Part shown: positions 1 through 64,000 of the stretch, piece after piece
How the letters are laid out: every line of letters begins with the position of its first letter
Position numbering within the stretch: the first letter of the stretch is position 1
NCBI GenBank assembly: GCA_031430855.1
Contig: JANPCG010000013.1
Coordinates: 99,781 to 163,780 of the forward strand
Source of the DNA: Candidatus Kaiserbacteria bacterium
Lineage (GTDB): Bacteria; Patescibacteriota; Minisyncoccia; Phycocordibacterales; UBA918
Length of the DNA: 64,000 nt
Direction: 5' to 3'
Position numbers and translations under genes: made by a program
The notes under the pieces: generated by a model
Database searches by the model: none
Seen by the model: the letters and a program-made list of their open reading frames with translations, nothing else
What the model was told of the DNA's origin: nothing

Positions 1-208
1 AGGATTGTTCTACAACTGAATATAAATGACCTAACCCCTAAAGTCTTGCTTTGGGATATGGTCGAAAATCCTAACGAAAATACTGAACTCCGTGTTCAGC
101 TACTTTTCGTTAGGTCATATCTGGAAACGGGTATGGGGCTTTAGGGCTCGGCTGGCACGGAGTTCAGTGCGTTTACGTGTCAGCCACACTATTTAAATAA
201 TAAATATT

Positions 209-880
209 ATGAGCGATACACAACAAACAACGCTGGGTGCTACAACTAATAGAGAGAAGTTATTTTGGGGTATTGGACTTCTACTAGTAGCGATTGGGGT
301 ACTAGCAACAAGTCTACTTACAACACTTGCTGGAGTAGCTATACTTCCGATTACTGGCAAGCTCTTACAAAGCAAACTGAACGTGAAAAAACCTATCTTG
401 GTCCAATCTCTAGCTCTTGTAGTGATACTGCTTGTGGGAACATTTACTCTTGATTCAACTAAGTCTACAGAAGTGGCGAGCACACCTACTCCAGTCCCTA
501 CAGTATCAATGGTTTTTGACGTACCACTACTTGTTGGAAAAACAGTAAGCGAATTAGAAACAACATTAGGCACGCCAACTAAGTACACGGTCCCTCCAAC
601 TACTAATGTAGACGGTAGTAAAATTGAGACATGGGAGAAAACTTGGGAGAAAAACGAGCATAGTCTTATGGTCACTTATAAACTTGATACGAATGAAGTT
701 GTTGATTTGTTTTTAAGTGCGGATAGCGATAGTGCATTTGCCAACTTTAAGAGCAAGGACAATATCTTGCTCGTTGGTAATTTGTCAGATGACAGTACTG
801 CTTACGAACTTGAGTTTGTAGAAACTGTGAATATGGCAGATAAAGGCTATACAGGAGTTATTGTTAAGGCAAAAAAGTAG
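209..880 (+). CDS. hypothetical membrane protein (N-terminal TM helices, Thr/Val-rich extracellular part)
   Basis: ORF track; hydrophobic N-terminus GIGLLLVAIGVLATSLL; no recognisable catalytic motif. Confidence 0.4.
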   Translation: MSDTQQTTLGATTNREKLFWGIGLLLVAIGVLATSLLTTLAGVAILPITGKLLQSKLNVKKPILVQSLALVVILLVGTFTLDSTKSTEVASTPTPVPTVSMVFDVPLLVGKTVSELETTLGTPTKYTVPPTTNVDGSKIETWEKTWEKNEHSLMVTYKLDTNEVVDLFLSADSDSAFANFKSKDNILLVGNLSDDSTAYELEFVETVNMADKGYTGVIVKAKK

Positions 881-991
881 TAATTTAACCACATTGGTAT
901 CAAATTTGAAGTGCAAAGCAGGGCACCTGGTCTTAAACCTGCTAAATTAAATTAAGCAAAGAAAGTCTATTTTTGCTATTATGTAAGGGAT

Positions 992-3049
992 ATGAACTTA
1001 GTAGGTAAGACAATCAATGGCTACGTATTTATTGAATTTATCAATGAAGGCGGTTTTGGAGCTGTATACAAAGCCGAAAAAGCTGGGGTTATTTATGCGA
1101 TAAAACTTTTTCGTGAAGCCTATGTGCTGAAAGAATTTCGCCGTGATGGACATAATCGACTAGAACGTGAGATAGAAATAATGCAGAAAGTTTCAGGTCC
1201 AAATCTCGTTAGTTACATTGAACATTTTGAGTATCAAGACAATGGCTCAAATTATTATTTTTTAGTGATGGATTTTGTTGATGGTGAAACACTACGTACT
1301 ATACTTGATAGAGATGGTCAGCTAGATGAAGCGACTTCAAAAAATATTATCCTGCAAGTACTTGATGGTCTTGAAGTTTTGCATAACTTAAAAAATGGTA
1401 ATTCGTCTGGAATCATACATCGTGACCTCAAACCTGAAAATATAATTATGGACAGAAGTGGAGTGTTAAAGATTGTTGATTACGGTATTTCAAAAGTGAT
1501 TGATTTTACATCCATAACTAGTACTGGTGATGTGTTGGGTACGGGTCCGTATATGTCTCCAGAACAAATTACAGATAGTAAAAATATTGATAGACGCAGT
1601 GATTTATATACTGTTGGCATCTTGTACTATGAATTACTTACAAATGAATTTCCGTATGATTTTCAGTCTGCATTTGAATTGGCTGAAAAAATAAAGGTTG
1701 AACGGCCAATGCCACCACGGAGAAAAGTGCCAGGTATTTCAAACGCAACTGAAAATATTATTTTAAGCTTGCTCGAAAAGGAAGCTTATAAACGACCAGT
1801 AGATGTATCTACAATCAGAGCCTCTTTGTTAAGTGGTGAACCTGCAACAACGCTTAAAGAATATGATTTAACACCAAAATTTATTCTTCACCTGAATGAT
1901 GATAAAACTGTTTTAACAGAGTATCTACCTACAATAAGTGATAATTTAACAGTAGTTTTTCCGGCGAATCTATCCTCTGCACAGAAGGGTTTATTGAGTC
2001 TTATTCAAGGGCAACAAACCCGAGTTATAGTTGACCCCGCAACAGTTCGTCTTGCTTACGACACGTATGCTGATACAAAAGGATTGGTTGAGTTACCGTA
2101 TTCGAGAAAAGACTTTCAGGCAATTACCCCGGATTACCTTTCAGATTATAAGGTCCAAAAGGCTTATGTTAAAAGTGTGATTGATACGGAACATAAATTG
2201 GGGGCTGATGTTTTGTTGTCTCCATTTCATTACACTCATAACTCAAATGTCTCATTAGCTACGAGAAATATGGCGTCAGAGTGGCTGGACTTAGACATAA
2301 AACTTTTAATGGAAGCAATTGATTATCGTAATTCAAGTCCAGAACTAAAAGGAAAAGAATTGTATGCGGGTATTTGCTTACATCATACATCTATTAATGA
2401 TGAGCGTGACCGTAAATACATACTAAACACATTTTCTCTGTTTGATGTGGATGGTTACATAGTTTACGTTGATTCGATTGACAAAGAATCTTCAAAATCA
2501 ACTCTATACAGTTATATAAAACTTGTTACGGAATTACAGCAAAGCACTGGTAAGCCAGTCATAGCAGGACGTATGGGTCAATTTGGCTTAGGTTTGTTAT
2601 GTGCAGGCATTACTGGTTTTACATCAGGTACTGCTCGCTTCGAATCGTTCTATGAGGGTTTGTATAAAGAAGATACCGGTCCAGCATATAACATGTATGA
2701 AAGATATTATTATCCCGAGTTACTTTCTTGTATCTCAATTAAGAAAAAAGACCCAACGAGATTTGATAGTATTGCAGAATTCCTTCCCCCATGCGACTGT
2801 CCTTACTGTATTGGTAAGTCCGTTACAGAAATTATTCAGGCAAAGAATAATAAGTTTCATTTTCTGTATAAATATAAACAAGAAGTAAACGCTATCCTTG
2901 CACTGCCTGAACAAAAAAGAATACCTTACTTTTTAAGTCGTATCGAAGTTGCTATTGATAATTACGCCAAGATGTCACCAAAAGTGTTTGGACCATCTGA
3001 TTATAAACACCTACAAAACTGGCAGGAGGTGTTTAGTAAGCTACAATAG
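992..3049 (+). CDS. Ser/Thr protein kinase (N-terminal about 270 aa) fused to a roughly 400 aa unknown C-terminal domain with a CDCPYC (CxCxxC) motif
   Basis: Hanks kinase motifs visible: GGFGAVYKA glycine loop, AIK lysine, HRDLKPENI catalytic loop, DYG (DFG variant), SPE (APE variant); C-terminal domain unassigned. Confidence 0.8.
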   Translation: MNLVGKTINGYVFIEFINEGGFGAVYKAEKAGVIYAIKLFREAYVLKEFRRDGHNRLEREIEIMQKVSGPNLVSYIEHFEYQDNGSNYYFLVMDFVDGETLRTILDRDGQLDEATSKNIILQVLDGLEVLHNLKNGNSSGIIHRDLKPENIIMDRSGVLKIVDYGISKVIDFTSITSTGDVLGTGPYMSPEQITDSKNIDRRSDLYTVGILYYELLTNEFPYDFQSAFELAEKIKVERPMPPRRKVPGISNATENIILSLLEKEAYKRPVDVSTIRASLLSGEPATTLKEYDLTPKFILHLNDDKTVLTEYLPTISDNLTVVFPANLSSAQKGLLSLIQGQQTRVIVDPATVRLAYDTYADTKGLVELPYSRKDFQAITPDYLSDYKVQKAYVKSVIDTEHKLGADVLLSPFHYTHNSNVSLATRNMASEWLDLDIKLLMEAIDYRNSSPELKGKELYAGICLHHTSINDERDRKYILNTFSLFDVDGYIVYVDSIDKESSKSTLYSYIKLVTELQQSTGKPVIAGRMGQFGLGLLCAGITGFTSGTARFESFYEGLYKEDTGPAYNMYERYYYPELLSCISIKKKDPTRFDSIAEFLPPCDCPYCIGKSVTEIIQAKNNKFHFLYKYKQEVNAILALPEQKRIPYFLSRIEVAIDNYAKMSPKVFGPSDYKHLQNWQEVFSKLQ

Positions 3050-3057
3050 TAGTAGTT

Positions 3058-3690
3058 ATGTTTTCATTAGAAAAAGATGTTGTTAAAGTGCTTGATGCAA
3101 ATATCAACCACATCTTTGGTGAAGGTCGTTCCGTATTAGAGTTTTCATGTGGTGTTGGCCGTCCCGATATTATGTTTGGAAGGATGGTAAATAACAATGA
3201 CAGGGAATCAATCGCTGATTACGATTCCATGTTAGTCTTATCAACTTTTTGTGTACGAAAAGGTCAATTAGTTACGGCCGATAGAATACGAGAAAGTACA
3301 AATTTTTCTGGTAAAAAAATTGATGAAATAATCAAGCTTCTTTCAGACCATGAATATATAAAGCAAAGTAGTACGAATAAGTACGTTGTCACTAGAAGAT
3401 ATGAACCACCAGTACAAGATTTTATTTCTATTGAAGTGAAAATGAAAGACTGGAGACAGGGTTATTATCAGGCCGTAAGATATTCAAGTTTCTCGACAAA
3501 AAGTTATTTAGCAATATCGTCTGAATATATTAACAATGTTGATATTGAAGTCTTAAGAAAAGACGGTATTGGACTTATTTCCGTAGGTTCTAGTACTGCA
3601 AAGATTCTAGTGTTAGCAAAGAAGATAAAGCACAATAACAAAATTGCACATTATTTATCAACTGAGAGATTTAGAGGTTGTCTGCAGTAA
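3058..3690 (+). CDS. hypothetical protein, PD-(D/E)xK nuclease-like (GRPD ... IEVK motif spacing)
   Basis: GRPDIMFG followed about 90 aa later by SIEVKMKDW resembles the PD...(D/E)xK restriction-endonuclease-fold signature; inference only. Confidence 0.35.
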   Translation: MFSLEKDVVKVLDANINHIFGEGRSVLEFSCGVGRPDIMFGRMVNNNDRESIADYDSMLVLSTFCVRKGQLVTADRIRESTNFSGKKIDEIIKLLSDHEYIKQSSTNKYVVTRRYEPPVQDFISIEVKMKDWRQGYYQAVRYSSFSTKSYLAISSEYINNVDIEVLRKDGIGLISVGSSTAKILVLAKKIKHNNKIAHYLSTERFRGCLQ

Positions 3691-3798
3691 TTTAACTCAA
3701 TAAGGGCTACTGTTATTGCCTAAAACTTCACATGGGCTTGGTAGGGTGACCTAATATTATTTGATGAAAAGATTATCGTTTCAGACTATAATCAAGGC

Positions 3799-4458
3799 GT
3801 GGTAAACGTCTACACTGAATATTTCAAAGAACTCATGGACTTCCTGTATGGGATAGTAATAAGCTTGCCTGATTCGATGGGGGTAACTAACATATCTTAC
3901 TCATTTGATGATTATCGCACTAGTATTGGACAACAGGTCCAGCTTTTGGAATCGCTTGAGAAAGTTGGCGTCCTGAAAATTATTTATAAAGTGCCTTTAC
4001 CGCCAGTCGTAAAATTCACACTTAATACAAGTGGGAATAGGTATTCAGCCTCTGGTTGTCTGGGTTATGAATTGGAGATAAATAAGGATGAATTTTTGCG
4101 ATACAGGGCCAATAGTAGTTTGTTGAGCGTAAATAATGATGAACACCAGTATGAATTGCCACATTTGTCTGATAACGGGCGAATTCTTTTTGTTAATGGT
4201 GATGAAATTATTTTAAGTAAGCACGGGGAGATGACTAAAAGTTATGCGATAGCAAATTTAATTTTTAATAATGACGACTACCAATGTACAAACGAAGCAT
4301 TAGTTGATATGGCTGGAAGTGCTAAAGATAGAAAGAGCCCGAAGTCTTTTGTAGATAATGCCGTGAAGTATTTTAACCGCAAAGTTAATATACCGAATTT
4401 TGTTAGACAATCTGAGGGAATAATTTTATTGAATGAGAAATACACAAATTTTCGGTAA
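3799..4458 (+). CDS. hypothetical protein
   Basis: ORF track, AT-rich island codon usage, no motif recognised. Confidence 0.4.
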   Translation: MVNVYTEYFKELMDFLYGIVISLPDSMGVTNISYSFDDYRTSIGQQVQLLESLEKVGVLKIIYKVPLPPVVKFTLNTSGNRYSASGCLGYELEINKDEFLRYRANSSLLSVNNDEHQYELPHLSDNGRILFVNGDEIILSKHGEMTKSYAIANLIFNNDDYQCTNEALVDMAGSAKDRKSPKSFVDNAVKYFNRKVNIPNFVRQSEGIILLNEKYTNFR

Positions 4459-4507
4459 GATTTAACCATATGTTCAACCTAGTTCGAACATCATAATAAA
4501 TATAGTA

Positions 4508-4531
4508 AACGCACTCGAAAACGAGTGCGTT
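4508..4531. terminator. perfect 10-bp stem hairpin AACGCACTCG-aaaa-CGAGTGCGTT between genes (weak T tract)
   Basis: read directly from sequence; intergenic. Confidence 0.35.
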
Positions 4532-4694
4532 ATGCGTTTAGAAGACAAGCACATTAATCAATTTATTGAGCTGTACTTAAAAAAGTACGGTGTGGTTTTG
4601 GAACGTGCTGAAGCAACGCAAATGGCTATTAGGTTTGCGAGTTGTATTCGTGTGGTCGAATCGAATTCATTTATTAAACAAGAAGAAAATAAGT

Positions 4695-5189
4695 ATGGAC
4701 AATGATGAGGATTCTATTGAGGGTGGCTATGTGATTATGCCACGTAATATAGCCCGTGATAGCCGAAATGGTTTGATGACAAACCCCGAACGGAATTTGT
4801 TGTTATGGATTCGGTTGATAGCTGATGTTCGAGGTGTAAGCCATTGTTCCATGAAAGGACTTGCAGATGAAGCCTTTAACGACAAAGTTTCCAATTCGTA
4901 TATAAATAAAATACTACGTTCATTAAAGAAGAAGAGATACCTTTGGTACCAAGACCGCAATGGTCGCAGAGGTACGTTCGAGATTCATTTACGTGATTGG
5001 TTCTTGAAAGATAAGGTTATTAAGGATATTACAAATTTGTTTGAAAAGGAGTCAGTCAAAGCTCAATCAAAGGCCAGGTGGAATCCTGATGCTAAACCCA
5101 GACCAATTTCTGAGGAAGAGAGTCAGAGGATTGTAGATAGAAGAAAAGCAATTACAGCAAAGCTTTCTATGCATCAAAAGCAACTGTGA
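4695..5189 (+). CDS. hypothetical basic protein (possible DNA-binding or regulatory protein of the mobile element); start moved to the MDNDED methionine
   Basis: ORF 4590..5189; first ATG at 4695; Arg/Lys-rich. Confidence 0.4.
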   Translation: MDNDEDSIEGGYVIMPRNIARDSRNGLMTNPERNLLLWIRLIADVRGVSHCSMKGLADEAFNDKVSNSYINKILRSLKKKRYLWYQDRNGRRGTFEIHLRDWFLKDKVIKDITNLFEKESVKAQSKARWNPDAKPRPISEEESQRIVDRRKAITAKLSMHQKQL

Positions 5190-5273
5190 GTCAGAGCTTG
5201 CTATACAGATACTGAAACAGACACAAAAACTGATACAAAAAACTTACACAGTACTTTAAGAAATTAATCTCAA

Positions 5274-5876
5274 TTGATTTCGGTTATGTCACGAGAACTT
5301 ACAACTTCACGCTTATTATTAGATATTCGAAAGATGTATTTCTTGGAAATGATTCCGAAGAATGGATATAAGACTGGTAGATTTGCATGGTATCAAAACA
5401 ATACTGAATTAGGGTACATAAATTATCAGTCTTCTGTTGGAAGGACATATGCTGGTCTTCAACTGATTTATCAAATTACATACCAAGGGGGTGAGGTTAA
5501 AAACATCAATCAGGAAGTGTTGCTGACGGGTATTGATTGTCATTTTGGGGGTTTCCGTTGGTACTTCAAATGCCCAGGATGTAATGCACGAGTAGCAGTG
5601 CTTTATAGCGGTCAAAATGGCTTCTACTGTAGAAAATGTAACCATCTAGCATACGAAGGTCAAAATGATTCAAAACTGAACAGAGAGGGCATTTTTCGCT
5701 TATGGTCCATTACAGATAAAGAAGAAAAGATGATTGCACGGATAGGGCGTACTTTATACAAAGGTAAGCCTACTAGGAAGTATAAACAGCTTTTGGATAT
5801 ACAAAAAAAGAATGGATTGATAGTGAGAGAAGAAGTACAAAAAGAGTATAATAAAACCAATAATGAAAAATTTTAG
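5274..5876 (+). CDS. hypothetical zinc-ribbon protein (CPGC...CRKC)
   Basis: four Cys in CxxC...CxxC arrangement; overlaps the recombinase start by 14 nt (operon-like). Confidence 0.45.
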   Translation: MISVMSRELTTSRLLLDIRKMYFLEMIPKNGYKTGRFAWYQNNTELGYINYQSSVGRTYAGLQLIYQITYQGGEVKNINQEVLLTGIDCHFGGFRWYFKCPGCNARVAVLYSGQNGFYCRKCNHLAYEGQNDSKLNREGIFRLWSITDKEEKMIARIGRTLYKGKPTRKYKQLLDIQKKNGLIVREEVQKEYNKTNNEKF

Positions 5877-7629
5877 CGACAACAAATACTTCATCTATAT
5901 TCGGAGGTCGCAAGATGCTGAGGACCGTCAAATGGCGAGTCTGGAAGACCAGGAAGCTGAAATGCGAACTGTGGCCGAAAGGTACAATTTAAATGTGGTT
6001 GATGTGATTGGTGAGTCACGGTCCGCCAAACACCCAGGTAGACCTAAGTTTAATGAAATGCTTGCACGCTTGCATGCTGGTGAAGCTAATGGGGTGTTGT
6101 GTTGGAAATTGAATCGACTGTCTCGCAATCCAATAGATGGTGGCCAGATTTCATGGTTGTTACAACAAAAAGTAATTTCTCATATCAGGACCATTGAAAG
6201 AGATTATTTACCAACTGATAACGTCATTATGATGGCGGTTGAACTTGGTATGGCTAATCAGTTTTCAAATGATTTAAGTGTTGATGTTAAGAGAGGTATG
6301 CGACAAAAGGCTGGGCGTGGCTGGAATTCACAAAGCACACTACCTGTTGGTTATAGGCATAACACTGGTTATGAAAAAGACGGTGAAGAGATAGTTTCTA
6401 CTTCTGACCTTCAAATTGTTAAAAAAGTTTTAGGTACTTTTTTAGAAGGTGCACATTCGGTGTCGGATATTCAGCGACTAGGTACTGTCCTTGGGCTTGT
6501 AAACAAGAGGGGTAAACCACATGTCTATAACACGTATCTGAATATGTTGAGATGTCATATGTACTATGGTTACTTCCAGTGGCGAGACAGTGACGGTGTT
6601 GAACAGTGGCATAAGGGAAAACACGAACCAATTATTACTGAAGAACAATTTAATCAAGTTCAGTTAATGCTTGGTAAGCGTGGAAGACCAACAAGAATTA
6701 ATACATACGACTTTGCGTTTCGTGGCCCGCTGTCTTGCGGTGAGTGTGGTTGTGCTGTTACTGCTGAAAGAAAACTACAGTGTATTTGTACTGGGTGTAA
6801 AAGAAAATTTTCGTGCAAAACTGCTAAGGCTTGCCCAGATTGTGCTTTGCAAATAGGTGATATGAAAAAGCCAAGTTTCGTTGATAAAACTTACTATCGT
6901 TGCACTAAGAGAAAGAAGGGATACAAATGTTCTCAAAAATGCATTGAAGAAAGTAAGCTTCATACTGACATTGACGGCATATTGCAAGATATGGAAATAG
7001 ATAAGGACTTCTATCAATGGGCTAAAATGGCCTTACGTGACGTTCATAGTAGTGAAATTGATGAACAGCGTGAAATCGTAAAAAGAACAGCCAAGAAAAG
7101 AGATGAGCTTTTTCAGCGATTGAATAACTTGGTCCTGATGCGTGCTGACGGTGAGATTTCGTCTGACCAACTTAAAGACATGAAAGGTAAAGCGGAAAGG
7201 GAATTACATGAAGTCGAAAAAGAGTATCGAGCACTGGACCAGCGAGCTTTGCACTGGGTAGATATTGCTGATGGCTACCTGACGTTTACTGAGAAAGCTT
7301 GTGACCTATTTAACACAACTACTAATTTGAGTCTCAAGCGTGAGATACTTCAAACCCTTGGTTCGAACCTAGAAATTTTTAATCAAAAGCCAATGTTCGT
7401 AATGGCTAAACCGCTTATTGCATTGAAAAATGTTCATGTGCGTACCTACAAAGAATTAGGTACGTTCGAACCTAAAAAAGCCCTTGATAAACAAGGACTT
7501 TCTAAGGAAAAAGCTATTGCTTTTTCAGTTCTGTGCGCCGGGAGGGATTCGAACCTTCGTAGGCTGATGCCAGCAGATTTACAGTCTGCCCTCGTTGACC
7601 GCTTGAGTACCGACGCAAATATAGTGTAG
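5863..7629 (+). CDS. large serine recombinase (resolvase/invertase catalytic domain + recombinase domain + Cys4 zinc ribbon)
   Basis: N-terminal YIRRSQDAEDRQMASLEDQ (catalytic Ser + Q...L..Q) and LNRLSRN motifs; CGECGC...C..C zinc ribbon; 588 aa, typical of large serine recombinases. Confidence 0.8.
   Translation: MKNFSDNKYFIYIRRSQDAEDRQMASLEDQEAEMRTVAERYNLNVVDVIGESRSAKHPGRPKFNEMLARLHAGEANGVLCWKLNRLSRNPIDGGQISWLLQQKVISHIRTIERDYLPTDNVIMMAVELGMANQFSNDLSVDVKRGMRQKAGRGWNSQSTLPVGYRHNTGYEKDGEEIVSTSDLQIVKKVLGTFLEGAHSVSDIQRLGTVLGLVNKRGKPHVYNTYLNMLRCHMYYGYFQWRDSDGVEQWHKGKHEPIITEEQFNQVQLMLGKRGRPTRINTYDFAFRGPLSCGECGCAVTAERKLQCICTGCKRKFSCKTAKACPDCALQIGDMKKPSFVDKTYYRCTKRKKGYKCSQKCIEESKLHTDIDGILQDMEIDKDFYQWAKMALRDVHSSEIDEQREIVKRTAKKRDELFQRLNNLVLMRADGEISSDQLKDMKGKAERELHEVEKEYRALDQRALHWVDIADGYLTFTEKACDLFNTTTNLSLKREILQTLGSNLEIFNQKPMFVMAKPLIALKNVHVRTYKELGTFEPKKALDKQGLSKEKAIAFSVLCAGRDSNLRRLMPADLQSALVDRLSTDANIV
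7534..7616 (-). tRNA. tRNA-Tyr (anticodon GTA) with long variable arm, no encoded CCA
   Basis: manual fold: acceptor GCGTCGG/CCGGCGC, anticodon loop CTGTAAA, variable stem GGC/GCC, T-loop GGTTCGAATCC; lies inside the 3' end of the recombinase ORF on the opposite strand. Confidence 0.8.
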
Positions 7630-7710
7630 CCAGGGAGAGCTACGTAGCGTACAAATTATCACAGTTTCCCTGATTTAGAAAGGGGTAGGTATGGTAAGCT
7701 TAGGGGTAAT

Positions 7711-8874
7711 ATGATGCGTCTGTTTGTCTTTTTTTGTCTCGTGGGTGTTTTTGCTATCGCACCTCTCATGGTCGATGCGCGTGGCCTCGTGCCGTGTGGT
7801 GGGCCGGGAGAACCTGCCTGTCAATCATGTCATGTGGTTGCGCTCACTAATAATATTATTGGGTGGCTCGTATTGATCCTTGGGACTATTGCGGCAATTG
7901 TTATTGTTTACGCGGGAGTAAAGCTGGTAACCTCAGCGGGTAATCAGGGAGCCATGGAGGATGCCAAGAGTTTGATTACTAATATCATAATCGGGTACGT
8001 GATTGTGTTGGCGGGGTGGCTCATTATTGACTACGTGATGAAGGTGCTCGTTGATGAGGGGAGTTTTGGTGTCTGGAATCAGCTTGAATGTACCACGCAG
8101 GTGGTGCCAGGAGCGGCGGATATTAATACTATCGATTTTAGTTTGCCGTATGCGCCGCTTGATGCTGACTTGGGTAGTCTCCAAGGGTGGGTGCCGTCTG
8201 GTACGACAGCGACCGGTGGTCCGGGTGGAACAACGGCTCCGGGTTCGTATAGTTCGGCGTGTCGCCTCTTGCCTAATCCTCCGGGAGTCAGGGAATACGA
8301 TTGTAGTGCGCAGCAGACACAATGCAGAAGCGCCGGAGGGACGCCGTCACTCAATACTGATGGTTCTACGGTCATGTGTGCACCGGCGCAGATTACTGGT
8401 GGAGGAGGCGGCTCGTGTACGGTCGTTACTAATCCATCAAATGCGTGCCATCCAAGCCGATTGACGTGTTTTCCTGATCGAAACCTTGCGTCTGAAATTT
8501 GTAATCTTGAGAGTGGCGGAGGAGATACTACAAGAATGTCTGGTTCTGATTTGTGTCGGGATGGTCGGTCATTTTCAGTTGGGCTATGGCAAATAAATAT
8601 TTTAGCCAACCGAGCACTTATTCCTGGCTGCACGGGAACCTTCTTTACTTCAGACAATAATGGTCGGAGTGAAGGTAGTTGTATCCAGTATCGGACTAAC
8701 AGTCGTGGTGTTCGGTATTGTCAGTATCGATCGTGTGAGATCACTAATGTGGCTACATATAACCGTTGTGTCTCAAATGCGCGAATTCCTGCAAACAATA
8801 CTACGGCTGCCTGTAGTCTCATGCGTTCTCAGGGATGGAATGCCTGGGCTACATCGTATAATTTATGTCGATAA
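7711..8874 (+). CDS. secreted protein: TrbC/VirB2-pilin-like N-terminal domain fused to a Cys-rich lysozyme or lytic-transglycosylase-like C-terminal domain
   Basis: signal peptide; CGGPGEPACQSC; two hydrophobic helices (IIGWLVLILGTIAAIVIVYAGVKLV, IIGYVIVLAGWLIIDYVM) as in TrbC/VirB2; C-terminus has ES...GLWQIN...TYN resembling GH23 (E-S, GLMQ, AYN) motifs. Confidence 0.55.
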   Translation: MMRLFVFFCLVGVFAIAPLMVDARGLVPCGGPGEPACQSCHVVALTNNIIGWLVLILGTIAAIVIVYAGVKLVTSAGNQGAMEDAKSLITNIIIGYVIVLAGWLIIDYVMKVLVDEGSFGVWNQLECTTQVVPGAADINTIDFSLPYAPLDADLGSLQGWVPSGTTATGGPGGTTAPGSYSSACRLLPNPPGVREYDCSAQQTQCRSAGGTPSLNTDGSTVMCAPAQITGGGGGSCTVVTNPSNACHPSRLTCFPDRNLASEICNLESGGGDTTRMSGSDLCRDGRSFSVGLWQINILANRALIPGCTGTFFTSDNNGRSEGSCIQYRTNSRGVRYCQYRSCEITNVATYNRCVSNARIPANNTTAACSLMRSQGWNAWATSYNLCR

Positions 8875-8877
8875 TAT

Positions 8878-9402
8878 ATGTTTTTTAAAATACTATTTAT
8901 GTTGTTTGCAGCGGGGAGTGTCGTTTTTGGTGTCTGGTACGTCATGATATATAGTCCGCTGCAAGTTGTTGATACTACGCCGAGTGGTCAAACAGGGATA
9001 GATTTCCCGACTCTGAATACAAATGAAATACCGGAAATTGTTATCAATCATTCACCAAACACTATCGCCACCAGTAAAGATGTTTCCATTTCAGACACAC
9101 CACTTATTCTTCATCGAGATGTAAAAGAGATTGCGCCAGATTTTTATCAAATGAGCGGAGATACTGGTCAATATGAAGTAAGTTATAGTCGACCAAGTGG
9201 TAGTGTAACGATTACTCTTTATGGAGAAGATACGAAAAAATCCCGTGCGAATGCTGAAGCCTACATACTCAAAACGTTGCCGTATACGGAAGATGAGTGG
9301 TGTGGGTTTGTGGTGACGGTAATAACGAATCAGTTTGAAAACCCGACCTGGGCCGGGCAAAATCTAGGTCTGAGTTTCTGTCCGGGTTCGATAGCTCTCT
9401 AA
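8878..9402 (+). CDS. membrane-anchored hypothetical protein (candidate immunity or partner protein)
   Basis: single N-terminal TM helix then soluble domain; sits between the two TrbC-like hydrolase genes. Confidence 0.45.
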   Translation: MFFKILFMLFAAGSVVFGVWYVMIYSPLQVVDTTPSGQTGIDFPTLNTNEIPEIVINHSPNTIATSKDVSISDTPLILHRDVKEIAPDFYQMSGDTGQYEVSYSRPSGSVTITLYGEDTKKSRANAEAYILKTLPYTEDEWCGFVVTVITNQFENPTWAGQNLGLSFCPGSIAL

Positions 9403-10371
9403 ATGAAAAAAATTCTCGTCATTGCTTTGCCACTTTTCGTTCTCGGGCTCTTTTTTGTTCCAGAAATTAATACCCTAGAAGCACAGGGTATTGCACAGTT
9501 AGCACAATGTTCGGGTAATGATTGTACCTCGTGTAATTTAGTTCACCTTGGTAATGGACTTATTCAATGGTTGATCGGAATTCTCTTTATAATCTTTGCC
9601 ATTTTGACGGTCGTTGCAGGGGTGCGTTTAGTAATTTCAGGCGGCAGTACTCAGGCGCTCGATAGCGCCAAAGAATTGTTTAAAAATGCCTTCATTGGAT
9701 TTGTGATTGTCCTCGCGTCCTGGCTTATTGTTGATACCATTATGCGCGTACTGCTCGGTAATGGTGGAAGGTTGGGTTCGTCAGGTGAAGTGTCGGGTTG
9801 GTTATTTTGGTCAGAGGTTGAGTGTCAGACGGTGCGTGATGCAACGCGAGCGGAAATTCGAACGGTTGAATTCGATTTACCAGAAGCCTTAATTGATCAA
9901 GGTGGTGGTACGGCTGGGCAGATTACAATCTCAACACCTTCGGGACCGCAAGTTGTTAACGTTTCCCCTTGTGATACATCAACTTTAACTACCATTAACT
10001 TTTTGGGTGGTAGTGTGACGCTCAATCGGCAGTTTGCAGCAAGTGCGGCCCGGATTGACGCAGCTTGGAGAGCCCGAGGAGGAAATAGTTTCTATCGAGT
10101 GACATCAATTGGTGGTTATGCATGCCGAAATGTGGCCGGTACAAATAGACGGTCCAATCATGCGTATGGTTTGGCGATTGATATTAATCCAGCGCAAAAT
10201 CCACACACCTTTCCTGGTGATTCTAATTACGGACAAACGAATATGCCACCCGCCTTTCGTCAGATCTTTTTGAATGAAGGGTGGGGCTGGGGAGGGAACT
10301 GGAACTCTTCAAAAGACACGATGCACTTTAGTAAAGCGACGGGAGAGGGTGGTAATATGAGAGGAAATTAA
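9403..10371 (+). CDS. secreted protein: TrbC/VirB2-like N-terminal domain fused to LAS/M15-family metallopeptidase (D-Ala-D-Ala carboxypeptidase or endolysin-type) domain
   Basis: N-domain about 60 percent identical to the two paralogs (CSGNDCTSCNLVHL..., GVRLVISGG...IGFVIVLASWLIVDTIMR); C-domain SNHAYGLAIDINP ... DTMHFS matches the SxHxxGxAxD...H zinc-peptidase signature. Confidence 0.65.
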   Translation: MKKILVIALPLFVLGLFFVPEINTLEAQGIAQLAQCSGNDCTSCNLVHLGNGLIQWLIGILFIIFAILTVVAGVRLVISGGSTQALDSAKELFKNAFIGFVIVLASWLIVDTIMRVLLGNGGRLGSSGEVSGWLFWSEVECQTVRDATRAEIRTVEFDLPEALIDQGGGTAGQITISTPSGPQVVNVSPCDTSTLTTINFLGGSVTLNRQFAASAARIDAAWRARGGNSFYRVTSIGGYACRNVAGTNRRSNHAYGLAIDINPAQNPHTFPGDSNYGQTNMPPAFRQIFLNEGWGWGGNWNSSKDTMHFSKATGEGGNMRGN

Positions 10372-10373
10372 GT

Positions 10374-10973
10374 ATGAAACCACGAATCATTCTCGGTATG
10401 CTGGTGTTGTTACTCACACTAATTGTTTGCGTTTGGTATTTTACTAAAGGTACTTCTGATGAAGTTCCGGGTAGGGTGACTGACTTTTCAGCCATTGGTG
10501 TACCAACGACTGCTGAAGATACTTCGTTTACAAGCTTATTGAAACAACAGCCTGATGAAACACAACAGAAGGTGCTCGATAATATATATCTAGACGAATA
10601 TTATCTCTATCCGTGTAATATAACTAATCCACCAACTGATGTGGTAGTTTTGGTCGCTCAGTATAAACCAAATAGTGCTGGCTTAAATACCTTTCAAACG
10701 GCACAATCTGCCGTAAAGACTTTTGAAGATGACATATACCCTAATTGGGGACATCTGATTTTTAAAGATTCCTTTAATGCAGCACTGTCCGTGCGGAATT
10801 TTAGTGAAAAAGGAGTGAGTGATCCTGAGCTTGTGACCGAGACCTATCGGGTTGGATTATCGCCTGATGGGCAAACGCAGGTGTATTATGGGTGGGTACT
10901 CAATTATATTGTCGTAGCGTCTTCGAAAGACTGTTTAATTGAAACTATGAAACAAGTTTATTCCATTCATTAG
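10374..10973 (+). CDS. membrane-anchored hypothetical protein (candidate immunity or partner protein)
   Basis: N-terminal TM helix ILGMLVLLLTLIVCVWYF, soluble remainder; follows the M15 fusion gene with a 2 nt gap. Confidence 0.45.
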   Translation: MKPRIILGMLVLLLTLIVCVWYFTKGTSDEVPGRVTDFSAIGVPTTAEDTSFTSLLKQQPDETQQKVLDNIYLDEYYLYPCNITNPPTDVVVLVAQYKPNSAGLNTFQTAQSAVKTFEDDIYPNWGHLIFKDSFNAALSVRNFSEKGVSDPELVTETYRVGLSPDGQTQVYYGWVLNYIVVASSKDCLIETMKQVYSIH

Positions 10974-10993
10974 CGCTCGATAATTGTACCCAT

Positions 10994-12106
10994 ATGAAAT
11001 ACCTCCCCATCATTTTATTTATCACATTTTCATTCGGCTTTATGTTTGTGCCTGAGACTGGTGTCGCACAAGCCCCGGGTTTGGTGCAGCTCGCACAGTG
11101 TACCGGTAATGATTGTACGGCGTGTAATTTAGTTCATTTAGCGAACGGTATCATTCGGTGGGTGATTGGTATTCTCTTTGTGATATTTGCGGTCTTGGTG
11201 GCGATTGCGGGAGTGCGATTGGTGATTTCGGGGGGTAATAGCCGGGCTTTGGATGAAGCCAAAGAAACGTTTATCAATGCCATTATTGGATTTATCATTG
11301 TTCTCTCTGCGTGGCTTATCATTGATACCGTGATGCGTACCTTGGTCGGCAATGAGGGACGTTTGGGATCGACTGGTTCGGTGTCTGGGTGGCTATTTTG
11401 GTCGGAGGTTGAGTGTCAGACGGTGAGAAATGCTACTGCGGCTGAAATCAGAACTATTCAGTTTGAACTCGCTACAGCTGAGTTTTGGCCTGGTGATCCG
11501 GGTGGAGCGTTTGGAACATCAGAGGTGGTATCAGTTACATCGTGTGCCGCTACTCCGGCTGGTAACATAAATTGTACAGCGCTCGAGAGTGCGTGTCGTG
11601 CTGCTGGCAACTCGCCAATAGTCGACAGAACTAATCCAGTCGACTATCGCGTTAATTGTGTCAGTGTTTCCGATACTCCAGCAGCTCCAGTAAGCGGCTC
11701 TGGTTCGACCGGATGTACCGGAGGGGCGTGTGTGCCGCTGACGATACCGTGTAGTGCATCTGGTTGTACGATTGCGAGAGATATGGTGTCGCGGTTAGCT
11801 GGTATGCATTCTGCGGCTGGGGTTTCTGGTGCGCGAGTGACCGAAGCGATGCCGCCGAGTCGACAACATAGAAGTGCCTGTCACCAAAATGGAACCTGTA
11901 TCGATTATAGTAAAGCGGGTGGTATGAGTGGTGGAGAGGTAGCCCGTGTGATTTCCGCAGCGTCGCGTAACGGATTACGAGCGGTATACGAAGTGCAAAC
12001 ACAGACGCAAAAAAATGCTTTGGTAGCTGCTGGTGCCCCCGCTGGAAATATCACTGTGCTTGGTAATTGGATTAGTGCCCCACACTTTTCAATTTACGGG
12101 AGTTAG
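10994..12106 (+). CDS. secreted protein: TrbC/VirB2-like N-terminal domain fused to a Cys-rich, divergent M15-like peptidase domain
   Basis: N-domain nearly identical in pattern to 9403..10371; C-terminal RSACHQNGTCID ... SAPHFS mirrors the H..G...D ... HF pattern of the neighbouring M15 domain. Confidence 0.5.
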   Translation: MKYLPIILFITFSFGFMFVPETGVAQAPGLVQLAQCTGNDCTACNLVHLANGIIRWVIGILFVIFAVLVAIAGVRLVISGGNSRALDEAKETFINAIIGFIIVLSAWLIIDTVMRTLVGNEGRLGSTGSVSGWLFWSEVECQTVRNATAAEIRTIQFELATAEFWPGDPGGAFGTSEVVSVTSCAATPAGNINCTALESACRAAGNSPIVDRTNPVDYRVNCVSVSDTPAAPVSGSGSTGCTGGACVPLTIPCSASGCTIARDMVSRLAGMHSAAGVSGARVTEAMPPSRQHRSACHQNGTCIDYSKAGGMSGGEVARVISAASRNGLRAVYEVQTQTQKNALVAAGAPAGNITVLGNWISAPHFSIYGS

Positions 12107-12127
12107 TTTTTAAGGGGAGAGAATGTT

Positions 12128-12510
12128 ACGAGGAATCTTGAAACTTACAGTTTCGGTACAGGTTGTCGCTACTTTTAAAGTCCCGCAAGCGGTCACAAGT
12201 GACGAAGGGTTCTGCTGTCACAAGTTACTAACTATAATCATTCGCTACGCTCTGATTCTAGTAAGTACTTTCGACCCACGAGGAATCTTGAAACATACAG
12301 TTTCGGTACAGGTTGTAATGTAAGCCTTTGTGCGGTCACAAATCACTAACTATATTTGTTCACTTCGTTCCAAATCTAGTAAGTGTTCGCGACCCCGGCT
12401 CATGGCTCGCAAGCTTGCAACATTCCGCCTCCCGCAGCAGTCGCAAGCAAAGCAGTTTATCTTTGCGGTCACAGATAATTTTCTTCGAAAATTTCTGCGA
12501 CCCCGACGCA
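12128..12510. repeat. degenerate tandem repeats (units about 150, 115, 110 bp) with recurring blocks GGAATCTTGAAAC(T/A)TACAGTTTCGGTACAGGTTGT, GCGGTCACA and CTAGTAAGT...TTCG(A/C)GACC
   Basis: 38-bp block identical bar 1 nt at 12130 and 12280; GCGGTCACA occurs four times; ORFs called here are likely spurious. Confidence 0.6.
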
Positions 12511-12576
12511 CTCGTGGCAAAGCCACATCGTTTACGTCTCCCGCCCGAGCCGAACCTGACGCAGGTCAGGTTCTAA

Positions 12577-12610
12577 AGAAAAATCACAATGCGGATGCAT
12601 TGTGATTTTT
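12577..12610. terminator. bidirectional rho-independent terminator, perfect 15-bp stem GAAAAATCACAATGC-ggat-GCATTGTGATTTTTC
   Basis: perfect palindrome with A/T runs on both sides, immediately 3' of tRNA-Trp (minus strand). Confidence 0.7.
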
Positions 12611-12620
12611 CTTTGCTCGG

Positions 12621-12691
12621 GCGGGCCCACGAGGACTTGAACCTCGGTCAACGGTTTTGGAAACCGGTATTCTACCACTGAACTATAGGCC
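12621..12691 (-). tRNA. tRNA-Trp (anticodon CCA)
   Basis: manual fold: acceptor GGGCCTA/TGGGCCC, anticodon loop TTCCAAA, T-arm CGAGG-TTCAAGT-CCTCG; C27-U43 mismatch noted. Confidence 0.75.
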
Positions 12692-12775
12692 CGTTTATTT
12701 GTGGTGGCATAATGCCAGTGGGATAATAGTAGGCGAAATGATGGATTCGGTCAATGGACAATTTTCTCGGCGTGG

Positions 12776-13690
12776 TTAGGAGGCGAGAAAGCCCTGAACG
12801 GATTCTTTGACGGCTTCGTAATCAGTCGGGAACGGGAACCAGGTGATACTCGGATCACGTTTGAGCCACATTCGTTGCCGCTTCGCAAATTGCCGGGTTT
12901 TATTTGTGAGTTCTTCGATCATGGCTTCTCGTGTAAGGGTGCCGCGGAGATACCGAGAAATATATCGATATTCGAGTCCAAAATCCTCCATTCTTTCAAA
13001 GCTCACACCGTTTGTATGGAGGTCTGAAATTTCTTCTATCATACCTTGATTGAGTCGTTCTATGATTCGTTCACGTATCCGTTCGTTTAAGATTTCAGTA
13101 GGTACTGCAATACCGATTGTGAGCCATTCATAGGCTGATTCTATTGGGGTAACTTCAGGCACTACACCAAGCGAATCGATTATCTCAAGTGCACGGATAA
13201 GTCGTCGCTTATTTTCAGAATCAATTACCACCGCTCGACGTGGGTCGGTGGCTGCTAACATTGCATATAATTCAATTACGGTTTTTTCTTCGAGCTCAGC
13301 CCGCAATCTTGGATTCGGAGCTACGGGTGCCGACTGCATCGTCCCACGTAAGAGTTCGGTGTAGAAAAATGTCCCACCCACAATGATAGGGAGTTTACCG
13401 CGGGTGATGATATCAGTAATTGCAGCGCCAGCATTACGCGCAAAATCTGATCCGGTGTAAAGATCTGTTTTTGGGTCGGCAATATCCAAAAGATGATGGG
13501 GAACCCCAGCCATTTCTTCCCGGGTAACTTTCCCGGTACCTAAGTCCATTCCCCGGTAGACCTGGCGTGAATCTGCTGAAATTACTTCACCTCTGAAGGT
13601 TTTGGCGAGCTCGATACTTAATGCCGTTTTGCCACTGCCGGTCGGACCGACAATAGAGAGAAGTTTTGGTTTTTGAGTCAGGCTTTCCAT
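12776..13690 (-). CDS. miaA: tRNA dimethylallyltransferase (isopentenyl-adenosine A37)
   Basis: N-terminal P-loop IVGPTGSGKTALS and overall MiaA-like sequence. Confidence 0.9.
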   Translation of the reverse strand: MESLTQKPKLLSIVGPTGSGKTALSIELAKTFRGEVISADSRQVYRGMDLGTGKVTREEMAGVPHHLLDIADPKTDLYTGSDFARNAGAAITDIITRGKLPIIVGGTFFYTELLRGTMQSAPVAPNPRLRAELEEKTVIELYAMLAATDPRRAVVIDSENKRRLIRALEIIDSLGVVPEVTPIESAYEWLTIGIAVPTEILNERIRERIIERLNQGMIEEISDLHTNGVSFERMEDFGLEYRYISRYLRGTLTREAMIEELTNKTRQFAKRQRMWLKRDPSITWFPFPTDYEAVKESVQGFLAS

Positions 13691-13762
13691 AGTGCGAGTG
13701 TATCAGGATAAAAAAGAAAATGAAATGCCGCCGCCCCGAGAAAGAGGCGACGGCAGTTTCGT

Positions 13763-14476
13763 TCAGACATAGTTGACTGAACGTTTGTAGGCTTCAAGTT
13801 GGCCGGGGTATTCGACGACTGCTTCGTACTGCTTTCGTTTCAAGTACCCACGGGCAAGCGCCCATTCCATCAGGTCCTCGAATCCCCAGACGGCGTGCAA
13901 GCGTACGCCAAGAAAGGCAAGCTTTTTCGACGCATCGGTGCTCTGGTTGAGGAACACCAACAGATCGGACACATGACCACCGGCACCAGCGATTGGCTTC
14001 ATAGCTTGCTCATTCGTATGCAGGCTGGCCACCAAGGCGTCGATCATGAGCGTGTCTTCCCAGTCGAACTGGTCATTTTCGGGAAGCTTGAAGGCGCGAT
14101 TGCCATCGATTTCGAACTTCTTGAGCCAATAGCGCTGAATGTGCCCGCCTGCTCCCTCAAGCTCATTTATGATGGCGTCGAGGTAGGGGTCTCCGGCGGC
14201 CGGAATCGAGCAGGTCGAACGGGCGTAGGTAAAGAGCTCACGCTCTTTACCTAACAGATACATCGAACGGCCGATGGTAATGATATTGGCGGCTCCGAGA
14301 GTTCCTTCCTTCACTCCCTCACGGTGCAGATTAAGATGGAAGGGCGACCGCGGTGCCTCAGGCAGTTTTTCGTGAACACTGAGGGTGAAGCCATCGTCTA
14401 GGTCGACGAGACAGCTGCCGGTGCGAAAAATCGCATGGGCTGCGAGCTCACGCGCTTCCAGTAATTCTTGGTTCAT
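13763..14476 (-). CDS. hypothetical protein (start moved to MNQELLEA, preceded by GGGAGGA)
   Basis: ORF track extends to 14680, but that N-terminus runs through tRNA-Leu; internal ATG at 14476 has a Shine-Dalgarno 8 nt upstream. Confidence 0.5.
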   Translation of the reverse strand: MNQELLEARELAAHAIFRTGSCLVDLDDGFTLSVHEKLPEAPRSPFHLNLHREGVKEGTLGAANIITIGRSMYLLGKERELFTYARSTCSIPAAGDPYLDAIINELEGAGGHIQRYWLKKFEIDGNRAFKLPENDQFDWEDTLMIDALVASLHTNEQAMKPIAGAGGHVSDLLVFLNQSTDASKKLAFLGVRLHAVWGFEDLMEWALARGYLKRKQYEAVVEYPGQLEAYKRSVNYV

Positions 14477-14590
14477 AGAACAATCCTCCCATTGAGCCAT
14501 ACAGTATGGCAGTGTGGCGATACGCGTTAGGGTACTCCAAAATATGAAAAAAACAAGTGAGTTATGCGCTCGTTTTATTTTAAAAACAGT

Positions 14591-14675
14591 TGGTGGGCGT
14601 GGAGGGGGTCGAACCCTCAATCCTTGCGGAACACGATTTTGAGTCGTGCGCGTATACCAATTCCGCCACACGCCC
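14591..14675 (-). tRNA. tRNA-Leu (anticodon CAA), long variable arm, CCA encoded
   Basis: manual fold: acceptor GGGCGTG/CACGCCC, anticodon stem-loop CACGA-CTCAAAA-TCGTG, T-arm GAGGG-TTCGACC-CCCTC, 3' ACCA. Confidence 0.85.
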
Positions 14676-14830
14676 ATCAACTATCTTCAACAACGGAGGT
14701 TAGTCTATCAGATAATTGCCGAGTTATAAACACCCAGAAAAGGAGGTGTGATACAATACGTAAACGAACACATCATTTGAGTGTTTGGAGGTATACGCTT
14801 TGGTTATTTTCTGTATTTTCGTAATTCATT

Positions 14831-16228
14831 ATGGCATTTCAAGGTGATTCAATTTTCTGGGTAGAAGTCGAAAAAATCGTTCCTAATCCGTTCCAACCAC
14901 GGCGTGAATTTGATGAGATGCGATTAAAAGAGCTCTCGGAGTCGGTTCGGATGTACGGTATTTTGCAGCCACTGACAGTAACACGACGTGAAATTCAGAA
15001 TGAGGATGGCTCGTTTCGGAGTGAGTATGAGTTAATTGCGGGAGAACGACGCTTGCGCGCGAGTAAACTCGCTGGCTTGGCCCAGGTTCCGGTGATTATT
15101 CGGGAAGGGGAACAAAGTGAGCAGGAAAAGCTCGAGCTAGCCATTATCGAAAATCTCCAGCGGGAAGATTTGAATGCTGTTGATCGGGCGCTCGCATTCC
15201 GTCAGCTGGCAGATGTATTTGGTCTCTCTCATACCCAAGTGGCGCAGAAGGTGGGGCGCAGTCGTGAGTATGTCTCGAATACCATTCGCTTGCTAGCCTT
15301 GCCTGATTACATGCTTACCGCATTACGGACTGCTGATATTAGTGAAGGGCATGCGCGAACCCTTTTAATGCTTAACGATCGTCCCGAAGAACAAGATACG
15401 GTATTCCGGGAGATTCTACTCAAGAAACTTTCAGTCCGTGAAGTTGAGCGTATTGCTCGCGGGATAGCGAGTGAAAAGATCCGCAAGAAAGGGGACTATG
15501 ATGCTGATTTGGTTGAACTTGAAAAGAAATTTACGGAAACCCTTGGTACACGCGTGAGTATCGTGAAGACGGAGTTTGGTGGGCGACTATCAATCGATTA
15601 CTTTACTCAAGACGATTTGATGCAAATGTTAGAGCGGATGAAAGCTGAGGCGGGCGCAGTGCCGCTGGTGGTCGCTCTCGGTAATAAAAATATGACTGAA
15701 CTTGGTCCATTAAATGAGCCGGGTGAACTCACTAATCCGCGCGCCGATGAATTGGCAATTTTAACTGAACGAACGGTCCTTGAAGTTGTTCCTGAAGCAA
15801 AACCGGTTACTGTAGAGGAATCAGTTGTACAGGAAAACATTGATCCAGTAGTTAACGTGTCTCCAACTTTTACTGAAAGTGAACCAGTAAAGGCTGTTCC
15901 TGTCGTTGTACCGATTGTGCCTGAAGTAGTACTAGAACCCACGCAGATTACTTCGACACAAGTTAAAGAAACTCCCGTAGCAGCTCCTGCTCCAGCCCCG
16001 ATGGCTGCAAGTCTCTCGTTGCGCGAACAATTGGCAGCGCTCCTAGGGACGACGCCAAAAGTCCTTGAGACGATTTCGACACCAGTTACTGTTGCAAGTC
16101 CAACTACATCCGTTCCCGTAAAAGAGGAAGTCGTGGTTGCTCCGCACATTGTGCCAACGCTACCGGTGACAAAAACTGAGGAAGGTGATGACACCAATCT
16201 CTACGATCTTAAAAATTTTTCTATTTAG
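14831..16228 (+). CDS. parB: ParB/Spo0J chromosome partitioning protein with a roughly 200 aa Pro/Val/Thr-rich low-complexity C-terminal extension
   Basis: ParB box ELIAGERRLRASKLAG; HTH region; long PVxxV-rich tail. Confidence 0.85.
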   Translation: MAFQGDSIFWVEVEKIVPNPFQPRREFDEMRLKELSESVRMYGILQPLTVTRREIQNEDGSFRSEYELIAGERRLRASKLAGLAQVPVIIREGEQSEQEKLELAIIENLQREDLNAVDRALAFRQLADVFGLSHTQVAQKVGRSREYVSNTIRLLALPDYMLTALRTADISEGHARTLLMLNDRPEEQDTVFREILLKKLSVREVERIARGIASEKIRKKGDYDADLVELEKKFTETLGTRVSIVKTEFGGRLSIDYFTQDDLMQMLERMKAEAGAVPLVVALGNKNMTELGPLNEPGELTNPRADELAILTERTVLEVVPEAKPVTVEESVVQENIDPVVNVSPTFTESEPVKAVPVVVPIVPEVVLEPTQITSTQVKETPVAAPAPAPMAASLSLREQLAALLGTTPKVLETISTPVTVASPTTSVPVKEEVVVAPHIVPTLPVTKTEEGDDTNLYDLKNFSI

Positions 16229-16244
16229 TCAGTTGCTCGGCAAA

Positions 16245-16282
16245 CCCAAAGAAACATCTTTACCAAGAGGTGTTTCTTTGGT
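16245..16282. terminator. 11-bp stem hairpin CCAAAGAAACA...TGTTTCTTTGG downstream of parB
   Basis: read from sequence; weak T tract. Confidence 0.4.
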
Positions 16283-16339
16283 ATAACTGCACCTATCCAC
16301 CTGAATCATCGGTGGACAAAAAAGTGAGGGAAACAAAAA

Positions 16340-16522
16340 ATGAGTTCAAATTCTACCAAACCCCCGACTGTAGACGAATTTGTGCCGAAGTCAGCTTCGA
16401 CTCAGGTATATACACCTTCAGTAGGAGAACGGCCGTGGTGGGCTGATCAGCTCGGTAAGCCGGGCGAAACGTACGCTGAAACCAGTCGTGGGATGAGGAA
16501 ATTATCCGATATTGGCGGGTAA
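16340..16522 (+). CDS. small hypothetical protein (60 aa)
   Basis: ORF with GAGGGA upstream; followed by GC hairpin + T6. Confidence 0.3.
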   Translation: MSSNSTKPPTVDEFVPKSASTQVYTPSVGERPWWADQLGKPGETYAETSRGMRKLSDIGG

Positions 16523-16543
16523 CATCCAGCCGTGAAATCGGAA

Positions 16544-16571
16544 AGGCGCGTCTCCGGGCGCGTCTTTTTTA
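16544..16571. terminator. GC-rich hairpin (GGCGCGTCTCCGGGCGCG) + TCTTTTTTAT, shared by convergent genes
   Basis: read from sequence. Confidence 0.45.
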
Positions 16572-18125
16572 TAATCCGGCCCCGAGATCTTCGAGGGCAG
16601 ATCGAATGTGTCGTTTTGCAAGAGTTGTCTTCGCGATCCCGAGCCACTTCTTGGTAGGTTTAGCTGATTTTCGCGTTTCCACTTCAACGATATCGCCATT
16701 TTTTAGTTCTGTTTCAAGTTGTACAAGTTTCTTGTTAACTTTGACGCCACCGATGTGGTTACCAATATCTGAGTGGATAGCGTACGCGAAATCAATCGGG
16801 GTAGCACCGACCGGCAAATCAACGACGTCGCCAATGGGGGTAAACACAAAGATCCGGTTAGAGAAGAAATCTTGGCGCATTTCAGTAATAAACTCATCGC
16901 CAGTACTTTTACCACGGCTGTGCATTTCACCGATTTGACTAATCCATTGGGGAATTTTTTCTTTGTGTGGTACCGACGCGTGCGCTTTTATTGATTCGTC
17001 TTTTACTGGAGTGCGAGCAAATGGACGAAACAGCATTGGCACCAGGTTAGCAAACCGCCCTGGACTTGGTTGTGGACCATTGACGACCGGTAGTTTGTAC
17101 ATAAGGTGGGAGGCCACACCGAACTCTGACTCATGATGCATCTGACGAGTGCGGATTTGGATTTCAAGAATAGTGCCATGGGTGGTGGTAACGGTGGTAT
17201 GAATTGATTGATACCCATTTGGTTTTGGAAACGCGATGTAGTCTTTCATGCGTCCGGGCAGCGGTCGCCAGAGTTGGTGAATAATACCGAGCGTCTGGTA
17301 ACACTCTTCAATGGTTGGGACAACTACGCGGATGGCCAAGAGGTCATAGACTGTTGCGATGTCCCAGTCTTTGCGACTCAGTTTATGATAGAGACTGAAT
17401 AAGCCTTTAACCCGGTACGAGGTATTAAAATCAAGCAGCTTAGCCTCAACTAAACGTTTTTGTAGGACTTTTCGTTCCTTTTCTAAGAGTTCGTTAGTTT
17501 TACCGGCCCGAGTCTCCAGTAGTTTTTTAACCCGGGAGTATTCAGCTGGGTAGACATACGGGAAGGCCAAGTCCTCTAATTCTTTACGGATTTTACCCAT
17601 TCCTAAACGGTGGGCAACAGGAACGTAAATCTCTAAGGTCTCGCGGGCAATTCGTGATTGTTTATGAGTTGGCACATGACTCAAAGTTTCCATGTTATGT
17701 AGCCGATCGATGAGCTTGATGATTAACACTCGAATATCTTGACTCGTTGCCACGAATAATTTCCGCAATGATTCATTGTGCCTATCGGTACCGTAATATC
17801 GTACCGAACTTAATTTTGTGACCCCTTCGACCAAGAACAGGATTTCATCCCCGAATTCTCGCCGGATGTCTTCGTTAGTGAGAGCGGTATCTTCGACGAC
17901 ATCATGCAACAGTCCGGCGGCGACCGTTCGCGGCGCCATTCCCATTTCAGCTAGTTTAAAACCGACGTTCGCTGCGTGATGCATATAGGGTTCACCCGAA
18001 TAGCGGATTTGTCCCGCATGCGCGGTTTCCGCTGTGGCGTATGCTTTTTCAATCAAGTGCTTGTCCGCTTCGGTGGCGGTTGCAAATTGACCAATAATAT
18101 CAGCAGCATTTTTCATGATTTTCAT
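16569..18125 (-). CDS. rel: bifunctional (p)ppGpp synthetase/hydrolase, short form (HD + synthetase + TGS, no ACT domain)
   Basis: HD motif LLHDVVEDT, RelA/SpoT synthetase region, C-terminal TGS-like NGDIVEV; ORF track N-terminus (to 18224) is probably an artefactual extension. Confidence 0.8.
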   Translation of the reverse strand: MKIMKNAADIIGQFATATEADKHLIEKAYATAETAHAGQIRYSGEPYMHHAANVGFKLAEMGMAPRTVAAGLLHDVVEDTALTNEDIRREFGDEILFLVEGVTKLSSVRYYGTDRHNESLRKLFVATSQDIRVLIIKLIDRLHNMETLSHVPTHKQSRIARETLEIYVPVAHRLGMGKIRKELEDLAFPYVYPAEYSRVKKLLETRAGKTNELLEKERKVLQKRLVEAKLLDFNTSYRVKGLFSLYHKLSRKDWDIATVYDLLAIRVVVPTIEECYQTLGIIHQLWRPLPGRMKDYIAFPKPNGYQSIHTTVTTTHGTILEIQIRTRQMHHESEFGVASHLMYKLPVVNGPQPSPGRFANLVPMLFRPFARTPVKDESIKAHASVPHKEKIPQWISQIGEMHSRGKSTGDEFITEMRQDFFSNRIFVFTPIGDVVDLPVGATPIDFAYAIHSDIGNHIGGVKVNKKLVQLETELKNGDIVEVETRKSAKPTKKWLGIAKTTLAKRHIRSALEDLGAGL

Positions 18126-18205
18126 TGTAGAGAGGAAACAATGACTTGGCAAGGCATAAGAAAACCGCGGCACACACAAAGGTGCGCCGCGGCAGCGGAT
18201 GGATG

Positions 18206-19264
18206 TTACTCCACCATTTTCCATTTGAGCGGGACATCGCCACGGAATGGAACCACCGTGTCAGTACCAAAGGTGAAATTCGGAGGGGCTGACCACTCCG
18301 AGCGTTCGAGCGTAATGGTGCGACCCTTGGGGTTGAGTTCGTAGAACTCGCGCCCGAAGCGTCCGGCGAAGTCGGGCAGATAGTCGAGTTTGCCCATGCC
18401 ATCAAACGCCTCAGCGTAGAGTTCGAGTCCGGCGTGTGCGGTAAAACATCCCGCACAGCCGCAGCTCGTTTCTTTGGCTTTTCCTGGTTCGCCATGTTGT
18501 GCATGGGGAGCCGAGTCGCTGCCAAGGAAGAAGCGTGGGCTCCCCGAAGTGGCTGCCGCAAGAAGTGCCTTCTGATGACTTTCGCGCTTCAGGATCGGCA
18601 TGCAGTAGTAGTGGGGGCGGATGCCGCCCCGACCCAGCATATCGTTCCGATTGGCCAACAAGTGTTGTTGGGTGATTGTAGCTCCAATCCGAAGATGGTC
18701 GGGAGCTCGTTGTACCCGCTCCACAGCCTGTCTCGTGGTGATGTGTTCACACACCATTTGAAGCGCCGGAAACGTTTTCGTGAGCCACTCAAACGCTTCG
18801 TCATAGTAGACGGCCTCGCGGTCGTATACATCGACAGTTTGGTCGGCGGTTTCCCCATGCATCAAGAAATTCATACCCACTTCGGCCATGGTCTCGAGAT
18901 GTTCGGTGACGTCGGTTAGTTTGGCAACGCCTCCGTGCGAGTTGGTGGTCGCTCCCTTGGGGTAGAGCTTGATCCCGTGGACAATGCCCGATTTCTTCGC
19001 CTTCCGGATTTCGTCCGGGGAAAGCTCAGGGGTCAGGTAGAGGGTCAAGAGGGGCGTAAAGTCGATTCCCGACGGTACGCCAGCCATGATGTCGTCATGA
19101 TACCGTTTTGCATCATCCGTGGTGCGGATGAAGGGATTCGTGTTCGGCATCACCGTAGCGTAGCTGTACTGTCGGGCCGTATGGTGTACGACCGACAGCA
19201 GGCGGCTGCCTTCCCGAAAATGCACGTGCGCATCAAACGGGTCTTTGATTTTAAGCCTATCCAT
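18206..19264 (-). CDS. pyrC: dihydroorotase, class II (E. coli PyrC type)
   Basis: strong similarity to PyrC blocks: DAHVHFREG, GATTNSHGGV, CEHITT, HYYCMPILKR, FLGSDSAPHAQH...SCGCAGCF. Confidence 0.85.
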   Translation of the reverse strand: MDRLKIKDPFDAHVHFREGSRLLSVVHHTARQYSYATVMPNTNPFIRTTDDAKRYHDDIMAGVPSGIDFTPLLTLYLTPELSPDEIRKAKKSGIVHGIKLYPKGATTNSHGGVAKLTDVTEHLETMAEVGMNFLMHGETADQTVDVYDREAVYYDEAFEWLTKTFPALQMVCEHITTRQAVERVQRAPDHLRIGATITQQHLLANRNDMLGRGGIRPHYYCMPILKRESHQKALLAAATSGSPRFFLGSDSAPHAQHGEPGKAKETSCGCAGCFTAHAGLELYAEAFDGMGKLDYLPDFAGRFGREFYELNPKGRTITLERSEWSAPPNFTFGTDTVVPFRGDVPLKWKMVE

Positions 19265-20183
19265 CAGTGTGTCCTTTCCAGTGGTTCAAGTATTCCGTGA
19301 ACCGGCCACTGGTGGCCGGGTTGAGCAGATGCTCATGGAAGGTGTCTGGATCTCCAGCCCAGTGGGCAAGTGAGACGAGTTGGGTTAGCTTCGCTCCGTC
19401 CGCCAGACGGTCGATGATGTCGTTCCCGGTCGTAATGCCGCCTACACCAACGACATCGATTTTGATGTCGAGATGCTGACGGAATTGCCGGGTTTGACCC
19501 CGGGCAAATTGCAGAATGGCCGGACCAGACATACCGGCCAAGCCGTTGTTCGGATCGATAGTATCCGGGCCGGCATAGCAGTTAGGGACGGTGTTACAGG
19601 TCACGACTGCCCGAACCAAGTTCGGATAGAAGTTCACCAGTTCTGCCATCCGGCGTAGTTCGGCCGGATTTGTGTACGGCGAGAACTTCAGCCAGATGGG
19701 TTTTGGTGGCGGGCTTGAGGCAATCACTTTGAGCAGACTTGCGACATCGTCGATTGAAAACGACATGATCTCGCCGTGTCCCGAATTGGGACAGCCGAGA
19801 TTCAGGATGATGGCGCTCACACTCTTGAGGGCCGAAAAGATTTCGATCCCTGAGAGATAGTCCGCCAACGTGAAGCCGGCGATATTCACCAAGAGTGGCT
19901 GTTCACCCGCGTAGAGTGCGAGTTGCTTGGCAGCTTCGACATAGCCCATGTTGGGCATGTTGTAGCTGTTGAATCCGGCTCCACCTTCGAGGAATTCTTC
20001 GAGTGTTTCAGGCCAGAAAACTTTGCCGGTATTGCCGGGTCGCGATTCTGGCGTGTATGAGCCTGATTCAACAGCAGCTACCTTGAGCCACTCCAGTGTT
20101 CGCGTAGGGGTTTTGCAAACACCCGCACCAATCATAAATGGTCCATAGGGGAAGATGACTCCTCCGGCAGTGCAACTAAACAT
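19257..20183 (-). CDS. pyrD: dihydroorotate dehydrogenase-like flavoenzyme (class 1 PyrD family)
   Basis: NLGCPN and VGVGGITTGNDIID motifs matching DHODH 1A; start set at MFSCTAGG with GAGGA upstream. Confidence 0.7.
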   Translation of the reverse strand: MFSCTAGGVIFPYGPFMIGAGVCKTPTRTLEWLKVAAVESGSYTPESRPGNTGKVFWPETLEEFLEGGAGFNSYNMPNMGYVEAAKQLALYAGEQPLLVNIAGFTLADYLSGIEIFSALKSVSAIILNLGCPNSGHGEIMSFSIDDVASLLKVIASSPPPKPIWLKFSPYTNPAELRRMAELVNFYPNLVRAVVTCNTVPNCYAGPDTIDPNNGLAGMSGPAILQFARGQTRQFRQHLDIKIDVVGVGGITTGNDIIDRLADGAKLTQLVSLAHWAGDPDTFHEHLLNPATSGRFTEYLNHWKGHTDG

Positions 20184-20298
20184 GGTGTGTCCTCGCTTTC
20201 TGTAGATTGTGAAATAACGCAGGCCTCGTACCGCCACATTGGGGGTCCGTCCTTAATGCGAAACTATACAGGAGCGCACTTTAATTGCAATTAAACAC

Positions 20299-22671
20299 TT
20301 ATCCCTTAAGGAGTGCGACAGCAACTTCAAGCGTAAGGTCTTCCGTTTTCACGTCGTCCGGGATGCTGATACGCTTGAAGCCTTTACGCATATAGCGACC
20401 GGACTTTGATTCAAAGACATTGACCATTTTTTTCGTTACTGGATTGATTCCTAATTCTGCGATCAATTTTTCTCCCTTGCGTGCGGTTTTTGGTTGCGCA
20501 TAAATTTCGAGCGCTCGTTCGTAGGTGATGGTGTACGGATCGTCCGCTCCTTTGAGTGAACGGAAATCGCCCGCGTGTGCGAGGTATGGTCCGTACTGTC
20601 CGGTATTCGCGATAATTGGTTCGCCTGTTTTAGGATGAGCGCCCATTTCGCGTGGTAGGGTGAGGAATTTGATAGCGTCTTCTAGTGTAACGTCTTCAGG
20701 TTTCATCCCAGCTGGCAGTCCTGAACGTTTTGGACTTGGTTGTTTTTTACCCTTAACCTTTTCGGGATTAGCTCCTAATTGTACATAGGGTCCAAACTTG
20801 CCGTTCATTACATAAATATCGAGACCAGTTTCTGGGTGGGTGCCAATTGGTGCGTCTGGACGAAGCTCGCTGCCATCAATCATACGTGCCCCATTACAGT
20901 CTGGAAACCGGTCGCAGGAGAGGAAGGTGCCGGCTTTGCCGAGTTTAATCACCATCGTGCTGCCACAGAGTGGGCAGGGGAATTGGGCCGGGCCAGCGCC
21001 GAGGTTAGTTAATTTTGGAATGTCTTCTTTGGCGGCAACGTCTTTTTGGAACGGACCATAAAAATCAGTTAGGGTTTTCACGTACGTTAGATTACCCTCA
21101 GCAATTTCATCAAGTTTGTTTTCCATCTCACTCGTAAACGTGTCTGAAATATAGTCAGCAAAATGGTGTTCGAGAAAGCTTGAAACCACATCCCCGGTTT
21201 CAGTGGGGATGAGGGTACGGCCTTCTTTCAGTACATACCCACGATCAGTAATCGTCTTCATGATTGACGCATAGGTCGACGGACGGCCAATTCCACGTTT
21301 CTCGAGTTCTTTGATGAGTCCGGCTTCACTATAGCGTCCAGGAGGTTGGGTTTGTTTGGCTTCGATATCAATTGATGAGAGCGCGAGAGTGTCTCCGACG
21401 ACTAACTTTGGTACCTCAGTGTCTTCGCCACGAGCGCGCGTATCAACCATGAGCCATCCGGGAGATATGATGCGTGAACCACTCACTGAAAAATCAGGAA
21501 TGCTATCTGTAGCTGAAGAAATATTAGCAAGGATCTTGGTTCGGAGCATCGTCGCATCAGACATTTGTGAGGCGACGGTTCGTTTCCAAATCAGTTCATA
21601 GAGTGCCTTCTGGTCGGCGGTCGCACCAACGGAATGTTTTGAAAAATTAGTTGGACGAACCGCTTCGTGGGCTTCTTGGGCACCTTTGCTTTTGGTTTTG
21701 TAGGTATGAGGTGAAAGATTTTCACGACCATATTCTTTAGTGATGAGTGAGTAGATTTGCGCGAGTGCTACCTGACTCATATTAGTACTGTCAGTACGCA
21801 TGTAGGTAATGTGACCAGCTTCGTATAACTTCTGAGCGGCTCCCATGGTTCGTGATGGAGAAAAGCCAAGGCGGGTCGAAGCTACCTGCTGGAGAGTTGA
21901 GGTGGTAAATGGCGGCTTCGGAACACGCTTGGCTTCGGTTTCTTTGATACTCATGACTGCCCAAGGATTTTTTTCACCGACGGTTTTAATCCGGGTTGCC
22001 TCGTCTTCAGTTGAAGGTTCAACGGTACAGAGAAATGGAATCTGTAGTTTCTTGGCCGTCGTATTTGCAGTGAGAACAAAGTAGTCATCTGGAATAAATG
22101 CTCGAATTTCTCGCTCACGCTCCATCACGATACGTAATGCGGGCGATTGCACGCGGCCAGCCGACAGTCCGTAACGAACTTTTTTCCAAATAAGCCCTGA
22201 GAGATCGTAGCCCACCAAACGGTCGAGGATGCGACGTGCTTCCTGAGCTTCTTTGAGATTAATATCAATTTCGCGTGGGTGGGTAATCGCAGTCCGAACT
22301 GCGTCCTCGGTAATTTCATTAAATACCACTCGTTTGAGATTTTTGTTTTCTTTTTTAATCAATTCAGCCACGTGCCAGGCAATCGCTTCTCCCTCTCGGT
22401 CGGGGTCGGATGCTAACAGAACGAGGTCAGCTTTCTTTGCTGCAGCCTGCAGACTTTTAATCACCCCTTCTTTACCAGGTGAGTTGATGTAGCGGGGGAT
22501 AAATCCACCTTCGATATCTACTGCGTCCTTGTTACTTTTGGGGATGTCGCGGACATGCCCAATTGACGACATTACTTTGTAGCCAATGCCCAGGTATTTT
22601 TCAATCGTTTTTGCTTTGGCTGGTGATTCAACAATCACGAGGGTGTTTTTGGTCGCAGATGTAGTGCTCAT
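20299..22671 (-). CDS. topA: DNA topoisomerase I
   Basis: N-terminus LVIVESPAKAKTIEKYLG (TOPRIM), C-terminal Zn ribbons CPLCGS...C..C; start set at MSTTSATKN. Confidence 0.9.
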   Translation of the reverse strand: MSTTSATKNTLVIVESPAKAKTIEKYLGIGYKVMSSIGHVRDIPKSNKDAVDIEGGFIPRYINSPGKEGVIKSLQAAAKKADLVLLASDPDREGEAIAWHVAELIKKENKNLKRVVFNEITEDAVRTAITHPREIDINLKEAQEARRILDRLVGYDLSGLIWKKVRYGLSAGRVQSPALRIVMEREREIRAFIPDDYFVLTANTTAKKLQIPFLCTVEPSTEDEATRIKTVGEKNPWAVMSIKETEAKRVPKPPFTTSTLQQVASTRLGFSPSRTMGAAQKLYEAGHITYMRTDSTNMSQVALAQIYSLITKEYGRENLSPHTYKTKSKGAQEAHEAVRPTNFSKHSVGATADQKALYELIWKRTVASQMSDATMLRTKILANISSATDSIPDFSVSGSRIISPGWLMVDTRARGEDTEVPKLVVGDTLALSSIDIEAKQTQPPGRYSEAGLIKELEKRGIGRPSTYASIMKTITDRGYVLKEGRTLIPTETGDVVSSFLEHHFADYISDTFTSEMENKLDEIAEGNLTYVKTLTDFYGPFQKDVAAKEDIPKLTNLGAGPAQFPCPLCGSTMVIKLGKAGTFLSCDRFPDCNGARMIDGSELRPDAPIGTHPETGLDIYVMNGKFGPYVQLGANPEKVKGKKQPSPKRSGLPAGMKPEDVTLEDAIKFLTLPREMGAHPKTGEPIIANTGQYGPYLAHAGDFRSLKGADDPYTITYERALEIYAQPKTARKGEKLIAELGINPVTKKMVNVFESKSGRYMRKGFKRISIPDDVKTEDLTLEVAVALLKG

Positions 22672-22749
22672 ATATATGTATAGTCTGACATAAATACTAG
22701 CTTTGACAGAATCTGTCAATGTATAACCGAATATTGCTATCCCATTTTC

Positions 22750-23616
22750 CTACAACTGTGAGCGGTACATATTGCCATCCATCGCGATGAATCCGTGCAT
22801 TTCCATTTGCATTAAGAGGATGTTTGCTTCAGATGCCGGTAGTCCAATAAGCCTGATGAGACTGTCGCGGTCAGTGGGATTACGTAGGTGGGTGAGGACG
22901 AGTTCTTCGTGCGGGGATAGGTCACGTGCTCTAACGATACCTTTAGGCTCAAGCACTTCAATCCCTAGAACAGCTAAGATATCTTCTGCTTCAGTGACAG
23001 GAGTAGCACCTAGTTTGAGGAATTGGTGGGTACCGTATGAATTTTTAGAAAAAATACTCCCCGGTACCACTAAGAGTTCTCGATTATAGTCAGCCGTCAT
23101 ACGGGCGGTAATGAGTGTTCCTGATTGTGGTGCTGCTTCGATGAGGATGGTAGCGGTGCACATACCCGCCATAATGCGATTACGCTGCGTAAAGGTCCAT
23201 TTGGCCGCCGGCATCAGTGGTTCAAATTCTGAGAGAAGCCCGCCACCGCTCTCAACAATCCGTTGCGCCAGCCGTTTATGGGAGGCGGGATAAATTACCG
23301 AGGAGTCGAGACCGCTGCCGGGGACAGCCATAGTATACAGACCATGTTCGAGCGCGGCTTCATGGGCAAGGGAATCTATACCAAGTGCGAGTCCAGAAAT
23401 AATCCCAACGGGGTAACCAGCGAGTCCACCAATGAGATGATCGACGACTTGTTTGCCGTAAGTAGTGTAGTCTCGTGAACCAACGACGGCGAGGAGAGCG
23501 AGTTCTGGCGGCGGCAGCTCACCCTCGAGCCACAAATCAGTAGGTGGCTGGGGAATTTCCACCAGTAACGGTGGAAATTCAGCATTGAGTAGTTTTCGTA
23601 TCCGAGACGAACTCAT
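22750..23616 (-). CDS. dprA: DNA processing protein DprA/Smf
   Basis: Rossmann-like DprA core: VVGSRDYTTYG, GLALGIDSLAHEAAL, TMAVPGSGLD, TILIEAAPQSGTLITAR. Confidence 0.85.
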   Translation of the reverse strand: MSSSRIRKLLNAEFPPLLVEIPQPPTDLWLEGELPPPELALLAVVGSRDYTTYGKQVVDHLIGGLAGYPVGIISGLALGIDSLAHEAALEHGLYTMAVPGSGLDSSVIYPASHKRLAQRIVESGGGLLSEFEPLMPAAKWTFTQRNRIMAGMCTATILIEAAPQSGTLITARMTADYNRELLVVPGSIFSKNSYGTHQFLKLGATPVTEAEDILAVLGIEVLEPKGIVRARDLSPHEELVLTHLRNPTDRDSLIRLIGLPASEANILLMQMEMHGFIAMDGNMYRSQL

Positions 23617-23727
23617 ATAAAAATTTTACCACACCATCACACGGTAATCATTAGAGCGTGCATATATTGACTTTTTAATAAAATATGCTATTATTTTGGC
23701 TGATGTAACGCGCAAAAATGCGCAAAA

Positions 23728-24438
23728 ATGAGGGCAGTAATGAAAATTGTGATGGCAGGACTTCTGGTGATGGTTATGACGACCTTTTCCTGGGTAACTG
23801 GCGCGACAGCCGAAACCAAACGTCCGTTTACCGGACTGTATGGTGCCATTGGTCAACACCAAAGTAGCGGGGACTTCTCGTTGTCCCACCGCGGGGAACT
23901 TTTCTCCTTCGGAGAAATCCTGAATGTTCCGCTCCAGGGGTCAATCACGACCTACGAAGTCGGGTACCGTATCCCCATGGGGCAGACCAATATGCGCTTT
24001 GGCGTAAATGCCGTTCTGCATGATGGAACCATTGCTGGCGCCAAGCGCTGGGAGGGTTTCAAATCCTCGGCCACCTTTGGGGTATCGTCTGACCTGCGGT
24101 TGTCCCTTGGGGCCGAAGTGGGTACGGTCGTGGGAGAGCAAGAACGGCTCTACCTCTTTGTCAGAGCGGGAATGGTTGCGTCTGACCTAAATGCGAGTCT
24201 GGCTATCGACACTCCCTGGGGTGACTGGGGTCGCGAAAAATCAGGCGGCGCAGTCGGTAATACCTTCAGCGTTGGGATGGAGTACCAAGTGAATAATCGT
24301 CTGAGCGTTGGTCTCTCGGCCAGTCAGATGGAATTCGATGCCGCCAAAGCCTTCGGGCTCGGCGACATGGGAGAGCAACGTTTTGAGGCAACGCTCAAGC
24401 AGACCACGTTTGGTCTTGATGTAAGCTTTCGCTTCTAA
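23728..24438 (+). CDS. secreted beta-rich protein with C-terminal aromatic residue (beta-barrel or OMP-like), hypothetical
   Basis: signal peptide MKIVMAGLLVMVMTTFSWVTGATA; alternating hydrophobic pattern; ends ...LDVSFRF. Confidence 0.4.
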   Translation: MRAVMKIVMAGLLVMVMTTFSWVTGATAETKRPFTGLYGAIGQHQSSGDFSLSHRGELFSFGEILNVPLQGSITTYEVGYRIPMGQTNMRFGVNAVLHDGTIAGAKRWEGFKSSATFGVSSDLRLSLGAEVGTVVGEQERLYLFVRAGMVASDLNASLAIDTPWGDWGREKSGGAVGNTFSVGMEYQVNNRLSVGLSASQMEFDAAKAFGLGDMGEQRFEATLKQTTFGLDVSFRF

Positions 24439-24444
24439 GTGACG

Positions 24445-24480
24445 ATCGGTGGCCCAGTACCTGGGCCGCCGATTTTTTTA
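24445..24480 (+). terminator. rho-independent terminator ATCGGTGGCCCAG-tac-CTGGGCCGCCGAT + T7
   Basis: 13-bp stem followed by TTTTTTT directly after the stop of 23728..24438. Confidence 0.7.
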
Positions 24481-24526
24481 TATACTATTAAAACGAAACC
24501 CCCACCCACAATTGTGCAGGAAGGGG

Positions 24527-25042
24527 TCAGCGGTTGTCGTCGTCAACCTGATAGTTGCGACTGTGGGGCATGCCGTAGTGGATGCGGCCGAGGAGGAATA
24601 TCTCAATTTCACCAAGCGTCCGAGGATCGTGTGTGCCGGTCTTAAACGTTGCACGCATGGCCTCTGTTTTGATGTGAGCCAGCTTGGCCCTCGAGAGGGT
24701 GTCGTGCTTACGGCAGCGACGTTCCATCTCGATAGAAAATACTTCCTTGAGACGGAGGGAACTTGCGATGAGTTCATCAAAACGCTCGTACGCTGTTTTT
24801 TCCATGGTCCGCTTGGCGAAGGTTGTAATCTCTCCCCGCATCAGTCGTTCGTAGTCTGGGTAGATATACTGAATGCCTGGCTGATCATGTTGAGCGCGTC
24901 TGAAGAAGCCTTTCCGTAGCCAAATAGTTAGCCTGACTTCTTTCGGAGTAAAGGCGCCTCGGGGGAACTGGTGAACTTCACCGTTTACGTAGTCACGTAA
25001 GGCAGGCGGCAGGGTACTGCTGTCGAGGAATGTCGTTGTCAT
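24527..25042 (-). CDS. hypothetical protein (start at MTTTFLDSS, AAGGAG 6 nt upstream)
   Basis: long ORF with good SD; overlapping plus-strand ORF 24449..24919 judged antisense artefact. Confidence 0.5.
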   Translation of the reverse strand: MTTTFLDSSTLPPALRDYVNGEVHQFPRGAFTPKEVRLTIWLRKGFFRRAQHDQPGIQYIYPDYERLMRGEITTFAKRTMEKTAYERFDELIASSLRLKEVFSIEMERRCRKHDTLSRAKLAHIKTEAMRATFKTGTHDPRTLGEIEIFLLGRIHYGMPHSRNYQVDDDNR

Positions 25043-25153
25043 CTCGAACTCCTTTCTCTCTTTATACATTATTACTACTTTGTCCAGTCTTGTCTAGTAC
25101 CGCGCTTAAAACGGTGTTGTATATATCATATTTTCTAGTATTCTAGGAAGCGT

Positions 25154-26416
25154 ATGTTAGATATCAAATTCATCCGAGAAAATCTCGAAGTGGTAAAACT
25201 TGCCGCGGTAAAAAAGAAAATCAAAGTAGACCTCGATCGCTTAATGGTGGTTGATGATAGTCGGCGCGCGGTAATGTCAGTACTCGAGATTAAAAAGGCT
25301 GAACAGAATCGAGTCTCTGGTGATGTAGCGAAGACGACGGACGGTGCTGTTCGGGCCCAATTGATTACTGAAATGCAGGCGCTGAAGACTGAGATCCAAA
25401 CCGATGAAGAAAAGCTCAAGCCTATCTTAGAGGAATGGAAAACTATTATGCTCCAGGTACCAAACGTGCCAGACATGACGGTACCAGATGGTGATAGTGA
25501 TGCCGATAATCAAGAGGTAAAAAATTGGGGTGAACAATCAACGTTTTCGTTTCCGGCTAAAGACCATGTGGAATTAATGACAACGCACAAGATGGTTGAT
25601 TTTGAGCGCGGGGCAAAAGTACATGGTTTTCGGGGCTACTACCTCACGGGTGATGGAGCAATGCTCTCATGGGCGATTTGGAATTACGCGAATGAGTTTT
25701 TTATTAATAAAGGGTTTACTCCCATTCTTCCGCCGGCGATTGTGAGAAAGGCGAACCTCTACGGCACTGGCCATTTGCCGAACGATGCTGATGATGTGTA
25801 TCGTACCCAAGACGAGGATTATTTGATTGGGACGAGTGAGGTGTCAGTGATGGGGTACTACAGCGACGAGGTGTTAGAGCAAAAAGATTTCCCGGTAAAA
25901 TTCCTTGGGTTCTCACCGTGTTTCAGACGAGAAGCCGGGAGTCATGGTAAAGATACGCGCGGACTGATTCGCGTCCACGAGTTTTATAAGCTCGAACAAG
26001 TCATTCTCTGTGAAGCGTCGCACGAAGAGAGTGTGAAGTGGCATGAGTGGATTAACCGGAATACTGAAGAGTTCATTGAATCACTTGGTATTCCATATCG
26101 AACGGTTCTCAATTGTGGCGGAGATATTGGTCAAGGTCAGGTTAAAAAATACGACGTTGAGTTGTGGGTTCCAGGGGAACAAAAATACCGCGAGATTAGT
26201 TCAGCGTCTTACTTCCATGATTTTCAAACTCGTCGGTTTAATATTCGCTATAAAGACGCCGAGGGCAAAGTCCGCTACGCGCACTCACTTAATTGTACGG
26301 CGATTCCAACACCGCGGATCTTGGTTTCACTCGTAGAAAATTTCCAACAGGCTGATGGCACGATTGTGATTCCTGAGCCGTTGCGAAAGTACTTTGGTAA
26401 AGCCCAAATTGGATAA
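25154..26416 (+). CDS. serS: seryl-tRNA synthetase
   Basis: N-terminal coiled-coil MLDIKFIRENLE..., class II motifs (FRRE, GxGxGx), 420 aa. Confidence 0.9.
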   Translation: MLDIKFIRENLEVVKLAAVKKKIKVDLDRLMVVDDSRRAVMSVLEIKKAEQNRVSGDVAKTTDGAVRAQLITEMQALKTEIQTDEEKLKPILEEWKTIMLQVPNVPDMTVPDGDSDADNQEVKNWGEQSTFSFPAKDHVELMTTHKMVDFERGAKVHGFRGYYLTGDGAMLSWAIWNYANEFFINKGFTPILPPAIVRKANLYGTGHLPNDADDVYRTQDEDYLIGTSEVSVMGYYSDEVLEQKDFPVKFLGFSPCFRREAGSHGKDTRGLIRVHEFYKLEQVILCEASHEESVKWHEWINRNTEEFIESLGIPYRTVLNCGGDIGQGQVKKYDVELWVPGEQKYREISSASYFHDFQTRRFNIRYKDAEGKVRYAHSLNCTAIPTPRILVSLVENFQQADGTIVIPEPLRKYFGKAQIG

Positions 26417-26658
26417 TGAAATTGTTTGTTCCTGAACTCATTGCATGGGGTGGGGTAGGTGCGATACTTACTGCTTACATTGGAGTGAGTAGTGGATATT
26501 TAGATATGTCGATGTGGATATATCACGCACTTAATGCAATTGGAGCACTGATACTTATTGTCTCGTCTACTCGTAAAAAACATTATCAACCACTCTTGCT
26601 TAATGCGGTTTGGTTTATCGTCGCAGTGATAGCTTTAGGTAGTCTCGCAATACGATAA
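26416..26658 (+). CDS. small membrane protein (two TM helices)
   Basis: ORF overlapping serS stop; hydrophobic. Confidence 0.4.
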   Translation: MKLFVPELIAWGGVGAILTAYIGVSSGYLDMSMWIYHALNAIGALILIVSSTRKKHYQPLLLNAVWFIVAVIALGSLAIR

Positions 26659-26789
26659 AAGATTGAACAATCATGTTGAGAGAAACTCGTATATTTAAAT
26701 TATCGTCATCCAGTGACGATTTTTGTACGTGTTGACAAGCAGAGTGGCTTGAGACTTTAGAGTAGGGAAGGCGCTGGTGTGATAGCATA

Positions 26790-27698
26790 GTGACAATGTT
26801 TAAGCAGCAGAGTGCAGTGCGCACGAAAGGTAAACCAAAGCGCCGAATCACTGACCCCAACAAGCGTATGCTAATTGGGCAGATTCTCGTTGGAGTAATT
26901 CTCTTTTCAATTTTCGGTATACTCGCAGCGGCTTTGTGGTACGGAACGCGTGTGGAGAGTTATACACTGACCACTATAACCGCTTCCGGAGGAGAGACGA
27001 TTGATCATACTAAAGTGACGGAAACCGCCGCTGTTATCCTTCAGGGTTCGTACCTCGGTTTGATCCCACGTCAGTTTGCTTGGACGTATCCAGAGGAAGA
27101 TATGTACACCGCTTTGCGGGCTATACCGCGTTTGAAAGATCCCGTGATAACTCGCGTGTCAGGGACAGAGCTCCAGATTGAATTTGACGAATATATTCCG
27201 CATGCACTGTGGTGTACCGAGCGAACTGAAGGTGAGTGTTTGTTAATTGATGCCTCGGGCTATGCCTTTGGTCCTGCGCCAAAATTAAAGGGGGGAGCCT
27301 TTGTGCGGTACCGTACTTTGGGGACAGAGCCGACAATAGGCAAAACCGTATTACCAGCTGAGCAACTGAGTACTATTGCAGACTTCATCTCGCTCGTGCA
27401 GGCAACGGGGACGTTTGAAATTGCGGCCGTTGAAACAGATTCGGTTGGGGATGTATTTTATATAGTCTCTGGCGGAGGAGAATTTAAGGCGTCACTTCGC
27501 GACGCTGCCGCAGTGGTATATGACAACCTTCAAACTATTTTAGGGTCAAAAGAATTTTCTGATATTGCTCCCGGTAATTTTCAGTACATTGACTTACGAT
27601 TTGGGAGTAAGGTGTTTGTAAACGAAGAAAAGCTGCAACCTGCAACATCGACTGCAACAAGTATCGTACCTGATGGGATGGCGAGCAGTAGCGAATAA
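26790..27698 (+). CDS. ftsQ: cell division protein FtsQ/DivIB-like (cytoplasmic N-terminus, one TM helix, POTRA-like domain)
   Basis: topology and ITRVSGTELQIEFDEYIPHALWC...LIDASGYAFG region resemble the FtsQ POTRA domain; moderate. Confidence 0.45.
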   Translation: MTMFKQQSAVRTKGKPKRRITDPNKRMLIGQILVGVILFSIFGILAAALWYGTRVESYTLTTITASGGETIDHTKVTETAAVILQGSYLGLIPRQFAWTYPEEDMYTALRAIPRLKDPVITRVSGTELQIEFDEYIPHALWCTERTEGECLLIDASGYAFGPAPKLKGGAFVRYRTLGTEPTIGKTVLPAEQLSTIADFISLVQATGTFEIAAVETDSVGDVFYIVSGGGEFKASLRDAAAVVYDNLQTILGSKEFSDIAPGNFQYIDLRFGSKVFVNEEKLQPATSTATSIVPDGMASSSE

Positions 27699-27773
27699 AA
27701 ATACGACCGCCACGTAGTGTTGTGGCGGTCGCTCTGCGGAAGAAATGGTACGATTGGCTTTTCCTTTCGGCGT

Positions 27774-28031
27774 CTAGCTCCACCGCTTTGTGTCGGTCGG
27801 GTCGGGGGGATTGATTTCAACGATAGGCTCAATGCCGTTTACCGCATTAAGGAGAATGGCCTCAGCTACGGGAGTTGCTCCGGCGAAGAGGAGGTGGGGC
27901 CCGTTGTGCTCACGCGGTACACGTTCGCGGGACTGTATCGTTGTGCATTCGAGCTTTGACAGCATCGGTTCGATACGCTGGTAGATTGTAGTCCACATCG
28001 CGCGCGGCGCGACAATCATGATGAACTTCAT
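27774..28031 (-). CDS. small hypothetical protein (possible PII-like fold)
   Basis: 85 aa ORF; weak resemblance only. Confidence 0.3.
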   Translation of the reverse strand: MKFIMIVAPRAMWTTIYQRIEPMLSKLECTTIQSRERVPREHNGPHLLFAGATPVAEAILLNAVNGIEPIVEINPPDPTDTKRWS

Positions 28032-28068
28032 GGTGCAATCTTCCTTAGGGTGTGTTTTTTGAGAGCGC

Positions 28069-28380
28069 TCATAATGGGCGCCGCAGGAGGCGCTTCCAGA
28101 TCAGTGCCGCTGTCAGAATGACGAAGAACAATGCGGCGAGCCCGAACATGATGTTTGCTGCAATCGTAAAAATGAAATGCTCCACCGGATCTGGTTCTTC
28201 AATGATGAGCAGTAATTCACGGAAACCGAGAATGGCACCCCCGAGGACTGCTGTCATAACCGTGATTATGATGATACCTATGAAGATTTCAAACGGGTTG
28301 AGCCGTGGAGTGGATTGCGTGGTCATGTCGTACCTCCGGTGTACCAGGTTGCGTTTCTGTAGTCTTCTTGTACAGTACAA
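28069..28380 (-). CDS. small membrane protein (two TM helices)
   Basis: hydrophobic 103 aa ORF. Confidence 0.35.
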   Translation of the reverse strand: MYCTRRLQKRNLVHRRYDMTTQSTPRLNPFEIFIGIIIITVMTAVLGGAILGFRELLLIIEEPDPVEHFIFTIAANIMFGLAALFFVILTAALIWKRLLRRPL

Positions 28381-28385
28381 CCATC

Positions 28386-29471
28386 ATGAACTTCTGGCAA
28401 CAACTATCAGCTCCATTTCTAACTGTCGCGCCGATGGCGGACGTTACCGATGCCGCATTTAGACAAATGATTGCTAAATATTCAAATCCCAATCAGGGGA
28501 TCGAGAATAATCCTTTTGTGACGTGGACAGAATTTGTCGCGGCTGATGGTTTGGTGCGCGCCACCCCTGAAGGTAAGGTTAAATTAATGGTTGACCTGAT
28601 CTACGGTAACGAAGAGCGACCAGTTGTTGCACAGCTCTTTACGAGCAATCCCGAGCATATGGAATATGCAGCGAAACTCTGTCTTGAATTAGGGTTTGAT
28701 GGGGTAGATATCAATATGGGATGCCCGGATAAATCAATCGAGAAACAAGGATGTGGTTCAGCCATGATAAAAAATCCCGCTCTCGCACGGGCAATTATTC
28801 AGGCAGCGAAGCGGGGGGCCAAAAGTGATGAGGGTGGTATTCCGGTATCGGTCAAAACTCGTCTCGGATACAATCATGACCAAGTAGATACGTGGATTCC
28901 TGAAATTTTAGCTGAGGCCCCGGCGGCTCTCACTGTCCATGCTCGGACGCGTAAAGACCTGAGTAAAGTCCCCGCCCGCTGGGAACGTTTAACTGAAGTG
29001 GTCGCACTCCGTGATCAGTTATCGCCAATGACCCGGATTATCGGTAATGGGGATGTGTTGTCGCCGGCTGATGGCTACGCCAAAATTGCCGAGAGTGGCG
29101 TCGATGGGGCGATGGTGGGACGAGCGCTATTTGGAAATCCGTGGTTTTTTAATCCGACCAAACAACTTCCAACTAGGCTTCTGGCACTCCCGACCCATGG
29201 GGTCAATCGTGACACGATTATTACCACTGATACGACGGGGAAAGGTGTCGAATATATTACTCTCGAGGAGCGACTTCGTGTTATGGTCGAGCACACCTAC
29301 TTATTTACAAAGCTCCTCCCGCACAAAAGTTTCGCTGTCATGAAAAAACACTACAAAGCGTACGTTGGTGGCTTTCCTGGAGCAGCTGAATTACGTACTC
29401 AATTAATGGAGCAAGAAACACCAGAAGCGGTAGTTGCGGTAGTTGGGGCATTTCTTGCATCGGCCAGATAG
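28386..29471 (+). CDS. dus: tRNA-dihydrouridine synthase
   Basis: FLTVAPMADVTDAAFRQM FMN-binding N-terminus typical of the Dus family; start set at MNFWQQL. Confidence 0.85.
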   Translation: MNFWQQLSAPFLTVAPMADVTDAAFRQMIAKYSNPNQGIENNPFVTWTEFVAADGLVRATPEGKVKLMVDLIYGNEERPVVAQLFTSNPEHMEYAAKLCLELGFDGVDINMGCPDKSIEKQGCGSAMIKNPALARAIIQAAKRGAKSDEGGIPVSVKTRLGYNHDQVDTWIPEILAEAPAALTVHARTRKDLSKVPARWERLTEVVALRDQLSPMTRIIGNGDVLSPADGYAKIAESGVDGAMVGRALFGNPWFFNPTKQLPTRLLALPTHGVNRDTIITTDTTGKGVEYITLEERLRVMVEHTYLFTKLLPHKSFAVMKKHYKAYVGGFPGAAELRTQLMEQETPEAVVAVVGAFLASAR

Positions 29472-29520
29472 ACCGGTATAGTAGCACAGAGAAGTACATC
29501 GAAACCTTGATGGAGGTAGG

Positions 29521-30102
29521 TTGATGCGTATGGCTGAAATTGAAGCGTATGTGTGTCAAAGTCAGTTAATTGAAGGAATTGGGTATACCAAAAGTAAGCA
29601 GCTGACCAGCGATCACATCGCCGCAGCTGAGTATGTCTGGAGGCAGGCTACTGTCGGATTATGGCCTGATGTTCGCGTGGTGCACCGGATGCTTGCAACG
29701 AGCTTTCTTTCTAGGGCAGGTTCGTTCCGTACCGTGCCAGTGTACGTTGCATCTGCCAAAGAAGGTGCTCCGCGGACAGATATGCCAGCTCCCCAACATG
29801 TGTCACAACTTATGGAGTATTGGGAGCAATGCGGTCAAACCATCCGCCAGGATGTCGAGCGTGATGTTAGTAGCGAATCTTCGTGTTTTGCTCTGTACTA
29901 TATCTTGTTGTGTATTCATCCGTTTGAGGATGGTAATGGCAGAGTTGCTCGACTTATGTGCAACGCGGCTCGAATTGTGTGTGGTCTGCCGTGGTATACG
30001 TTTACGGCCGATGTCCACCCGCTTTTTGTTGGGAAGTTGCGGACGTTTGAAAAGGAGACGTTTCGTCCGACCTTTGCGCAGTTGTACGATACGACGAAAT
30101 AA
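29521..30102 (+). CDS. Fic-domain protein (AMPylation family)
   Basis: canonical Fic motif IHPFEDGNGRVARL. Confidence 0.8.
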   Translation: MMRMAEIEAYVCQSQLIEGIGYTKSKQLTSDHIAAAEYVWRQATVGLWPDVRVVHRMLATSFLSRAGSFRTVPVYVASAKEGAPRTDMPAPQHVSQLMEYWEQCGQTIRQDVERDVSSESSCFALYYILLCIHPFEDGNGRVARLMCNAARIVCGLPWYTFTADVHPLFVGKLRTFEKETFRPTFAQLYDTTK

Positions 30103-30206
30103 CCAGGTACCCACGGTACCTGGTTTTTCTCTGGGTTGTTTCGCTGTAATTAAACCCGATAAAAGTCTGTATAGCTGCTTTCATTAGCGCTGTTGTCCAC
30201 GCGTTT

Positions 30207-30551
30207 TTGCAAGAACCCACAGCGTATCACGGTATACTAAGGGAGATGACCGAAATCTTGCACGCGAATATCTTTTTCTTTATCGCCAGTATTGCTACGA
30301 TCGTGTTTGCTGTACTGTTATGTGTTGCCATGTATTTGGTAATCAAGATCTTGGTTTCTATTCGAGCGATTCTCGCGCGGATAGAAGCGGGGAGCGATAT
30401 GATAGCTGAAGATATTCAAGCCGCTCGCGCCTTTATGGCTGGCGGTGGACTGATTTCCCATCTGATAGGATTTGTGACGCGCGCAGGCGGAGGTCGCAAA
30501 TCACGTTCTTCGAAGTCAAAAAAAGACCTTATTATACGAGATACTGAATAA
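30207..30551 (+). CDS. hypothetical membrane protein
   Basis: TM helix IFFFIASIATIVFAVLLCVAMYLVI; basic C-terminus. Confidence 0.35.
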   Translation: MQEPTAYHGILREMTEILHANIFFFIASIATIVFAVLLCVAMYLVIKILVSIRAILARIEAGSDMIAEDIQAARAFMAGGGLISHLIGFVTRAGGGRKSRSSKSKKDLIIRDTE

Positions 30552-30564
30552 TCACAAAATTTTT

Positions 30565-31038
30565 ATGGCAACGAAAAAGAAAGTAACGAATCCAACCTTA
30601 AGTGATACCCAAAAAATTGGTATTGGCGTTGGGCTCACGGCAGCAGCAGTGGCTGCAGCGAGTACCTATTTCCTCTATGGGAGTAAAGCGGCGAGTAAGA
30701 ACCGCAAAACAGTAAAGAGTTGGGCTTTAAAAGCAAAAGCTGAAGTATTGGAGAAATTAGAACAGGCCAAAGCCATGTCCCAAGAGGAGTATGAACAGAT
30801 GATTGATACTGTCGGTACTGCCTACACTGATTTAAAGCAGGCATCAAAAGCTGATGTGTCTGGTTTTAAAACCGAAATGAAAGACTACTGGAAGAGTATT
30901 GTAAAGACGGCTGCCCCAAAGAAAGCGGCAGCCAAGAAGGCGGTAAAGAAAGCTGCAGCTGCTGTCACCAAGGCCACCGCTCCAGTGAAGAAGGCTGCGC
31001 CAAAAACCGCAGCCCCAAAGAAAGCTGCCGCAAAGTAG
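30565..31038 (+). CDS. hypothetical protein with C-terminal Lys/Ala-rich (AAPKKAAAKKA) histone-H1-like repeats
   Basis: N-terminal TM segment, then KKAA repeat tail. Confidence 0.4.
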   Translation: MATKKKVTNPTLSDTQKIGIGVGLTAAAVAAASTYFLYGSKAASKNRKTVKSWALKAKAEVLEKLEQAKAMSQEEYEQMIDTVGTAYTDLKQASKADVSGFKTEMKDYWKSIVKTAAPKKAAAKKAVKKAAAAVTKATAPVKKAAPKTAAPKKAAAK

Positions 31039-31087
31039 TTAAAACCTAATCGATGTAAACGGACGACCCCTTAGAGGGGCCGTCCGT

Positions 31088-31963
31088 TTGCTGTATGATG
31101 AGAGGGTGAGACACCAAATTAGTTTTGTGGTGGCCGGATTAGTCTTCGGTAGTATAGCCCTCCTGTACGCCCAAGTTTTTTCCTACCAGTCAACTGATGA
31201 GGTCGCAGTTGCTCCTCCTGCTTTTATAATAGCAACGACGACAGTACCGATAACAACGGCGGCTGCTTTTGCGATTTTCGATGCTGAAACGGGTGAAATT
31301 CTCGCCAGTGAGAGTATCGAGAGTCCGTACCCTATTGCATCAGTCACTAAACTTTTTGCGGCAGTGGCTATTTTTGAGGCCTTTGATCCTGAGAGTACGA
31401 CTACCATCACTTGGGCTGATATCGAGGGCGGCGGCGAAGCAGGAAAGCTCCATCCAAAAGAAGTGTATTCTTATCGAGAGTTATTATTCCCGCTCCTGCT
31501 TGAGTCTTCAAATGATGCCGCGTCAGTCCTCGAACACGCCACTAAGGGAGAGATTATTTCTGCCATGGAAGCAGTGGCCCTAAAGTATGGTGCGGCGAAC
31601 ACTTCCTTCTCCGATGCTTCCGGTTTATCATCTCGTAATGTATCAACCGTGGGGGATTTGATGCGCTTTGTCCGAGCGACCAATACCGCCTATCCCTTTG
31701 TCTATGACATCGGTAAACTCCCGCAGTACATTGGACACTATACTGGGTGGCAGAATAATAATCCCGTCGCCACCATGCCTGATTTCCGTGGTGGTAAACA
31801 TGGCTACACCGAAGCGGCTGGACGCACGCTTGTCGCTCAATTCAATGAGTCGTTCACCGCTGGTGATCGTACTGTTGGCTATATCATCCTTGGCAGCCAG
31901 GATTTAAAGGCTGATACGGCAACCCTGCGGGCGTTTATTCAGAATTCTGTTGACTATCAATAG
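31088..31963 (+). CDS. D-alanyl-D-alanine carboxypeptidase, peptidase S11 (PBP5/DacA-like)
   Basis: SxxK (ASVTK), SxN (ESSNDAA), K(H)G-YT motifs in correct order; N-terminal membrane anchor. Confidence 0.65.
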   Translation: MLYDERVRHQISFVVAGLVFGSIALLYAQVFSYQSTDEVAVAPPAFIIATTTVPITTAAAFAIFDAETGEILASESIESPYPIASVTKLFAAVAIFEAFDPESTTTITWADIEGGGEAGKLHPKEVYSYRELLFPLLLESSNDAASVLEHATKGEIISAMEAVALKYGAANTSFSDASGLSSRNVSTVGDLMRFVRATNTAYPFVYDIGKLPQYIGHYTGWQNNNPVATMPDFRGGKHGYTEAAGRTLVAQFNESFTAGDRTVGYIILGSQDLKADTATLRAFIQNSVDYQ

Positions 31964-31983
31964 TCTGCTATACTAGTGCCACT

Positions 31984-33024
31984 ATGACTGACCATGTAGC
32001 GTTATATCGTAAATATCGCCCCACCAATTTTACTGAAGTACGTGACCAGGATCATACCGTCTCTGTCCTCAAAGGCGCTATTGCCAAAGATTCCATTCCT
32101 CACGCCATACTTTTCTCAGGTACTCGGGGGACAGGTAAGACTACTCTCGCGCGGATTTTTGCCGCAGCGATTGGAACGACTGCAGTTGATCTCTACGAAA
32201 TTGATGCGGCAAGTAATCGCGGTATTGACGACATTCGTGAACTACGTGAAGCGGTGCATACCGTTCCGTTTGAATCAAAGTACAAGGTATATATCATCGA
32301 CGAGGTGCATATGCTCACCAAAGAGGCGTTCAATGCCCTTTTAAAAACGTTAGAAGAACCACCGGCACATGTGGTGTTTATTTTAGCGACGACCGAAGAG
32401 GAGAAACTCCTTGATACCATTCTCTCCCGGCTCCAGGTATTTAAGTTACGTTCACCATCGCGCGCGGTCTTGGCTACTACTGTGACCGATGTTGCGAAAC
32501 AGGAAGGCTTTACTTTGGCACCAGAAGCAGCTGATCTTATTGCGGTTGCTGCCGATGGTTCATTCCGTGACGCTTTAGGGATAACGCAAAAAGTCATCTT
32601 GGCATCAGGTGATGTGATTGGGAGTAGTGATGAGGTGGCAGCAATTATTGGGGCACCAAAACAAGCCATCATTGAATCATTACTTACCGCGCTGCATGAG
32701 AAAAAATCTGAGCCGGCTTTAGCAGCGATTGCTACTGCGGTCGAGAGTCACGTTGAGATGAAACTGTTGGTCAGGATGATTCTCGAACATGTGCGCGCGG
32801 TGATGTTACTGCGTAACCAGCCAGGTCAGGTACAGGTTCTCCTCGCTAACTTCAGTGAATCAATGCGCGCTACATTAACCGGGTTTGTGACGGCTCCCTC
32901 GACGCCGCTCAATTCCCACTTGTTACTTCGTCTCCTTACGGTCTCTGACCAAACGACTCGCAGTCCTATTCCACATCTACCGCTTGAAATCGCAGTTGTA
33001 GAGTTAACGAGTGCAGTTGTATAG
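31984..33024 (+). CDS. dnaX: DNA polymerase III subunit gamma/tau (short, domains I-III)
   Basis: YRKYRPTNFTEVRDQDH...ILFSGTRGTGKTTLARIFA Walker A; DEVHML Walker B. Confidence 0.85.
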   Translation: MTDHVALYRKYRPTNFTEVRDQDHTVSVLKGAIAKDSIPHAILFSGTRGTGKTTLARIFAAAIGTTAVDLYEIDAASNRGIDDIRELREAVHTVPFESKYKVYIIDEVHMLTKEAFNALLKTLEEPPAHVVFILATTEEEKLLDTILSRLQVFKLRSPSRAVLATTVTDVAKQEGFTLAPEAADLIAVAADGSFRDALGITQKVILASGDVIGSSDEVAAIIGAPKQAIIESLLTALHEKKSEPALAAIATAVESHVEMKLLVRMILEHVRAVMLLRNQPGQVQVLLANFSESMRATLTGFVTAPSTPLNSHLLLRLLTVSDQTTRSPIPHLPLEIAVVELTSAVV

Positions 33025-33026
33025 GT

Positions 33027-33668
33027 ATGAAAACTATTTACCTTGTCCGTCATGGAGAAACGCACGCAAATATTAAACGTGTGTGGCAGGATGCTACTGA
33101 TGAATTATCACCAAAAGGCTTGCAGCAGGCCGAAGATGTAGCACAGCGCCTCAGTACATTGAAAATAGATTTTGCGCTCACGAGCTCAATGAAACGAGCA
33201 GTACAAACAGCAGATGTGATAGGCAAAAAAACAGGAATTTCATTTTTAGAATCTCCATTTTTTGTTGAAGTGTCGGTTCCAACCAGTACTGTTGGAACGA
33301 CATATGAAGAAGTGGAAGGCAATGCAGGTTTTGAGTATGTCGCTACACGTGACTTACATGCCGATGACCCAGACTATCGCTATGAGGATGAGGAAACTCT
33401 TAATGAACTAATTGAACGCATAAAAGCTGGTTTGGCATATTTAGATTCGCTTCCAGCTCAAAATATTCTCGTGGTAACGCACGGTACAATTCTGCGTAGT
33501 CTTATCAGCTTAGTGATGCATCAAGAGTTGCTAGTTACACCGTATACTATTTTTACTGCCGGCCGGAGACTCGAAACCATGAACACCAGTATTTCAGTAT
33601 TACACAAAAAACCTGATGCCTTATGGAGTGTTATCACCTTTAATGATTACGCGCATTTTGCGGAATAA
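33027..33668 (+). CDS. histidine phosphatase (phosphoglycerate mutase family), paralog 1
   Basis: YLVRHGETHAN RHG catalytic motif. Confidence 0.75.
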   Translation: MKTIYLVRHGETHANIKRVWQDATDELSPKGLQQAEDVAQRLSTLKIDFALTSSMKRAVQTADVIGKKTGISFLESPFFVEVSVPTSTVGTTYEEVEGNAGFEYVATRDLHADDPDYRYEDEETLNELIERIKAGLAYLDSLPAQNILVVTHGTILRSLISLVMHQELLVTPYTIFTAGRRLETMNTSISVLHKKPDALWSVITFNDYAHFAE

Positions 33669-33671
33669 TTT

Positions 33672-34301
33672 ATGAAAAAAATCTATCTCGCTCGACACGG
33701 CGAATCAACGTCAAATGTGTCCCATGTGGTACAAGGCTCAGAAGATATTTTGACGGCCGTGGGTGAAAAACAGGCGGATGTATTAGCTGAACGTCTCTCA
33801 AAACTATCATTTCAAAATCTCCTGGTGAGTGATTATGTTCGAACGAAACAAACCGTTGCGCCATTACTACAAAAAGTTTCTATAGAGCCAATGTATTCTC
33901 CGTTACTGCGCGAAGCGCGTCGTCCGAGTAGCCTCGTAGGTTCTCCAATTAGTGGTGAAGGCTTTGCTAGCTTTGACGAATTATCGAAAGTTCATGTGTT
34001 AGAGGCTGATTGGCATTTTGAAGACGAAGAAAATTTCCATGACATAGTGGCGCGGATTACAAACCTATTTGCTCTTATTAGTACCCTTGAGGGTGACACA
34101 GTTCTTGTCTCGCACGGTAGATTAGCTATCTATATTGTGATGTACGTCATCATGGGAGGTAATCTGACGCCCGCAGTCTGGCAGACTGATTTCGCTACCT
34201 TTACGACCACCAATACCGGTATCACCGTTTTTTCTTACAAAGAAACCGAAAAGTTGTGGGCTCTTACGACGTATAACGATCACGCGCACTTCGCGGAATA
34301 A
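33672..34301 (+). CDS. histidine phosphatase family, paralog 2
   Basis: YLARHGESTSN motif. Confidence 0.75.
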   Translation: MKKIYLARHGESTSNVSHVVQGSEDILTAVGEKQADVLAERLSKLSFQNLLVSDYVRTKQTVAPLLQKVSIEPMYSPLLREARRPSSLVGSPISGEGFASFDELSKVHVLEADWHFEDEENFHDIVARITNLFALISTLEGDTVLVSHGRLAIYIVMYVIMGGNLTPAVWQTDFATFTTTNTGITVFSYKETEKLWALTTYNDHAHFAE

Positions 34302-34304
34302 TCT

Positions 34305-34934
34305 ATGGAAGTCTACCTCGTACGACACGGACAAACTGATGGTAATTTAGGGCGTCGTCATCAGCACACCTCAACCAAATTAAATGAAACGGGAAAGGCT
34401 CAGGCTGCAGCGGTGTCAGAAATCATTAGGGAAATTAAACCCACGCATCTGATAACAAGTACAAATGTACGAGCGATTGAAACAGCGCGCCGGATTTCAG
34501 AAGTTACCGATTTAATTCCTGAAACCTATCCCGCCTTTGAGGAACTGCATCAATCTAAATCAATGGTCGGGGAACGTCTGGCGGGGCTCCGTGCTATCAA
34601 CTATATGGCGCTTTGGTTCTTAGGTAGTAGAACAGCATCCATGCACGACGGTGAGACATACGCAGCGTTTGTGAGTCGTCTTGCTCGTGCTCGAACCCAC
34701 CTCGAAGAATTACCGTCCGATGCTCGGGTGGTGATTGTCTCACATTCAGTGTTTATTAATTTCTTTATCGAACATATGATTCGTCCGAAGCGAATGGGGC
34801 TGACTCGCGCCACGCTGTGTCTCTTCCGCATTTTGACTCTTAAAAACAGTAGTATTACCCATACTCGCTTTAAGATGCCGGAGGATGGTAGTCACAAAAC
34901 CGGTTGGCACCTCGTACACGGTAAGGTGAAGTAG
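34305..34934 (+). CDS. histidine phosphatase family, paralog 3
   Basis: YLVRHGQTDGN motif. Confidence 0.7.
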   Translation: MEVYLVRHGQTDGNLGRRHQHTSTKLNETGKAQAAAVSEIIREIKPTHLITSTNVRAIETARRISEVTDLIPETYPAFEELHQSKSMVGERLAGLRAINYMALWFLGSRTASMHDGETYAAFVSRLARARTHLEELPSDARVVIVSHSVFINFFIEHMIRPKRMGLTRATLCLFRILTLKNSSITHTRFKMPEDGSHKTGWHLVHGKVK

Positions 34935-35036
34935 AGCTAACTACGAACCACACCTTGAAACTTCTCTATTTTCTGGCACTATAGAGCAACTGCGCCAAAC
35001 CAGAACTTTGAGCAGTAAAAAAAGAAATTGAATAAT

Positions 35037-35068
35037 TGCCGACTCGTCTAATGGTAACGACTCCGTGA
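35037..35068 (+). pseudogene. partial duplicate of the 5' half of tRNA-Gln (TGCCGACTCGTCTAATGGTAACGACTC...) followed by an unrelated hairpin
   Basis: about 28 nt match with 3 mismatches to the 5' end of the intact tRNA-Gln 88 bp downstream; no T-arm. Confidence 0.45.
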
Positions 35069-35124
35069 AAAGCTGTCCCACAGCCTTTCACCTAGCACCA
35101 GCCATGGGGGATGAAACAAAACAT

Positions 35125-35195
35125 TGCCGATTCGTCTAATGGTAGGACTCTGGTTTCTGGTACCAGCTATTGGGGTTCGAGTCCCTGATCGGCAG
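35125..35195 (+). tRNA. tRNA-Gln (anticodon CTG), U1-A72 pair
   Basis: manual fold: acceptor TGCCGAT/ATCGGCA, anticodon arm CTGGT-TTCTGGT-ACCAG, T-loop TTCGAGT; immediately precedes the GC drop. Confidence 0.75.
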
Positions 35196-35269
35196 CTTCT
35201 TATTTTAACTATATTTTCAATAAAATTGGTTCGAGTCAAAGATGCAAATTGGTCTGGTATACTTTTTGT

Positions 35270-36193
35270 ATGATAGATACTGATTTTCAAGAAAGATTAA
35301 TCGCACATTTAGAAAGAGAGTCCAATTTAATAATTGTATCAACTCAACTTTCTCCTCAAGGAATGTCTAGTTCTGTTTTCTTTATTAAAACAGCACAAGG
35401 TAAAGAATATGCAGTAAAATATGGTGTTGACGCTATGAAAGATATCCCTGCTCTTAATTTGCTTTCGAGGGAACAGGTTAGCATCTCTGTACCGTCAGTG
35501 CTTTGCTCGTTTCGTTTTGAAGAGACATCTGTAATCGTATTGGAAAAAATACAGTTTCCACTATTGGAAACGGTTGCTATGGAAGAAACACCAAAATACA
35601 TTCCTTCAATAATAAAAAATTTGAGAAAGCTACACAGAATAAAATCTATATCTCCAGGATTACTTAACGAACCAGACAGTCAGATGACATGGAAGGAAAT
35701 AATACTTGATATTTTTGAGGGTAATGCATTTAATTGGCAAGAGATTTCGCAGAGGGAAGTAATAAATACTGATTTGATAACAGTATCAGTAGAGAAAGTG
35801 ATCAAGAAAATAAATGACACTGAATTTCCGGTTGGAGAATATTCACTTTTACATACGGACTTTAATCAAAGAAATCTATTTGTGAATCAAGAGAATTATG
35901 AGATAGCAGGAATAATTGATTGGGAAGATGCGATGTATGGAGATCCAATTTATGACTTTGCAAGAGTGCGTATGTATTTATGGCACTTTAATATTGGGAA
36001 TCAGGCAATCAAAAAATACTACGAACTAATGGACTTCACCCCTCATCAAAAAGAGCTTGAGGATTTATACTGGCTTACTCGTGTAATTCAATATATCGGT
36101 TGGTATTCAGAAGAATTAAATGAATTTACTAGAGGGAGGATTAACCTTCATCAAGATTATCTACAATCATACGATTGGTCAAAAAAGTTCTAA
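35270..36193 (+). CDS. aminoglycoside/choline-kinase-like phosphotransferase (APH family)
   Basis: HTDFNQRNLF (HxDxxxxN catalytic loop) and IIDWEDAMYGDPIYDFA (IDWE...D) motifs. Confidence 0.7.
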   Translation: MIDTDFQERLIAHLERESNLIIVSTQLSPQGMSSSVFFIKTAQGKEYAVKYGVDAMKDIPALNLLSREQVSISVPSVLCSFRFEETSVIVLEKIQFPLLETVAMEETPKYIPSIIKNLRKLHRIKSISPGLLNEPDSQMTWKEIILDIFEGNAFNWQEISQREVINTDLITVSVEKVIKKINDTEFPVGEYSLLHTDFNQRNLFVNQENYEIAGIIDWEDAMYGDPIYDFARVRMYLWHFNIGNQAIKKYYELMDFTPHQKELEDLYWLTRVIQYIGWYSEELNEFTRGRINLHQDYLQSYDWSKKF

Positions 36194-36543
36194 TGGTGCG
36201 AATAGTCATAAGATTCGTCCAGGACCGTCCTAGGCGAAACTTTCCTAGCATATCGCTCAATTACCGTCGAGATGTGAAGATAAAAGTATAAGTGATAGGC
36301 CTTGCAGGTCTCAACCTCCCACAGTTCTAGCTCAAGGAAGCCAGTCCTTAGCATAGATTATCCTGTAAAGGGTGATCTTGTCTTAAGGCTACTTGAAGCA
36401 TCTTTATTGGGAGAGTCCTAGGCAAAGTATGCAAAAGTGCTGGCTGATGACGCCATTTAAAGGTATTATTAAATTGCGCCTATTATTGGACTCTAAACGG
36501 AAGTGTTTGTGTCAAGTGAACTAGTATAGATATTTTTGATAGT

Positions 36544-38049
36544 TTGATAAATTATGGTATGAATGAAAATAAGGATAAGGATTTTATAGATGACAAGATT
36601 ACTTCAAGAGCTGCTGATTTTTCTCAATGGTACCTAGATGTGATTAAAGCTGCTGATTTGGCTGAAAATTCACCCGTGAGAGGTTGTATGGTTATAAAAC
36701 CATACGGATATGCTATTTGGGAAAATATACAAAAGATTTTGGATAAAGAATTTAAAGATAAGGGAACAGAAAATGCCTACTTTCCTTTATTAATACCAAA
36801 AAGTTTTTTAGAAAAGGAAGCAGTACACGTTAATGGTTTCGCAAAAGAGTGTGCGGTTGTTACACACCATAGACTAGAAGAAAAGGATGGTAAATTAATT
36901 CCAGCAGGTGAATTGGAAGAGCCTTTAATAATTCGTCCTACATCTGAGACAATTATTTACGATGCTTTTTCAAGGTGGATAAATTCATATCGCGACTTAC
37001 CTCTACTAATAAATCAATGGTCAAACGTTTTTAGATGGGAAATGAGAACACGACCTTTTTTACGCACATCCGAATTTTTATGGCAAGAAGGGCATACTGC
37101 ACACTCCTCGAAAGAGGAGGCTGATAAAAAAACTCTAGAAATGTTAGAGGTATATCGAATGCTTGCAGAGGATTATCTTGCTATTTCGCTCGTCTTAGGA
37201 AGAAAAACTGAAAGTGAGAAGTTTGCGGGCGCAGACTACACCACCACGATTGAGGCAATGATGCAAGATGGTAAAGCTCTTCAGTCAGGGACGTCTCACA
37301 TGCTTGGTCAAAATTTCTCAAAATCATTTGATGTGTCATATTTGGATGAGAATCAAAAAAAACAATATGTTTGGCAAACAAGCTGGGGTCTATCCACAAG
37401 AATTATCGGTGCGATCATCATGTCTCACTCTGATGATAAGGGACTAGTTCTGCCTCCTAAAATCGCTCCATTTCAAGTGATAATTATTCCAATTTACGCC
37501 ACTGAAGAAGATCGAATAGCTGTTATGGAAAAGGTTTCCGTCATTAAAGACGATTTAAATTCAGCGGGAATTTCATTCAAGCTTGATGATAGAGTTGGTC
37601 GTCCTGGCTTTAAATATTTTGAATGGGAAAGAAAAGGTGTTCCATTAAGATTTGAGATTGGACCAAAAGACGTAGAAAAGGGTTCAGTTGTTGTTGTGGA
37701 AAGATTACATGGTACAAAAGAATTTGTTCGGGATAAAGACATTGTTTCATTTGCCCATTCAAGTTTGAAAGAAATGCAAGACTCGCTTTTTGCAAATTCA
37801 AAAAAGTTCAAGGTTGAAAACACTAGGGAAGTCGCAGATTACGAAGAATTTAAGAAGACGATAAGTAATAAAATTGGTTTTGTCTTTGCATATCTTTGTC
37901 TAGATAAAAACTGTGAAGAGAAAATTAAAGAGGAGACCAAGGCATCTAGTAGGTGTATTCCTTTTGAGGGAGGGGTTGGTAATTCTGGTAAATGTATCTA
38001 CTGCGGCAAAGATACTCCTTATAAAGTGCTGTTTGGGAAGGCTTACTAG
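36544..38049 (+). CDS. proS: prolyl-tRNA synthetase, archaeal/eukaryotic type (class IIa, C-terminal Zn-binding domain)
   Basis: colinear similarity to archaeal-type ProRS (FSQWY, YFPLLIPKSFLEKEA.HV.GF, RPTSETIIY, FRWEMRTRPFLRTSEF, CIYCGK); ORF starts TTG 36544, first ATG 36559. Confidence 0.85.
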   Translation: MINYGMNENKDKDFIDDKITSRAADFSQWYLDVIKAADLAENSPVRGCMVIKPYGYAIWENIQKILDKEFKDKGTENAYFPLLIPKSFLEKEAVHVNGFAKECAVVTHHRLEEKDGKLIPAGELEEPLIIRPTSETIIYDAFSRWINSYRDLPLLINQWSNVFRWEMRTRPFLRTSEFLWQEGHTAHSSKEEADKKTLEMLEVYRMLAEDYLAISLVLGRKTESEKFAGADYTTTIEAMMQDGKALQSGTSHMLGQNFSKSFDVSYLDENQKKQYVWQTSWGLSTRIIGAIIMSHSDDKGLVLPPKIAPFQVIIIPIYATEEDRIAVMEKVSVIKDDLNSAGISFKLDDRVGRPGFKYFEWERKGVPLRFEIGPKDVEKGSVVVVERLHGTKEFVRDKDIVSFAHSSLKEMQDSLFANSKKFKVENTREVADYEEFKKTISNKIGFVFAYLCLDKNCEEKIKEETKASSRCIPFEGGVGNSGKCIYCGKDTPYKVLFGKAY

Positions 38050-38054
38050 AGACT

Positions 38055-39185
38055 ATGATTGATATTGTTATTGACAGAAATTTCAGTTTGAACGAGTTGT
38101 TGCAGCTCGGGAAAAAGGGGTTCAAGGTTTTAAAAACTCCTCATGTAGGAAATCAATACATGAATAATTTAATCATTGCTGTGTTGGGTTTTGATATTTT
38201 GGTGTATGACCGAAACATTGGGTTCAAAGACAAAAATTTCCATCCACAATCTGTCATCTTTAATACACGGGAAGAAAAAATTTTTTCAGAAGCTGGGCTG
38301 ACTATTCACTCAAAAAAGATTCTCATAAAAACTGAGAACTCATTTATAAATGAATTATTGCGCGGCTACACTAATCCAGTTTGTTTTCATAATCATTACT
38401 TTTCACTAGCTTGTAATAACCACAAAATTAGTACTTACTCGGAATTTTTAACTAAACATAAAGAAAAAATAGCTAAGATAATTAGTTATACACATGAATT
38501 ATTCAAAGATGATTGGTATAGATATGTAACAAAAGAACAAGAGGTTGTCAACAAAACTGGCTACGTAAGTGGAGACGCTATACTGGGCTTAACGCATAAT
38601 GATTTTGGATGGATTATTCCAAACATTTATAACGTGTTATTTCATTGTGTGATTGACCAAAAAGAAGGGAAAGTATTTCTTTTGTCTGGGCCAGATATGT
38701 ATAAATATATTTGTGAATATGAAGAGCGACTTTCTCGTTCTTGGAGTTATATAATAAAAGAAATTCCAAGTTTGCCAACTCAGGTACAGTGCTTAATTAT
38801 ACCTGTAGCTAAAATTAGATTTGCTATCCCGGAGAAGTATAAAACGTATTTAGATGATGTTTTGAATACATACAATAAAATTAAGGAGTGTGAGAAAAGG
38901 ATGGTTTCTGATGGCGCACAAAATACAAAATTAAATAATTTGGCATACAAACAAGAACTAGTTTCATCTTTGAAATCAATTTTTCAGAAACGTAAAGCAC
39001 TATTTGAAAGTACTATCTTTTATGATATTCGTAAGGCAAGTTCATTTTCACAGTACGACCTACTTCATGTTAAAAGATTGTATGTTCCTGAAATAGTATT
39101 AACCAAAAAGATTTATGAAATAGAGAGTATGTATGATGAACTTTTGAGATACTTTAAATCGAGCAAATATGTCAATGAAGTATAA
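38055..39185 (+). CDS. hypothetical protein
   Basis: ORF in AT-rich island, no motif recognised. Confidence 0.4.
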   Translation: MIDIVIDRNFSLNELLQLGKKGFKVLKTPHVGNQYMNNLIIAVLGFDILVYDRNIGFKDKNFHPQSVIFNTREEKIFSEAGLTIHSKKILIKTENSFINELLRGYTNPVCFHNHYFSLACNNHKISTYSEFLTKHKEKIAKIISYTHELFKDDWYRYVTKEQEVVNKTGYVSGDAILGLTHNDFGWIIPNIYNVLFHCVIDQKEGKVFLLSGPDMYKYICEYEERLSRSWSYIIKEIPSLPTQVQCLIIPVAKIRFAIPEKYKTYLDDVLNTYNKIKECEKRMVSDGAQNTKLNNLAYKQELVSSLKSIFQKRKALFESTIFYDIRKASSFSQYDLLHVKRLYVPEIVLTKKIYEIESMYDELLRYFKSSKYVNEV

Positions 39186-39927
39186 TGCTTTTCTGTATGA
39201 TTTTGATAACCGTCCATTCCTAAAAGAGGAGGTAAGGTTTTATAGACGCTTTGTTAAAGAACACAACATACGAACATATCTTGAATATGGTGTAGGTACG
39301 GGAAGAATTTTTTCCGTTCTCGCGCCAAAATGTGAGTATGCTGTCGGTGTAGATTTGTCTAATGAAATGCTTAAAGTTTGCAGAGAAAAGGTAAAGCATC
39401 TATCAAACTGCGAACTTATTTACGGTGATTTCTTAAATTATAGGAGCGATAGGGTATTTGATCTTTTGGCTATTCCGTTTAACTCATTTCATCACATACT
39501 AACAAAAAAAGATCAAATAAAGTTTTTACGTACAGTAAAAAAGAGTATGGGTGACAAAAGTCTCTTCATGTTAGATACCGTCAACTATTCAGTCGCGCAA
39601 CCCTTAATTGGAACCGTAAATGAATGGAAGCTTGACTATACTTGCAATAAAAAGGAGTTGCAAGTCGTGCGAACACAAATGCTAACAAGAAGAAATTATA
39701 AAATGAAAACCCTAGAAAAAATTTTCAAATATGAAATTTTTAAACAAGGTATCAGAATAAAAGAAGAAAGTTTTGTTGCAAAAATGAAATTTTCTGAATA
39801 TTCAGATATTGAAGCATTGCTGAAAAAAGTTGGGCTAGAAATCGTTAAGGTGTTTTCTAAGTACGAAGATAATGAGAGCGTTGATGGAAGGAAGGCAATA
39901 TATCTAATTAAGAAAAAGCATGTATAA
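39169..39927 (+). CDS. class I SAM-dependent methyltransferase
   Basis: motif I LEYGVGTGRI and downstream acidic residue. Confidence 0.6.
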   Translation: MSMKYNAFLYDFDNRPFLKEEVRFYRRFVKEHNIRTYLEYGVGTGRIFSVLAPKCEYAVGVDLSNEMLKVCREKVKHLSNCELIYGDFLNYRSDRVFDLLAIPFNSFHHILTKKDQIKFLRTVKKSMGDKSLFMLDTVNYSVAQPLIGTVNEWKLDYTCNKKELQVVRTQMLTRRNYKMKTLEKIFKYEIFKQGIRIKEESFVAKMKFSEYSDIEALLKKVGLEIVKVFSKYEDNESVDGRKAIYLIKKKHV

Positions 39928-41182
39928 TTTAAATCTTAAAAAAGATGTTACAGTTGTTACGTCTCTATACCATAGCCCATTCGATTTGAACTTGCTGTAC
40001 TTAATTCTATTGGGTAAGACTGGAATACATGTAAATATTATTCTAGATGACATAGATAGTCTGGGTTTAAACAAAAGTAAACCACGAGATGTATACACGG
40101 TAGATACGAAATTTCAATATAGTAAAACTGCTCGCTCTAATCTAAGGCCGCTGACTTTTTTACTCCCCAATCATTTATTTGGCGATCTTACCAAGTCAAA
40201 CTTTAAGGCTCTCGATGAAACGTTATCTTTGGTTAAGTTGAAGCAGATATTTGGTGGATCCTTGAACCTGGAATCGATGATACAAAAGTTCACTACTGTC
40301 TTTGGCCAATCGTCAATCGTAGGTCCTGATAAAGCTTTTGGTTTCTGTGAAGTTGACCAGGAATTTATTAACTCAATACAAAAACAAACTCAAAAGGTAT
40401 TAGATTTAATTGTTGAAAATAACTTTTGTGATAACAAAATTTTTGAACGACATAAAAAAATTTTTGCAATCAGACCCTTGAAAGGGGAATTGATAGTTAG
40501 TTATTACTTGAAGTTTTTGGAAAATATTATTGAAATTTTTGACCTACCTAACATTACAATCTCAAAAATGACCTCCTTTGGAAAAAAAAATATTAATCTT
40601 TACAATGATTTTTTGTCTAATCCCAATTTCAGGGATGTATATCAAGAAGCTTTAGTAATTGATGGCAACAAGAGTGAAGGTGACCTACCGTTTTATCTCA
40701 TTGATGAAAAAGACGGAAATAGAATGCTGGTAGTTACTAATGAATGTACAGAAAGCGATTCGTACTTTCTTAGCCCAAAAGTTCTTATGTTGAACAACTT
40801 TATAAATTTAGTTTTGCCTTTCGATGCTCATTCTAAGCAAAATGTTCAAGCTCGGGAAGTGATGTATAAGTCTGGTTTAGTGAACTGTAGCCAGATATTT
40901 TTAAATGACAATTGGCTCAACTATTTAGAAAAGTTTGATATAAAAATTGGACACTATTCAGCCGAGTTCTTTGATAAGAAATTCTGTAAGAAATTAGCGA
41001 TAAATGAAGAAAATCTTGCAGTGCTCACAACTTCTGAAAAAGACAATTTGAGAAACTGGTTTATTGACAGTACTAAAAGTTCAATTGCTCATTTGAAATA
41101 CCCAATACTATTCCTGGTTATTTTTGGTGATGATATTTTCTGTAGAAATCCAGAATCTCTAGATTTCTATGAACTTGGTTAG
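39920..41182 (+). CDS. hypothetical protein
   Basis: ORF, no motif recognised. Confidence 0.4.
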   Translation: MYNLNLKKDVTVVTSLYHSPFDLNLLYLILLGKTGIHVNIILDDIDSLGLNKSKPRDVYTVDTKFQYSKTARSNLRPLTFLLPNHLFGDLTKSNFKALDETLSLVKLKQIFGGSLNLESMIQKFTTVFGQSSIVGPDKAFGFCEVDQEFINSIQKQTQKVLDLIVENNFCDNKIFERHKKIFAIRPLKGELIVSYYLKFLENIIEIFDLPNITISKMTSFGKKNINLYNDFLSNPNFRDVYQEALVIDGNKSEGDLPFYLIDEKDGNRMLVVTNECTESDSYFLSPKVLMLNNFINLVLPFDAHSKQNVQAREVMYKSGLVNCSQIFLNDNWLNYLEKFDIKIGHYSAEFFDKKFCKKLAINEENLAVLTTSEKDNLRNWFIDSTKSSIAHLKYPILFLVIFGDDIFCRNPESLDFYELG

Positions 41183-41185
41183 GGT

Positions 41186-42097
41186 TTATTTATAAACGTA
41201 CTGAATACTTTTATTTTCTGATAATCGAGCTAGACCACTGTACGAAAGAGTTAGTATAATTTTTTCATTATAAATATGAATATTTTTACTGAGTTCAAAT
41301 AGTGAATGATCTGAGGTTTGGTTAAGTATTCTATTTTGATTAGGCAAAAAAGAATCTTCATCAAATTTTGTATATCCACCTGCGACAAGATATTGTCTCC
41401 CTCCCAATCTCTTTAAAATCTGTATAGATGCTGAGAAGTTATCTTTGGATAACGATAATAGATTAGAATTTATATCAGCGTATGTTCCTAAAAAAATCGC
41501 TTCACCAACTCTTAGTTCAATCTTAGTGCCTGATCGAAAATTAATCATATCTATTGAGGGTATAAGATTAGAGCTTCCAAGTGAGACGGTGGTTACATGA
41601 ATGCCATTTCGACTAAATCTATCAACCATTTCTTTCCAAGCATAAAAATACTCGCTTATCGAGAAGTCTTTCTTAAAACACCCGACATTACTTGCTAGTA
41701 TAACTTGTGATAAACCCAACAACTTAAGTTTGATAGTTAGCTTATTTATATCTTGTAAGTCCACTCCTTCACGATCGTCCATTAGGTTCATAAAAATAAT
41801 TTGTGTGTTTCTGCTCTTACTATTTAAAGCGTCAATTGAGTCAATGATTTCTGTTGCACCATATTCTTGATTCGCATTAAAACCTGCAGGAAACCAAATA
41901 TTTTTATACCGCAAAGTCGTAATGTTTTTTTCTTTCAAATCATAAAACAAATCATGTTCTTTAGTGAACGAGGGTAAGTATTCTGTGAGGTCAATTGATT
42001 TTGTAACTACACGCAATGAAACCCTTTTTTCATTCAAAAAAGATTTAATCTTATAAAAATTATCCGTTACACCCTTGTCGTTGACAATCAATTCCAT
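41186..42097 (-). CDS. putative PLP-dependent alanine-racemase-fold (fold-type III) enzyme / amino-acid racemase-like
   Basis: weak: N-terminal LRVVTKS resembles the PLP-lysine region of alanine-racemase-domain proteins; context next to ddl. Confidence 0.3.
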   Translation of the reverse strand: MELIVNDKGVTDNFYKIKSFLNEKRVSLRVVTKSIDLTEYLPSFTKEHDLFYDLKEKNITTLRYKNIWFPAGFNANQEYGATEIIDSIDALNSKSRNTQIIFMNLMDDREGVDLQDINKLTIKLKLLGLSQVILASNVGCFKKDFSISEYFYAWKEMVDRFSRNGIHVTTVSLGSSNLIPSIDMINFRSGTKIELRVGEAIFLGTYADINSNLLSLSKDNFSASIQILKRLGGRQYLVAGGYTKFDEDSFLPNQNRILNQTSDHSLFELSKNIHIYNEKIILTLSYSGLARLSENKSIQYVYK

Positions 42098-42123
42098 TTA
42101 GAGTATTAATTATACAACAAACT

Positions 42124-43116
42124 ATGAAAAAACATAGACTAGTTGTAATTTTTGGTGGCGTATCGAAAGAACATGACGTTTCGCTTATGTCTGCAAAGAA
42201 TTTTTATTATCAAACCAGTAGTGTCTTTGATATTGGACTCATATATATATCTAAAGAAGGTGGGTGGTATATCATGGGTAGTGTTGAAGATGTTGACGAT
42301 CTCACTTTGTTCAATGAGAATCAAGAATCCTGTCTAGATTTACTCCATTCGGCAGATTATGTCTTTCCGATAGTACACGGAAACCAGGGCGAGGACGGTC
42401 AAATTAGCGGCTTTCTTGAATTGATGGGGGTTAAAAATCTTTGCACTGATACTGAATCATCATCTGTTTGCTTTAACAAAAAACTCACAAAAGTCATTGC
42501 ACAAAACAAAAATATTCCAGTTGTGTCATACAAAGCAATGCGAAAGGAGGATGTCTCAGATATGAGCAAATCTTTTCAAGACCTTGAAGCAAGGTTTGGT
42601 GCACCATTTATAATTAAACCAAATCGATCAGGTTCTTCATTTGGTGTCAGTAAGGCTTCTAATGTTGAGAGTTTTGAACACGCAGTTCATGAAGCTTTTA
42701 AATATGATTCCGAAATTATCATTGAAAAATATATTTCAGGTCGAGAGTTATCGTGTGTTATTCTGGGAAACCCAGATAAATATTTAATTACTGGAATTGG
42801 TGAGGACGACACAAAAGGAGATTTTAACACCTATGAAGTTAAGTATTTTTCTGAAAAAGCGGAGTTAATCATACCAGCAAACATTGATCAATGCGTTACA
42901 AAACAAATACAAGAATATTCTGTAACCTTAATGAAAGAACTTAATATTAACGGGTTTGCTAGATATGACTTCTTCCTAAGTGGAGATGATGTATATCTAA
43001 ATGAAATAAACTCATGTCCAGGTATGACAAACCACAGTCTTTTTCCACTTCTTTTGAGTCATAGTCACATCACACTTGCCGATACTGTTAAATTTTTGAT
43101 AGAGAACTATGGATAG
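42124..43116 (+). CDS. ddl: D-alanine--D-alanine ligase family (ATP-grasp)
   Basis: colinear with DdlB: FPIVHGNQGEDGQISGFLELMGV, IIKPNRSGSSFGVSK, EIIIEKYISGRE, LNEINSCPGMTNHSLFP. Confidence 0.85.
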   Translation: MKKHRLVVIFGGVSKEHDVSLMSAKNFYYQTSSVFDIGLIYISKEGGWYIMGSVEDVDDLTLFNENQESCLDLLHSADYVFPIVHGNQGEDGQISGFLELMGVKNLCTDTESSSVCFNKKLTKVIAQNKNIPVVSYKAMRKEDVSDMSKSFQDLEARFGAPFIIKPNRSGSSFGVSKASNVESFEHAVHEAFKYDSEIIIEKYISGRELSCVILGNPDKYLITGIGEDDTKGDFNTYEVKYFSEKAELIIPANIDQCVTKQIQEYSVTLMKELNINGFARYDFFLSGDDVYLNEINSCPGMTNHSLFPLLLSHSHITLADTVKFLIENYG

Positions 43117-44353
43117 GCTATTTTTACGAATTTACGAATTCTTGGCGCTAAGAATCCTCGAGAAATTTAAACCTCTCATAGTTGCGGTTACAGGTACTGT
43201 TGGCAAGACCACAACGAAAGATGCAATATACAATCTGCTATCGAAAGAAATTGATGTTCGTGTTGATAGGTCACCTAAAAGTTACAATTCTGATTTTGGT
43301 GTGCCTGTATCGATTTTTTTAGTAAAAGAGTCAAAGGGTGATATGGTTTCAAAATTCAGAGATTTATTACAAGGCCTCGCAACCTATTTTGGAAATAATT
43401 ACCCAGATATATTGATACTTGAGATTGGAACAAACAGTCCAGGTGACATGAAGAGGATTGCTTCTTGGCTAAAGATTGATATCTTGATTTATACACTTAT
43501 TTCAGACGAATCACCGCATCTTGATACATTTAAAAGTCCTGCTTTGTATTTTGAGGAGAAGATTTCTTTATTGAAGGCAATAAAAAATAATGGCACGTTA
43601 TTGGTAAATACAACAGATGACAAAACAAAGTTCATAGTGAGTGCCGTGCCAGAAAACGTTCGGGTGGAGCTGTATACTCCCAAATCTCTAAAGATTACCA
43701 CAGAGTTTAAATTCGTAGTGCAAAATGGTCAAATAGTTTCTGTATTAGCCGATGCTAGTAGTGATCTACAGGTACAATTTATTAGATGTTTTGGAGTACA
43801 GCATCAAAATGCGTTGCAAATTGCAGTGCATGTTTACAAAACTATTTTTAAAAAACCACCTAACAATTCTATATCCTTGAAGTACGCTTCTGCACCTGGT
43901 CGAATGAATTTATTATTAGGTAAAAACGGCTCATATATTGTTGATGATAGTTTCAATAGCTCTCCTCCTGCGCTTATTAATGCAATTCACGAGACCGCTC
44001 ACGCCTTTGAGCACTTAAAGAAAATTGCTGTTATTGGGGACATGCTAGGTTTAGATACCCGAGAGAAGGTCAATAGAAGAGAAATTTGCCGTTTACTTTC
44101 AAAGAAATATGATACAATCTTGTTTGTTGGCAGTACTTTTAAAGTTGAGGATGTTGAAACAAATGAAGAAAAATATTTATTCTTTACTAATCATGAGTCA
44201 GCCATGCGTGTTCTAATAAACCAAAAATTAGCTAACACAGTGATACTCTTCAAAGGTGCTCAATCGTCACGTTTAGAGAAAATTATTGAGCAGATACTAA
44301 AAAATCCGTTAGATAAAAAATTTCTCTCACGACAAGAAAACTACTGGAATTAG
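43109..44353 (+). CDS. Mur ligase family protein (MurF or CapB-like amide ligase)
   Basis: P-loop IVAVTGTVGKTTTKDAI typical of Mur ligases; overlaps ddl stop (operon). Confidence 0.65.
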   Translation: MDRLFLRIYEFLALRILEKFKPLIVAVTGTVGKTTTKDAIYNLLSKEIDVRVDRSPKSYNSDFGVPVSIFLVKESKGDMVSKFRDLLQGLATYFGNNYPDILILEIGTNSPGDMKRIASWLKIDILIYTLISDESPHLDTFKSPALYFEEKISLLKAIKNNGTLLVNTTDDKTKFIVSAVPENVRVELYTPKSLKITTEFKFVVQNGQIVSVLADASSDLQVQFIRCFGVQHQNALQIAVHVYKTIFKKPPNNSISLKYASAPGRMNLLLGKNGSYIVDDSFNSSPPALINAIHETAHAFEHLKKIAVIGDMLGLDTREKVNRREICRLLSKKYDTILFVGSTFKVEDVETNEEKYLFFTNHESAMRVLINQKLANTVILFKGAQSSRLEKIIEQILKNPLDKKFLSRQENYWN

Positions 44354-44382
44354 GAGCGGTCAGTAATTAATAAAACTACAAC

Positions 44383-45576
44383 ATGAATAAGCTAAATAAA
44401 TCACAATCACAATCATTTAAAGAAAATGGGTTTATCTTAATCGAAAATGCTATTCCCGAAAATGTGATTGTGAATCAATTAGAAGCACTACATGCTTTGT
44501 TTGGTCTCAATGGGCATGAGAAGGCTGAGAGAGATTATTTTGCAACAAACGCAGTAAGTAAGAGCGATCCGGTACTTGATTTTATTGATGATGAAAACTT
44601 TTTCCCATACATCTTAGATCTATTGGGGCCATTCATTCAATTGTCATCATCGCATGTTTTGATTAGGCCGGGCGCAAAAAGTTTTGACCTTCCTATGCAT
44701 GTAGATGGTGGAGCATGTATGGAATCAGTCATACCTGAAGTCGCACATTTTCCGCTACAAGTTAAAGTACAAATCTTTTTGACTGATGTCATAAATGAAG
44801 ACTCAGGCAATTTTGTCCTGGTCCCCGGGTCACATAAAAATAAGTTTCCGTTTTACGATAAAAACTCACTCCTTTCAATGAAAGGAAATTCTGTTCAACT
44901 AGTGGCAAAAAGAGGTGATATTGCTATATTTACCAATAATCTATGGCACAGTGCCGCTGTAAATAACTCACAGAATGACAGAAAGAGTATCATCCTAGGA
45001 TACAGTCAGATGTTTTTGAGGTCTTTTGACTATGTGCAGGCTGATGAAAAAACGCTCAATCGAGCAACGGCGAGACAAAAGCTGCTGCTTGGAGATATTG
45101 GATATATACAGCCTCAAGCGAAGTATTACCCTCCGAGCGATTTTATCACTAAAATTGAAAATATATCTTCTTTTGAGATTGAAGATTTATTGAAAAAAGA
45201 CTGGTCAATTATAAATGGAAACCAATTTCATGGTAACGGTAATAGTGAGAGTTTTAACTTCGAGATGATAAAAGAGGAGGGGGATGATTTTGTTACATGG
45301 GAGCAAGTAGAGTCTCGACTTCCCATATTGGAAGAAAAAAACAGTAAAACATTTGCTACATACGCTGACGCTAAGTTCCTTGTTGATAATCAAGAGTTAA
45401 TTCCATCTTCTCTTACAGAAAAGAATCTTATTTTTGCGGGAACTAAGTTTAAGTCAAGTACAGGCCATCATCACTACTCAGTTTTAAGCTTTGTGAATGG
45501 AAAATGGAAAATGGGTATGTATTGGATACTTTTTGAGTTTCATGAAAACGAATACATGGCATTAAAACCTCTCTAG
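44383..45576 (+). CDS. phytanoyl-CoA dioxygenase (PhyH) family Fe(II)/2-oxoglutarate oxygenase
   Basis: HVDGG (HxD) ... LWHSA (second His) spacing typical of PhyH-like enzymes. Confidence 0.55.
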   Translation: MNKLNKSQSQSFKENGFILIENAIPENVIVNQLEALHALFGLNGHEKAERDYFATNAVSKSDPVLDFIDDENFFPYILDLLGPFIQLSSSHVLIRPGAKSFDLPMHVDGGACMESVIPEVAHFPLQVKVQIFLTDVINEDSGNFVLVPGSHKNKFPFYDKNSLLSMKGNSVQLVAKRGDIAIFTNNLWHSAAVNNSQNDRKSIILGYSQMFLRSFDYVQADEKTLNRATARQKLLLGDIGYIQPQAKYYPPSDFITKIENISSFEIEDLLKKDWSIINGNQFHGNGNSESFNFEMIKEEGDDFVTWEQVESRLPILEEKNSKTFATYADAKFLVDNQELIPSSLTEKNLIFAGTKFKSSTGHHHYSVLSFVNGKWKMGMYWILFEFHENEYMALKPL

Positions 45577-46569
45577 GATGAGTGTATAGATGTTTTCTAA
45601 TGCTAATAAGTACTCACTTGTAATCTCGAAATTATTTTCCATATCCGGTGAGGAATTGTACTCAATTACTGTAAGGTCATTCACGCTAGAAACCTGGTCT
45701 AATTCTTTGGAAATAAACAGATCAAGACCAACCAGGTCAAGTCCTGTTGCAGAAGTCACATATCTGAGTATCTCGTCAAGAACTTTATTCTGATTTCCAA
45801 CAAAGATAGAAGTGCCACCCTTAGACAGGTTTTTTCCAAAAGAGAGTGGGATTCGCACTTTCTCTCCAGCTACGCTTGTCAAAGCGAGGTTCTCTCGCTC
45901 CAAGATAAACTGTACTTGTGAATCGTTTATATTCAACTGTGTATTTCTATTCTTTGATTCGAACTCTGTCTGTTTGTCTGTAATTAAATCTTTGATTGAG
46001 CGTCGACCGTCACCAACAATACTTGACTGAATTCGTTCATAAAACTGTAAGATTTCACCTTTGAATAATACAACCCTGTACTCTCTTGACTCTATATACT
46101 CCTGAACCACGAAGTCAATTTTTTTTTCTGTAAATAAATTAACAATTTTTTTAAATTCTAATGGATTGCTCACCTTGAATAAATTATTACCGCCTGTGCC
46201 TGTGACGGGTTTTATTATGAACCGTGTACCCTTTTCAGAAAAGATACCTGCCACATCATTTATTTCACTGGGAGTGAGTTCTTTCGGAGTAGGGATCTTC
46301 GCATCTTGTAATAGTACTGAAGAAAGCTTCTTGTTGCCTGCTATAAATGATGAAGCTTCATTATTTACATTTAGAGTTCCGTACGCAAAGAAGAACCTTT
46401 TGTTACCAATTTTTATGTAACCCGTATCCTGTTCTCCAGGCAGTAAATTAAACCCATACTTCTTCTTTGAAGAGATTTCTTTTAAGATGTTAGTCACTAT
46501 AGATTTTGATGTATTCATGCTGTTACTTGTATAATAATACATTATTTTGTAAAAAACTCGTATAATCAA
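45562..46569 (-). CDS. ATP-grasp ligase (RimK / glutathione-synthetase-like)
   Basis: FIIKPVTGTGGNNLFKV nucleotide-binding loop and EYIESREYRVVLFKGE block. Confidence 0.6.
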   Translation of the reverse strand: MIIRVFYKIMYYYTSNSMNTSKSIVTNILKEISSKKKYGFNLLPGEQDTGYIKIGNKRFFFAYGTLNVNNEASSFIAGNKKLSSVLLQDAKIPTPKELTPSEINDVAGIFSEKGTRFIIKPVTGTGGNNLFKVSNPLEFKKIVNLFTEKKIDFVVQEYIESREYRVVLFKGEILQFYERIQSSIVGDGRRSIKDLITDKQTEFESKNRNTQLNINDSQVQFILERENLALTSVAGEKVRIPLSFGKNLSKGGTSIFVGNQNKVLDEILRYVTSATGLDLVGLDLFISKELDQVSSVNDLTVIEYNSSPDMENNFEITSEYLLALENIYTLILERF

Positions 46570-46917
46570 ACCCTAGGTTCAGTAATTAAGAATAAGTACC
46601 GCCTAGGCGTATACCCTGTAAACTTACTAGACTTGACCGTATATGGCTCTATCTCAAGATGCCAGCGAGCAAAGAAGAGCGCCCGTCAGGCTCTTTTCTG
46701 TTTTTGATTTGATAGCGGGATAAGAAATGAGAAAGTAAGCAGTCCGGGGGACAATTTGACCTGCCGGGGTACTGAGCGGATCATTTTAATGAGCGAAGCG
46801 ATTATAAAATAAACGATACCTGACCGAGTCCAAGTCTGGCAGCAACAGTTTTGAGGTTTATAATTTAGTACTTTTTTTGACAGGAGAATTACACCCGAAC
46901 TTTGATATACTTCTGGT

Positions 46918-47112
46918 ATGAATCCAATTTTCCTTTTTAAAGAGCTCGGTGTACTAAAGGGAAACAAAACAGTACTAGATGTCGGAGCAAGAGACGGAAG
47001 CATTTCTTCAAGATTTATAGAAATGGGAATGAGCGTTGATGCAATCGACATAAACGAACCCGAAATCAAGATAGAAGAAGTCAATTTTGAAACTATTTCA
47101 GTCGGCAAATGA
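46918..47112 (+). pseudogene. fragment of a SAM-methyltransferase (motif I only)
   Basis: 64 aa ORF VLDVGARDGSISSRF...SVDAIDINE with no remainder of the enzyme; lies in a gene-poor patch. Confidence 0.3.
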
Positions 47113-47363
47113 GGATTCGTCATATTAAAGACAAGATCCAAAGTGCGATTAATTGTACCAATAATAATCTGCGTAGCTGCGGATAGAATACTATGTCACG
47201 GTATTTATCGTGCCATGGAAGCTCTACAATTTTCCATACAGGTGAGGACTGTCAGCGTTTCGAAAAGTGTGGCGCGGACTTAACACTTGTTGCTATTATA
47301 AAACAACAAACAGTATTGAAGCTGTAGCTTTGAGTCTCTAAAACAGCCACAACTTTACTATAA

Positions 47364-47825
47364 TTACGTTAGTCTACTTCTTAAATTAGACACAAATAAA
47401 TTAAAATCTTCAAAAACTTCTACGCCGTATCTATTGCAGGTGATATCCACGTTTCCTTTTCTCCAGAATTCGTTTGTACAAAACACCGCTATCTCTTTCT
47501 TGGCAGCTAACGCTAACCCTAGCTCAAGCAGTGTTATCGGTGATTTTGTATTTGCGTCGAAATAAAAGCAAATTATGTCAGCTGTTTCTAAAATACCCTC
47601 AAGTTCCCAATTAACTTGATCAAAAAATGGTTTGTTTTGTTTGGTCTGCTCCCAAGAAGAGTCCCAGTCATCGCGTCTCGGATTTAGTACCGTAACATCC
47701 AAATCTCCCAGTTCTTGGATTAAGGCTTTCTGCCAATCCTCAGCAGTACCCATTTCGATACTGCCAGCAAAGAAGATTGTTTTATTAGTTTTAATTACCA
47801 TTTCTGGTGGATTTTTAACAATCAT
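47364..47825 (-). CDS. nucleoside 2-deoxyribosyltransferase family protein (DNPH1/Rcl/MilB-like nucleotide N-glycosidase)
   Basis: TIFFAGSIEMG N-terminal motif and ITLLELGLALAAKK with the conserved Glu, as in Rcl/MilB. Confidence 0.6.
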   Translation of the reverse strand: MIVKNPPEMVIKTNKTIFFAGSIEMGTAEDWQKALIQELGDLDVTVLNPRRDDWDSSWEQTKQNKPFFDQVNWELEGILETADIICFYFDANTKSPITLLELGLALAAKKEIAVFCTNEFWRKGNVDITCNRYGVEVFEDFNLFVSNLRSRLT

Positions 47826-47881
47826 AGCTTTTAGATAGTAGCATATATTTTGGTAATACAGTGATATAATAGAGATTAATT

Positions 47882-49975
47882 ATGATTGAGACCATCAAAA
47901 ACCAGGTTATAAAACTAGGTGTACCGGCTCGCGACTTTGATAGCGATAAAATTAGATTACCCAGTCTTATCTACATGTTCTACTGGATAGAAAGGCTAAA
48001 AAACAACAAAGAAGAACAGAACGTAGTGCTAAATAATGTACTCTCTTATCTAAATGTAGAAAATGATATCTTGAATGATATATTAGAAATCGCATACGAT
48101 AACGATATTGCGCTTTTTTGTGAGCGGTATGTTTTTGAAGAGATGATTCAAGTTAACACGGTCGATTTGGTAATTGAAAAAAGTAGCGGTGCTCACGACA
48201 AAGAAATATTGTTATACAAAAGGGACGCCTTCCCACAGGGGCTAGCCTTGCCGGGCGGAATAGTAAATGAGTCTGATGAAACCAATGAGCTTGGAGTTGA
48301 TGGAAAAATATTTTCGGCACTCCGAGTCGGGGCAGAGAAAGTGCTGTGTTTATCTAAAGAAGATATCGTCTACGAAAAGCGTACAGATCAAAGCAGTAAA
48401 GAGTATTTTTCTGTTTCAAACCTAAACAAAACTAAAAGCTTGACTATACGAGCTAAAGAAATTTATGGGTATGTTTATAATGAAAATATAAAAAATGTCA
48501 TACGACCCTCAGATCCTAGACATATCGCCAACACGGTCGGTTATACGTGTGAATTAATATGTTCTGATTTGCCGCAAGATGAATCATACATTTGGGTTAG
48601 TAAAGAAAGGCTTTTAAAACCAGGTGAGATAAAACTAAGTTTTAATCATCACAAAGAAATAATATTTCACCTATTAGCGAAAAGTAACCTGGACAGAGAA
48701 TTAGATTTTACCGAAGAAGAATTTATTAGAAATATAATTCAAAATCCGTTAGATGAGTACCGTAACTTTAAAAAGAGATTTTTAGAAAATAATAATAATC
48801 AAAACACTTCTTTTCCAGAATTATTTACCGTTGTAAATAAATTATTAACAATGCTCTTCACTGAAGAGATCAATAGTTTGTGCGAAGAAGTTAACGTGCT
48901 CAATGGGATGCGAGACAAGGTGGCAATATCACTCAGGCATACATCTTTGAAAAATAGAGTGTTTTGCCCGTACGCTCCAACCATCAGATCAATTTTTGAA
49001 TCGATTACTTTTTTTGATGTTGTCGCGAGACACAAGAAGAATTTTTATCACGGCCTACCGACCGATAAAATTATTGAGCATAACCCGAGAGAAAAGGAGT
49101 ATTCTTCTTATCATATGTATCGGTATAAATATCGGTTAGATGATATTTTTAGTATGATACCGAGCGAAATTATTATACCTACGTTCGCGTCATTGTCTGC
49201 CACTGATCTGATGAAGATTAGGGGTATTCCGGTACGATTTGTAGGACTCGCTACTGATTTCTTGTATGTAGATGAATTTGAACAGTCTCCCGAAGAGTTC
49301 TTGATGCATGACTGCAATCACTCTTGGAGAATGATACAAGAAGATAATCAGGCCTGTATAGATATGTCACTGAGTAAAGATCTTCTGATAGAAGAATCCA
49401 ATGCATTTATACAAGAATACCTGCCGAGTATAAAAATAAATAAAACAGATACTGAAGAAGAACGAGAAATAAAAAAAATAAAGAAAATAATTTTATTTGA
49501 AATTGTACACGAAGACGCGAGGCCGTTTCTCCGAAAGATAATCGGTGATTATATTCAAGTCAAAGAAGGTGGAGAAGTGAGATTTGAATTGCCGAGAATA
49601 GATCAAGAGACTGGATATATGGATGTGGTCGATACCCTCGATACTGGTATAAGTACATTGTCCTATGTGAGGAATAAGCTTCAGCATGGATTTTACGATC
49701 AAGTTGATTCACAGCTACCCCAAATTGTAAGTCCTAAATACAGAAAATCAGAGTATATAGCTAAAGCAGCCTACCAAATGCTTCGGGAACTGAACGCTGA
49801 TGCTTCCAGCGTTGCGGACCTTGATATTGATGGACTTCCTACTTATGAGTGGTTGTTGCGGAGAGTTTGTTCAGTTGGTCCGGACAATATTCATAACCCT
49901 AACGAAGTCGACGATATCCTGAATCAGTATTCTGATGGAGTAGATAAATTGAATCCCAAGCGATATCAGGCATAG
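47882..49975 (+). CDS. large hypothetical protein (697 aa)
   Basis: ORF; no confident motif. Confidence 0.45.
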   Translation: MIETIKNQVIKLGVPARDFDSDKIRLPSLIYMFYWIERLKNNKEEQNVVLNNVLSYLNVENDILNDILEIAYDNDIALFCERYVFEEMIQVNTVDLVIEKSSGAHDKEILLYKRDAFPQGLALPGGIVNESDETNELGVDGKIFSALRVGAEKVLCLSKEDIVYEKRTDQSSKEYFSVSNLNKTKSLTIRAKEIYGYVYNENIKNVIRPSDPRHIANTVGYTCELICSDLPQDESYIWVSKERLLKPGEIKLSFNHHKEIIFHLLAKSNLDRELDFTEEEFIRNIIQNPLDEYRNFKKRFLENNNNQNTSFPELFTVVNKLLTMLFTEEINSLCEEVNVLNGMRDKVAISLRHTSLKNRVFCPYAPTIRSIFESITFFDVVARHKKNFYHGLPTDKIIEHNPREKEYSSYHMYRYKYRLDDIFSMIPSEIIIPTFASLSATDLMKIRGIPVRFVGLATDFLYVDEFEQSPEEFLMHDCNHSWRMIQEDNQACIDMSLSKDLLIEESNAFIQEYLPSIKINKTDTEEEREIKKIKKIILFEIVHEDARPFLRKIIGDYIQVKEGGEVRFELPRIDQETGYMDVVDTLDTGISTLSYVRNKLQHGFYDQVDSQLPQIVSPKYRKSEYIAKAAYQMLRELNADASSVADLDIDGLPTYEWLLRRVCSVGPDNIHNPNEVDDILNQYSDGVDKLNPKRYQA

Positions 49976-49981
49976 TTATCT

Positions 49982-50004
49982 TTGCCTAGGACTCTCCTAG
50001 GCAA
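49982..50004. repeat. 23-bp perfect palindrome TTGCCTAGGACTCTCCTAGGCAA (island repeat family copy)
   Basis: identical 21-bp core also at 51803..51823; degenerate copies near 36207 and 36410. Confidence 0.7.
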
Positions 50005-50095
50005 GGCTTTGTTAAATGGGTTTTAGCATCGTCCCGGACAGCAAAATCAAATGATACTGGTGCATAATCAGTAAAAACTATGTTTAAATATAAGT

Positions 50096-50542
50096 ATGAA
50101 AAAAATACTTTATTATGTCCCTACATTATTTAGTGGAAGAATGCACCGTTTAAATCTTCTTAAGAATTGGCTGTTTATGATAGTTGGTTTTGTGGTATTT
50201 GTCTTATCTTTAGGTGAGTATCTTCCCGATGGGTCCTACTATGGAACTTTTGGAACACCAGATTTCTCATTTGCTACGGCCTTTTTCTTATTTTTATGTC
50301 AGACACTCTACATTTTTTGGATAATTTTGATGTTATCAATCCTGACTCGAAGGTGGCATGATATTGGCTATGGTGGGTGGGTATTGCTTATTCTTGTACC
50401 AATGAGCTTCGTCCCTTTAGTATTTTTATTTGTCCTTTTCTTGCGGGGAGATGAGAAAGTGAACCGTTACGGTGAATCTCCATCGGAGAGTTGGTCTTTA
50501 GAGGATTTTGTTAGATTAAAATACTTTAAAAACGTAAGTTAA
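50096..50542 (+). CDS. DUF805-like inner membrane protein
   Basis: RRWHDIGYGGWVLLIL matches the RRxHD..xxGW signature of DUF805 (YhaH/YhaI-like). Confidence 0.55.
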   Translation: MKKILYYVPTLFSGRMHRLNLLKNWLFMIVGFVVFVLSLGEYLPDGSYYGTFGTPDFSFATAFFLFLCQTLYIFWIILMLSILTRRWHDIGYGGWVLLILVPMSFVPLVFLFVLFLRGDEKVNRYGESPSESWSLEDFVRLKYFKNVS

Positions 50543-50687
50543 ATTGAAGTGATTTAAACTTGAATAACTTGTCTTCTAAAATTAAATCCTAGGGTACCTC
50601 TAGATATCCACCCAAAGCCCACTATTTGAGACGAAAAATTGTTTCGGATCCTAGACCCGTTGTATATTGAAGTGATAAGATAATACA

Positions 50688-51734
50688 ATGCAAGAATCTA
50701 TTTCTCGGAGGGTACAATTAGCTATTCAAGATAACGTGTTCCCTGGGTGTGTCGTTGGTGTCGTACATAAAAACAGAGAAAGACTAATCTTGCCATATGG
50801 TACTTTTACCTATGACGCTCTTTCTCCAAGGGTACAAGAGGATTCTTTATACGACACTGCTTCATTAACAAAGTCTATACCAACAGCCAGTCTCGCATTA
50901 ATGCTGATTGATCAGGGTAAGTTACATATCCAAGATAAGCTCATTGATTATGTTCCTGAATTTAATAATGGAGATAGAGAGGCTGTTCTGATAAAACATT
51001 TATTAACCTACACTCTCGACGGGTATGGTTTAGCTTCACAAAAACAAAAGACAGCAGACGAGTTATTACATACCATTCTCACCCAGGATTTTGAAAAGCG
51101 ACCGGGTACTGTTTTTAAATACACCAATATACCAGCGGCCTTGCTTGGATTAGTAATCGAAAAAATTATGGGAAGTACGCTCGATGCGTTGGCTGACGAA
51201 TATTTTTTTACACCGCTCAAAATGAGCCGAACGACTTTCTACCCAGAAAATTTTCCGCTCGAAGAGGTTGTACCAACCGAGATTGATGACTGGAGAGGTT
51301 TGGTGCAAGGAATCGTTCATGATGAGAGCGCGTATATTTTTAAGAAGAAAGGCAGGATTATGGGTCATGCTGGGGTGTTTTCAACTGCCGGTGATATTCT
51401 AAATTTCTTAGAAATGCTACTGAATGAAGGAACTTTCGGTGACCGAACGTACTTTTCAAGAGAGATAGTAAAACTGATGGGCACCAATCAGATTGCTGAG
51501 CTGAATGATTTTACTGGCCTTGGTTGGGAATTGAACCAGCCAAGATTCCTAGGAAAAAACGGTACTGAACACACCTTTGCAAAAACTGGCTTTACTGGAA
51601 CTCTTTGTGTTTGTGACGTGGAAAAAGAAGTTGCGTATGTAATCTTGTCGAACCGAATTTATCCAAAGCGCCCAATAGATTCAGTAGCGATTAACTCTTT
51701 ACGGGCTGATTTGGGTGAAATCATACTAAAATAG
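50688..51734 (+). CDS. serine hydrolase, beta-lactamase class C / PBP4*-like / esterase family
   Basis: SxxK (ASLTKS), YxN (YTN), KTG (FAKTGFTG) motifs in order. Confidence 0.75.
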   Translation: MQESISRRVQLAIQDNVFPGCVVGVVHKNRERLILPYGTFTYDALSPRVQEDSLYDTASLTKSIPTASLALMLIDQGKLHIQDKLIDYVPEFNNGDREAVLIKHLLTYTLDGYGLASQKQKTADELLHTILTQDFEKRPGTVFKYTNIPAALLGLVIEKIMGSTLDALADEYFFTPLKMSRTTFYPENFPLEEVVPTEIDDWRGLVQGIVHDESAYIFKKKGRIMGHAGVFSTAGDILNFLEMLLNEGTFGDRTYFSREIVKLMGTNQIAELNDFTGLGWELNQPRFLGKNGTEHTFAKTGFTGTLCVCDVEKEVAYVILSNRIYPKRPIDSVAINSLRADLGEIILK

Positions 51735-51802
51735 TTAGTTCTGTACAGATAAACTGGTAAGTCCTGGGTGCCGTTTTGGAAAAATGGGTTATGTGACCAA
51801 GA

Positions 51803-51823
51803 TTCTTTCTTCGCCTAGGACTC
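51803..51823. repeat. second copy of the GCCTAGGACTCTCCTAGGCAA palindrome
   Basis: identical to 49984..50004. Confidence 0.7.
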
Positions 51824-51934
51824 TCCTAGGCAAAGCTTCCAGCAATTCTCGCTTCTCAGTCATTGGTCTGTCTCGCTGTATGTGTTTAATGTAGCCGTTT
51901 GGGGATCGGTTCTATCAGACTCTTCTTTTTGACT

Positions 51935-52513
51935 CTACTCTGCTGTGAATAAGTAGCGATTACAGTTGTTGTTCTTGTAGCTCGGTGGGTAGTCTTCTTC
52001 GTCAAAGGCTGCTCCTAAAATTCGTTCAGTTCCACTCCATCCGATTGTTGGGTATATAGGTTCAATGTAAGATCTTACTGTATGTAATGTGTAGCTACTA
52101 AGTACTTCGTTTAATTTATTTAGGTGGGGGTTGGCTATAGCAAATGCGATAAGTTCAGATAGAGTTAATGGGCGATATCCGATTCTCGTCATGTTAGCCA
52201 ACATCTTATTACGACCATCGAGATTAGTTGCTCCGATGTTTAGTATGTAAACCCAAAAAGATGAAGATGTCGGAGCTGTCCAAGGAATTTCCCTCAGTAC
52301 CCCCTCTGTGAAGCTTGCCGAACCCTGGTCTGCATCTTTAAATAAATTTACTGCTGATTCATATGTCTCTAGTAAATTTAGGTTTTTATCATTTATTTTA
52401 ATATTAACTACCCCTCCATCTATTGAAACATCTAGTCTGATTGGAATATCCGCATTTTCGCATTTTTTAATAAAATCAATAATTTGCGGTAGTTTGGTGT
52501 TAATTTTTTGCAT
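51935..52513 (-). CDS. hypothetical protein
   Basis: ORF only. Confidence 0.4.
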   Translation of the reverse strand: MQKINTKLPQIIDFIKKCENADIPIRLDVSIDGGVVNIKINDKNLNLLETYESAVNLFKDADQGSASFTEGVLREIPWTAPTSSSFWVYILNIGATNLDGRNKMLANMTRIGYRPLTLSELIAFAIANPHLNKLNEVLSSYTLHTVRSYIEPIYPTIGWSGTERILGAAFDEEDYPPSYKNNNCNRYLFTAE

Positions 52514-53034
52514 ACATTTTTGATGGTTTAAATGGTGTCACAATCATAAGATGAAATTAGATATCCAAACCCCAACTTGGTTAAATTATGTGTTACGAAG
52601 AGATATAAAGCAATCTAAGTAATGTAACCATCTAGACTTTCTTTAAGTCAACTTGCAAATAGAGGCATAACTTGCCAGTATTTAAGTGTGCTTCAAAAGG
52701 TTGTATACAAAGAATCTTAGGTTGGGTTAGTAATTAGTGTGATGCTAATTAGTTGCCTTAGAAAAAGCTAAGACAAGGTTTGGTTTATTTGCATCAACGT
52801 GTGGGACTGATATTTTGTACCACAGGCTTTGTCTAAGAGAGCTGTAGGTAAAGCCTGTGGTACGTAGTGCCGCAAATGTTCATCGATGCGTATTGCAATT
52901 TGTGGTTCCAAAGCGAAATAGTTTTTTATGCTGATAAAAATAATGAAAAACTAGATGTAGCTGCAACTGATATACTGCTACCTACGTACGGTAAATATAG
53001 TGAATACAACGTTAGAAATTAATTATATAAACAA

Positions 53035-53446
53035 ATGACTAAACAGCTGCAATTACGCTGGATGTTTAATAGTGAAAAATATGACTTTGTAACAGAGTTA
53101 CAAAAGGCAACAAAACGCCAGTTCTTAGGTACGGCTGATATGCAAAAAGCTTTATTGTGTACTGAAGAAGATGTTTTTTTTGTATGCAAAAGAGCATCAA
53201 ATGGTAAAGAAATTAATTGGTACGTATAATCCTAAATTTCATGAAGAAACAACTGATGGAGATTATATCTTGCATGAAAATGATGTTTATAATTTATATA
53301 CAAAAGAGCGCGGAAACAAAACCTTTATCATGGGTTTTCATTCAGAGGAAGCGGCTAAGAAGTGGGTGTTGTCAAATGATGACCATTCTGATGAAGCGCT
53401 ACGTAACTATATCAGAAGCCAATTTAATTTTTACATCAAAAAGTAA
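53035..53446 (+). pseudogene. small gene split by a frameshift at a T8 homopolymer (ORFs 53035..53229 and 53171..53446)
   Basis: two overlapping ORFs in adjacent frames joined at GATGTTTTTTTTGTATGC; either a true pseudogene, a phase-variable tract or a sequencing error. Confidence 0.3.
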
Positions 53447-53693
53447 ACCTGAAAGAAATCCTAGGGTATCCATAGGAACTCACGAGTCTATTTTTATTGA
53501 TACAGAAACGTTTGTAGCAATCCAAATATCTTTATGATCATGGTGAGTCTGTCGTCAAATTCTTGCAGACCTAGAATGGCCAACTTCCTTAGGTCGCTGC
53601 CTTTACTTTCTCGCTATTTTTAGTAGTCTGGGCAATAGATTGGCGGTGTATACCGCTGAATGTATAACAGTCACATATCAAACGGAGAACGTG

Positions 53694-54665
53694 ATGAGTA
53701 AAAAACAGCTCCCACCACCTCCGGGATTTCGGAGGCAAAAGAAGACGTTTGGCGCGGGAACGATACGCTATGTGTACCCATTTTCCGATACCGAACCGGG
53801 GAAAGAGGCCTCTTCAATCCACGAAGCCTATCTGAGTGAATATCAAGAGATGTGGCAGCGTTCGAAGCTGCGGCGCCTCGCCATCAAGCGCGGTAAAGAA
53901 GCGCTCGGTGAAGAAGGGCTATATCTTGTGACGCTGCCTGAAATGGATAAGGAGGCTTTGCGTCAGGTGTACGCTAAGCGTCAGCACGAGGCGTTTCAGA
54001 TTGGCATCAATCTGCTGAGTTATGACTATCCAATCTTCATGCGCCGTAACCCGCTTGATCTCGTGTTTGAACACCTGCGGAACAACCCACGATACTACCT
54101 TAAGCTCGATCTGAAGGGTGCATTTGAGTCAGTCTATCCAGGCTTCCATCCGCGGTTTCCAGTGGTAACCAAGGAGGAGGGTGGGGAAGAAAGTGTGTGG
54201 ACCGGATGGCCCTTTTTCCATCCGGGAACACATGGCTTGATTCAAGGAGCGCCGGCGTCGCCGTTAATCTTTGAGCAAGCCTGTAAGGCGGTTGGTCTTG
54301 ATCAGCTCATTCGTGAGTCTGCCCTGGCCGCCGGGGCGACGGTGACTCGGTACGTTGACGATATTGTCTTCTCACGGCGTGAGCCGTTTGGAGACAGGTT
54401 CTGCCAGACTCTTCGCAGTCGGATCGAGGGTTTAGGATTCGTCTTGAATGTAGAGAAAAGCCGGCAGTTCGATACGCGATGGCACGCCATCGAGTTTCTC
54501 GGGGTGCGACTCTTTCGGAATCGCATTACGCTACGACCGTCTTTCTTTGATCGTCTCAAGGAAAAAGGTATCGTTACGGATGGACACCTGTCATGGATTG
54601 ATCAGGTTAACCAGCTGAAGGGTATGTTGGACCTACGGCGCAAAAAAGTCTGGCGCTACCAGTAA
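53694..54665 (+). CDS. reverse transcriptase, small (about 323 aa) retron/Abi/DRT-like, no maturase or endonuclease domain
   Basis: RT motifs: QGAPASPLIFE (QGxxxSP, motif 4), RYVDDIVFS (YxDD, motif 5), LNVEKSRQF...FLGVRL (motifs 6-7); GGAGAA SD before ATG 53694. Confidence 0.8.
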   Translation: MSKKQLPPPPGFRRQKKTFGAGTIRYVYPFSDTEPGKEASSIHEAYLSEYQEMWQRSKLRRLAIKRGKEALGEEGLYLVTLPEMDKEALRQVYAKRQHEAFQIGINLLSYDYPIFMRRNPLDLVFEHLRNNPRYYLKLDLKGAFESVYPGFHPRFPVVTKEEGGEESVWTGWPFFHPGTHGLIQGAPASPLIFEQACKAVGLDQLIRESALAAGATVTRYVDDIVFSRREPFGDRFCQTLRSRIEGLGFVLNVEKSRQFDTRWHAIEFLGVRLFRNRITLRPSFFDRLKEKGIVTDGHLSWIDQVNQLKGMLDLRRKKVWRYQ

Positions 54666-55081
54666 CGGTTTGACCATTTGAACCGTTACTGGTAGTGTTC
54701 CGGCAGGGAGGTTCGGGACGGGATCTTTTACTGCAAACTACCATTTTGGCTGTAAGCGAAGCTTACAGTTGCCCCAATGACCGAAGGGGTGCGTATGTTT
54801 GGTCGGAGACGTCGGTTTGATTGGGATATATCAGACGACTGCCTCGCTCACCTTCCTGGCCCATGCTTGGGTAACGCTGGAAAGTGAATAACGACGCCTC
54901 GTCACGGACGCTCACTCCGTTCCGTCCGAGGCAGATCCCGCGCTTGGTTCCATTTCGGGGTTCCCGATGCTCTGAACCGAGACGATGGGCTGCTGCTACC
55001 TGTCCCACGAAGAACCTCCCCGCAGTCCGCTGTTCCTTTGAAGAAATTTGCGCCCCTACCTAGTACGGGGGGCATTTTTTT
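54666..55081 (+). ncRNA. candidate structured RT-associated RNA / 3' UTR (multiple stable hairpins, ends in terminator)
   Basis: 12-bp perfect stem CCAGTAACGGTT...AACCGTTACTGG spanning the RT stop, 8-bp hairpin CTGTAAGC-gaa-GCTTACAG, nested GCCTCG/CGGACG stems near 54890-54935, terminator at the 3' end; no convincing protein ORF. Confidence 0.3.
55049..55081 (+). terminator. rho-independent terminator GCGCCCC-tacctagtac-GGGGGGC + T7
   Basis: read from sequence. Confidence 0.6.
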
Positions 55082-55116
55082 ATATAAAAAAGCTCTCATT
55101 AAAAATTTAAACAAAC

Positions 55117-55189
55117 TAATAAAAAACCAGAGCCGTGAGGCTCTGGGTAATCTTTATGGGTGTTATTCAGACCAGCTTCAGGGCAGATA
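55117..55189. repeat. 73-bp direct repeat copy 1 (contains gene 3' end + terminator CCAGAGCC-gtga-GGCTCTGG)
   Basis: identical to 55914..55986. Confidence 0.85.
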
Positions 55190-55606
55190 GATTTTCTCCG
55201 AATGCTGCCGGAGTGCGCGGAACACCGCTTGGTTCAAGTCTGGCCTGATGTAGCCATAGAAACCGGTGAGGGTCTGCATGTGCTCTGGCAGCCCCTTGGC
55301 ATCTCCAGTCACCATCAGCGCCAAGACATCCGTGCCAAATTCGGAAGTGCGTCTTGGGTGTTTGTCCAAGAACATACGCGCATGCGCAAGTTCATGGGCA
55401 ATCACGTGGATGAGCCGATAGCGGGGGGTCTGGATGACGGCTGTTTTGCTCTCCACAAACAACAAGGTGCCGCTCAGGGGGTGGTTGTTTCTGGTAAAGT
55501 CCATCTCCATTGCTGCTACCGCCGCGGGAGACAACCCCTTGGCGTTATATCTGACGCGGGTGCAAAAGTTTGAGGGAAGCGCGAACGTTTCCATCAGGCT
55601 ACACAC
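55178..55606 (-). CDS. small zinc metallopeptidase (HExxH; ImmA/IrrE- or SprT-like)
   Basis: HVIAHELAHARMF HExxH motif; 142 aa; its last codons and terminator lie in repeat copy 1. Confidence 0.55.
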   Translation of the reverse strand: MCSLMETFALPSNFCTRVRYNAKGLSPAAVAAMEMDFTRNNHPLSGTLLFVESKTAVIQTPRYRLIHVIAHELAHARMFLDKHPRRTSEFGTDVLALMVTGDAKGLPEHMQTLTGFYGYIRPDLNQAVFRALRQHSEKIYLP

Positions 55607-55618
55607 TGCACTCGCCAG

Positions 55619-55765
55619 ATCACCGTCGTCCAGCTGTTTTATTTAAGTAGCTGTAGGCGGTCAGAAAAGAACGGCGGAGGTGGGCATATGAAACGCACAC
55701 CTCGCGCACAATGGTTTCAACATCAGCTCTCTTGATGATGAATTTGTCGTCGACAGTATACGCCA
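55619..55765 (-). CDS. 49 aa hypothetical protein upstream of the metallopeptidase (MAYTVDDKFIIKRADVETIVREV...)
   Basis: not in ORF track (shorter than 60 aa); AGGAGG 7 nt upstream of ATG; co-oriented and 12 nt from the peptidase start. Confidence 0.35.
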
Positions 55766-55913
55766 TTTGTCTTCCTCCTATTTTTTAAAATAATATCATA
55801 TTATTCATAAATGTCAAGCATTAATAGCACGATTAGTGCGTGTTCTAAGAATCATTCTTCCTAAAATATTTAAAGGTGTCGGCTAAGGTAGGGGGGAGAA
55901 ATCGGTAAACTTA

Positions 55914-55986
55914 AATAAAAAACCAGAGCCGTGAGGCTCTGGGTAATCTTTATGGGTGTTATTCAGACCAGCTTCAGGGCAGATAG
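55914..55986. repeat. 73-bp direct repeat copy 2 (htpX 3' end + terminator)
   Basis: identical to 55117..55189. Confidence 0.85.
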
Positions 55987-57036
55987 TGAGCGTCTGCCCA
56001 GGTCTTTGACTTGGCGCAAGCGTAGCGCCAGACGTCGGTCGACCATTCGTGGGTGAGACATCAGCCACTCTGAAGTGCGGCGATATAGCTTCCGCTTTTC
56101 TTCAGTGTTGTAGATATTTTTGAAGAACTTATCGAGGGCCGACGAGAGGTCGTCTGCATACTCGGGGCCGGCGAGGTCAATCGCCACCGCGTCCGCCCGG
56201 TACTCGGTCGCCCGAGAGTAAGCGTGTGAAGCAAGAACCGAGAGTATGGTTCCCACAAGCGAGGTGGTGAACGCGAACACAATCGGCGCCGTGATGTCGA
56301 TTGATAGCTGGAGTCCGTAGAGGAGTAGTCCAGCCACGACACCAGCGATGATGGCGTCTTCGGTGCGTGACAAGAAGGCGTAGCAGATGATTGTCATGAG
56401 GACGAAGTTCCCGACAAACCACGGGAACAAATGGAAGAACGTTAGGACCAGTGCGACCAGCATCACCATAAACTGCACCACCGCCAAGAGACGCAGTCCA
56501 CCGAGCACGAGGTGTTTGATGAGACTTGTCTGTGTATCCATCAAAGCCACGTGACCCACCTCATGAGCCAGGACGGCACGAATTTCATCACGCGTGAATC
56601 GTTCGTATCCGCCCTGCCAGTAGATTTTGCTTCCAGAGAGGAAACTTGTCGACGTGGCGGCACGTGGTCGGTTGCCTGGCTCATAGATTAAGAGTGGTGT
56701 TGGAATGCCCGCCTTTTGGGCGAGTTCTGCGAGCATCTGTTCCATGAACGCAGGCGGATCTACCTTGTGGCCACGAAGATTTTGGTAGTGGCCGACCTCG
56801 AAGGCAATCAAGGTCCCGATTGCCGTGAACAGGTAGATTTCAATCCAGCTGTCAACGGTGAAGCGCAAAACCGTGCTGGAAACGTGAGCCCAGTGATTTT
56901 CGATCCACAGTTGGGCCAGGTGTGGTGTTGCGACCGCAATTGAAATGCTGAGCAGAAACCAGCACGATGCTTGGATGCGCCAGCGACGGTCGGTCGCCAC
57001 ATCGTGGTGAGGCAGATTTTTTCGACGAACAAACAT
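55963..57036 (-). CDS. htpX: M48-family membrane zinc metalloprotease (HtpX-like)
   Basis: VLAHEVGHVALMD HExxH in a polytopic membrane protein; start set at MFVRRKN with GGGAGGGA SD (ORF track extends to 57240). Confidence 0.7.
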   Translation of the reverse strand: MFVRRKNLPHHDVATDRRWRIQASCWFLLSISIAVATPHLAQLWIENHWAHVSSTVLRFTVDSWIEIYLFTAIGTLIAFEVGHYQNLRGHKVDPPAFMEQMLAELAQKAGIPTPLLIYEPGNRPRAATSTSFLSGSKIYWQGGYERFTRDEIRAVLAHEVGHVALMDTQTSLIKHLVLGGLRLLAVVQFMVMLVALVLTFFHLFPWFVGNFVLMTIICYAFLSRTEDAIIAGVVAGLLLYGLQLSIDITAPIVFAFTTSLVGTILSVLASHAYSRATEYRADAVAIDLAGPEYADDLSSALDKFFKNIYNTEEKRKLYRRTSEWLMSHPRMVDRRLALRLRQVKDLGRRSLSALKLV

Positions 57037-57187
57037 GATTCCCTCCCGAGGGTTGATTTTTCTGTGTAGTGTAATACCACAAAATGTATAACTTGTCGAA
57101 CTTCCGGAAGACCAAACTTTGGAAAAAGTGACAAAGAAAAAGGCTGTGCGGGTATGACCGCACAGCCAAGTTGATACCCATTCTACG

Positions 57188-57421
57188 TTAGAGTGGGCTG
57201 ATGTCGCGATAAATGTGCTCGCAGCTCGCGCAGTAGCCATCGCTGCAGTTACAGCGCCTGGCCTTGGCCAACATGCGCCGTAGGCTCACTTCCGTGATCT
57301 CGACATTTTCGGGGTGAGCGACCTGACCCCCGGTCAAGAGTTTGCGCGCAAACTCTTTGATTTTTTGTCCCAGTGGAATACTGGTCTGCGGGGCGGTTTT
57401 TGTGCTCGAAAGGACAGTCAT
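57188..57421 (-). CDS. small hypothetical Cys-rich protein
   Basis: ORF only (CNCSDGYCASCEH). Confidence 0.25.
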   Translation of the reverse strand: MTVLSSTKTAPQTSIPLGQKIKEFARKLLTGGQVAHPENVEITEVSLRRMLAKARRCNCSDGYCASCEHIYRDISPL

Positions 57422-57577
57422 GTATCTTCTTCTCCGTTAAAGGAGCGATGATAATACGTGTCTGTGCATACCGTGTCAATTCTTTGTTCTGTATAAGTTG
57501 ATTATTGAGTGCACTGCGTCAAAAAAGTGGGTAAGAGTCGTTACGGTGTGTCGTCTTATGAGCATAAACTAAAAAAT

Positions 57578-57874
57578 ATGAAATACATTTTGACCATTAC
57601 TGCTGCATTTATTGTTCTCCTCGTTTTGTTTTTGGCATTCGCTTCGGAACGCACGCAGACGCAAACGGATGTCTCTTCGCCGATTGAACCTACGCCGGCT
57701 CCTATGACAGGGAAGTTAGATCCAAAAGTGGTGTGTGAAAGTGCGCTCATGTACACGACATTTACTGATGGTGCGGCAGCTGATGCCTTTGTGGCAGACT
57801 GTGTCGCTGGGAAACATCCTGAAGTGTTTGAGAGATATATATCTGACCTGAATCTTAATGGTGCAACGATATAG
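57578..57874 (+). CDS. small secreted or membrane-anchored hypothetical protein
   Basis: start set at MKYILTITAAFIVLLVLFLAFA (signal/anchor). Confidence 0.4.
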   Translation: MKYILTITAAFIVLLVLFLAFASERTQTQTDVSSPIEPTPAPMTGKLDPKVVCESALMYTTFTDGAAADAFVADCVAGKHPEVFERYISDLNLNGATI

Positions 57875-58026
57875 AATCTACTCACTTTGAGGGGTGTAGC
57901 TTTCTTGTGCTAATTGCTCGACAGATATTTTTTATGTTGTAGTATTCACCACGGATGTAACACGGATTACAACTCCCGACCTCGGGAAGAGGGAAATCCT
58001 CAGCTATCAGCTGGAAAGGAAGACAT

Positions 58027-58557
58027 ATGCGATATGCAGATACTACGTTTGGGAGTGCCGAGGCGGTCATGAACAAACTCGGCGGGCCAGAAGGGATTGA
58101 GCGGTTCCTAGCAGGGGACTCCGAAATCGTGATTCGTCGTCACGTCATCAATACCACCCTTCCACCACATTATGATGATGAGTCCTTTGCCGTGGCCAGA
58201 CACACGCCGCTTAGGCTAAACAAAGGACGGTTGCACTGGGATTTGACGCAGATCGGTGTCCTGCAGGTTGACCGCTCGGCGGTTGAAAACGGTATGAGTA
58301 TCGAAGACTATCTGAGGGAGGTCTCTGATGAATCTTTCCTGAATGCTCGCGTACGGGATTATCTCATGAAGTACCCCAGTCTCATCCCGGAAGCGTGGCA
58401 GGTTCATACGCTCTGCTTCGCGGGGACGATTTTTCGGGGTCGTCGCGGGAGGTATCTGCCCACGCTCCAGTTCTCCGTCGGCGAATGGTACGATATATAC
58501 GAGCCTATGGCCGAGAAGCTGAAAGCAGAAATGGTGGTAGTTGCAGCGCACAAGTAA
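58027..58557 (+). CDS. hypothetical protein
   Basis: ORF; terminator follows. Confidence 0.45.
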   Translation: MRYADTTFGSAEAVMNKLGGPEGIERFLAGDSEIVIRRHVINTTLPPHYDDESFAVARHTPLRLNKGRLHWDLTQIGVLQVDRSAVENGMSIEDYLREVSDESFLNARVRDYLMKYPSLIPEAWQVHTLCFAGTIFRGRRGRYLPTLQFSVGEWYDIYEPMAEKLKAEMVVVAAHK

Positions 58558-58563
58558 GAAGAA

Positions 58564-58591
58564 GGCGGCCGTCATCGTACGGCCGCTTTTG
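58564..58591 (+). terminator. rho-independent terminator GGCGGCCGT-catcgt-ACGGCCGC + TTTTG
   Basis: read from sequence. Confidence 0.65.
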
Positions 58592-58664
58592 CATTGAGGG
58601 GAGGGGCTTGCATTTAGATAGTGTATATTATACAATAACTAAATTACACCTAACCAACAATCCT

Positions 58665-59384
58665 ATGACACCTACAATTTCACGTCGGCAGCAATTATTG
58701 GGAACTCATGCACAGCACATTGAAAGCCTCCGGGTGGCAATGTTCATGCTGGCAGTTACTATATTTTATGAAATAGTTTCAGCTGAGCTCATTCCTGGAT
58801 TTCAGTTTAATTGGTTTGAGTTTATTGGGACCTGGAGTGGTCTCGTGACGGTGTGGCTCGCACGCACCGAAAACATCCTCAGTTGGCCGTGGGGAATTGT
58901 GAGTGCGGCAACGCTTGGCTACTTTTTTGCCTCAATTGGACTTGTGGGTCAGCAGTGGCTGAATTGGGGATACTTTCTCATTATTCAATTGTGGGCCTGG
59001 CCGCACTGGGCCTTTGGCGGGGTGGCAAAAGCACCACTTTCGGTCACGCTATTCCGTTCAGTTTGGGGCTGGGTCAGTACGATTGGCGTCATTGGGGTAG
59101 GTGCAGTCTTTGTCTATAGTTTGATTTCATTTATTTCACCGGCTTCTGAATATCCCGTGATTGACGCCATTGTGGTCGCGTCGAGTATCACCGCTCAGTT
59201 CCTCTTAGGACGGAAGAAGCTTGAGAGTTGGTTCTTGTGGCTGGGGCCAGTGAATGTGCTCTCGATTATTCTGTTTGCCCTCGCCGGCGCATACGTGGTG
59301 ATGGCACTCTATATCGCCTTCTTTATTCACGCCATTTTTGCGCTTCGCAGTTGGCACGCACAAACAGTCGGTACTCACTCATAA
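58665..59384 (+). CDS. pnuC: nicotinamide riboside transporter PnuC
   Basis: Trp-rich PnuC-like TM pattern (WSGLVTVWLAR...SWPWGIVS...QQWLNWGYFLIIQLWAWPHW); start set at MTPTISRR; adjacent to nadR. Confidence 0.75.
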   Translation: MTPTISRRQQLLGTHAQHIESLRVAMFMLAVTIFYEIVSAELIPGFQFNWFEFIGTWSGLVTVWLARTENILSWPWGIVSAATLGYFFASIGLVGQQWLNWGYFLIIQLWAWPHWAFGGVAKAPLSVTLFRSVWGWVSTIGVIGVGAVFVYSLISFISPASEYPVIDAIVVASSITAQFLLGRKKLESWFLWLGPVNVLSIILFALAGAYVVMALYIAFFIHAIFALRSWHAQTVGTHS

Positions 59385-59395
59385 TTACTACATAT

Positions 59396-60352
59396 ATGTT
59401 TACTCACTGTCTCATTATTGGAAAGTTCTACCCACCACACCGCGGACATAAGTATTTAATAGATACGGCTATCGAACGGAGTCGAGAAGTAACCGTAATA
59501 GTCTGCTACAAAGCAGGACAAGAAATCTCGGGCGTGCTACGTGCGCAGTGGATACAGCGGATTCATCCAACCGTTCACGTGAAGTTGCTCGATGATAATC
59601 GCTTGCGTGATGATGATTCAGCTGGTTGGGCCGAGTCGACAGTGAGTGTCCTGGGATTTGTGCCGGACGCGGTCTTTACCTCAGAAGCGTATGGCGATAC
59701 CTATGCATCATTCATGGGGTGCGTGCATGTGCTGGTTGATAAGGAGCGTACCCATATTCCGATTAGTGCCACGATGGTACGGAGTGACCCAGTAAAGTAC
59801 GCAGAATTTTTAGAACCGTGTGTGCGGGCGTACTTTGCGAAACGGATTGCGATTGTAGGAGCCGAATCTACCGGAACTACAACGCTTGCTCGGGCCTTGG
59901 CTGAACACTTTCATACTACTTGGGTCCCTGAATATGGTCGATTTGTGTCCGAAGGGAAAGTGTATGGGGATGAGCATGCTGCGTGGCGAAGTGAGGAGTT
60001 TGAAGCGATTGCTCGAACGCAAGGAGTGTTTGAAGATTTGCTGGCAGAATCATCAAACGGACTCGTTGTGTGCGACACCAATCCGTTTGCAACCGGTATC
60101 TGGCATGAACGGTACATGGGGACGCGTTCCAAAGCGGTCGAGAAGATTGCGGCTGAGCGTTCGTATGCTCTCACTGTCGTCACGGGAGATGAGATACCGT
60201 TTGTGCAAGATGGGCTACGTGATGGCGAACACCTCCGGCACCAGATGCATCAGCAGTTTATTGATCGATTGATTGAAACCAAGCAACCATTCATTGTGGT
60301 AACAGGGAGTGTAAAGGCTCGGGTGTCTCAGGTATTATCGGCACTCGCATAA
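59396..60352 (+). CDS. nadR: NadR-type NMN adenylyltransferase + ribosylnicotinamide kinase
   Basis: IIGKFYPPHRGHKYLI (HxGH nucleotidyltransferase motif) and C-terminal P-loop VGAESTGTTTLARALA. Confidence 0.8.
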   Translation: MFTHCLIIGKFYPPHRGHKYLIDTAIERSREVTVIVCYKAGQEISGVLRAQWIQRIHPTVHVKLLDDNRLRDDDSAGWAESTVSVLGFVPDAVFTSEAYGDTYASFMGCVHVLVDKERTHIPISATMVRSDPVKYAEFLEPCVRAYFAKRIAIVGAESTGTTTLARALAEHFHTTWVPEYGRFVSEGKVYGDEHAAWRSEEFEAIARTQGVFEDLLAESSNGLVVCDTNPFATGIWHERYMGTRSKAVEKIAAERSYALTVVTGDEIPFVQDGLRDGEHLRHQMHQQFIDRLIETKQPFIVVTGSVKARVSQVLSALA

Positions 60353-60432
60353 ACATAGTATTAATTAGTCTATGGACATTATTAAAAAATCTTGTATAAT
60401 CACAAGCTGAACCAGTCAATCGGAGAACTGAG

Positions 60433-60690
60433 ATGTCGCTCTCGCAACAAGAAATCAACAAGTCCGCCATCACTGCCGCGATCATCGTCAATGATCAATC
60501 TGACGAGATCCTGCTCGATTGGATGGTGCAGCTCAGGACTGAAGCTCAAAAGCAGAAGTTTATCGGGGTGGTGCATTCCGTGTTGGCTGGCGCTGTCGGT
60601 AAGCCACTCGAAGGCATTTCCAGGGAATTTGTTGAAGATGTCGTCCGTCGCATCGAGCGCACGCTTGAACTCAGATTTCCGGCGTCCTAA
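60433..60690 (+). CDS. small hypothetical protein
   Basis: own TGTATAAT extended -10 and own terminator. Confidence 0.4.
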   Translation: MSLSQQEINKSAITAAIIVNDQSDEILLDWMVQLRTEAQKQKFIGVVHSVLAGAVGKPLEGISREFVEDVVRRIERTLELRFPAS

Positions 60691-60712
60691 TAATCAGACC
60701 GCGAAGCTCCGG

Positions 60713-60745
60713 CCCCCGAACTTGTTTCGGGGGTCGCTTTGTTTG
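60713..60745 (+). terminator. CCCCCGAAC-ttgt-TTCGGGGG hairpin + GCTTTGTTT
   Basis: near-duplicate of terminator at 61121..61166. Confidence 0.55.
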
Positions 60746-60822
60746 AAGTCAAATGTATTTGATAGACTTTTTTGCATTATCTTGTAGTATTTAAAATTGA
60801 AATGTTCAGGGGGGGTAGAGTC

Positions 60823-61119
60823 ATGGCTCTTTACGTAATTAGCTCGTTGATGCATCTCCATAAAGGAGAAGTAAAGCTCATCAAAGGGTACATGCAAGTT
60901 GTTGTAACCAATCAGCCAGATTCGGAAGAGAGAGCCAAAGAGATTTTTGATGAGGCTTTCGAAAAGGGTTCCGAGTCAGCAGAAGGTTGGCAACTAACCG
61001 GTGAGCCTTTGCTGGTTGAGTTATTCCAGCATCACATTGCTGAATGGGGGAAGTGGATCAGTACAGCACCAGAAAAACTTGAGATGAAAAAATCACATTT
61101 GCGGTTGGTGAAAGAATAG
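60823..61119 (+). CDS. small hypothetical protein
   Basis: start set at MALYVISS; TGTAGTAT -10-like upstream. Confidence 0.4.
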   Translation: MALYVISSLMHLHKGEVKLIKGYMQVVVTNQPDSEERAKEIFDEAFEKGSESAEGWQLTGEPLLVELFQHHIAEWGKWISTAPEKLEMKKSHLRLVKE

Positions 61120-61120
61120 T

Positions 61121-61166
61121 CCCCGAAGTGAGTTCCCGGACTCGTTTCGGGGGCTGCTTTGTTTTT
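61121..61166 (+). terminator. CCCCGAA...TTCGGGG hairpin (with inner GAGT/ACTC stem) + CTTTGTTTTT
   Basis: read from sequence. Confidence 0.55.
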
Positions 61167-61248
61167 ATAGACCCACTATTACCTGCCGGTAGTTTAATGC
61201 CTCAAGTATCCTTGTAGTATCGTGAAAGTGTGTTATGTTTTTTAGATT

Positions 61249-62118
61249 ATGAAACACTTCAAAGCGTTTGCCGAGCGAGTCAAAAATGCAACACATAACC
61301 CAGCCTTTTATCAGAATGTAGTTACTGAACCGCGAGGTAAGGCAATCTGGTTTCTGTTTTGGGCTAATGTAGTCGCAATTACCGTATTTGCCATTAGTGT
61401 CTTGGTGGTACTGATTCCGGCCATGATTGATTTTTCAAAGAATACCTACGTTACTGATTTGTATCCCGATGACCTGGTGGTTGAAATTAAAGGTGGTATC
61501 GCTACCGTGAACCAGCCGGTGCCGTACCTTGTCGCAACTCGTGAGGAATTTGAGATAGATAACGTAAACTTTTTTGTCATTGATACGAGTGATGGGGTAT
61601 CAATGGATACTATTAAGTCTTATGATTCTTTTGCCGTTTTGACCAAGGATTCAGTGTATGTTGAACAAAATGATAATGAAATGCGTGTTTTTTCGTTACG
61701 TGATGCAGGAGATGTCACCATTAATGAAGAAAATGTAGAGACGTGGACAAATACCGCAGAAAAATGGACGTACGTAGCAGTACTTCCGCTGACCTTAATG
61801 ATGATTGGTATGCTTGCAGGGTTTAGTCTCGTCTATTATCTCGTGGTGAGTTTCGTGTTGGCACTCATACCGCTCTTGGTTGGAAAAATCCTCAAATTAA
61901 CTATTAGTTATAGGAGTGCCTATATTATTTCCTTGTATGCGCTCATTCCGGTGGTAGTGGTTGATATGGTGGCAATGCTCATGGGAACGTTGTCGCTACC
62001 GTTTATGGTGACGGTTGTTATCTTTACTTTTTTCTTAGTATTTAACCTTCGGGGCTGGAAAAAGGAGGAGGATATACCGGCAGTAAGTACATCTGACGAA
62101 GTGAGTCCGTTGGTTTAA
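61249..62118 (+). CDS. polytopic membrane protein, hypothetical
   Basis: multiple TM helices. Confidence 0.45.
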   Translation: MKHFKAFAERVKNATHNPAFYQNVVTEPRGKAIWFLFWANVVAITVFAISVLVVLIPAMIDFSKNTYVTDLYPDDLVVEIKGGIATVNQPVPYLVATREEFEIDNVNFFVIDTSDGVSMDTIKSYDSFAVLTKDSVYVEQNDNEMRVFSLRDAGDVTINEENVETWTNTAEKWTYVAVLPLTLMMIGMLAGFSLVYYLVVSFVLALIPLLVGKILKLTISYRSAYIISLYALIPVVVVDMVAMLMGTLSLPFMVTVVIFTFFLVFNLRGWKKEEDIPAVSTSDEVSPLV

Positions 62119-62160
62119 TGGTATCTATTATTGTCAAATAATTCTCTCTGGTTTGCTAGG

Positions 62161-62625
62161 ATGAAAATGAAAAAAGTAATCATTATAGGATGTGTTGCGG
62201 TCGGTATAATCTTTCTGTTGACAGCAGTGGCGTATGTTCAAAAAACTAATACAACTCCCACTCCAATTGGTGAACCTTTGGTTGGTATTCAAGAGACTGA
62301 TGTCACCCAAGTCGAATCAATAAAAGGAAATGAAGTAACTGAACGATATAGCGCTCAGGTAGATCGGGTAAAAGTCATTTTTGAACACAATAACTACACT
62401 ACCTACCGACTTCAAACAAATGATTTAGTGAGAACTGGTGACATGAATACTGAACGCGGATATAAAGATGACATAGATGCGACGGTGTATGTTCTCAATT
62501 GGCAACTGCCAGAAGGAAAACAGATGCGGTATGTTCGACTGACGGCTGAACCAGAGTATCTCTATGGTCTTGATAGCGCCGGTGAAGTACTTCGTGGTAG
62601 TCGACTGATTAGAGAACAAGACTAA
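62161..62625 (+). CDS. membrane-anchored or secreted hypothetical protein
   Basis: start set at MKMKKVIIIGCVAVGIIFLL. Confidence 0.4.
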   Translation: MKMKKVIIIGCVAVGIIFLLTAVAYVQKTNTTPTPIGEPLVGIQETDVTQVESIKGNEVTERYSAQVDRVKVIFEHNNYTTYRLQTNDLVRTGDMNTERGYKDDIDATVYVLNWQLPEGKQMRYVRLTAEPEYLYGLDSAGEVLRGSRLIREQD

Positions 62626-62683
62626 TTAACTTTATTGTCTGTGTCTAATATCGAGTCGGTTATACAACGTGATGGTATACTCT

Positions 62684-64000
62684 ATTTACAACTATGGAAC
62701 AGGGTGATCCTTTGGAAGCATTACCAACAGAATCTGGAGTAATTAATTCACCAGCAGTTCTTCCTGTCGTCGAAAAAATACCCATGAAAGCGAGGTTCAT
62801 AAATTACATTAGTGCACACCGACGCAACTTGGTTCGCGGGTTTGGAGCACTAGTAGTGCTTGTTGTTGTTGGTGGTGGATTGGGCTGGTATTACACTCAA
62901 GACCGTCATGTCTCCATGAAGCAGTTTACCAATGTCTATTCGTTTGTCCCGGAAAAGGTTTCTAAAAGCGCCGCCATTCAGATTAATTTACCAAATGGCG
63001 TACCAGAAGATCTCGCACGTACTAGTATTACGTTTAGTCCTGAGGTGGACGGTGAATGGCAGACCGAAAGTCTCGAGGGAATTGTTTCGTTTAAACCAAA
63101 AAAGCCACTGCGCTCTCAGGTGTATTACGCGGTCAATATGGATACGGGGTCAATCCAGATGTCAGGTGATTTTTATGTTGATGAGGATCCAAAAATCGAG
63201 ACTATTTTCCCGGCTGCGCAAAGTGAATCACACGAAGATAGTGAAATTACCATTGTTTTTAATCGTCCAATGGTGCCATTAACGACGCTTACCGAACAAG
63301 AATTAGTTGAGATACCCGTCACTATTACCCCCGAGACGCCAGGAAAATTTAAGTGGATCAGTACCCGAAATTTACAATTTATTCCAGAGACGACACTAAT
63401 ACCTTCGTCACAATATACGGTTGTCGTTGGGGACGGCCTATATTCAATTGATGGGTTGCCCATTGCTCCAATCACTCATACATTTATAACGCGGCCATTA
63501 CGGTACGAAAGTGTGTCATCTGATCAGATTGGCTACCGTTCGCCGGTGATTGTGGTCTTTAACCAGCCGGTAGACCTCAAAGAAACAGCGGGAAATATTA
63601 GTGTGTCGACAGCCGCTGGGGAGAAGGTGGCACTTGATATAGAGTATGGTGAAATTACCGAATATGACCGGGAAACTCGCAAAAATACTACCAAGGAAGA
63701 CAAACGTAAGCTTTATATTTATCAAAAGAAAGATATTCATGGGCGAAGTCGACTCTGGAACTTCGATACCACCTACGCAGTTGAGATTAAAGGAGCGACA
63801 CCCCTTAAGGGAACTATGAATTTAGAAGAAGGAAGTAACACCATGGTGTCAGTAGCGACTATTGTAGAAAGTGTGACGGCGCAATCAGATCGTACGACAC
63901 TACTGCGTCCTGATCTAGTTGATCCAGAAGGCACGGTTACCGTCACGTTTTTTGATGATGTCGACAAAGACCGTTCGACCATTTCAGCAAAAGGACTGAA
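62684..64000 (+). CDS. large membrane-anchored surface protein with tandem Ig-like repeats (bacterial alpha-2-macroglobulin or invasin-like), 5' partial, continues beyond window
   Basis: open frame 2 from ATG 62684 to window end (not in ORF track because no stop); TM GFGALVVLVVVGGGLGWYY; repeated ...ITIVFNRPMV / VIVVFNQPVD beta-sandwich-like segments. Confidence 0.5.

Follow-up and report, generated by a model that had tools for sequence, protein, structure and literature searches.

In this work, we found that positions 1–7536 of the window (the whole stretch of 64,000 nucleotides analyzed) and a further 1,208 bp to its left form a mobile integrative element in a Patescibacteria-type genome. 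It is highly likely that the large serine recombinase (LSR) of this element inserted it at the 3′ end of tRNA-Tyr(GTA) through a GTGC core, that attP lies inside the LSR reading frame, and that insertion swaps the C-terminal codons of the enzyme.

Extent and gene content of the element

The left flank was taken from a public contig (L001) whose sequence matches 6,192 nt of the window at 100% identity, and comparison with the unoccupied sites of relatives sets the ends of the 8,745-bp element at window −1208 (L001 8584) and window 7536. The initial annotation had placed an AT-rich integrative element here, with an LSR beside tRNA-Tyr at its right end; LSR-free sites, variable cargo, and an apparent circular relative bear this out. 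The element also continues past the left edge as had been expected, by 1,208 bp only. As for the right end, proposed at about 7640, the junction with the complete tRNA-Tyr(GTA) stands and the boundary moves to 7536, the tRNA itself being host DNA. The same element is found in another sample (L089; 95% nucleotide identity), where homology runs from L001 8586 to window 7617. The host context is bacterial and Patescibacteria-like, with T4SS_pilin (PF18895) genes and relatives labelled Candidatus Saccharibacteria. The host site is flanked by T4SS-pilin genes, tRNA-Trp, miaA, and tRNA-Leu.

Measurement confirmed the reported GC drop (0.37 in 1–7536 vs. 0.48 in the flanking host). Over the whole element, GC is 0.369, compared with 0.483 for host positions 7537–34000, and sliding-window values are 0.33–0.42 across 1–7500 and 0.48–0.54 from about 7750. 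In this genome, low GC does not by itself mark an insertion, because the stretch at 35.2–53.6 kb, which holds housekeeping genes (prolyl-tRNA synthetase and Mur ligase), has a GC of 0.354.

Table 1. Features of the element and its right junction, in window coordinates.
Feature	Position	Strand	Evidence or remark
In-window part of the integrative element	1..7536	.	GC, left flank from L001, boundaries compared with unoccupied site L151
LOOT RNA (Rfam RF03000)	28..149	+	cmscan 81.8 bits, gathering score 46.4
223-aa cargo ORF	209..880	+	ORF list; apparent hydrophobic N-terminal segment (by eye)
685-aa cargo protein	992..3049	+	Ser/Thr kinase domain at residues 1-280, Pfam Pkinase 2.7e-47
210-aa cargo ORF	3058..3690	+	only a weak sub-threshold HTH_micro match
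219-aa ORF (start 3835 by gene callers)	3799..4458	+	common to the Type III restriction-modification element L094
57-aa protein (p57)	4532..4705	+	tblastn recurrence upstream of LSR
164-aa protein of the conserved core module	4695..5189	+	weak PHROG 428 (replication initiation protein) match, E 1e-3
196-aa Cys-rich protein	5286..5876	+	sub-threshold Zn_ribbon_6 match; 3′ end overlaps LSR start
Element-encoded LSR part, residues 1-558	5863..7536	+	Pfam Resolvase and Recombinase, PHROG 95, homologues
A/T-rich palindrome GAAAAAGC-TATT-GCTTTTTC	7507..7526	.	read from sequence
GTGC common core	7533..7536	.	four-way comparison of attB (L151), attL (L001 8580-8583), attR, and reconstructed attP
tRNA-Tyr(GTA), host target, complete	7533..7616	-	ARAGORN; Rfam 49.4 bits
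Host-encoded replacement tail of integrated LSR (AGRDSNLRRLMPADLQSALVDRLSTDANIV)	7537..7629	+	frame read from sequence; antisense strand of tRNA-Tyr
Motif ATTCGAACC, antisense of the tRNA T-loop	7547..7555	.	11-19 nt right of the core, counted on sequence

The gene content comprises a small conserved module (p57, the 164-aa protein, the 196-aa Cys-rich protein, and the LSR) and variable cargo, which here consists of a Ser/Thr-kinase fusion protein, three unknown ORFs, and the LOOT RNA (Table 1). The kinase gene, the weakly matching Zn-ribbon ORF, and the small ORFs listed in the initial annotation are all present. The LOOT RNA lies upstream of the 223-aa and kinase genes and also occurs inside the related LSR elements L089, L009, and L010. 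The 223-aa ORF has no match in Pfam, PADLOC, PHROG, or NCBIfam, and the 219-aa ORF has none in Pfam, PHROG, or NCBIfam; the latter is 42% identical over 215 aa to L094 7932–8561 (tblastn). The PADLOC matches of the kinase, to PD-T4-6 (1.7e-61) and mad6 (2.1e-57), are confined to the kinase domain, and the remaining 400 aa or so of the protein have no match. It scores 113 bits against NCBIfam MAD6, for which the cutoff is 460, and no other MADS component was found alongside it. On these grounds, assignment to a PD-T4-6 or MADS MAD6 defence system was rejected; that the cargo serves in anti-phage defence would be a guess.

Besides the LSR itself, p57 is the sole gene that recurs with the LSR. 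By tblastn, it was found directly adjoining the LSR in L009, L115, L170, and L171 and about 0.8–1.2 kb upstream of it in L010, L013, and L094. It has no Pfam family and is a candidate directionality factor or regulator; searches by homology identified no directionality factor. Homologues of the 164-aa protein are present in L094 and L014 (tblastn), and the Cys-rich protein has a 45% identical homologue in L094, located directly upstream of the LSR of that element.

Attachment sites and their occupancy

At the junction, GTGC is the only sequence common to attL, attR, attB, and attP, and the crossover dinucleotide must fall within it. The core spans the discriminator base and the last acceptor-stem pairs of tRNA-Tyr, and it extends to 8 nt in L094. 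The tRNA is convergent with the LSR; its acceptor and T-arm constitute the right (B′) half of the host site, and its terminator region constitutes the left half. The unoccupied site L151 reads terminator-AAAAA, GTGC, and GCCGGGAGGGATTCGAACC in this order. Its left half corresponds to the left half of attL (L001 8535–8628) and its right half to the right half of attR (window 7488–7581). The attB reconstructed from the element ends and L151, the only site for which a base-by-base comparison was made, agree at 88 of 94 positions. The attP sequence spans CAGTTCTGTGCACAGGCATGC and the attB sequence spans TTAAAAAGTGCGCCGGGAGGG. The insertion duplicates GTGC only and left no displaced tRNA fragment.

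The right half-sites share a 9-bp motif, (A/G)TT(C/A)GAACC, which occupies +11..19 in the tRNA and +16..24 in the attL and attP copies (GTTAGAACC, the attL counterpart of ATTCGAACC, or GTTCGAACC), including that of the circular L173. Its distance from the core is 5 bp greater in the element than in the tRNA. For serine integrases, the zinc-ribbon-domain (ZD) motif has been described as lying 5 bp nearer the center in attB than in attP half-sites (PMC3783163), and the offset observed here appears to be this published signature, in the right half-sites only. The left half-sites (P and B) showed no convincing dyad symmetry and no ZD motif at the expected distance. The P arm, i.e., the left arm of attP, contains an A/T-rich palindrome (Table 1) that lies within the LSR coding sequence (protein motif EKAIAF) and directly downstream of the tRNA 3′ end. 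At this position, unoccupied sites carry a G+C-rich hairpin and a T-run. The palindrome may serve as a replacement terminator for the tRNA; the terminator scan made no call there.

Among 62 metagenome contigs with tRNA-Tyr and at least 300 nt of left flank, the LSR gene was found at four sites, and about 58 were without it; where read, the LSR-free sites have a hairpin and a T-rich tract directly at the core. Relatives without the insertion, as envisaged initially, are represented by these sites and by the agreement with L151. Cargo at the same site differs among relatives (e.g., Type III restriction-modification, as in L094, or an ATPase), and one identical LSR protein (P0005) is associated with three different cargo sets. 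Furthermore, the two ends of the 8,418-bp contig L173 overlap by 22 nt and are bridged by an ORF; this contig encodes an intact LSR (P0042) and has no tRNA. It appears to be a related element in the form of a free circle, and its LSR is only 57% identical to that of the element.

Exchange of the recombinase C-terminus

The last gene of the element had been annotated as a 588-aa serine recombinase, and the ORF at 5863–7629 (+) agrees with this. It has Pfam Resolvase (PF00239; 4.6e-17, residues 10–153) and Recombinase (PF07508; 1.2e-07, residues 184–273, above the curated cutoff) domains, matches the PHROG 95 integrase at 7.3e-58, and has 851 homologues at E ≤ 1e-10. The RRS motif (R14, R15, and S16) is invariant in 18 LSR sequences, as are eight Cys residues in the LSR alignment (292, 295, 307, 309, 312, 324, 327, and 347). 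PF13408 is precomputed for several homologues, and the AlphaFold model of the homologue P0014 has two long helices (376–423 and 429–480) flanked by beta strands. By these features, the LSR has a zinc-ribbon domain with an embedded long coiled coil.

Because the LSR ORF reads antisense across the entire tRNA-Tyr, its last 31 codons are host-encoded. The core at 7533–7536 lies within this ORF, 31 codons ahead of the stop in the integrated form, and attP lies 30 codons ahead of the native stop. Since the recombination site falls inside the gene, the 30 C-terminal amino acids of the enzyme are replaced at every insertion. The initial annotation mentions neither this position of the site nor the overlap of the ORF with the tRNA. 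The 30 native codons (CTGMQEVRTAIIESEYCFLPAFAKKEVAFA, then the stop) are detached at the far end of the element (attL), where the LSR frame leaves ...AFSVLC, crosses the core, and stays open for 29 codons to the right of attL before it reaches the stop. Integration moves these 30 codons to the far end and substitutes 31 antisense-tRNA codons, and excision would rebuild the native gene.

Twelve distinct copies of the tail segment translate to C(T/A)G(M/L)xEVRT(A/S)IIES(D/E)Y(C/N)FLP..., and nine of them stand apart from any LSR gene. The frame ends at the same place in five of these nine; three others end within two codons of it or run on. This pattern indicates that the detached tail is conserved at the protein level, and retention of the reading frame would hardly be expected unless the reconstituted gene is under selection. 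The constraint behind part of the conservation could act on a DNA binding site and not on the protein. The tail is contiguous with the LSR gene in P0014, P0019, P0032, P0042, and most homologues that are named Flavobacteriia or are Flavobacteriia-like. By eye, many of the differences among the copies seem synonymous (e.g., AGA/CGA and AGT/TCT).

Most Patescibacteria homologues have a tail of the antisense-tRNA type, with varying length and frame (from 6–7 to 117 residues beyond the LC anchor), and this replacement tail probably has no function of its own. In the AlphaFold model of P0014, a homologue in native form, the crossover codon is in the middle of a helix (543–565; pLDDT about 88 at 551–560), and the invariant R560 and T561 fall in the displaced half. 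The LSR is probably active at present, and the tail swap may alter its activity or stability.

Among 80 genome loci with homologous LSRs, 41 have a minus-strand tRNA at or just after the end of the LSR ORF (Asn 29, Gly 4, Tyr 4, His 1, Gln 1, Ile 1, and a Gly-led tRNA cluster 1), and the overlap between ORF and tRNA is at least 11 nt in 38 of these 41. Other related LSR genes are intact and away from tRNAs on large (chromosome-sized) contigs, namely, loci labelled Dokdonia, Psychroserpens, and Flavobacteriales and the Logan/JGI loci L170 and L171. For this reason, the location of attP inside the gene is demonstrated for the tRNA-linked clade of Patescibacteria only.

A tentative possibility is that the swap works as a built-in state sensor, with LSR isoforms of the free and integrated states that are unequal in activity, stability, or directionality. 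The LSR encoded by the free circle would have the conserved helix and tail (VRT(A/S)IIES..CFLP), and in the integrated element the second half of that helix would be antisense-tRNA sequence. For example, the native LSR may be competent for attP × attB integration, or short-lived, and the integrated LSR may be silent, or prone to excision together with the 57-aa partner protein. If true, the element would "know" its integration state without a separate regulator, and a counterpart of integration-dependent switches, based on a serine recombinase, would exist across tRNA-linked Patescibacteria elements.

Alternative readings and known systems

Other explanations for the locus were considered. We give practically no credence to a native low-GC host stretch with a chance recombinase gene: the 18-kb low-GC region with its ProRS and Mur ligase genes shows that the host has such stretches, but relatives have LSR-free sites and alternative cargo at the same junction, and the reconstructed attB matches a natural one. 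A classical tRNA-targeting island of about 8.95 kb, with crossover in the T-loop, would have the textbook signature of an exact 22-nt repeat of window 7532–7553 as attL (L001 8400–8421; window −1392, 1.39 kb left of the window), and a 21-nt copy of the tRNA-Tyr end with one mismatch is also present at L001 7391–7411. However, the 22-nt repeat is the left arm of a structured unit of roughly 145 nt that also stands beside tRNA-Tyr at unoccupied sites (e.g., L104, L150, L151, L126, and L156), and it would mislead on the boundary because it belongs to this host unit. Equivalent units by tRNA-Leu copy the tRNA-Leu 3′ end instead, the L089 copy of the element has a junction without the unit and homology that begins 186 nt further right, and 39 of 41 related loci showed no tRNA-end direct repeat within 10 kb, with bare 12–13-nt matches in the other two. 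The repeat was rejected as attL, being part of a structured-RNA-like unit of the host, and a classical island is very improbable. Of the left att site anticipated by leftward extension, the short core (GTGC) was found; the direct repeat of the tRNA 3′ portion exists but belongs to the host unit.

That the C-terminal replacement inactivated the LSR, as with SSV-type archaeal integrases, and left a fixed island that is now host DNA is quite unlikely. The integrated gene is without the conserved VRT..II..S motif, and no junction read or contig showed an excised form of this exact element or an unoccupied site in its own population. Moreover, LSR-less decayed modules are adjacent (an HD-gene module at L001 7573–8391 and modules in L089 and L100), indicating that such elements do decay in place. 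Against this stand an intact LSR ORF, catalytic and zinc-ribbon residues that are invariant across 17 close homologues (57–97% identity), the in-frame detached tail with its recurrent end position, an identical LSR with different cargo, and the prevalence of related sites without LSR. It is also unlikely that the locus is a prophage, phage satellite, or integrated plasmid and not a simple integrative element with cargo. In favor of this reading, the PHROG that best matches the LSR is a family of phage integrases, the 164-aa protein has its weak match to a replication initiation PHROG, and L173 assembled as an apparently free 8.4-kb circle. Yet searches with Pfam, PHROGs, and NCBIfam detected no gene for capsid, terminase, tail, lysis, or conjugation among ten element ORFs (nine in the window and a 336-aa ORF in L001; Pfam covered the nine in the window), and with the same Pfam coverage there was no match to Phage_integrase (tyrosine family). 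The only PHROG families matched were those of kinases, integrases or invertases, and, weakly, a replication initiator; 8.7 kb is too small for a tailed phage, and the viral-contig scan contained no LSR relative.

As an element inserted by its own LSR, the locus resembles known LSR elements (phiC31, Bxb1, A118/LI, SPbeta, and SCCmec Ccr) in its resolvase catalytic domain, recombinase domain, and zinc ribbon with long coiled coil, in a very short common core with attP and attB dissimilar except for a motif shifted by 5 bp (here in the right half-sites), and in an integrase gene at the element edge beside attP. One difference is its target, a tRNA gene 3′ end; LSR integrases have been described as not known for tRNA targets (PMC7192596), and tRNA goes unmentioned in the largest survey of LSRs and att sites (PMC10083194). 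Also unlike those elements, it is only 8.7 kb with phage or conjugation genes not detected, and attP lies inside the LSR reading frame, which makes the enzyme C-terminus dependent on integration state.

SSV1-type (type I) integrases are tyrosine recombinases of archaeal viruses and plasmids that target tRNA genes and have attP within the int gene; integration cuts this gene into two large non-functional parts, and excision restores it. The att site inside the integrase ORF, the tRNA target, and the partitioning of the gene are features in common, whereas the bacterial serine recombinase studied here loses its last 30 codons only, gains a read-through tail, and keeps all recognized domains intact. 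Tycheposons and similar cargo elements at tRNA hotspots, flanked by partial tRNA repeats and using tyrosine recombinases in 910 of 937 cases (10.1101/2020.12.28.424599), are likewise small, with a site-specific integrase and variable cargo by one tRNA, decayed remnants adjacent, and most sites unoccupied. The present element, unlike them, has no insertion-derived tRNA-fragment repeat, and its integrase, found in Patescibacteria, is an LSR belonging to another clade. It also differs from Islander-type tRNA islands, with no displaced tRNA fragment as distal repeat and no tyrosine integrase in the scanned ORFs.

The phiRSM-type recombinase, reportedly a small resolvase-like serine recombinase without recombinase and zinc-ribbon domains that integrates at a tRNA gene 3′ end, shares the enzyme family and the type of attB with the element, whose LSR does have these two domains. 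We know of no overlap of attP with the recombinase gene in phiRSM-type systems. In the integration-dependent immunity of mycobacteriophages, which Broussard et al. are said to have described in 2013, the integrase is a tyrosine recombinase, attP lies in the 3′ end of the repressor gene, and the removed repressor tail reportedly is a proteolysis tag, such that the free and integrated C-termini serve as a genetic switch. Both systems have attP in the 3′ end of a gene and encode different C-termini in free and integrated forms; the split gene is the repressor in the mycobacteriophages and the serine integrase itself in the element described here.

Composition and limits of the element

GC content is 0.33-0.42 across the left end of the window (sliding windows, position 1 to approximately 7500) and reaches 0.48-0.54 by 7750-8500. 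The last open reading frame (ORF) of this AT-rich block encodes a 588-aa serine recombinase with Pfam Resolvase and Recombinase domains, and a complete tRNA-Tyr(GTA), called by both ARAGORN and Rfam, is located at the junction. The composition, the recombinase ORF, and the tRNA calls thus bear out the facts of the initial annotation; GC is not uniform, with 0.369 in the element as delimited here and 0.483 in window 7537-34000. Judged by its sequence, the enzyme is a large serine recombinase (LSR), and this is an LSR-mobilised integrative element. What had been missed is that the LSR ORF crosses the entire tRNA-Tyr gene antisense, with its stop 13 nt past the tRNA, and that low GC alone is insufficient as evidence in this genome, because the region at 35.2-53.6 kb is equally AT-rich and carries genes for prolyl-tRNA synthetase, Mur ligase, and other non-mobile functions. 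This second block begins right after a tRNA-Gln(CTG), also encodes ATP-grasp, beta-lactamase-fold, and APH-type kinase proteins as well as several unknown ORFs, and ends with a reverse transcriptase where GC returns to 0.51.

The element had been expected to continue past the left edge of the window, and its left end was indeed found there (Table). The extension was made through neighboring genes: an NCBI metagenome-assembled contig (GCA_043735715.1, JAYTDW010000020.1; hereafter L001) carries the window's first complete gene, and an exact look-up of the 588-aa LSR sequence found no record. L001 matches window 1-6192 at 100% identity and reaches 9,792 nt further left, such that window position 1 corresponds to L001 9793. 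L002, a Logan contig from a different run, has the same sequence as window 1-7561 and shares the 80 nt of L001 from 8533 onwards.

When metagenomes were scanned for the 5' portion of this tRNA-Tyr, 75 contigs were found, 62 of which have at least 300 nt of left flank. An LSR gene was found in only four of these 62; in the other contigs, where read, a hairpin and then a T-rich tract lie right against the tRNA-Tyr end. Only this count of four real LSR genes was kept, and a class of "LSR 3' relics" at tRNA-Tyr sites was discarded as unreliable, its numbers being inflated by short tblastn extensions that cross ordinary terminator hairpins. When the sequence left of attL is joined to that right of attR, the product matches the unoccupied site in the related contig L151 at 88 of 94 positions, which sets the limits of the element. 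GTGC is the only sequence common to attL, attR, attB, and attP. The short core proposed initially is therefore retained, and the alternative proposal, a repeat of the tRNA-Tyr 3' portion, turned out to be part of a host unit. In L089, which contains the same element from another sample (95% nucleotide identity), homology with L001 ends exactly at 8586. With unoccupied sites in relatives and different cargo at the same host site, the reading as an integrative element was right.

Four Logan contigs from different runs (L005-L008) all begin at window 7587-7589, in the anticodon stem of tRNA-Tyr. The variable region of this tRNA differs among related contigs (GGCTGATGCC, GGCATAAGCC, and GGCTAATGCC), and the shared start is probably an assembly-graph branch arising from this strain variation; it gives no evidence of excision.

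Coordinates of features in the window and in related contigs (positions without a contig name refer to the window; negative positions lie left of its start and were read on L001)
Feature	Position	Strand	Remarks
Integrative element	L001 8584 to window 7536		8,745 bp
attB, unoccupied site	L151		...GGCACCCACATAAGTGGATGCTCGTTTTTAAAAA GTGC GCCGGGAGGGATTCGAACC...
attL	L001 8535-8628		...GGCACCCACAAATGTGGGTGCTCGTTTTTAAAAA GTGC ACAGGCATGCAAGAAGTTAGAACC...
attR	7488-7581		...GCTATTGCTTTTTCAGTTCT GTGC GCCGGGAGGGATTCGAACC...
attP, synthetic junction			...GCTTTTTCAGTTCTGTGCACAGGCATGCAAGAAGTTAGAACC...
attB, synthetic junction			...GGGTGCTCGTTTTTAAAAAGTGCGCCGGGAGGGATTCGAACC...
Core GTGC	7533-7536
LSR	5863-7629	+	last gene of element
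tRNA-Tyr(GTA)	7533-7616	-
TTCGAACC copies	7360-7369, 7465-7472, 7548-7555
tRNA 3' end to T-loop	7532-7553
First copy of this segment	L001 8400-8421		exact, 22 nt
Second copy of this segment	L001 7391-7411		21 nt, one mismatch
~145-nt structured unit	L001 8392-8536 (-1400 to -1256)
~145-nt structured unit	L001 7391-7528 (-2401 to -2264)
Relic of the unit	L001 7300-7345
LSR-less module with HD-phosphohydrolase gene	L001 7573-8391 (-2219 to -1401)		0.8 kb
Other LSR-less modules	L089 50-1737; L100 1405-3033
336-aa ORF	left of window
LOOT RNA (RF03000)	28-149	+
LOOT RNA, related elements	L089 2969-3090; L009 3501-3621; L010 8123-8249
Cargo ORFs of 223, 210, and 219 aa			no family match
685-aa protein			Ser/Thr kinase domain only
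164-aa protein			weak match to replication initiator, E 1e-3
196-aa protein			Cys-rich
57-aa protein (p57)	4532-4705
Same-strand gene run with T4SS_pilin	7711-12106
tRNA-Gln(CTG)	35125-35196
Second AT-rich block	35200-53600		GC 0.354
Reverse transcriptase	53640-54665		341 aa; RVT_1, 3.5e-13

An attachment site inside the recombinase gene

The core lies 31 codons ahead of the stop of the integrated LSR ORF. Continued past the core into the sequence right of attL, the frame reads ...AFSVLC TGMQEVRTAIIESEYCFLPAFAKKEVAFA*, giving a native protein of 587 aa whose last 30 codons are separated from the gene by integration. The LSR ORF that runs through the tRNA is a chimera created by integration and no artefact of gene calling. 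A stretch of ~75 nt in this tail is the sole conserved left-end sequence among related elements, and its 12 distinct copies translate as C(T/A)G(M/L)xEVRT(A/S)IIES(D/E)Y(C/N)FLP(S/A)F.... Nine copies are detached from any LSR gene (two each in L001, L089, and L100, and one each in L090, L094, and L009) and three are contiguous with one. The same frame end is found in five of the nine detached tails, and three others end within two codons of it or run on. Many of the differences among tails look synonymous by eye, although uncounted (AGA/CGA for Arg, AGT/TCT for Ser, and third-position changes).

Tails contiguous with the LSR gene were found for the homologues P0014, P0019, P0032, P0038, P0057, and P0042, and for most homologues that carry a Flavobacteriia name or resemble those that do; within this contiguous-tail group, the V/I-R-T-x-I motif hardly varies. 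In the AlphaFold model of the native-form homologue P0014 (mean pLDDT 81), the crossover codon is predicted in the middle of a helix (543-565; pLDDT ~88 at 551-560), and integration removes the helix half that holds the invariant Arg and Thr. P0042 is an intact native-tail LSR, 57% identical to that of the window, and is encoded by L173 (Logan SRR32548939) together with ten ORFs without Pfam match. This contig of 8,418 bp appears to be circular, with a 22-nt terminal overlap and an ORF across its ends, and has no tRNA; we regard it as a candidate for a related element in its free, circular state. A regulatory meaning of the tail swap would be a tentative, rather doubtful reading of these sequences.

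Among the 851 LSR homologues found at E<=1e-10, most of the 17 closest ones (57-97% identity, aligned) end in ...AFSTLCAGxDSNLRR....DLQS...D.S.TDA. This ending is an antisense translation of the tRNA-Tyr gene, in which CAGRDSN corresponds to TGCGCCGGGAGGGATTCGAA and DLQS to the anticodon loop; the remaining close homologues stop just past DSNL or read tRNA-Tyr in another frame. In a survey of one genome per species, 80 LSR loci were kept, and a minus-strand tRNA was found at or just past the end of the LSR ORF in 41 of them (Asn, 29; Gly, 4; Tyr, 4; His, 1; Gln, 1; Ile, 1; and a Gly-led tRNA cluster, 1), with Tyr in the closest relatives. For 38 of these 41 loci, the overlap between ORF and tRNA is 11 nt or more. 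This is a clade of LSRs that target tRNA ends, and each integration remodels the LSR gene. Intact LSR genes without a tRNA link were found in loci labelled Dokdonia, Psychroserpens, and Flavobacteriales and in contigs L170 and L171, to which the split-gene layout is not extended. A scan of viral contigs found no LSR relatives.

In serine integrases, the zinc-ribbon-domain (ZD) motif lies 5 bp nearer the center in attB than in attP (LI integrase, 11-19 in attB vs. 16-24 in attP; PMC3783163). We found ATTCGAACC at +11 to +19 right of GTGC in the tRNA (attB and attR) and GTT(A/C)GAACC at +16 to +24 in the attL/attP copies and in the apparently circular L173, such that the published shift is seen in the right half-sites. 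No counterpart motif was found in the left half-sites, where a search by eye for dyad symmetry and the ZD motif gave nothing convincing. Separately, the 64-kb window has just three TTCGAACC sites (four strand matches), all within 196 nt. One copy is the tRNA T-loop, and the other two coincide with the invariant protein motifs LGSNLE and FEPKK in the 3' part of the LSR coding sequence. These extra copies could be accessory binding sites, or they could be remnants of tRNA-antisense read-through that the LSR gene captured earlier. The LSR 3' end also contains A/T-rich hairpins that may have a terminator role; a terminator scan called neither of them.

A structured host unit and modules lacking the recombinase

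A short-word BLAST of the tRNA region found two copies in L001 of the segment from the tRNA 3' end to the T-loop. Each is the left arm of a ~145-nt unit that has an inverted copy as its right arm and, as RNA, folds at -94 kcal/mol (z = -13). At first sight, this arrangement resembles a classical attL. The unit and the terminator are also present at unoccupied sites (L104, L150, L151, L126, L156, L161, and others) and are therefore host DNA, such that the 22-nt repeat and its palindrome were rejected as attL. An obvious tRNA-fragment repeat near such elements can thus be a host feature and lead to a wrong boundary. In 41 related loci, we searched the 10 kb upstream for direct repeats of 12 nt or more of the tRNA 3' end, and nothing turned up beyond two bare 12-13-nt matches; this near-absence fits a 4-nt core.

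In many related genomes, the unit sits just downstream of tRNA-Tyr and its terminator. The left arm is a copy of the 3' end of the neighboring tRNA (mostly 15-22 nt of tRNA-Tyr; 23 nt of tRNA-Leu(CAA) in L010), and the right arm is its complement, into which a hairpin is often inserted. Between the arms lie a hairpin whose UUACA loop is conserved, the linker CAGUAC, and another hairpin that is long and variable. Compensatory changes were found in 26 of the 34 predicted pairs (19 sequences). The unit has no Rfam match; a scan of the palindrome region at E<=1 gave LOOT alone. A covariance model of the unit found matches in loci of the tRNA-Tyr clade only and none in the window. A TTGTCAAT-like motif ~8 nt upstream, read by eye, suggests plus-strand transcription. 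The unit may be an undescribed small RNA, and LSR elements seem to use it as a second target.

To the left of the element, L001 contains a module that encodes an HD phosphohydrolase but no LSR. A further copy of the detached tail forms the left end of this module, and the right end, which is similar to a decayed LSR 3' end (modest DNA alignment, score 48), abuts the left arm of the host unit just as the main element abuts tRNA-Tyr. Other LSR-less modules bounded on the left by tail copies were found in L089 and L100. Overall, such modules are 0.6-1.7 kb in size, contain an HD phosphohydrolase gene or ORFs of 197 and 270 aa, and form tandem arrangements that may or may not include an LSR-bearing element. 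They look like decayed elements, or they may be cassettes mobilised in trans. If they are decayed elements, the 22-nt tRNA-like arm of the host unit can be a second target, and the right half-site would be the main determinant of specificity.

Cargo, host site, and relation to known systems

The element contains ten ORFs and one RNA, and no capsid, tail, lysis, or conjugation genes were detected in it. The defence-kinase matches of the 685-aa protein fall below curated thresholds. The only gene that recurs with the LSR encodes p57, which is located directly upstream of the LSR in L009, L115, L170, and L171 (the last two being non-Patescibacteria contexts) and ~0.8-1.2 kb upstream in L010, L013, and L094. 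It has no Pfam family and only five database relatives with uninformative names; we consider p57 a candidate directionality factor or regulator.

The right flank of the host site contains T4SS-pilin genes, tRNA-Trp, miaA, tRNA-Leu, parB, relA, and topA. One identical LSR protein accompanies three cargo sets, among them an AAA_15/AAA_21 ATPase, and another element at the same host site carries Type III restriction-modification. This difference in cargo at the same site indicates recent mobility and cargo exchange, and a defence role of the cargo is plausible. To our knowledge, little is known about gene exchange in Patescibacteria, for which these elements represent a compact and apparently active vehicle of ~5-9 kb that swaps cargo (restriction-modification, ATPase, and kinase) at one hotspot.

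LSRs are the main enzymes for inserting large DNA, and the control of their direction is an active structural question. A natural clade whose C-termini differ between the free and integrated states provides a direct, testable handle on the role of the C-terminal region. This element differs from described LSR systems in two respects. Its target is a tRNA gene 3' end, whereas LSR integrases are described as not known for tRNA targets (PMC7192596), and its attP is inside the integrase ORF. The closest analogues of this attP layout are the SSV1-type archaeal tyrosine integrases, in which integration splits the integrase gene, and the integration-dependent immunity of mycobacteriophages, in which integration changes the repressor C-terminus. 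In the literature, of which our coverage is incomplete such that an earlier description is possible, we found neither an LSR described as having attP within its ORF nor any account of Patescibacteria LSRs that target tRNAs. With these elements, the tRNA gene 3' ends for Tyr, Asn, Gly, His, Gln, and Ile would join the known LSR targets, a class not covered by large LSR surveys limited to protein-coding targets. Durrant et al., who surveyed thousands of LSR attachment sites, never mention tRNA (PMC10083194).

Among minor observations, the gene run right of tRNA-Tyr encodes at least two proteins with T4SS_pilin (PF18895), one of them fused to Peptidase_M15_4; gene calls on sister contigs give a third, and the same block flanks the tRNA-Tyr site in relatives. 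We know of no function for the LOOT RNA. It is absent from the elements of L090, L092, and L094 and present in three related LSR elements, namely, L089 and those of L009 and L010, whose LSRs are 65% and 58% identical to that of the window, respectively. A link of this RNA family to mobile elements is possible.

What the first reader, a model, noticed from the sequence alone, without database searches (positions are those of the whole stretch)
992..4458. Ser/Thr kinase fusion followed by a PD-(D/E)xK-like nuclease on an integrative island: candidate kinase-based defence module
The 685 aa protein has a complete Hanks kinase domain followed by a roughly 400 aa uncharacterised domain. The next gene, 9 nt downstream, carries a GRPD...IEVK arrangement typical of restriction-endonuclease-fold nucleases. 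A further unknown gene follows. All lie on an AT-rich element that ends in a serine recombinase next to a tRNA. This is the usual location of anti-phage systems, and kinase-nuclease pairings are not among the classical described systems.
Basis: inference. Interest (0 to 1): 0.65.

Follow-up and report, generated by a model that had tools for sequence, protein, structure and literature searches.

The report
Kinase–transglycosylase-like fusion with partner nuclease
A mobile two-gene cassette encodes a protein kinase fused to a divergent relative of the base-swapping enzyme TGT, always followed by a DNA-cutting enzyme, and it looks like an undescribed bacterial anti-virus system, though no experiment has tested this.

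Summary
ORF 992-3049 encodes a complete Hanks-type Ser/Thr kinase plus a ~400 aa domain. ORF 3058-3690 is a PD-(D/E)xK nuclease. Both lie on an ~8.9 kb serine-recombinase island at tRNA-Tyr.

New findings:
- The module has two genes, not three. The nuclease follows the fusion in all 36 testable genomic loci, and the two co-evolve (r = 0.94). ORF3 is found nowhere else.
- Kinase-less relatives of the TGT-like protein carry the same nuclease family in 3 of 4 loci examined, with a PIN gene in two of those; the fourth, a short contig, has a RES gene. So TGT-like plus nuclease appears to be the core, and the kinase one of several swappable effector-type domains.
- Distribution is rare and patchy (38 of 185,579 species, many phyla). 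The contexts seen include a type I R-M operon, Shedu, Wadjet and integrase islands. No relative is found in viral contigs.

No Pfam, PADLOC, PHROG or literature entry describes it. The most likely reading is a new defence system whose mechanism is inferred only.

The parts
992..3049 (+). Gene 1: Ser/Thr kinase fused to a TGT-like domain (685 aa)
   Evidence: ORF. The family shares ~50% identity across phyla and has a constant 675-695 aa architecture.
1025..1798 (+). Hanks-type protein kinase domain (residues 12-269), predicted active
   Evidence: Pfam Pkinase E 2.7e-47. K38, HRD143-145, DYG163-165 and SPE189-191 are present and nearly invariant in the family.
1856..3046 (+). TGT-fold (β/α)8 barrel domain with a C-terminal zinc subdomain (residues 289-685)
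2792..2860 (+). Zinc-binding motif C601-x-C603-x-x-C606 … H623
   Evidence: Invariant in 50 fused homologues. C601, C606 and H623 are also ≥90% conserved in kinase-less relatives. The motif aligns to the ArcTGT and E. coli TGT zinc motif.
2033..2038 (+). D348-P349 (DPxT), a superfamily-conserved acidic residue at the end of strand β3; candidate general acid/base
   Evidence: Nearly invariant in the broad alignment A6. Equivalence to TGT Asp89(Ec)/Asp102(Zm) is inferred from its position on the strand and is not given by the alignment.
2642..2644 (+). E551 (ARFES), which aligns with the TGT nucleophile Asp264(Ec)/Asp280(Zm)
   Evidence: hhalign A6 against A8, probability 48%. ≥90% conserved in the fused family; the Glu is the majority residue in the broad consensus.
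3058..3690 (+). Gene 2: PD-(D/E)xK nuclease with an inserted winged helix (210 aa)
3220..3390 (+). Winged-helix insert of the nuclease (residues ~55-111)
3799..4458 (+). ORF3 (219 aa): island cargo of unknown function, NOT part of the conserved module
   Evidence: No homologue in any of 38 other loci. No family hit. It has its own promoter-like site at 3764-3792.
5863..7629 (+). Large serine recombinase of the carrying island
   Evidence: Resolvase E 4.6e-17 and Recombinase E 1.2e-7. CcrA/B- and XisF-like hits in NCBIfam.
7532..7553 (.). Right-hand attachment repeat (3' end of tRNA-Tyr, whose gene spans 7533-7616 on the minus strand)
   Evidence: A 22-nt exact copy lies at L001:7617-7638, 1.39 kb left of the window. 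A 20/21-nt (95%) copy lies at L001:6608-6628.

Best explanation
This is a self-contained, horizontally mobile two-gene module and most likely an undescribed anti-phage or anti-mobile-element defence system.

Gene 1 fuses a catalytically competent Hanks-type Ser/Thr kinase to a divergent TGT-fold domain. That domain keeps the zinc subdomain that canonical TGTs use to hold nucleic acid. It also keeps acidic residues at or near the two catalytic positions (D348; E551 in place of the nucleophile Asp). It has lost the guanine/7-deazaguanine recognition residues. Gene 2 is an active-site-intact PD-(D/E)xK nuclease with a winged-helix DNA-binding insert.

Proposed mechanism (inferred, not shown):
1. 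The TGT-like domain and the nuclease form a nucleic-acid-surveying core.
2. The TGT-like domain flips a base of invader DNA (or RNA) into its remodelled pocket and recognises, excises or exchanges it.
3. This event licenses the nuclease and switches on the fused kinase.
4. The kinase acts as the toxic or signalling effector. The PIN RNase and RES domains would hold the equivalent place in the kinase-less sister cassettes.

What is shown: the folds, motif conservation, strict gene pairing and co-evolution, patchy and mobile distribution, defence-type neighbourhoods, and absence from viral contigs. What is inferred: the defence function, the substrate, the order of events and the role of the kinase.
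For: - Pairing. The nuclease lies directly downstream in 36 of 36 loci. Mirror-tree r = 0.94, Mantel 0/2000.
- Core plus variable effectors. Kinase-less TGT-like genes sit with ORF2-family nucleases (E 1e-37, 6e-36, 3e-30). They also sit with PIN_3 (L052, L059), RES (L061) or a CapP-like protease (L051).
- Mobility. The module occurs in 38 of 185,579 species, spread over Patescibacteria, Bacteroidota, Ignavibacteriota, Calditrichota, Chlorobiota, Planctomycetota, Proteobacteria, Firmicutes and an archaeal MAG, at 45-63% identity. Every context is different.
- Defence or MGE neighbours. The module is inserted between hsdM and hsdS/hsdR in L026, L031 and L043. Shedu is adjacent in L048. HEPN, a BrxC/D-like ATPase and Wadjet are nearby in L046. 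Serine-recombinase islands carry it in the window and in L049. Type I R-M families top the list of neighbour Pfam families.
- Decay. Frameshifted copies in L010, L042 and L043 indicate a dispensable gene.
- None in 2.9 M viral contigs.
- Cap10, the protein-directed TGT relative, lacks the Zn site (bioRxiv 10.1101/2025.04.06.647259). This family keeps it, which fits a nucleic-acid substrate.
Against: - No experimental data exist.
- Several contexts show no defence genes (L004, L005, L047), and no formal enrichment statistic was computed.
- The residue-level alignment to TGT has modest confidence (hhalign probability 48%). The equivalence of D348 to the TGT general acid is not given by the alignment.
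- A Glu at the nucleophile position and the loss of base-recognition residues could equally mean an inactive, binding-only domain like QTRT2.
- Nothing shows that kinase, TGT-like domain and nuclease communicate.
- The kinase-less comparison rests on only four loci.
Confidence: 0.5

Rival explanations
1. A base-exchange restriction-modification system, Dpd-like in logic. The TGT-like domain marks host DNA by swapping a base. The wHTH nuclease cuts unmarked incoming DNA. The kinase (or PIN or RES) regulates the system or acts as a back-up abortive effector.
For: - TGT-fold enzymes do modify DNA for self-marking in the Dpd system (PMC10164549).
- The strict pairing of enzyme and nuclease, and their co-evolution, is what an M-R pair shows.
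- The module sits inside type I R-M operons.
- The Zn nucleic-acid-binding subdomain is kept.
Against: - The three Asp that are invariant in TGT and DpdA (PMC10164549) are not all present. There is no Asp in the base-recognition segment LLSPFHYTHN, and a Glu sits at the nucleophile position.
- No preQ0-synthesis, DpdB or DpdC genes were seen in the window's island, and none appear among the most frequent neighbour families. So there is no evident donor base.
- The TGT-like part is much more conserved than the nuclease (57% against 44% mean identity). That is unlike specificity-matched M-R pairs.
Confidence: 0.2
2. A toxin-antitoxin or addiction-type stabilisation module of mobile elements, or another element-selfish function. 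The kinase or nuclease is the toxin, with no primary role in phage defence.
For: - It occurs on integrative islands (window; L049).
- The sister cassettes carry PIN and RES, which are classic TA toxin domains.
- A cassette sits inside a ribosomal-protein operon, which suggests selfish insertion.
- Kinase toxins such as HipA are known from the literature.
Against: - Many copies are not on recognisable mobile elements.
- Both proteins are large enzymes with nucleic-acid-directed folds, and there is no small labile antitoxin.
- TA modules and defence systems overlap in any case.
Confidence: 0.15
3. A PD-T4-6- or Stk2-type single-protein kinase abortive-infection system. The C-domain would be only a phage sensor, and the downstream nuclease an unrelated neighbour.
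For: The kinase domain scores E 1.7e-61 against PADLOC PD-T4-6 models and also matches mad6, MkoA and Stk2 models.
Against: - All those matches cover only the kinase domain (protein residues ≤321, profile positions ≤~300).
- The score equals that for housekeeping PknB-type kinases (205 bits).
- The nuclease is present in 36 of 36 loci and co-evolves with gene 1. It also stays with kinase-less relatives.
Confidence: 0.05
4. A housekeeping function: a signalling kinase coupled to a tRNA-modifying transglycosylase, plus a repair nuclease.
For: TGT is a housekeeping tRNA enzyme and tops the structure searches.
Against: - It occurs in 38 of 185,579 species with no conserved neighbourhood.
- There is no Pfam or NCBIfam TGT match even at E ≤ 10.
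- The queuine/guanine-binding residues are lost.
- Pseudogenised copies exist.
Confidence: 0.03

Closest known systems
DpdA / Dpd 7-deazaguanine DNA modification-restriction system
   Different: - There is no sequence-level family match.
- The base-recognition Asp is absent and the nucleophile position holds a Glu.
- No DpdB, DpdC or preQ0-synthesis genes were seen.
- This is a two-gene cassette rather than an ~11-gene cluster.
- It is fused to a protein kinase.
Bacterial/eukaryotic tRNA-guanine transglycosylase (TGT, QTRT1/QTRT2)
   Different: - About 14-16% identity, with no Pfam PF01702 hit.
- The D143, Q187 and GGL (E. coli numbering) base-pocket residues are replaced.
- Distribution is patchy and mobile.
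- It is always paired with a nuclease.
Cap10 of type IV CBASS (TGT-family enzyme that handles a nucleobase-protein conjugate)
   Different: - Cap10 lacks the Zn site and its tRNA surface is repurposed for dimerisation (bioRxiv 10.1101/2025.04.06.647259). This family keeps an invariant Zn site.
- No CD-NTase, Cap9 (QueC-like) or Cap11 is present in the module.
Kinase-containing defence systems (Stk2, PD-T4-6, MADS Mad6, BREX PglW)
   Same: It has an active Hanks-type Ser/Thr kinase domain in a defence-type context. PADLOC kinase models match strongly.
   Different: - The similarity is confined to the generic kinase domain.
- None of those models covers the C-terminal 400 aa.
- None of those systems pairs the kinase with a TGT-fold domain and a dedicated wHTH PD-(D/E)xK partner.
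PD-(D/E)xK nucleases SPO1766 (3dnx), PaqCI, NucS, XisH-like
   Same: The core fold is shared, along with the D…ExK catalytic arrangement followed by a QxxxY helix.
   Different: - No family-level sequence match.
- A winged helix is inserted between the first catalytic strand (D37) and the ExK strand.
- It is linked obligately to a TGT-like gene.

Membership tests
TGT / DpdA transglycosylase family | TGT-type (β/α)8 barrel fold | tested here: met
TGT / DpdA transglycosylase family | C-terminal zinc site CxCxxC…H | tested here: met
   C601, C603, C606 and H623 are invariant in 50 sequences. The motif aligns with the ArcTGT and E. coli TGT zinc motif.
TGT / DpdA transglycosylase family | Nucleophile Asp (Ec D264 / Zm D280 / DpdA D256), invariant in both families (PMC10164549) | tested here: not met
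   The aligned residue is Glu (E551, ≥90% conserved in the fused family). There is no Asp in the segment GFTSGxARFESF. Alignment probability is only 48%.
TGT / DpdA transglycosylase family | Base-recognising Asp (Ec D143 / Zm D156 / DpdA D130) | tested here: not met
   The aligned segment is LLSP(F/Y)HYxHN, with no Asp. Two alternative hhalign registers give the same result.
TGT / DpdA transglycosylase family | General acid/base Asp at the strand end (Ec D89 / Zm D102 / DpdA D95) | tested here: inconclusive
   D348 (DPxT) is nearly invariant across the superfamily and ends strand β3. The low-confidence N-terminal part of the hhalign alignment does not pair it with D89.
TGT / DpdA transglycosylase family | Match to the curated sequence models (Pfam TGT, NCBIfam) | tested here: not met
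   No hit at E ≤ 10 (Pfam) or E ≤ 1 (NCBIfam). A profile search of PDB gives only ArcTGT at E 0.029.
Dpd system | Co-located dpdB (ParB-like ATPase), dpdC and preQ0-synthesis genes | tested here: not met
   None in the window's island. None among the most frequent neighbour families in 25 loci.
Type IV CBASS (Cap10) | Operon with a CD-NTase and QueC-like Cap9; Cap10 lacks the Zn site | tested here: not met
   No such genes lie next to the module. The Zn site is present here.
Hanks-type Ser/Thr protein kinases | Pkinase domain above the curated cut-off with the catalytic Lys, HRD, DFG-type and APE-type motifs | tested here: met
   161.8 bits against a cut-off of 31.7. K38, H143-R-D145, D163-Y-G and S189-P-E are present and conserved in the family.
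PD-T4-6 (single-gene kinase defence) | Full-length similarity to a PD-T4-6 model, and function as a single gene | tested here: not met
   Matches cover only protein residues ≤321. The C-domain alone has no relevant PADLOC hit; the only match is a chance-level ThsB-like one, E 0.024. There is an obligate partner gene. Function was not testable.
PD-(D/E)xK nuclease superfamily | Restriction-endonuclease-like fold with conserved D…(D/E)xK | tested here: met
Integrative island with a large serine recombinase | Resolvase plus Recombinase domains, and direct repeats of the target at both ends | tested here: met
   Domains. A 22-nt exact repeat of the tRNA-Tyr 3' end lies ~8.9 kb apart.
Anti-phage defence system (functional class) | Protection against phage or MGE on transfer to a naive host | not testable with these tools
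   Only contextual evidence is available.

The most novel reading that the evidence does not exclude
A previously unrecognised superfamily of TGT-fold proteins acts as an immune sensor. Together with a dedicated wHTH PD-(D/E)xK nuclease, it reads, excises or exchanges a base in invader nucleic acid. It then passes the signal to interchangeable effectors: a fused Ser/Thr kinase here, and PIN or RES elsewhere. This would be a transglycosylase-based mode of nucleic-acid sensing, distinct from both Dpd (self-marking) and Cap10 (protein conjugation).
Probability: 0.3. Interest if true: 0.85.

Novelty: new variant of a known kind. Interest (0 to 1): 0.72.

Why it matters
TGT-fold enzymes have entered bacterial immunity only recently and in two very different ways: Dpd modifies DNA, and Cap10 handles a nucleobase-protein conjugate. 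A third, sequence-undetectable branch would extend the repertoire of base-directed immune chemistry. This branch keeps the nucleic-acid-binding zinc subdomain, has a rebuilt base pocket, is fused to a eukaryote-like kinase, and is locked to a nuclease. It would also provide a rare case in which phosphorylation is wired directly to a nucleic-acid-modifying fold.

The family spans at least nine phyla, including Patescibacteria, whose defence repertoire is poorly known. It is absent from Pfam, NCBIfam, PADLOC and PHROGs, so current defence finders either miss it or would call only a generic kinase. The cassette is small (2.7 kb), and a cultured carrier exists (Marivirga aurantiaca S37H4, locus L022), so the hypothesis is directly testable.

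Tried and rejected
- The three-gene 'trio' is rejected. ORF3, ORF4, ORF5 and ORF6 have no counterpart in any other locus.
- 'AT-rich means foreign' is rejected as evidence. A second 35% G+C stretch holds ProRS, Ddl and a Mur ligase.
- Phage origin is rejected. No relative was found in IMG/VR.
- hhalign against a single E. coli TGT sequence gave only 1.7% and 14% probability. An alignment of seven TGTs raised this to 48%. This is still too weak to fix every residue.
- Scans of metagenome contigs with alignments of kinase-less relatives failed because no stretch was conserved enough. The kinase-less comparison therefore rests on four loci.
- Promoter scanning was uninformative (28 sites found, 24 expected).
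- Seven literature searches and four papers read found no description of a kinase-TGT fusion or of a TGT-like/PD-(D/E)xK pair.
Full report
**Observation**

- ORF 992-3049 encodes 685 aa. Residues 12-269 are a Pfam Pkinase domain (E 2.7e-47). The glycine loop, K38, HRD143-145, DYG163-165 and SPE189-191 are present and nearly invariant in 49 homologues. The kinase is therefore predicted to be active.
- Residues 289-685 hit nothing in Pfam (E ≤ 10), NCBIfam, PADLOC, PHROGs or PDB sequences.
- ORF 3058-3690 (210 aa) starts 8 nt after the kinase stop codon. It carries GRPD37 and IE126VK128.
- ORF 3799-4458 has no detectable relatives.
- A large serine recombinase (5863-7629) runs into tRNA-Tyr (7533-7616, minus strand).

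**The island**

A public contig with the same sequence (L001) extends 9 kb to the left of the window.
- The last 22 nt of tRNA-Tyr (window 7532-7553) recur exactly at L001:7617-7638, which lies 1.39 kb left of the window. A 20/21-nt (95%) copy lies 1 kb further left.
- This defines an ~8.9 kb integrated element plus a ~1 kb remnant.
- G+C is 37% in the island against 48% to its right. However, a second 35% G+C stretch (35-53 kb) encodes ProRS, Ddl and a Mur ligase. Composition is therefore not evidence of foreign origin here; the repeats and the recombinase are.

**What the C-domain is**

The invariant pattern C-x-C-x-x-C…H (C601, C603, C606, H623) suggested a tRNA-guanine transglycosylase zinc site.
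- An AlphaFold2 model built on 50 sequences is confident (pLDDT 89.9, pTM 0.89).
- Foldseek's top 50 hits are all TGTs (best E 1e-7, probability 1.00, TM ~0.57).
- At the sequence level, a broad profile finds ArcTGT at E 0.029, aligned on the zinc motif. hhalign against seven bacterial TGTs gives E 1.9e-4 and probability 48%.

That alignment pairs the following (E. coli TGT numbering):
- LGAD with LGSD, and GY with GY.
- KP(V/R) before the seventh strand.
- G-x-x-R-F-E551 with G-I-D-M-F-D264.
- The two zinc motifs.
- At the N-terminus, TPxF with TPCF, and PAN with GNT.

In the aligned positions:
- The nucleophile Asp of TGT corresponds to a Glu that is ≥90% conserved in the fused family.
- The base-recognising Asp143 has no acidic counterpart; the segment reads LLSP(F/Y)HYxHN.
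- Gln187 and the GGL stretch are replaced.
- D348 (DPxT) ends strand β3 and is nearly invariant in the whole superfamily. By position it is the likely equivalent of the general acid Asp89, but the alignment does not show this.

According to PMC10164549, all three Asp are invariant in TGT and DpdA. This domain therefore has the TGT fold but is not a member of those families. Cap10, which acts on a protein, has lost the zinc site that stabilises nucleic-acid binding (bioRxiv 10.1101/2025.04.06.647259). The present family keeps it, which points to a nucleic-acid substrate (inference).

**What ORF2 is**

- The AF2 model is confident (pLDDT 93.6).
- E28, D37, E126, K128, Q138 and Y142 are invariant in 53 sequences.
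- The winged helix (residues ~55-111) is inserted between the D strand and the ExK strand.

**The unit is two genes**

- A scan of one genome per species (185,579 species) found 38 loci. They lie in Patescibacteria, Bacteroidota, Ignavibacteriota, Calditrichota, Chlorobiota, Planctomycetota, Alpha- and Gammaproteobacteria, a Firmicute and an archaeal MAG, at 45-63% identity.
- In all 36 loci with downstream DNA, an ORF2 homologue follows within a few bases. No other island gene recurs.
- Pairwise identities of the two proteins correlate with r = 0.94 (Mantel 0/2000). The nuclease evolves faster (44% against 57% mean identity).
- Three copies are frameshifted (L010, L042, L043).

**The conserved core is TGT-like plus nuclease**

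An exhaustive HMMER search found 197 cluster representatives. These include fused proteins down to 24% identity and many ~390 aa kinase-less proteins. Four kinase-less loci could be read.
- L052 and L059: TGT-like gene, an overlapping PIN_3 gene, and a convergent ORF2-family nuclease (E 1e-37 and 6e-36).
- L051: an ORF2-family nuclease (E 3e-30) overlapping the start of the TGT-like gene, plus a CapP-like protease.
- L061: a 2.6 kb contig with a RES-domain gene downstream of the TGT-like gene. Its upstream side is cut off.

The L059 cassette sits between rpsJ and rplC in the ribosomal-protein operon. The kinase thus occupies the place that PIN or RES, both classic toxic effector domains, hold elsewhere.

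**Context**

- In L026, L031 and L043 the pair lies between hsdM and hsdS/hsdR of a type I R-M operon. In L026 a tyrosine integrase lies upstream.
- In L048 it is adjacent to a Shedu gene (SduA_C).
- In L046 it is flanked by HEPN, a BrxC/D-like ATPase with a helicase, and Wadjet.
- In L049, as in the window, it rides a serine-recombinase island.
- Among 132 nearest neighbours from 25 loci, the most frequent Pfam families are type I R-M components. RhuM, integrase, an AbiEii-like ATPase and nucleotidyltransferase families each occur twice, alongside other twice-hit families.
- Other contexts show nothing defence-like.
- No relative occurs in 2.9 million viral contigs.

**Interpretation**

Taken together, these features are the usual signature of a defence system:
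- patchy, cross-phylum distribution;
- variable location, with some loci next to defence or mobile-element genes;
- decay in some genomes;
- nucleic-acid-directed folds;
- a conserved core with swappable effector-type domains.

I estimate about 0.5 for the specific sensor model and about 0.7 for defence in the broad sense, which also covers the Dpd-like R-M reading. The proposed mechanism is that the TGT-like domain interrogates a base in invader nucleic acid and thereby licenses the nuclease and the kinase. This is inference.

The main rivals are:
- a Dpd-like base-exchange R-M system, weakened by the lost base pocket and the absence of donor-base genes;
- a TA or addiction function.

A PD-T4-6-type single-gene kinase system and a housekeeping role are both disfavoured.

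**Novelty**

Neither protein family is in Pfam, NCBIfam, PADLOC v2 or PHROGs. Seven full-text searches and four papers read found no description of the architecture. I rate it a new variant of a known kind, namely defence modules built around a TGT-fold enzyme and a nuclease. There is a realistic chance that the mechanism is new.

Noticed in passing
window 28-149 (+): A full-length match to the Rfam LOOT RNA motif (RF03000): 81.8 bits against a gathering score of 46.4, E 8.6e-14. It lies inside the island, just upstream of the 223-aa membrane-like ORF 209-880. Its relation to the island or to the module is unknown.
   Followed up: no
L001:7600-7770 and L001:6600-6750 (1.2-2.4 kb left of the window start): Each left-hand copy of the tRNA-Tyr 3' fragment is followed by its own reverse complement, which is split by a hairpin. 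The resulting structure is very stable (-74 kcal/mol, z -9.4 against shuffles). Neither ARAGORN nor Rfam recognises it. The two copies flank an HD-domain gene, which suggests tandem integrations.
   Followed up: partly
window 7533-7629: The serine recombinase ORF (5863-7629) reads through the whole tRNA-Tyr gene on the opposite strand. Its last ~32 codons are antisense tRNA and lie beyond the attachment repeat. The C-terminus would therefore differ in the excised form.
   Followed up: no
window 35200-53500: A second low-G+C block (35.4%) starts at tRNA-Gln (35125-35196) but encodes housekeeping genes: ProRS, D-Ala-D-Ala ligase and a Mur ligase. It also encodes an APH-like kinase, a methyltransferase and a PhyH-like dioxygenase. 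The genome, or the assembly, is compositionally mosaic.
   Followed up: partly
window 7711-12106: A run of paralogous secreted or membrane proteins shares a Cys-containing, pilin-like N-terminal module (…QCxGxDCTxCNLVHLxNGxIxW…) with different C-terminal domains, in the 48% G+C block. This may be a surface or secretion gene cluster typical of Patescibacteria. The proteins were not annotated.
   Followed up: no
L059:7701-10302: A kinase-less TGT-like + PIN_3 + ORF2-family nuclease cassette, plus a 91-aa ORF, is inserted between rpsJ and rplC in an otherwise intact S10/spc ribosomal-protein operon.
   Followed up: partly
L026-L029, L031: Identical tblastn identity values to the window's proteins suggest nearly identical copies of the module. 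They sit in MAGs labelled Bacteroidales, Bacteroidota, Marinobacterium, Bacteroidetes and Cyclobacteriaceae. This reflects either very recent transfer or mis-binned contigs.
   Followed up: no
window 4590-5189 (+): This island ORF shows weak similarity to phage replication-initiation and DnaD-like helicase-loader families (PHROG E 1e-4 and 6e-3). The integrative element may replicate after excision.
   Followed up: no

Follow-up and report, generated by a model that had tools for sequence, protein, structure and literature searches.

[quoted passage not shown] In S. epibionticum, SEML1_0014-0019 are pilins, of which 0017-0019 are 127-139 aa in length, and the unfused pilins of the PF18895 family are essential (PMC10633639). 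Also essential in this organism are two products encoded next to VirB4, one of 1113 aa that ends in a Hedgehog/DD-peptidase domain and one that is lysozyme-like (PMC10633639). Proteins with a T4SS-pilin domain rank among the most strongly expressed extracellular proteins of Paceibacteria that parasitise methanogens (PMC10936435), and about 40% of Patescibacterial T4SS pilin genes are not near virB4 according to the literature. The conjugative T4SS of Gram-positive bacteria include two-domain hydrolases of the VirB1-like type, such as PrgK (pCF10), TraG (pIP501), and TcpG (PMC12102498). Hence, the view taken of the present locus in a sequence-only reading, that it is not a textbook system, was overstated with respect to its components. 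For the fusion of a pilin hairpin to a hydrolase, no description was found in the literature searched.

Organization of the operon

The locus was analyzed within a 64-kb stretch of DNA, referred to as the window. Five ORFs, all on the + strand, were recovered at the coordinates given in the sequence-only reading. P1 (7711..8874, 387 aa) comprises a signal peptide, a T4SS_pilin-type hairpin, a linker, a Cys-rich mini-domain, and a lysozyme-like domain. P3 (9403..10371, 322 aa) comprises a signal peptide, a hairpin of the same type, a linker, and a Peptidase_M15_4 domain, while P5 (10994..12106, 370 aa) combines the signal peptide and hairpin with a Cys-rich mini-domain and a domain of predicted LAS / Hedgehog-DD-peptidase fold. 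Between them lie S1 (8878..9402, 174 aa) and S2 (10374..10973, 199 aa), both members of orphan families. Successive ORFs are separated by only 3, 0, 2, and 20 nt. The operon is bordered on the left by tRNA-Tyr (GTA; 7533..7616, - strand) and on the right by tRNA-Trp (CCA; 12619..12693, - strand) followed by miaA, both tRNAs being identified with ARAGORN and Rfam. A repeat search located a terminator-like, 18-bp perfect inverted repeat (12575..12614, strand not applicable) between the operon and tRNA-Trp.

The shared pilin-like module

P1, P3, and P5 begin with a common module of about 120-145 aa, with a pairwise identity of 74% between P3 and P5 and of 50% between P1 and either of the two. The claim of such a module was borne out by an HMM of it (pilN), which matched only these three proteins in the window, with E-values of 1e-60 to 1e-64 that are far beyond chance. 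The signal peptide and two hydrophobic helices described earlier were likewise recovered in all three: a Kyte-Doolittle scan identified a hydrophobic, signal-like N-terminal segment (the P1 signal peptide spans aa 1-23) and two long hydrophobic helices, and AlphaFold predicted the hairpin confidently, with helices at aa 39-74 and 79-114 in P1 and aa 43-78 and 83-118 in P5. The hairpin as a whole occupies aa 39-114 in P1, aa 46-120 in P3, and aa 43-118 in P5. Two details required revision. The cysteine motif, initially given as CxxCxxC, is C-x(4-7)-C-x2-C, with a fourth conserved Cys after helix 2, and the G(R/N)LGS(S/T)G motif is present in P3 and P5 but not in P1.

The module had been likened to TrbC/VirB2 pilins, and the resemblance depends on the family considered. 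The T4SS_pilin family PF18895 was matched above its gathering cut-off of 26.6 bits by P1 (35.4 bits), P3 (36.9 bits), and P5 (39.5 bits), as well as by 56 of 56 aligned P1 relatives. In contrast, the canonical TrbC/VirB2 family PF04956 was not matched: the best score was 10.8 bits (P5, E = 0.62) against a cut-off of 27.9, and only 1 of the 56 P1 relatives reached E = 0.002. Judged by these profile scores, the module is a member of the Patescibacterial T4SS pilin family PF18895. With their C-terminal hydrolase domains and lengths of 322-387 aa, P1, P3, and P5 are nevertheless distinct from stand-alone small pilins of about 100-140 aa. Mean pairwise identity was 53-62% in the hairpin and 40-66% in the catalytic domains, compared to 25-29% in the signal peptides and 24-32% in the linkers. 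In the VirB2/TraA topology, the two ends of the hairpin are on the outer side of the membrane. The same topology would place the C-terminal enzymes of P1, P3, and P5 outside the cytoplasm, and the three to four conserved Cys carried by the outer segments of the module are consistent with it.

The C-terminal hydrolase domains

The C-terminal domain of P1 (aa 246-387) is lysozyme-like and of the GH23 clan, with an invariant E267-S268 motif in which the predicted catalytic Glu ends the first helix of the lysozyme fold. The SLT_3 score of P1 was below threshold (10.7 bits, gathering cut-off 27), and among its aligned relatives SLT_3 was matched by 19 of 56 and SLT by 6 of 56 at E <= 0.01. In P3, the Peptidase_M15_4 domain (PF13539) covers aa 186-322 and scored 69 bits (cut-off 25). 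Its zinc-ligand pattern H-x6-D ... H (H253, D260, H308) is conserved, and all four residues of H253-x6-D260 and D305-x2-H308 are invariant in 39 relatives; the domain was also matched by PHROGs endolysin families. The C-terminal domain of P5 (aa 245-369) has a predicted LAS / Hedgehog-DD-peptidase fold with an H-x6-D ... H triad, while searches with aa 245-370 returned no match in Pfam, NCBIfam, or PHROGs, and none in a profile search against the PDB. At position -3 from its last His, where P3 has D305, P5 has no acidic residue, and it is regarded as a putative peptidase. Cys-rich mini-domains were found at aa 176-228 in P1 and aa 172-228 in P5, and linker stretches of low pLDDT at aa 133-172 and aa 122-133, respectively. 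The C-terminal assignments made previously therefore hold, and with them the claim of an attack on both parts of murein: profiles and structural models predict peptidoglycan-hydrolase folds in all three proteins, which would jointly address the glycan and the peptide.

Genomic context and relatives

Eight loci of the Paceibacteria type have the cassette in the slot that runs from tRNA-Tyr to tRNA-Trp; the tRNA-Trp side was seen in seven of these, while L002 ends before the tRNA-Trp position. In every genome examined, the slot was flanked by the housekeeping genes ClpB, MiaA, ParB, RelA/SpoT, TopA, and DprA. Its content is modular, as a glycosidase always comes first and is followed by an M15_4, NlpC/P60, VanY, M15_3, or new LAS domain. 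A glycosidase and a peptidase were paired in 11 of 11 loci that include the first gene of the slot, a count outside which stand three short contigs that contain only the peptidase-S2 part. Unfused short pilins were also present near the slot in L089. Within the window, an upstream recombinase island ends exactly at tRNA-Tyr, and identity to a 99.6%-identical strain starts exactly at position 7533, so that the operon lies outside the island. Scans of ORF homologues and Pfam domains found the window to be free of T4SS genes, VirB4 and PrgI included. It had been considered that the genes might be ordinary parts of a complete conjugative T4SS operon; since they occupy a conserved tRNA-flanked slot of their own, this is not simply the case.

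Fusions of the same kind were also encoded inside T4SS clusters. For example, in L014, genes for PrgI, a VirB4-like ATPase, and a product of 327 aa are followed by a T4SS_pilin+M15_4 protein of 310 aa, with both Pfam domains above threshold, and the cluster is located beside YidC/DnaA/DnaN. In four further loci (L012, L013, L015, and L023), a hairpin-M15_4 protein is encoded directly downstream of VirB4, and four loci from Clostridia (L031, L045, L051, and L068) have a large M15_4 protein downstream of VirB4. The pilN HMM matched the T4SS-cluster fusions with E-values of about 1e-8 to 1e-13, compared to about 1e-55 to 1e-64 for the slot cassettes.

The small exported proteins

S1 and S2 had been described as single-TM proteins, and a hydropathy scan agreed with this, as each contains one N-terminal hydrophobic segment (aa 1-26 in S1 and aa 1-28 in S2) and no other, followed by an extracytoplasmic domain. 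S1 includes a conserved C-terminal GLSFCPGS motif and two conserved Cys, and was not matched by Pfam, NCBIfam, PHROGs, or the PDB. Its orthologues were found after the pilin-glycosidase gene in eight loci. In S2, C81 and C187 of the extracytoplasmic domain are invariant, and no consistent match was obtained from Pfam or the PDB. A search of 1.84 billion proteins yielded no more than 44 representative clusters of S2 relatives, each of 106-232 aa. S2 occurred after pilin-M15_4 genes as well as after pilin-NlpC/P60 genes. An hhalign comparison of S2 and S1 aligned the TM segment only, which indicates that the two families are unrelated.

Interpretation of the operon

We favor the explanation, at a probability of about 0.5, that the operon encodes extracytoplasmic murein hydrolases targeted by a T4SS-type hairpin, namely a lysozyme-like enzyme that cuts glycan and two zinc peptidases of the LAS type. 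A signal peptide would export each of them, and a poorly conserved, flexible linker would tether it to the strongly conserved two-helix hairpin, which shares sequence homology with the VirB2-like T4SS pilins of Patescibacteria. The hairpin may serve as a targeting module, not a passive anchor, and bring the enzymes to a T4SS or pilus assembly site that handles pilin-like hairpins, where they would cut peptidoglycan locally, in the own wall and/or at the contact between epibiont and host. Jointly, the enzymes may do the job of the bifunctional VirB1-like hydrolases in Gram-positive conjugation systems. S1 would assist the first enzyme and S2 the second as accessory proteins specific to the lineage, such as regulators, chaperones, or adaptors, instead of acting as obligatory immunity proteins. 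Several observations sit less well with this explanation: the window holds no T4SS gene, the housekeeping flanks would also suit an autolysin role, P5 is without the D305-type acidic residue, and the fusions encoded in T4SS clusters have N-domains that depart much further from the module of the window than the N-domains of the slot cassettes do.

The sequence-only reading had raised a set of polymorphic antibacterial toxins, in which the hydrolases are sent to competitors while S1 and S2 shield the producer. The conserved N-module with its variable C-terminal enzyme domains, the peptidase in position 2 or 3 that differs among genomes, and the small exported proteins that are encoded directly after two of the three enzymes and are translationally coupled to them would all fit such a set. 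However, S2 was retained where the upstream peptidase is of the NlpC/P60 instead of the M15_4 type (L019 and L087), S1 was absent from L086, and L088, L089, and L090 encode a pilin-SLT together with a pilin-LAS or pilin-VanY protein but lack both S1 and S2 within 10 kb. In addition, the third hydrolase had a partner gene in no genome examined. A co-varying cognate immunity gene for every toxin was thus not observed, and these cases leave the immunity reading unsupported. The locus is also a vertically conserved core slot and not a mobile or hypervariable island, and we consider antibacterial toxins highly improbable. Housekeeping autolysins, which would remodel or split the own wall in growth and division with the hairpin as a mere tether and no link to T4SS, are a less remote but still doubtful alternative. 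They would be at home in a core-genome slot next to miaA, parB, relA/spoT, topA, and dprA in eight loci, with no T4SS genes within reach in the window, and cell separation likewise needs a glycosidase and a peptidase. Yet conservation of the hairpin is about double that of the signal peptide and on par with that of the catalytic domains, which is unusual for a passive anchor; the hairpin-M15_4 fusion is also encoded inside T4SS clusters, and the hairpin family otherwise forms the T4SS pilin array that is essential in S. epibionticum.

If, on the other hand, the hairpins were pulled out of the membrane and assembled into a T4SS pilus, either by themselves or as a minority among unfused pilins, the hydrolases on the surface or tip of the filament could digest the wall of a host. 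The C-terminus of VirB2/TraA pilins faces the outside of the filament, as the F and T pilus structures show. The flexible, low-pLDDT linkers between hairpin and enzyme (25-60 residues), the strong conservation of the hairpin and its loop, and the unfused short pilins of L089 are compatible with a filament, and a peptidase type that varies by genome (M15_4, NlpC/P60, VanY, M15_3, or new LAS) would be expected if the target were a foreign wall. Nevertheless, a 200-250-aa appendage on each subunit would probably hinder packing, the data fit residency in the membrane as well as a filament, and for Patescibacteria, in which a T4SS pilus has yet to be observed, reviews speak of a 'potential' pilus only (PMC12857230). 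An enzyme-armed pilus is considered unlikely. Its most specific form, which we regard as equally speculative, would be a T4SS-type filament of Paceibacteria whose tethered muramidase and zinc peptidases drill the wall of a host or neighbour, with the slot peptidase swapped like a cartridge to match the host peptidoglycan and with S1 and S2 as loading or latency factors.

Implications

The locus bears on the questions of how ultrasmall Patescibacteria breach cell walls for host attachment and feeding, and what role is played by their essential, relaxase-less T4SS and pilin arrays. The pilin-like hairpin is fused to predicted wall-cutting enzymes hundreds of times in public data and also adjoins VirB4 in some genomes; such domain fusion is strong genomic evidence that the two functions work together. 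It provides a testable link between a 'pilin' family and peptidoglycan degradation, which may show how epibionts open walls. Furthermore, a LAS-fold family without a Pfam model and a small Cys-rich domain become available for biochemistry, and the peptidase content of a conserved, modular locus can be compared with host range.

Comparison with known systems

Peptidoglycan hydrolases are well known from effector-immunity pairs, such as Tae/Tai and Tge/Tgi of the T6SS. The operon resembles these in its predicted murein amidase or peptidase and muramidase activities followed by small exported proteins, whereas its small partners are dispensable in several genomes and show no co-variation with the fold of the enzyme, and the third enzyme is encoded without one. 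Phage M15 endolysins, including the PHROGs endolysin families and LysB4, differ in that the present genes occupy a conserved chromosomal slot with no phage context and have an N-terminal pilin hairpin where such endolysins would have a cell-wall-binding domain or a holin partner.

The Patescibacterial VirB2-like pilin arrays of PF18895 (PMC12102498, PMC10633639) share both the N-terminal family and the phylum. While known pilins are short, unfused, and usually near virB4, each paralogue here adds a linker and hydrolase of 140-250 aa, and the slot is away from any VirB4. The text of PMC12102498 and the supplements searched with it contain no mention of Peptidase_M15, PF13539, PF18896, or SLT. 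The VirB1-like hydrolases PrgK, TraG, and TcpG are similar in being membrane-anchored and extracytoplasmic and in combining a lysozyme- or SLT-type glycosidase with a peptidase that opens the wall for a T4SS, activities that are predicted here. However, each of those is one polypeptide with a plain TM anchor, encoded inside the T4SS operon and usually with a CHAP/NlpC or M23 peptidase, whereas here two or three genes outside a T4SS operon divide the activities among them, each with a pilin-type hairpin.

The CPR hairpin-M15 hydrolases located just 3' of VirB4 (L012-L015 and L023) have the same order of a hairpin and a C-terminal M15_4 or DD-peptidase domain. They differ in their far more divergent hairpin, in being single genes inside a T4SS cluster, and often in long N-terminal extensions of 461-906 aa, with 1113 aa in SEML1_0007. 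The essential SEML1_0007 is probably the equivalent of these VirB4-linked hydrolases.

Pilin-type hairpins fused to predicted murein hydrolases

Five genes, P1 (7711-8874, 387 aa), S1 (8878-9402, 174 aa), P3 (9403-10371, 322 aa), S2 (10374-10973, 199 aa), and P5 (10994-12106, 370 aa), were all found on the forward strand with gaps of only 3, 0, 2, and 20 nt between them, and hence form one tightly coupled operon. The operon is predicted to encode three exported murein hydrolases (P1, P3, and P5), in each of which a flexible linker connects the enzyme with a conserved hairpin of VirB2 type. The coordinates and strand of all five genes were exactly those proposed by an earlier, sequence-only reading of the window.

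P1, P3, and P5 have an N-terminal module in common, with an identity of 74% between P3 and P5 and of approximately 50% between P1 and either of them. An HMM of this module matched these three proteins (E = 1e-60 to 1e-64) and no others in the 64-kb window. In all three, the module begins with a hydrophobic signal-like segment, continues with a short Cys-bearing stretch of the pattern C-x(4-7)-C-x2-C (earlier read as CxxCxxC), and ends with two hydrophobic helices of about 35 residues each, followed by a fourth conserved Cys. A GRLGS(S/T)G motif ascribed to all three was present in P3 and P5 but absent from P1. The suggested likeness to TrbC/VirB2 pilins held for PF18895 (T4SS_pilin), a Pfam family built on VirB2-like pilins of Patescibacteria, which scored 35.4, 36.9, and 39.5 bits in P1, P3, and P5, respectively, against a curated threshold of 26.6. 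It did not extend to the classical TrbC/VirB2 family PF04956 (10.8 bits against a threshold of 27.9). NCBIfam searches with the module returned just sub-threshold matches, to pilin-like conjugal-transfer proteins of monoderm elements.

The C-terminal domains had been correctly called by the same reading, including the guess of a divergent LAS domain in P5. P3 ends in a clear Peptidase_M15_4 domain (69 bits), where H253-x6-D260 and D305-x2-H308 were invariant in an alignment of 39 relatives; P3 is also similar to phage endolysin families. Between linker and enzyme, P1 and P5 additionally contain the same kind of mini-domain, some 55 residues long and with four Cys (8236-8394, residues 176-228 of P1; 11507-11677, residues 172-228 of P5), for which the predicted models give a beta-beta-alpha-beta-beta fold. 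The mini-domain was also found in the P1/P5 orthologues of five related loci (L010, L011, L085, L087, and L088). No relatives of it are known and Pfam gave no match; it may serve as a wall-binding or spacer module.

A tRNA-flanked slot with exchangeable enzymes

The operon is located between the genes for tRNA-Tyr (7533-7616) on its left and tRNA-Trp (12619-12693) on its right, both on the reverse strand, and miaA, parB, relA/spoT, topA, dprA, and serS are found downstream of tRNA-Trp. No homologue of VirB4 or PrgI was identified in the 64-kb window among its ORFs and Pfam scans. A phage lysis cassette of holin and endolysin was rejected as an identity for the operon, since phage genes are absent and the operon occupies a slot conserved in the core genome.

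The same interval, followed by miaA and containing such a cassette, was found in seven further loci of other assemblies. Named relatives belonged to Kaiserbacteria, Nomurabacteria, Paceibacteria, and Parcubacteria, with the window being of the Paceibacteria/Parcubacteria type. Cassette contents, as assigned by our own HMM annotation and Pfam tables, were modular: a glycan-cleaving enzyme came first in every cassette, followed by at least one peptidase. For example, hairpin fusions to SLT and to the P5-type LAS domain made up the cassettes of L088 and L090, and fusions to SLT and VanY that of L089. Longer cassettes included the small genes: L086 encodes pilin-SLT, pilin-M15_4, S2, and pilin-M15_3; L085 encodes pilin-SLT_3, S1, pilin-M15_4, and S2; L087 encodes a pilin-lysozyme-like fusion, S1, pilin-NlpC/P60, and S2; and the window encodes a pilin-lysozyme-like fusion, S1, pilin-M15_4, S2, and a pilin-LAS fusion. 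Such fusions are common: hundreds of metagenomic proteins join PF18895 to Peptidase_M15_4, VanY, Peptidase_M15_3, SLT, SLT_3, or NlpC/P60, and some sources annotate them automatically as [quoted passage not shown].

Across families, the mean pairwise identity was 53-62% for the hairpin and 40-66% for the catalytic domains, compared with 25-29% for the signal peptides and 24-32% for the linkers of the same proteins. The hairpin thus matches the enzymes in conservation and has roughly twice the identity of the signal peptides and linkers, which argues for a role beyond holding the enzyme in the membrane.

Regions flanking the operon and elsewhere in the window

The low-GC (36-37%) segment at 1-7532 is an island whose insertion point is the 3' end of tRNA-Tyr. 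The 99.6%-identical strain L001 does not have it, and similarity between the two sets in precisely at position 7533, so the operon does not belong to the cargo of this serine-recombinase element. Among the products of the island are a 685-aa Ser/Thr kinase fusion (992-3049) and a large serine recombinase (5863-7629), whose last ~32 codons overlap the tRNA-Tyr gene on the opposite strand; several of its ORFs have no Pfam match. At its far left end, Rfam identified a full-length LOOT RNA (RF03000; 28-149, forward strand; 81.8 bits against a gathering score of 46.4).

A 510-nt non-coding stretch (12107-12618) separates the operon from tRNA-Trp. It contains two pairs of direct repeats, a 68-nt pair (12210 and 12328) with 75% identity and a 39-nt pair (12128 and 12278) with 97% identity, as well as a perfect 18-bp hairpin (12575-12614). 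Pieces of it are kept 3' of the cassette in four related loci (L005, L006, L022, and L052), appearing as spurious ORF similarity. The possibility that two ORFs within it (12123-12323 and 12328-12605) encode additional short pilins was rejected, as they carry no pilin signal and lie in repeat-rich non-coding sequence. Rfam returned no match, and the stretch may thus be an undescribed RNA or regulatory region.

Further downstream, three tandem paralogous genes (33027-34934; 213, 209, and 209 aa) have translations that bear, at the N-terminus, the RHG(E/Q)T motif characteristic of histidine phosphatases. A second block of low GC content (32-38%, with 45-55% around it) starts right after tRNA-Gln (35125-35196) and spans about 35200-53000; this may be a further island or a region of distinct composition. 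Its translations, judged by eye, include ProRS-, D-Ala-D-Ala-ligase-, and MurF-like genes, while Pfam scans confirmed an ATP-grasp enzyme and a PhyH dioxygenase alone. Sizeable ORFs in the block were without a Pfam match, such as 38055-39185, 39920-41182, and a 697-aa ORF at 47882-49975. Beyond the block is an ORF with a reverse-transcriptase domain (53640-54665, forward strand; RVT_1 50 bits, YVDD motif).

Distribution of the small proteins S1 and S2

Both small proteins carry a single hydrophobic segment, at the N-terminus, followed by an outer domain in which two Cys are conserved, an architecture that might make them VirB8-like. By profile alignment (hhalign) the two are unrelated to each other, with the transmembrane segment alone aligning. 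Neither had a consistent match in Pfam, NCBIfam, PHROGs, or PDB profile searches, which included a 42-member S2 alignment, and for S2 the 1.84 billion representatives searched exhaustively with HMMER gave none either. The S2 family is small, comprising 44 clusters among these representatives, all stand-alone proteins of ~200 aa.

Related loci were gathered by similarity to the operon proteins, which biases co-occurrence counts; among them, S1 came after the first (glycosidase) gene in nine genomes and S2 after pilin-M15_4 in eight. In L016, S1 comes after a 192-aa pilin-only gene, and it is absent from L086; S2 also comes after pilin-NlpC/P60, in L019 and L087. L088-L090 have the enzymes with no S1 or S2 within 10 kb, and the third enzyme is without a partner gene in every genome. 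The earlier proposal that S1 and S2 are cognate immunity proteins does not fit this distribution, because such proteins would be expected in every case and would vary with the fold of the toxin. The pattern fits accessory proteins that go with a gene position or with the N-terminal module.

Relatives within T4SS clusters

Other CPR genomes encode a hairpin-M15_4 protein within a T4SS cluster. In a 155-kb Paceibacteria contig (L014), PrgI, a 217-aa gene, a VirB4-like ATPase, a 327-aa gene, and a 310-aa fusion (T4SS_pilin 35.7 bits, Peptidase_M15_4 65.3 bits) occur in this order, adjoining yidC, dnaA, and dnaN. In four other loci (L012, L013, L015, and L023), the hairpin-M15_4 protein is directly downstream of VirB4, and in four Clostridia loci VirB4 is upstream of large proteins with a C-terminal M15_4 domain.

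In Southlakia epibionticum, the genes next to VirB4 include those for two essential proteins, one of 1113 aa that ends in a Hedgehog/DD-peptidase domain and one of the lysozyme-like/cysteine-protease type (PMC10633639). The six PF18895 pilins of this species, three of them of 127-139 aa, are unfused and likewise essential (PMC10633639, main text and Tables S1/S2).

In the T4SS clusters of L012-L015, L021, and L023, the PF18895-like hairpin occupies the middle of larger proteins (461-906 aa), directly before their C-terminal M15_4 domain; in L012, L013, L015, and L023 these are the proteins downstream of VirB4 named above. The nearest non-CPR relatives of the M15_4 domain were mostly Actinomycetota proteins, joined by VirB4-linked proteins of Clostridia.

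Proposed function and comparison with known systems

In the VirB2/TraA topology both ends of the hairpin face outward, which would make the enzymes extracytoplasmic, and the conserved outer Cys fit this placement. We propose, with a probability of about one half, that the hairpin recruits the hydrolases to where pilin-like hairpins are handled by the T4SS, and that one glycosidase and one or two peptidases would together open the peptidoglycan, a VirB1-like task. That the enzymes are instead housekeeping autolysins with a merely borrowed anchor would agree with the core-genome context of the slot, but the conservation of the hairpin and the paralogues within T4SS clusters speak against it, and we consider it unlikely. 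A pilus with the hairpins built in, presenting the enzymes to the wall of a host, would be compatible with all findings, and we regard it as rather improbable. A toxin-immunity system, as the arrangement of interleaved small genes had suggested, is contradicted by the distribution of S1 and S2 and seems very improbable.

The components are of kinds already known, namely Patescibacterial VirB2-like pilin arrays, T4SS-associated murein hydrolases, and M15/SLT domains, and the operon is thus less foreign to textbook systems than it had been taken to be. An explicit description of a pilin-hydrolase fusion was not found in the literature searched, where absence is not proof that none was ever published, and the text and supplements of PMC12102498 do not mention one. 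Relative to that literature, the systematic fusion, the conserved slot between two tRNA genes with its exchangeable peptidase cartridges, the LAS family unrecognised by Pfam, the Cys-rich mini-domain, and the two orphan partner families S1 and S2 are new, and they are of relevance to specialists in CPR biology and T4SS. The proposed joint task would be the same as that of the PrgK/TraG-type two-domain hydrolases of Gram-positive bacteria, except that here it is split over separate genes.
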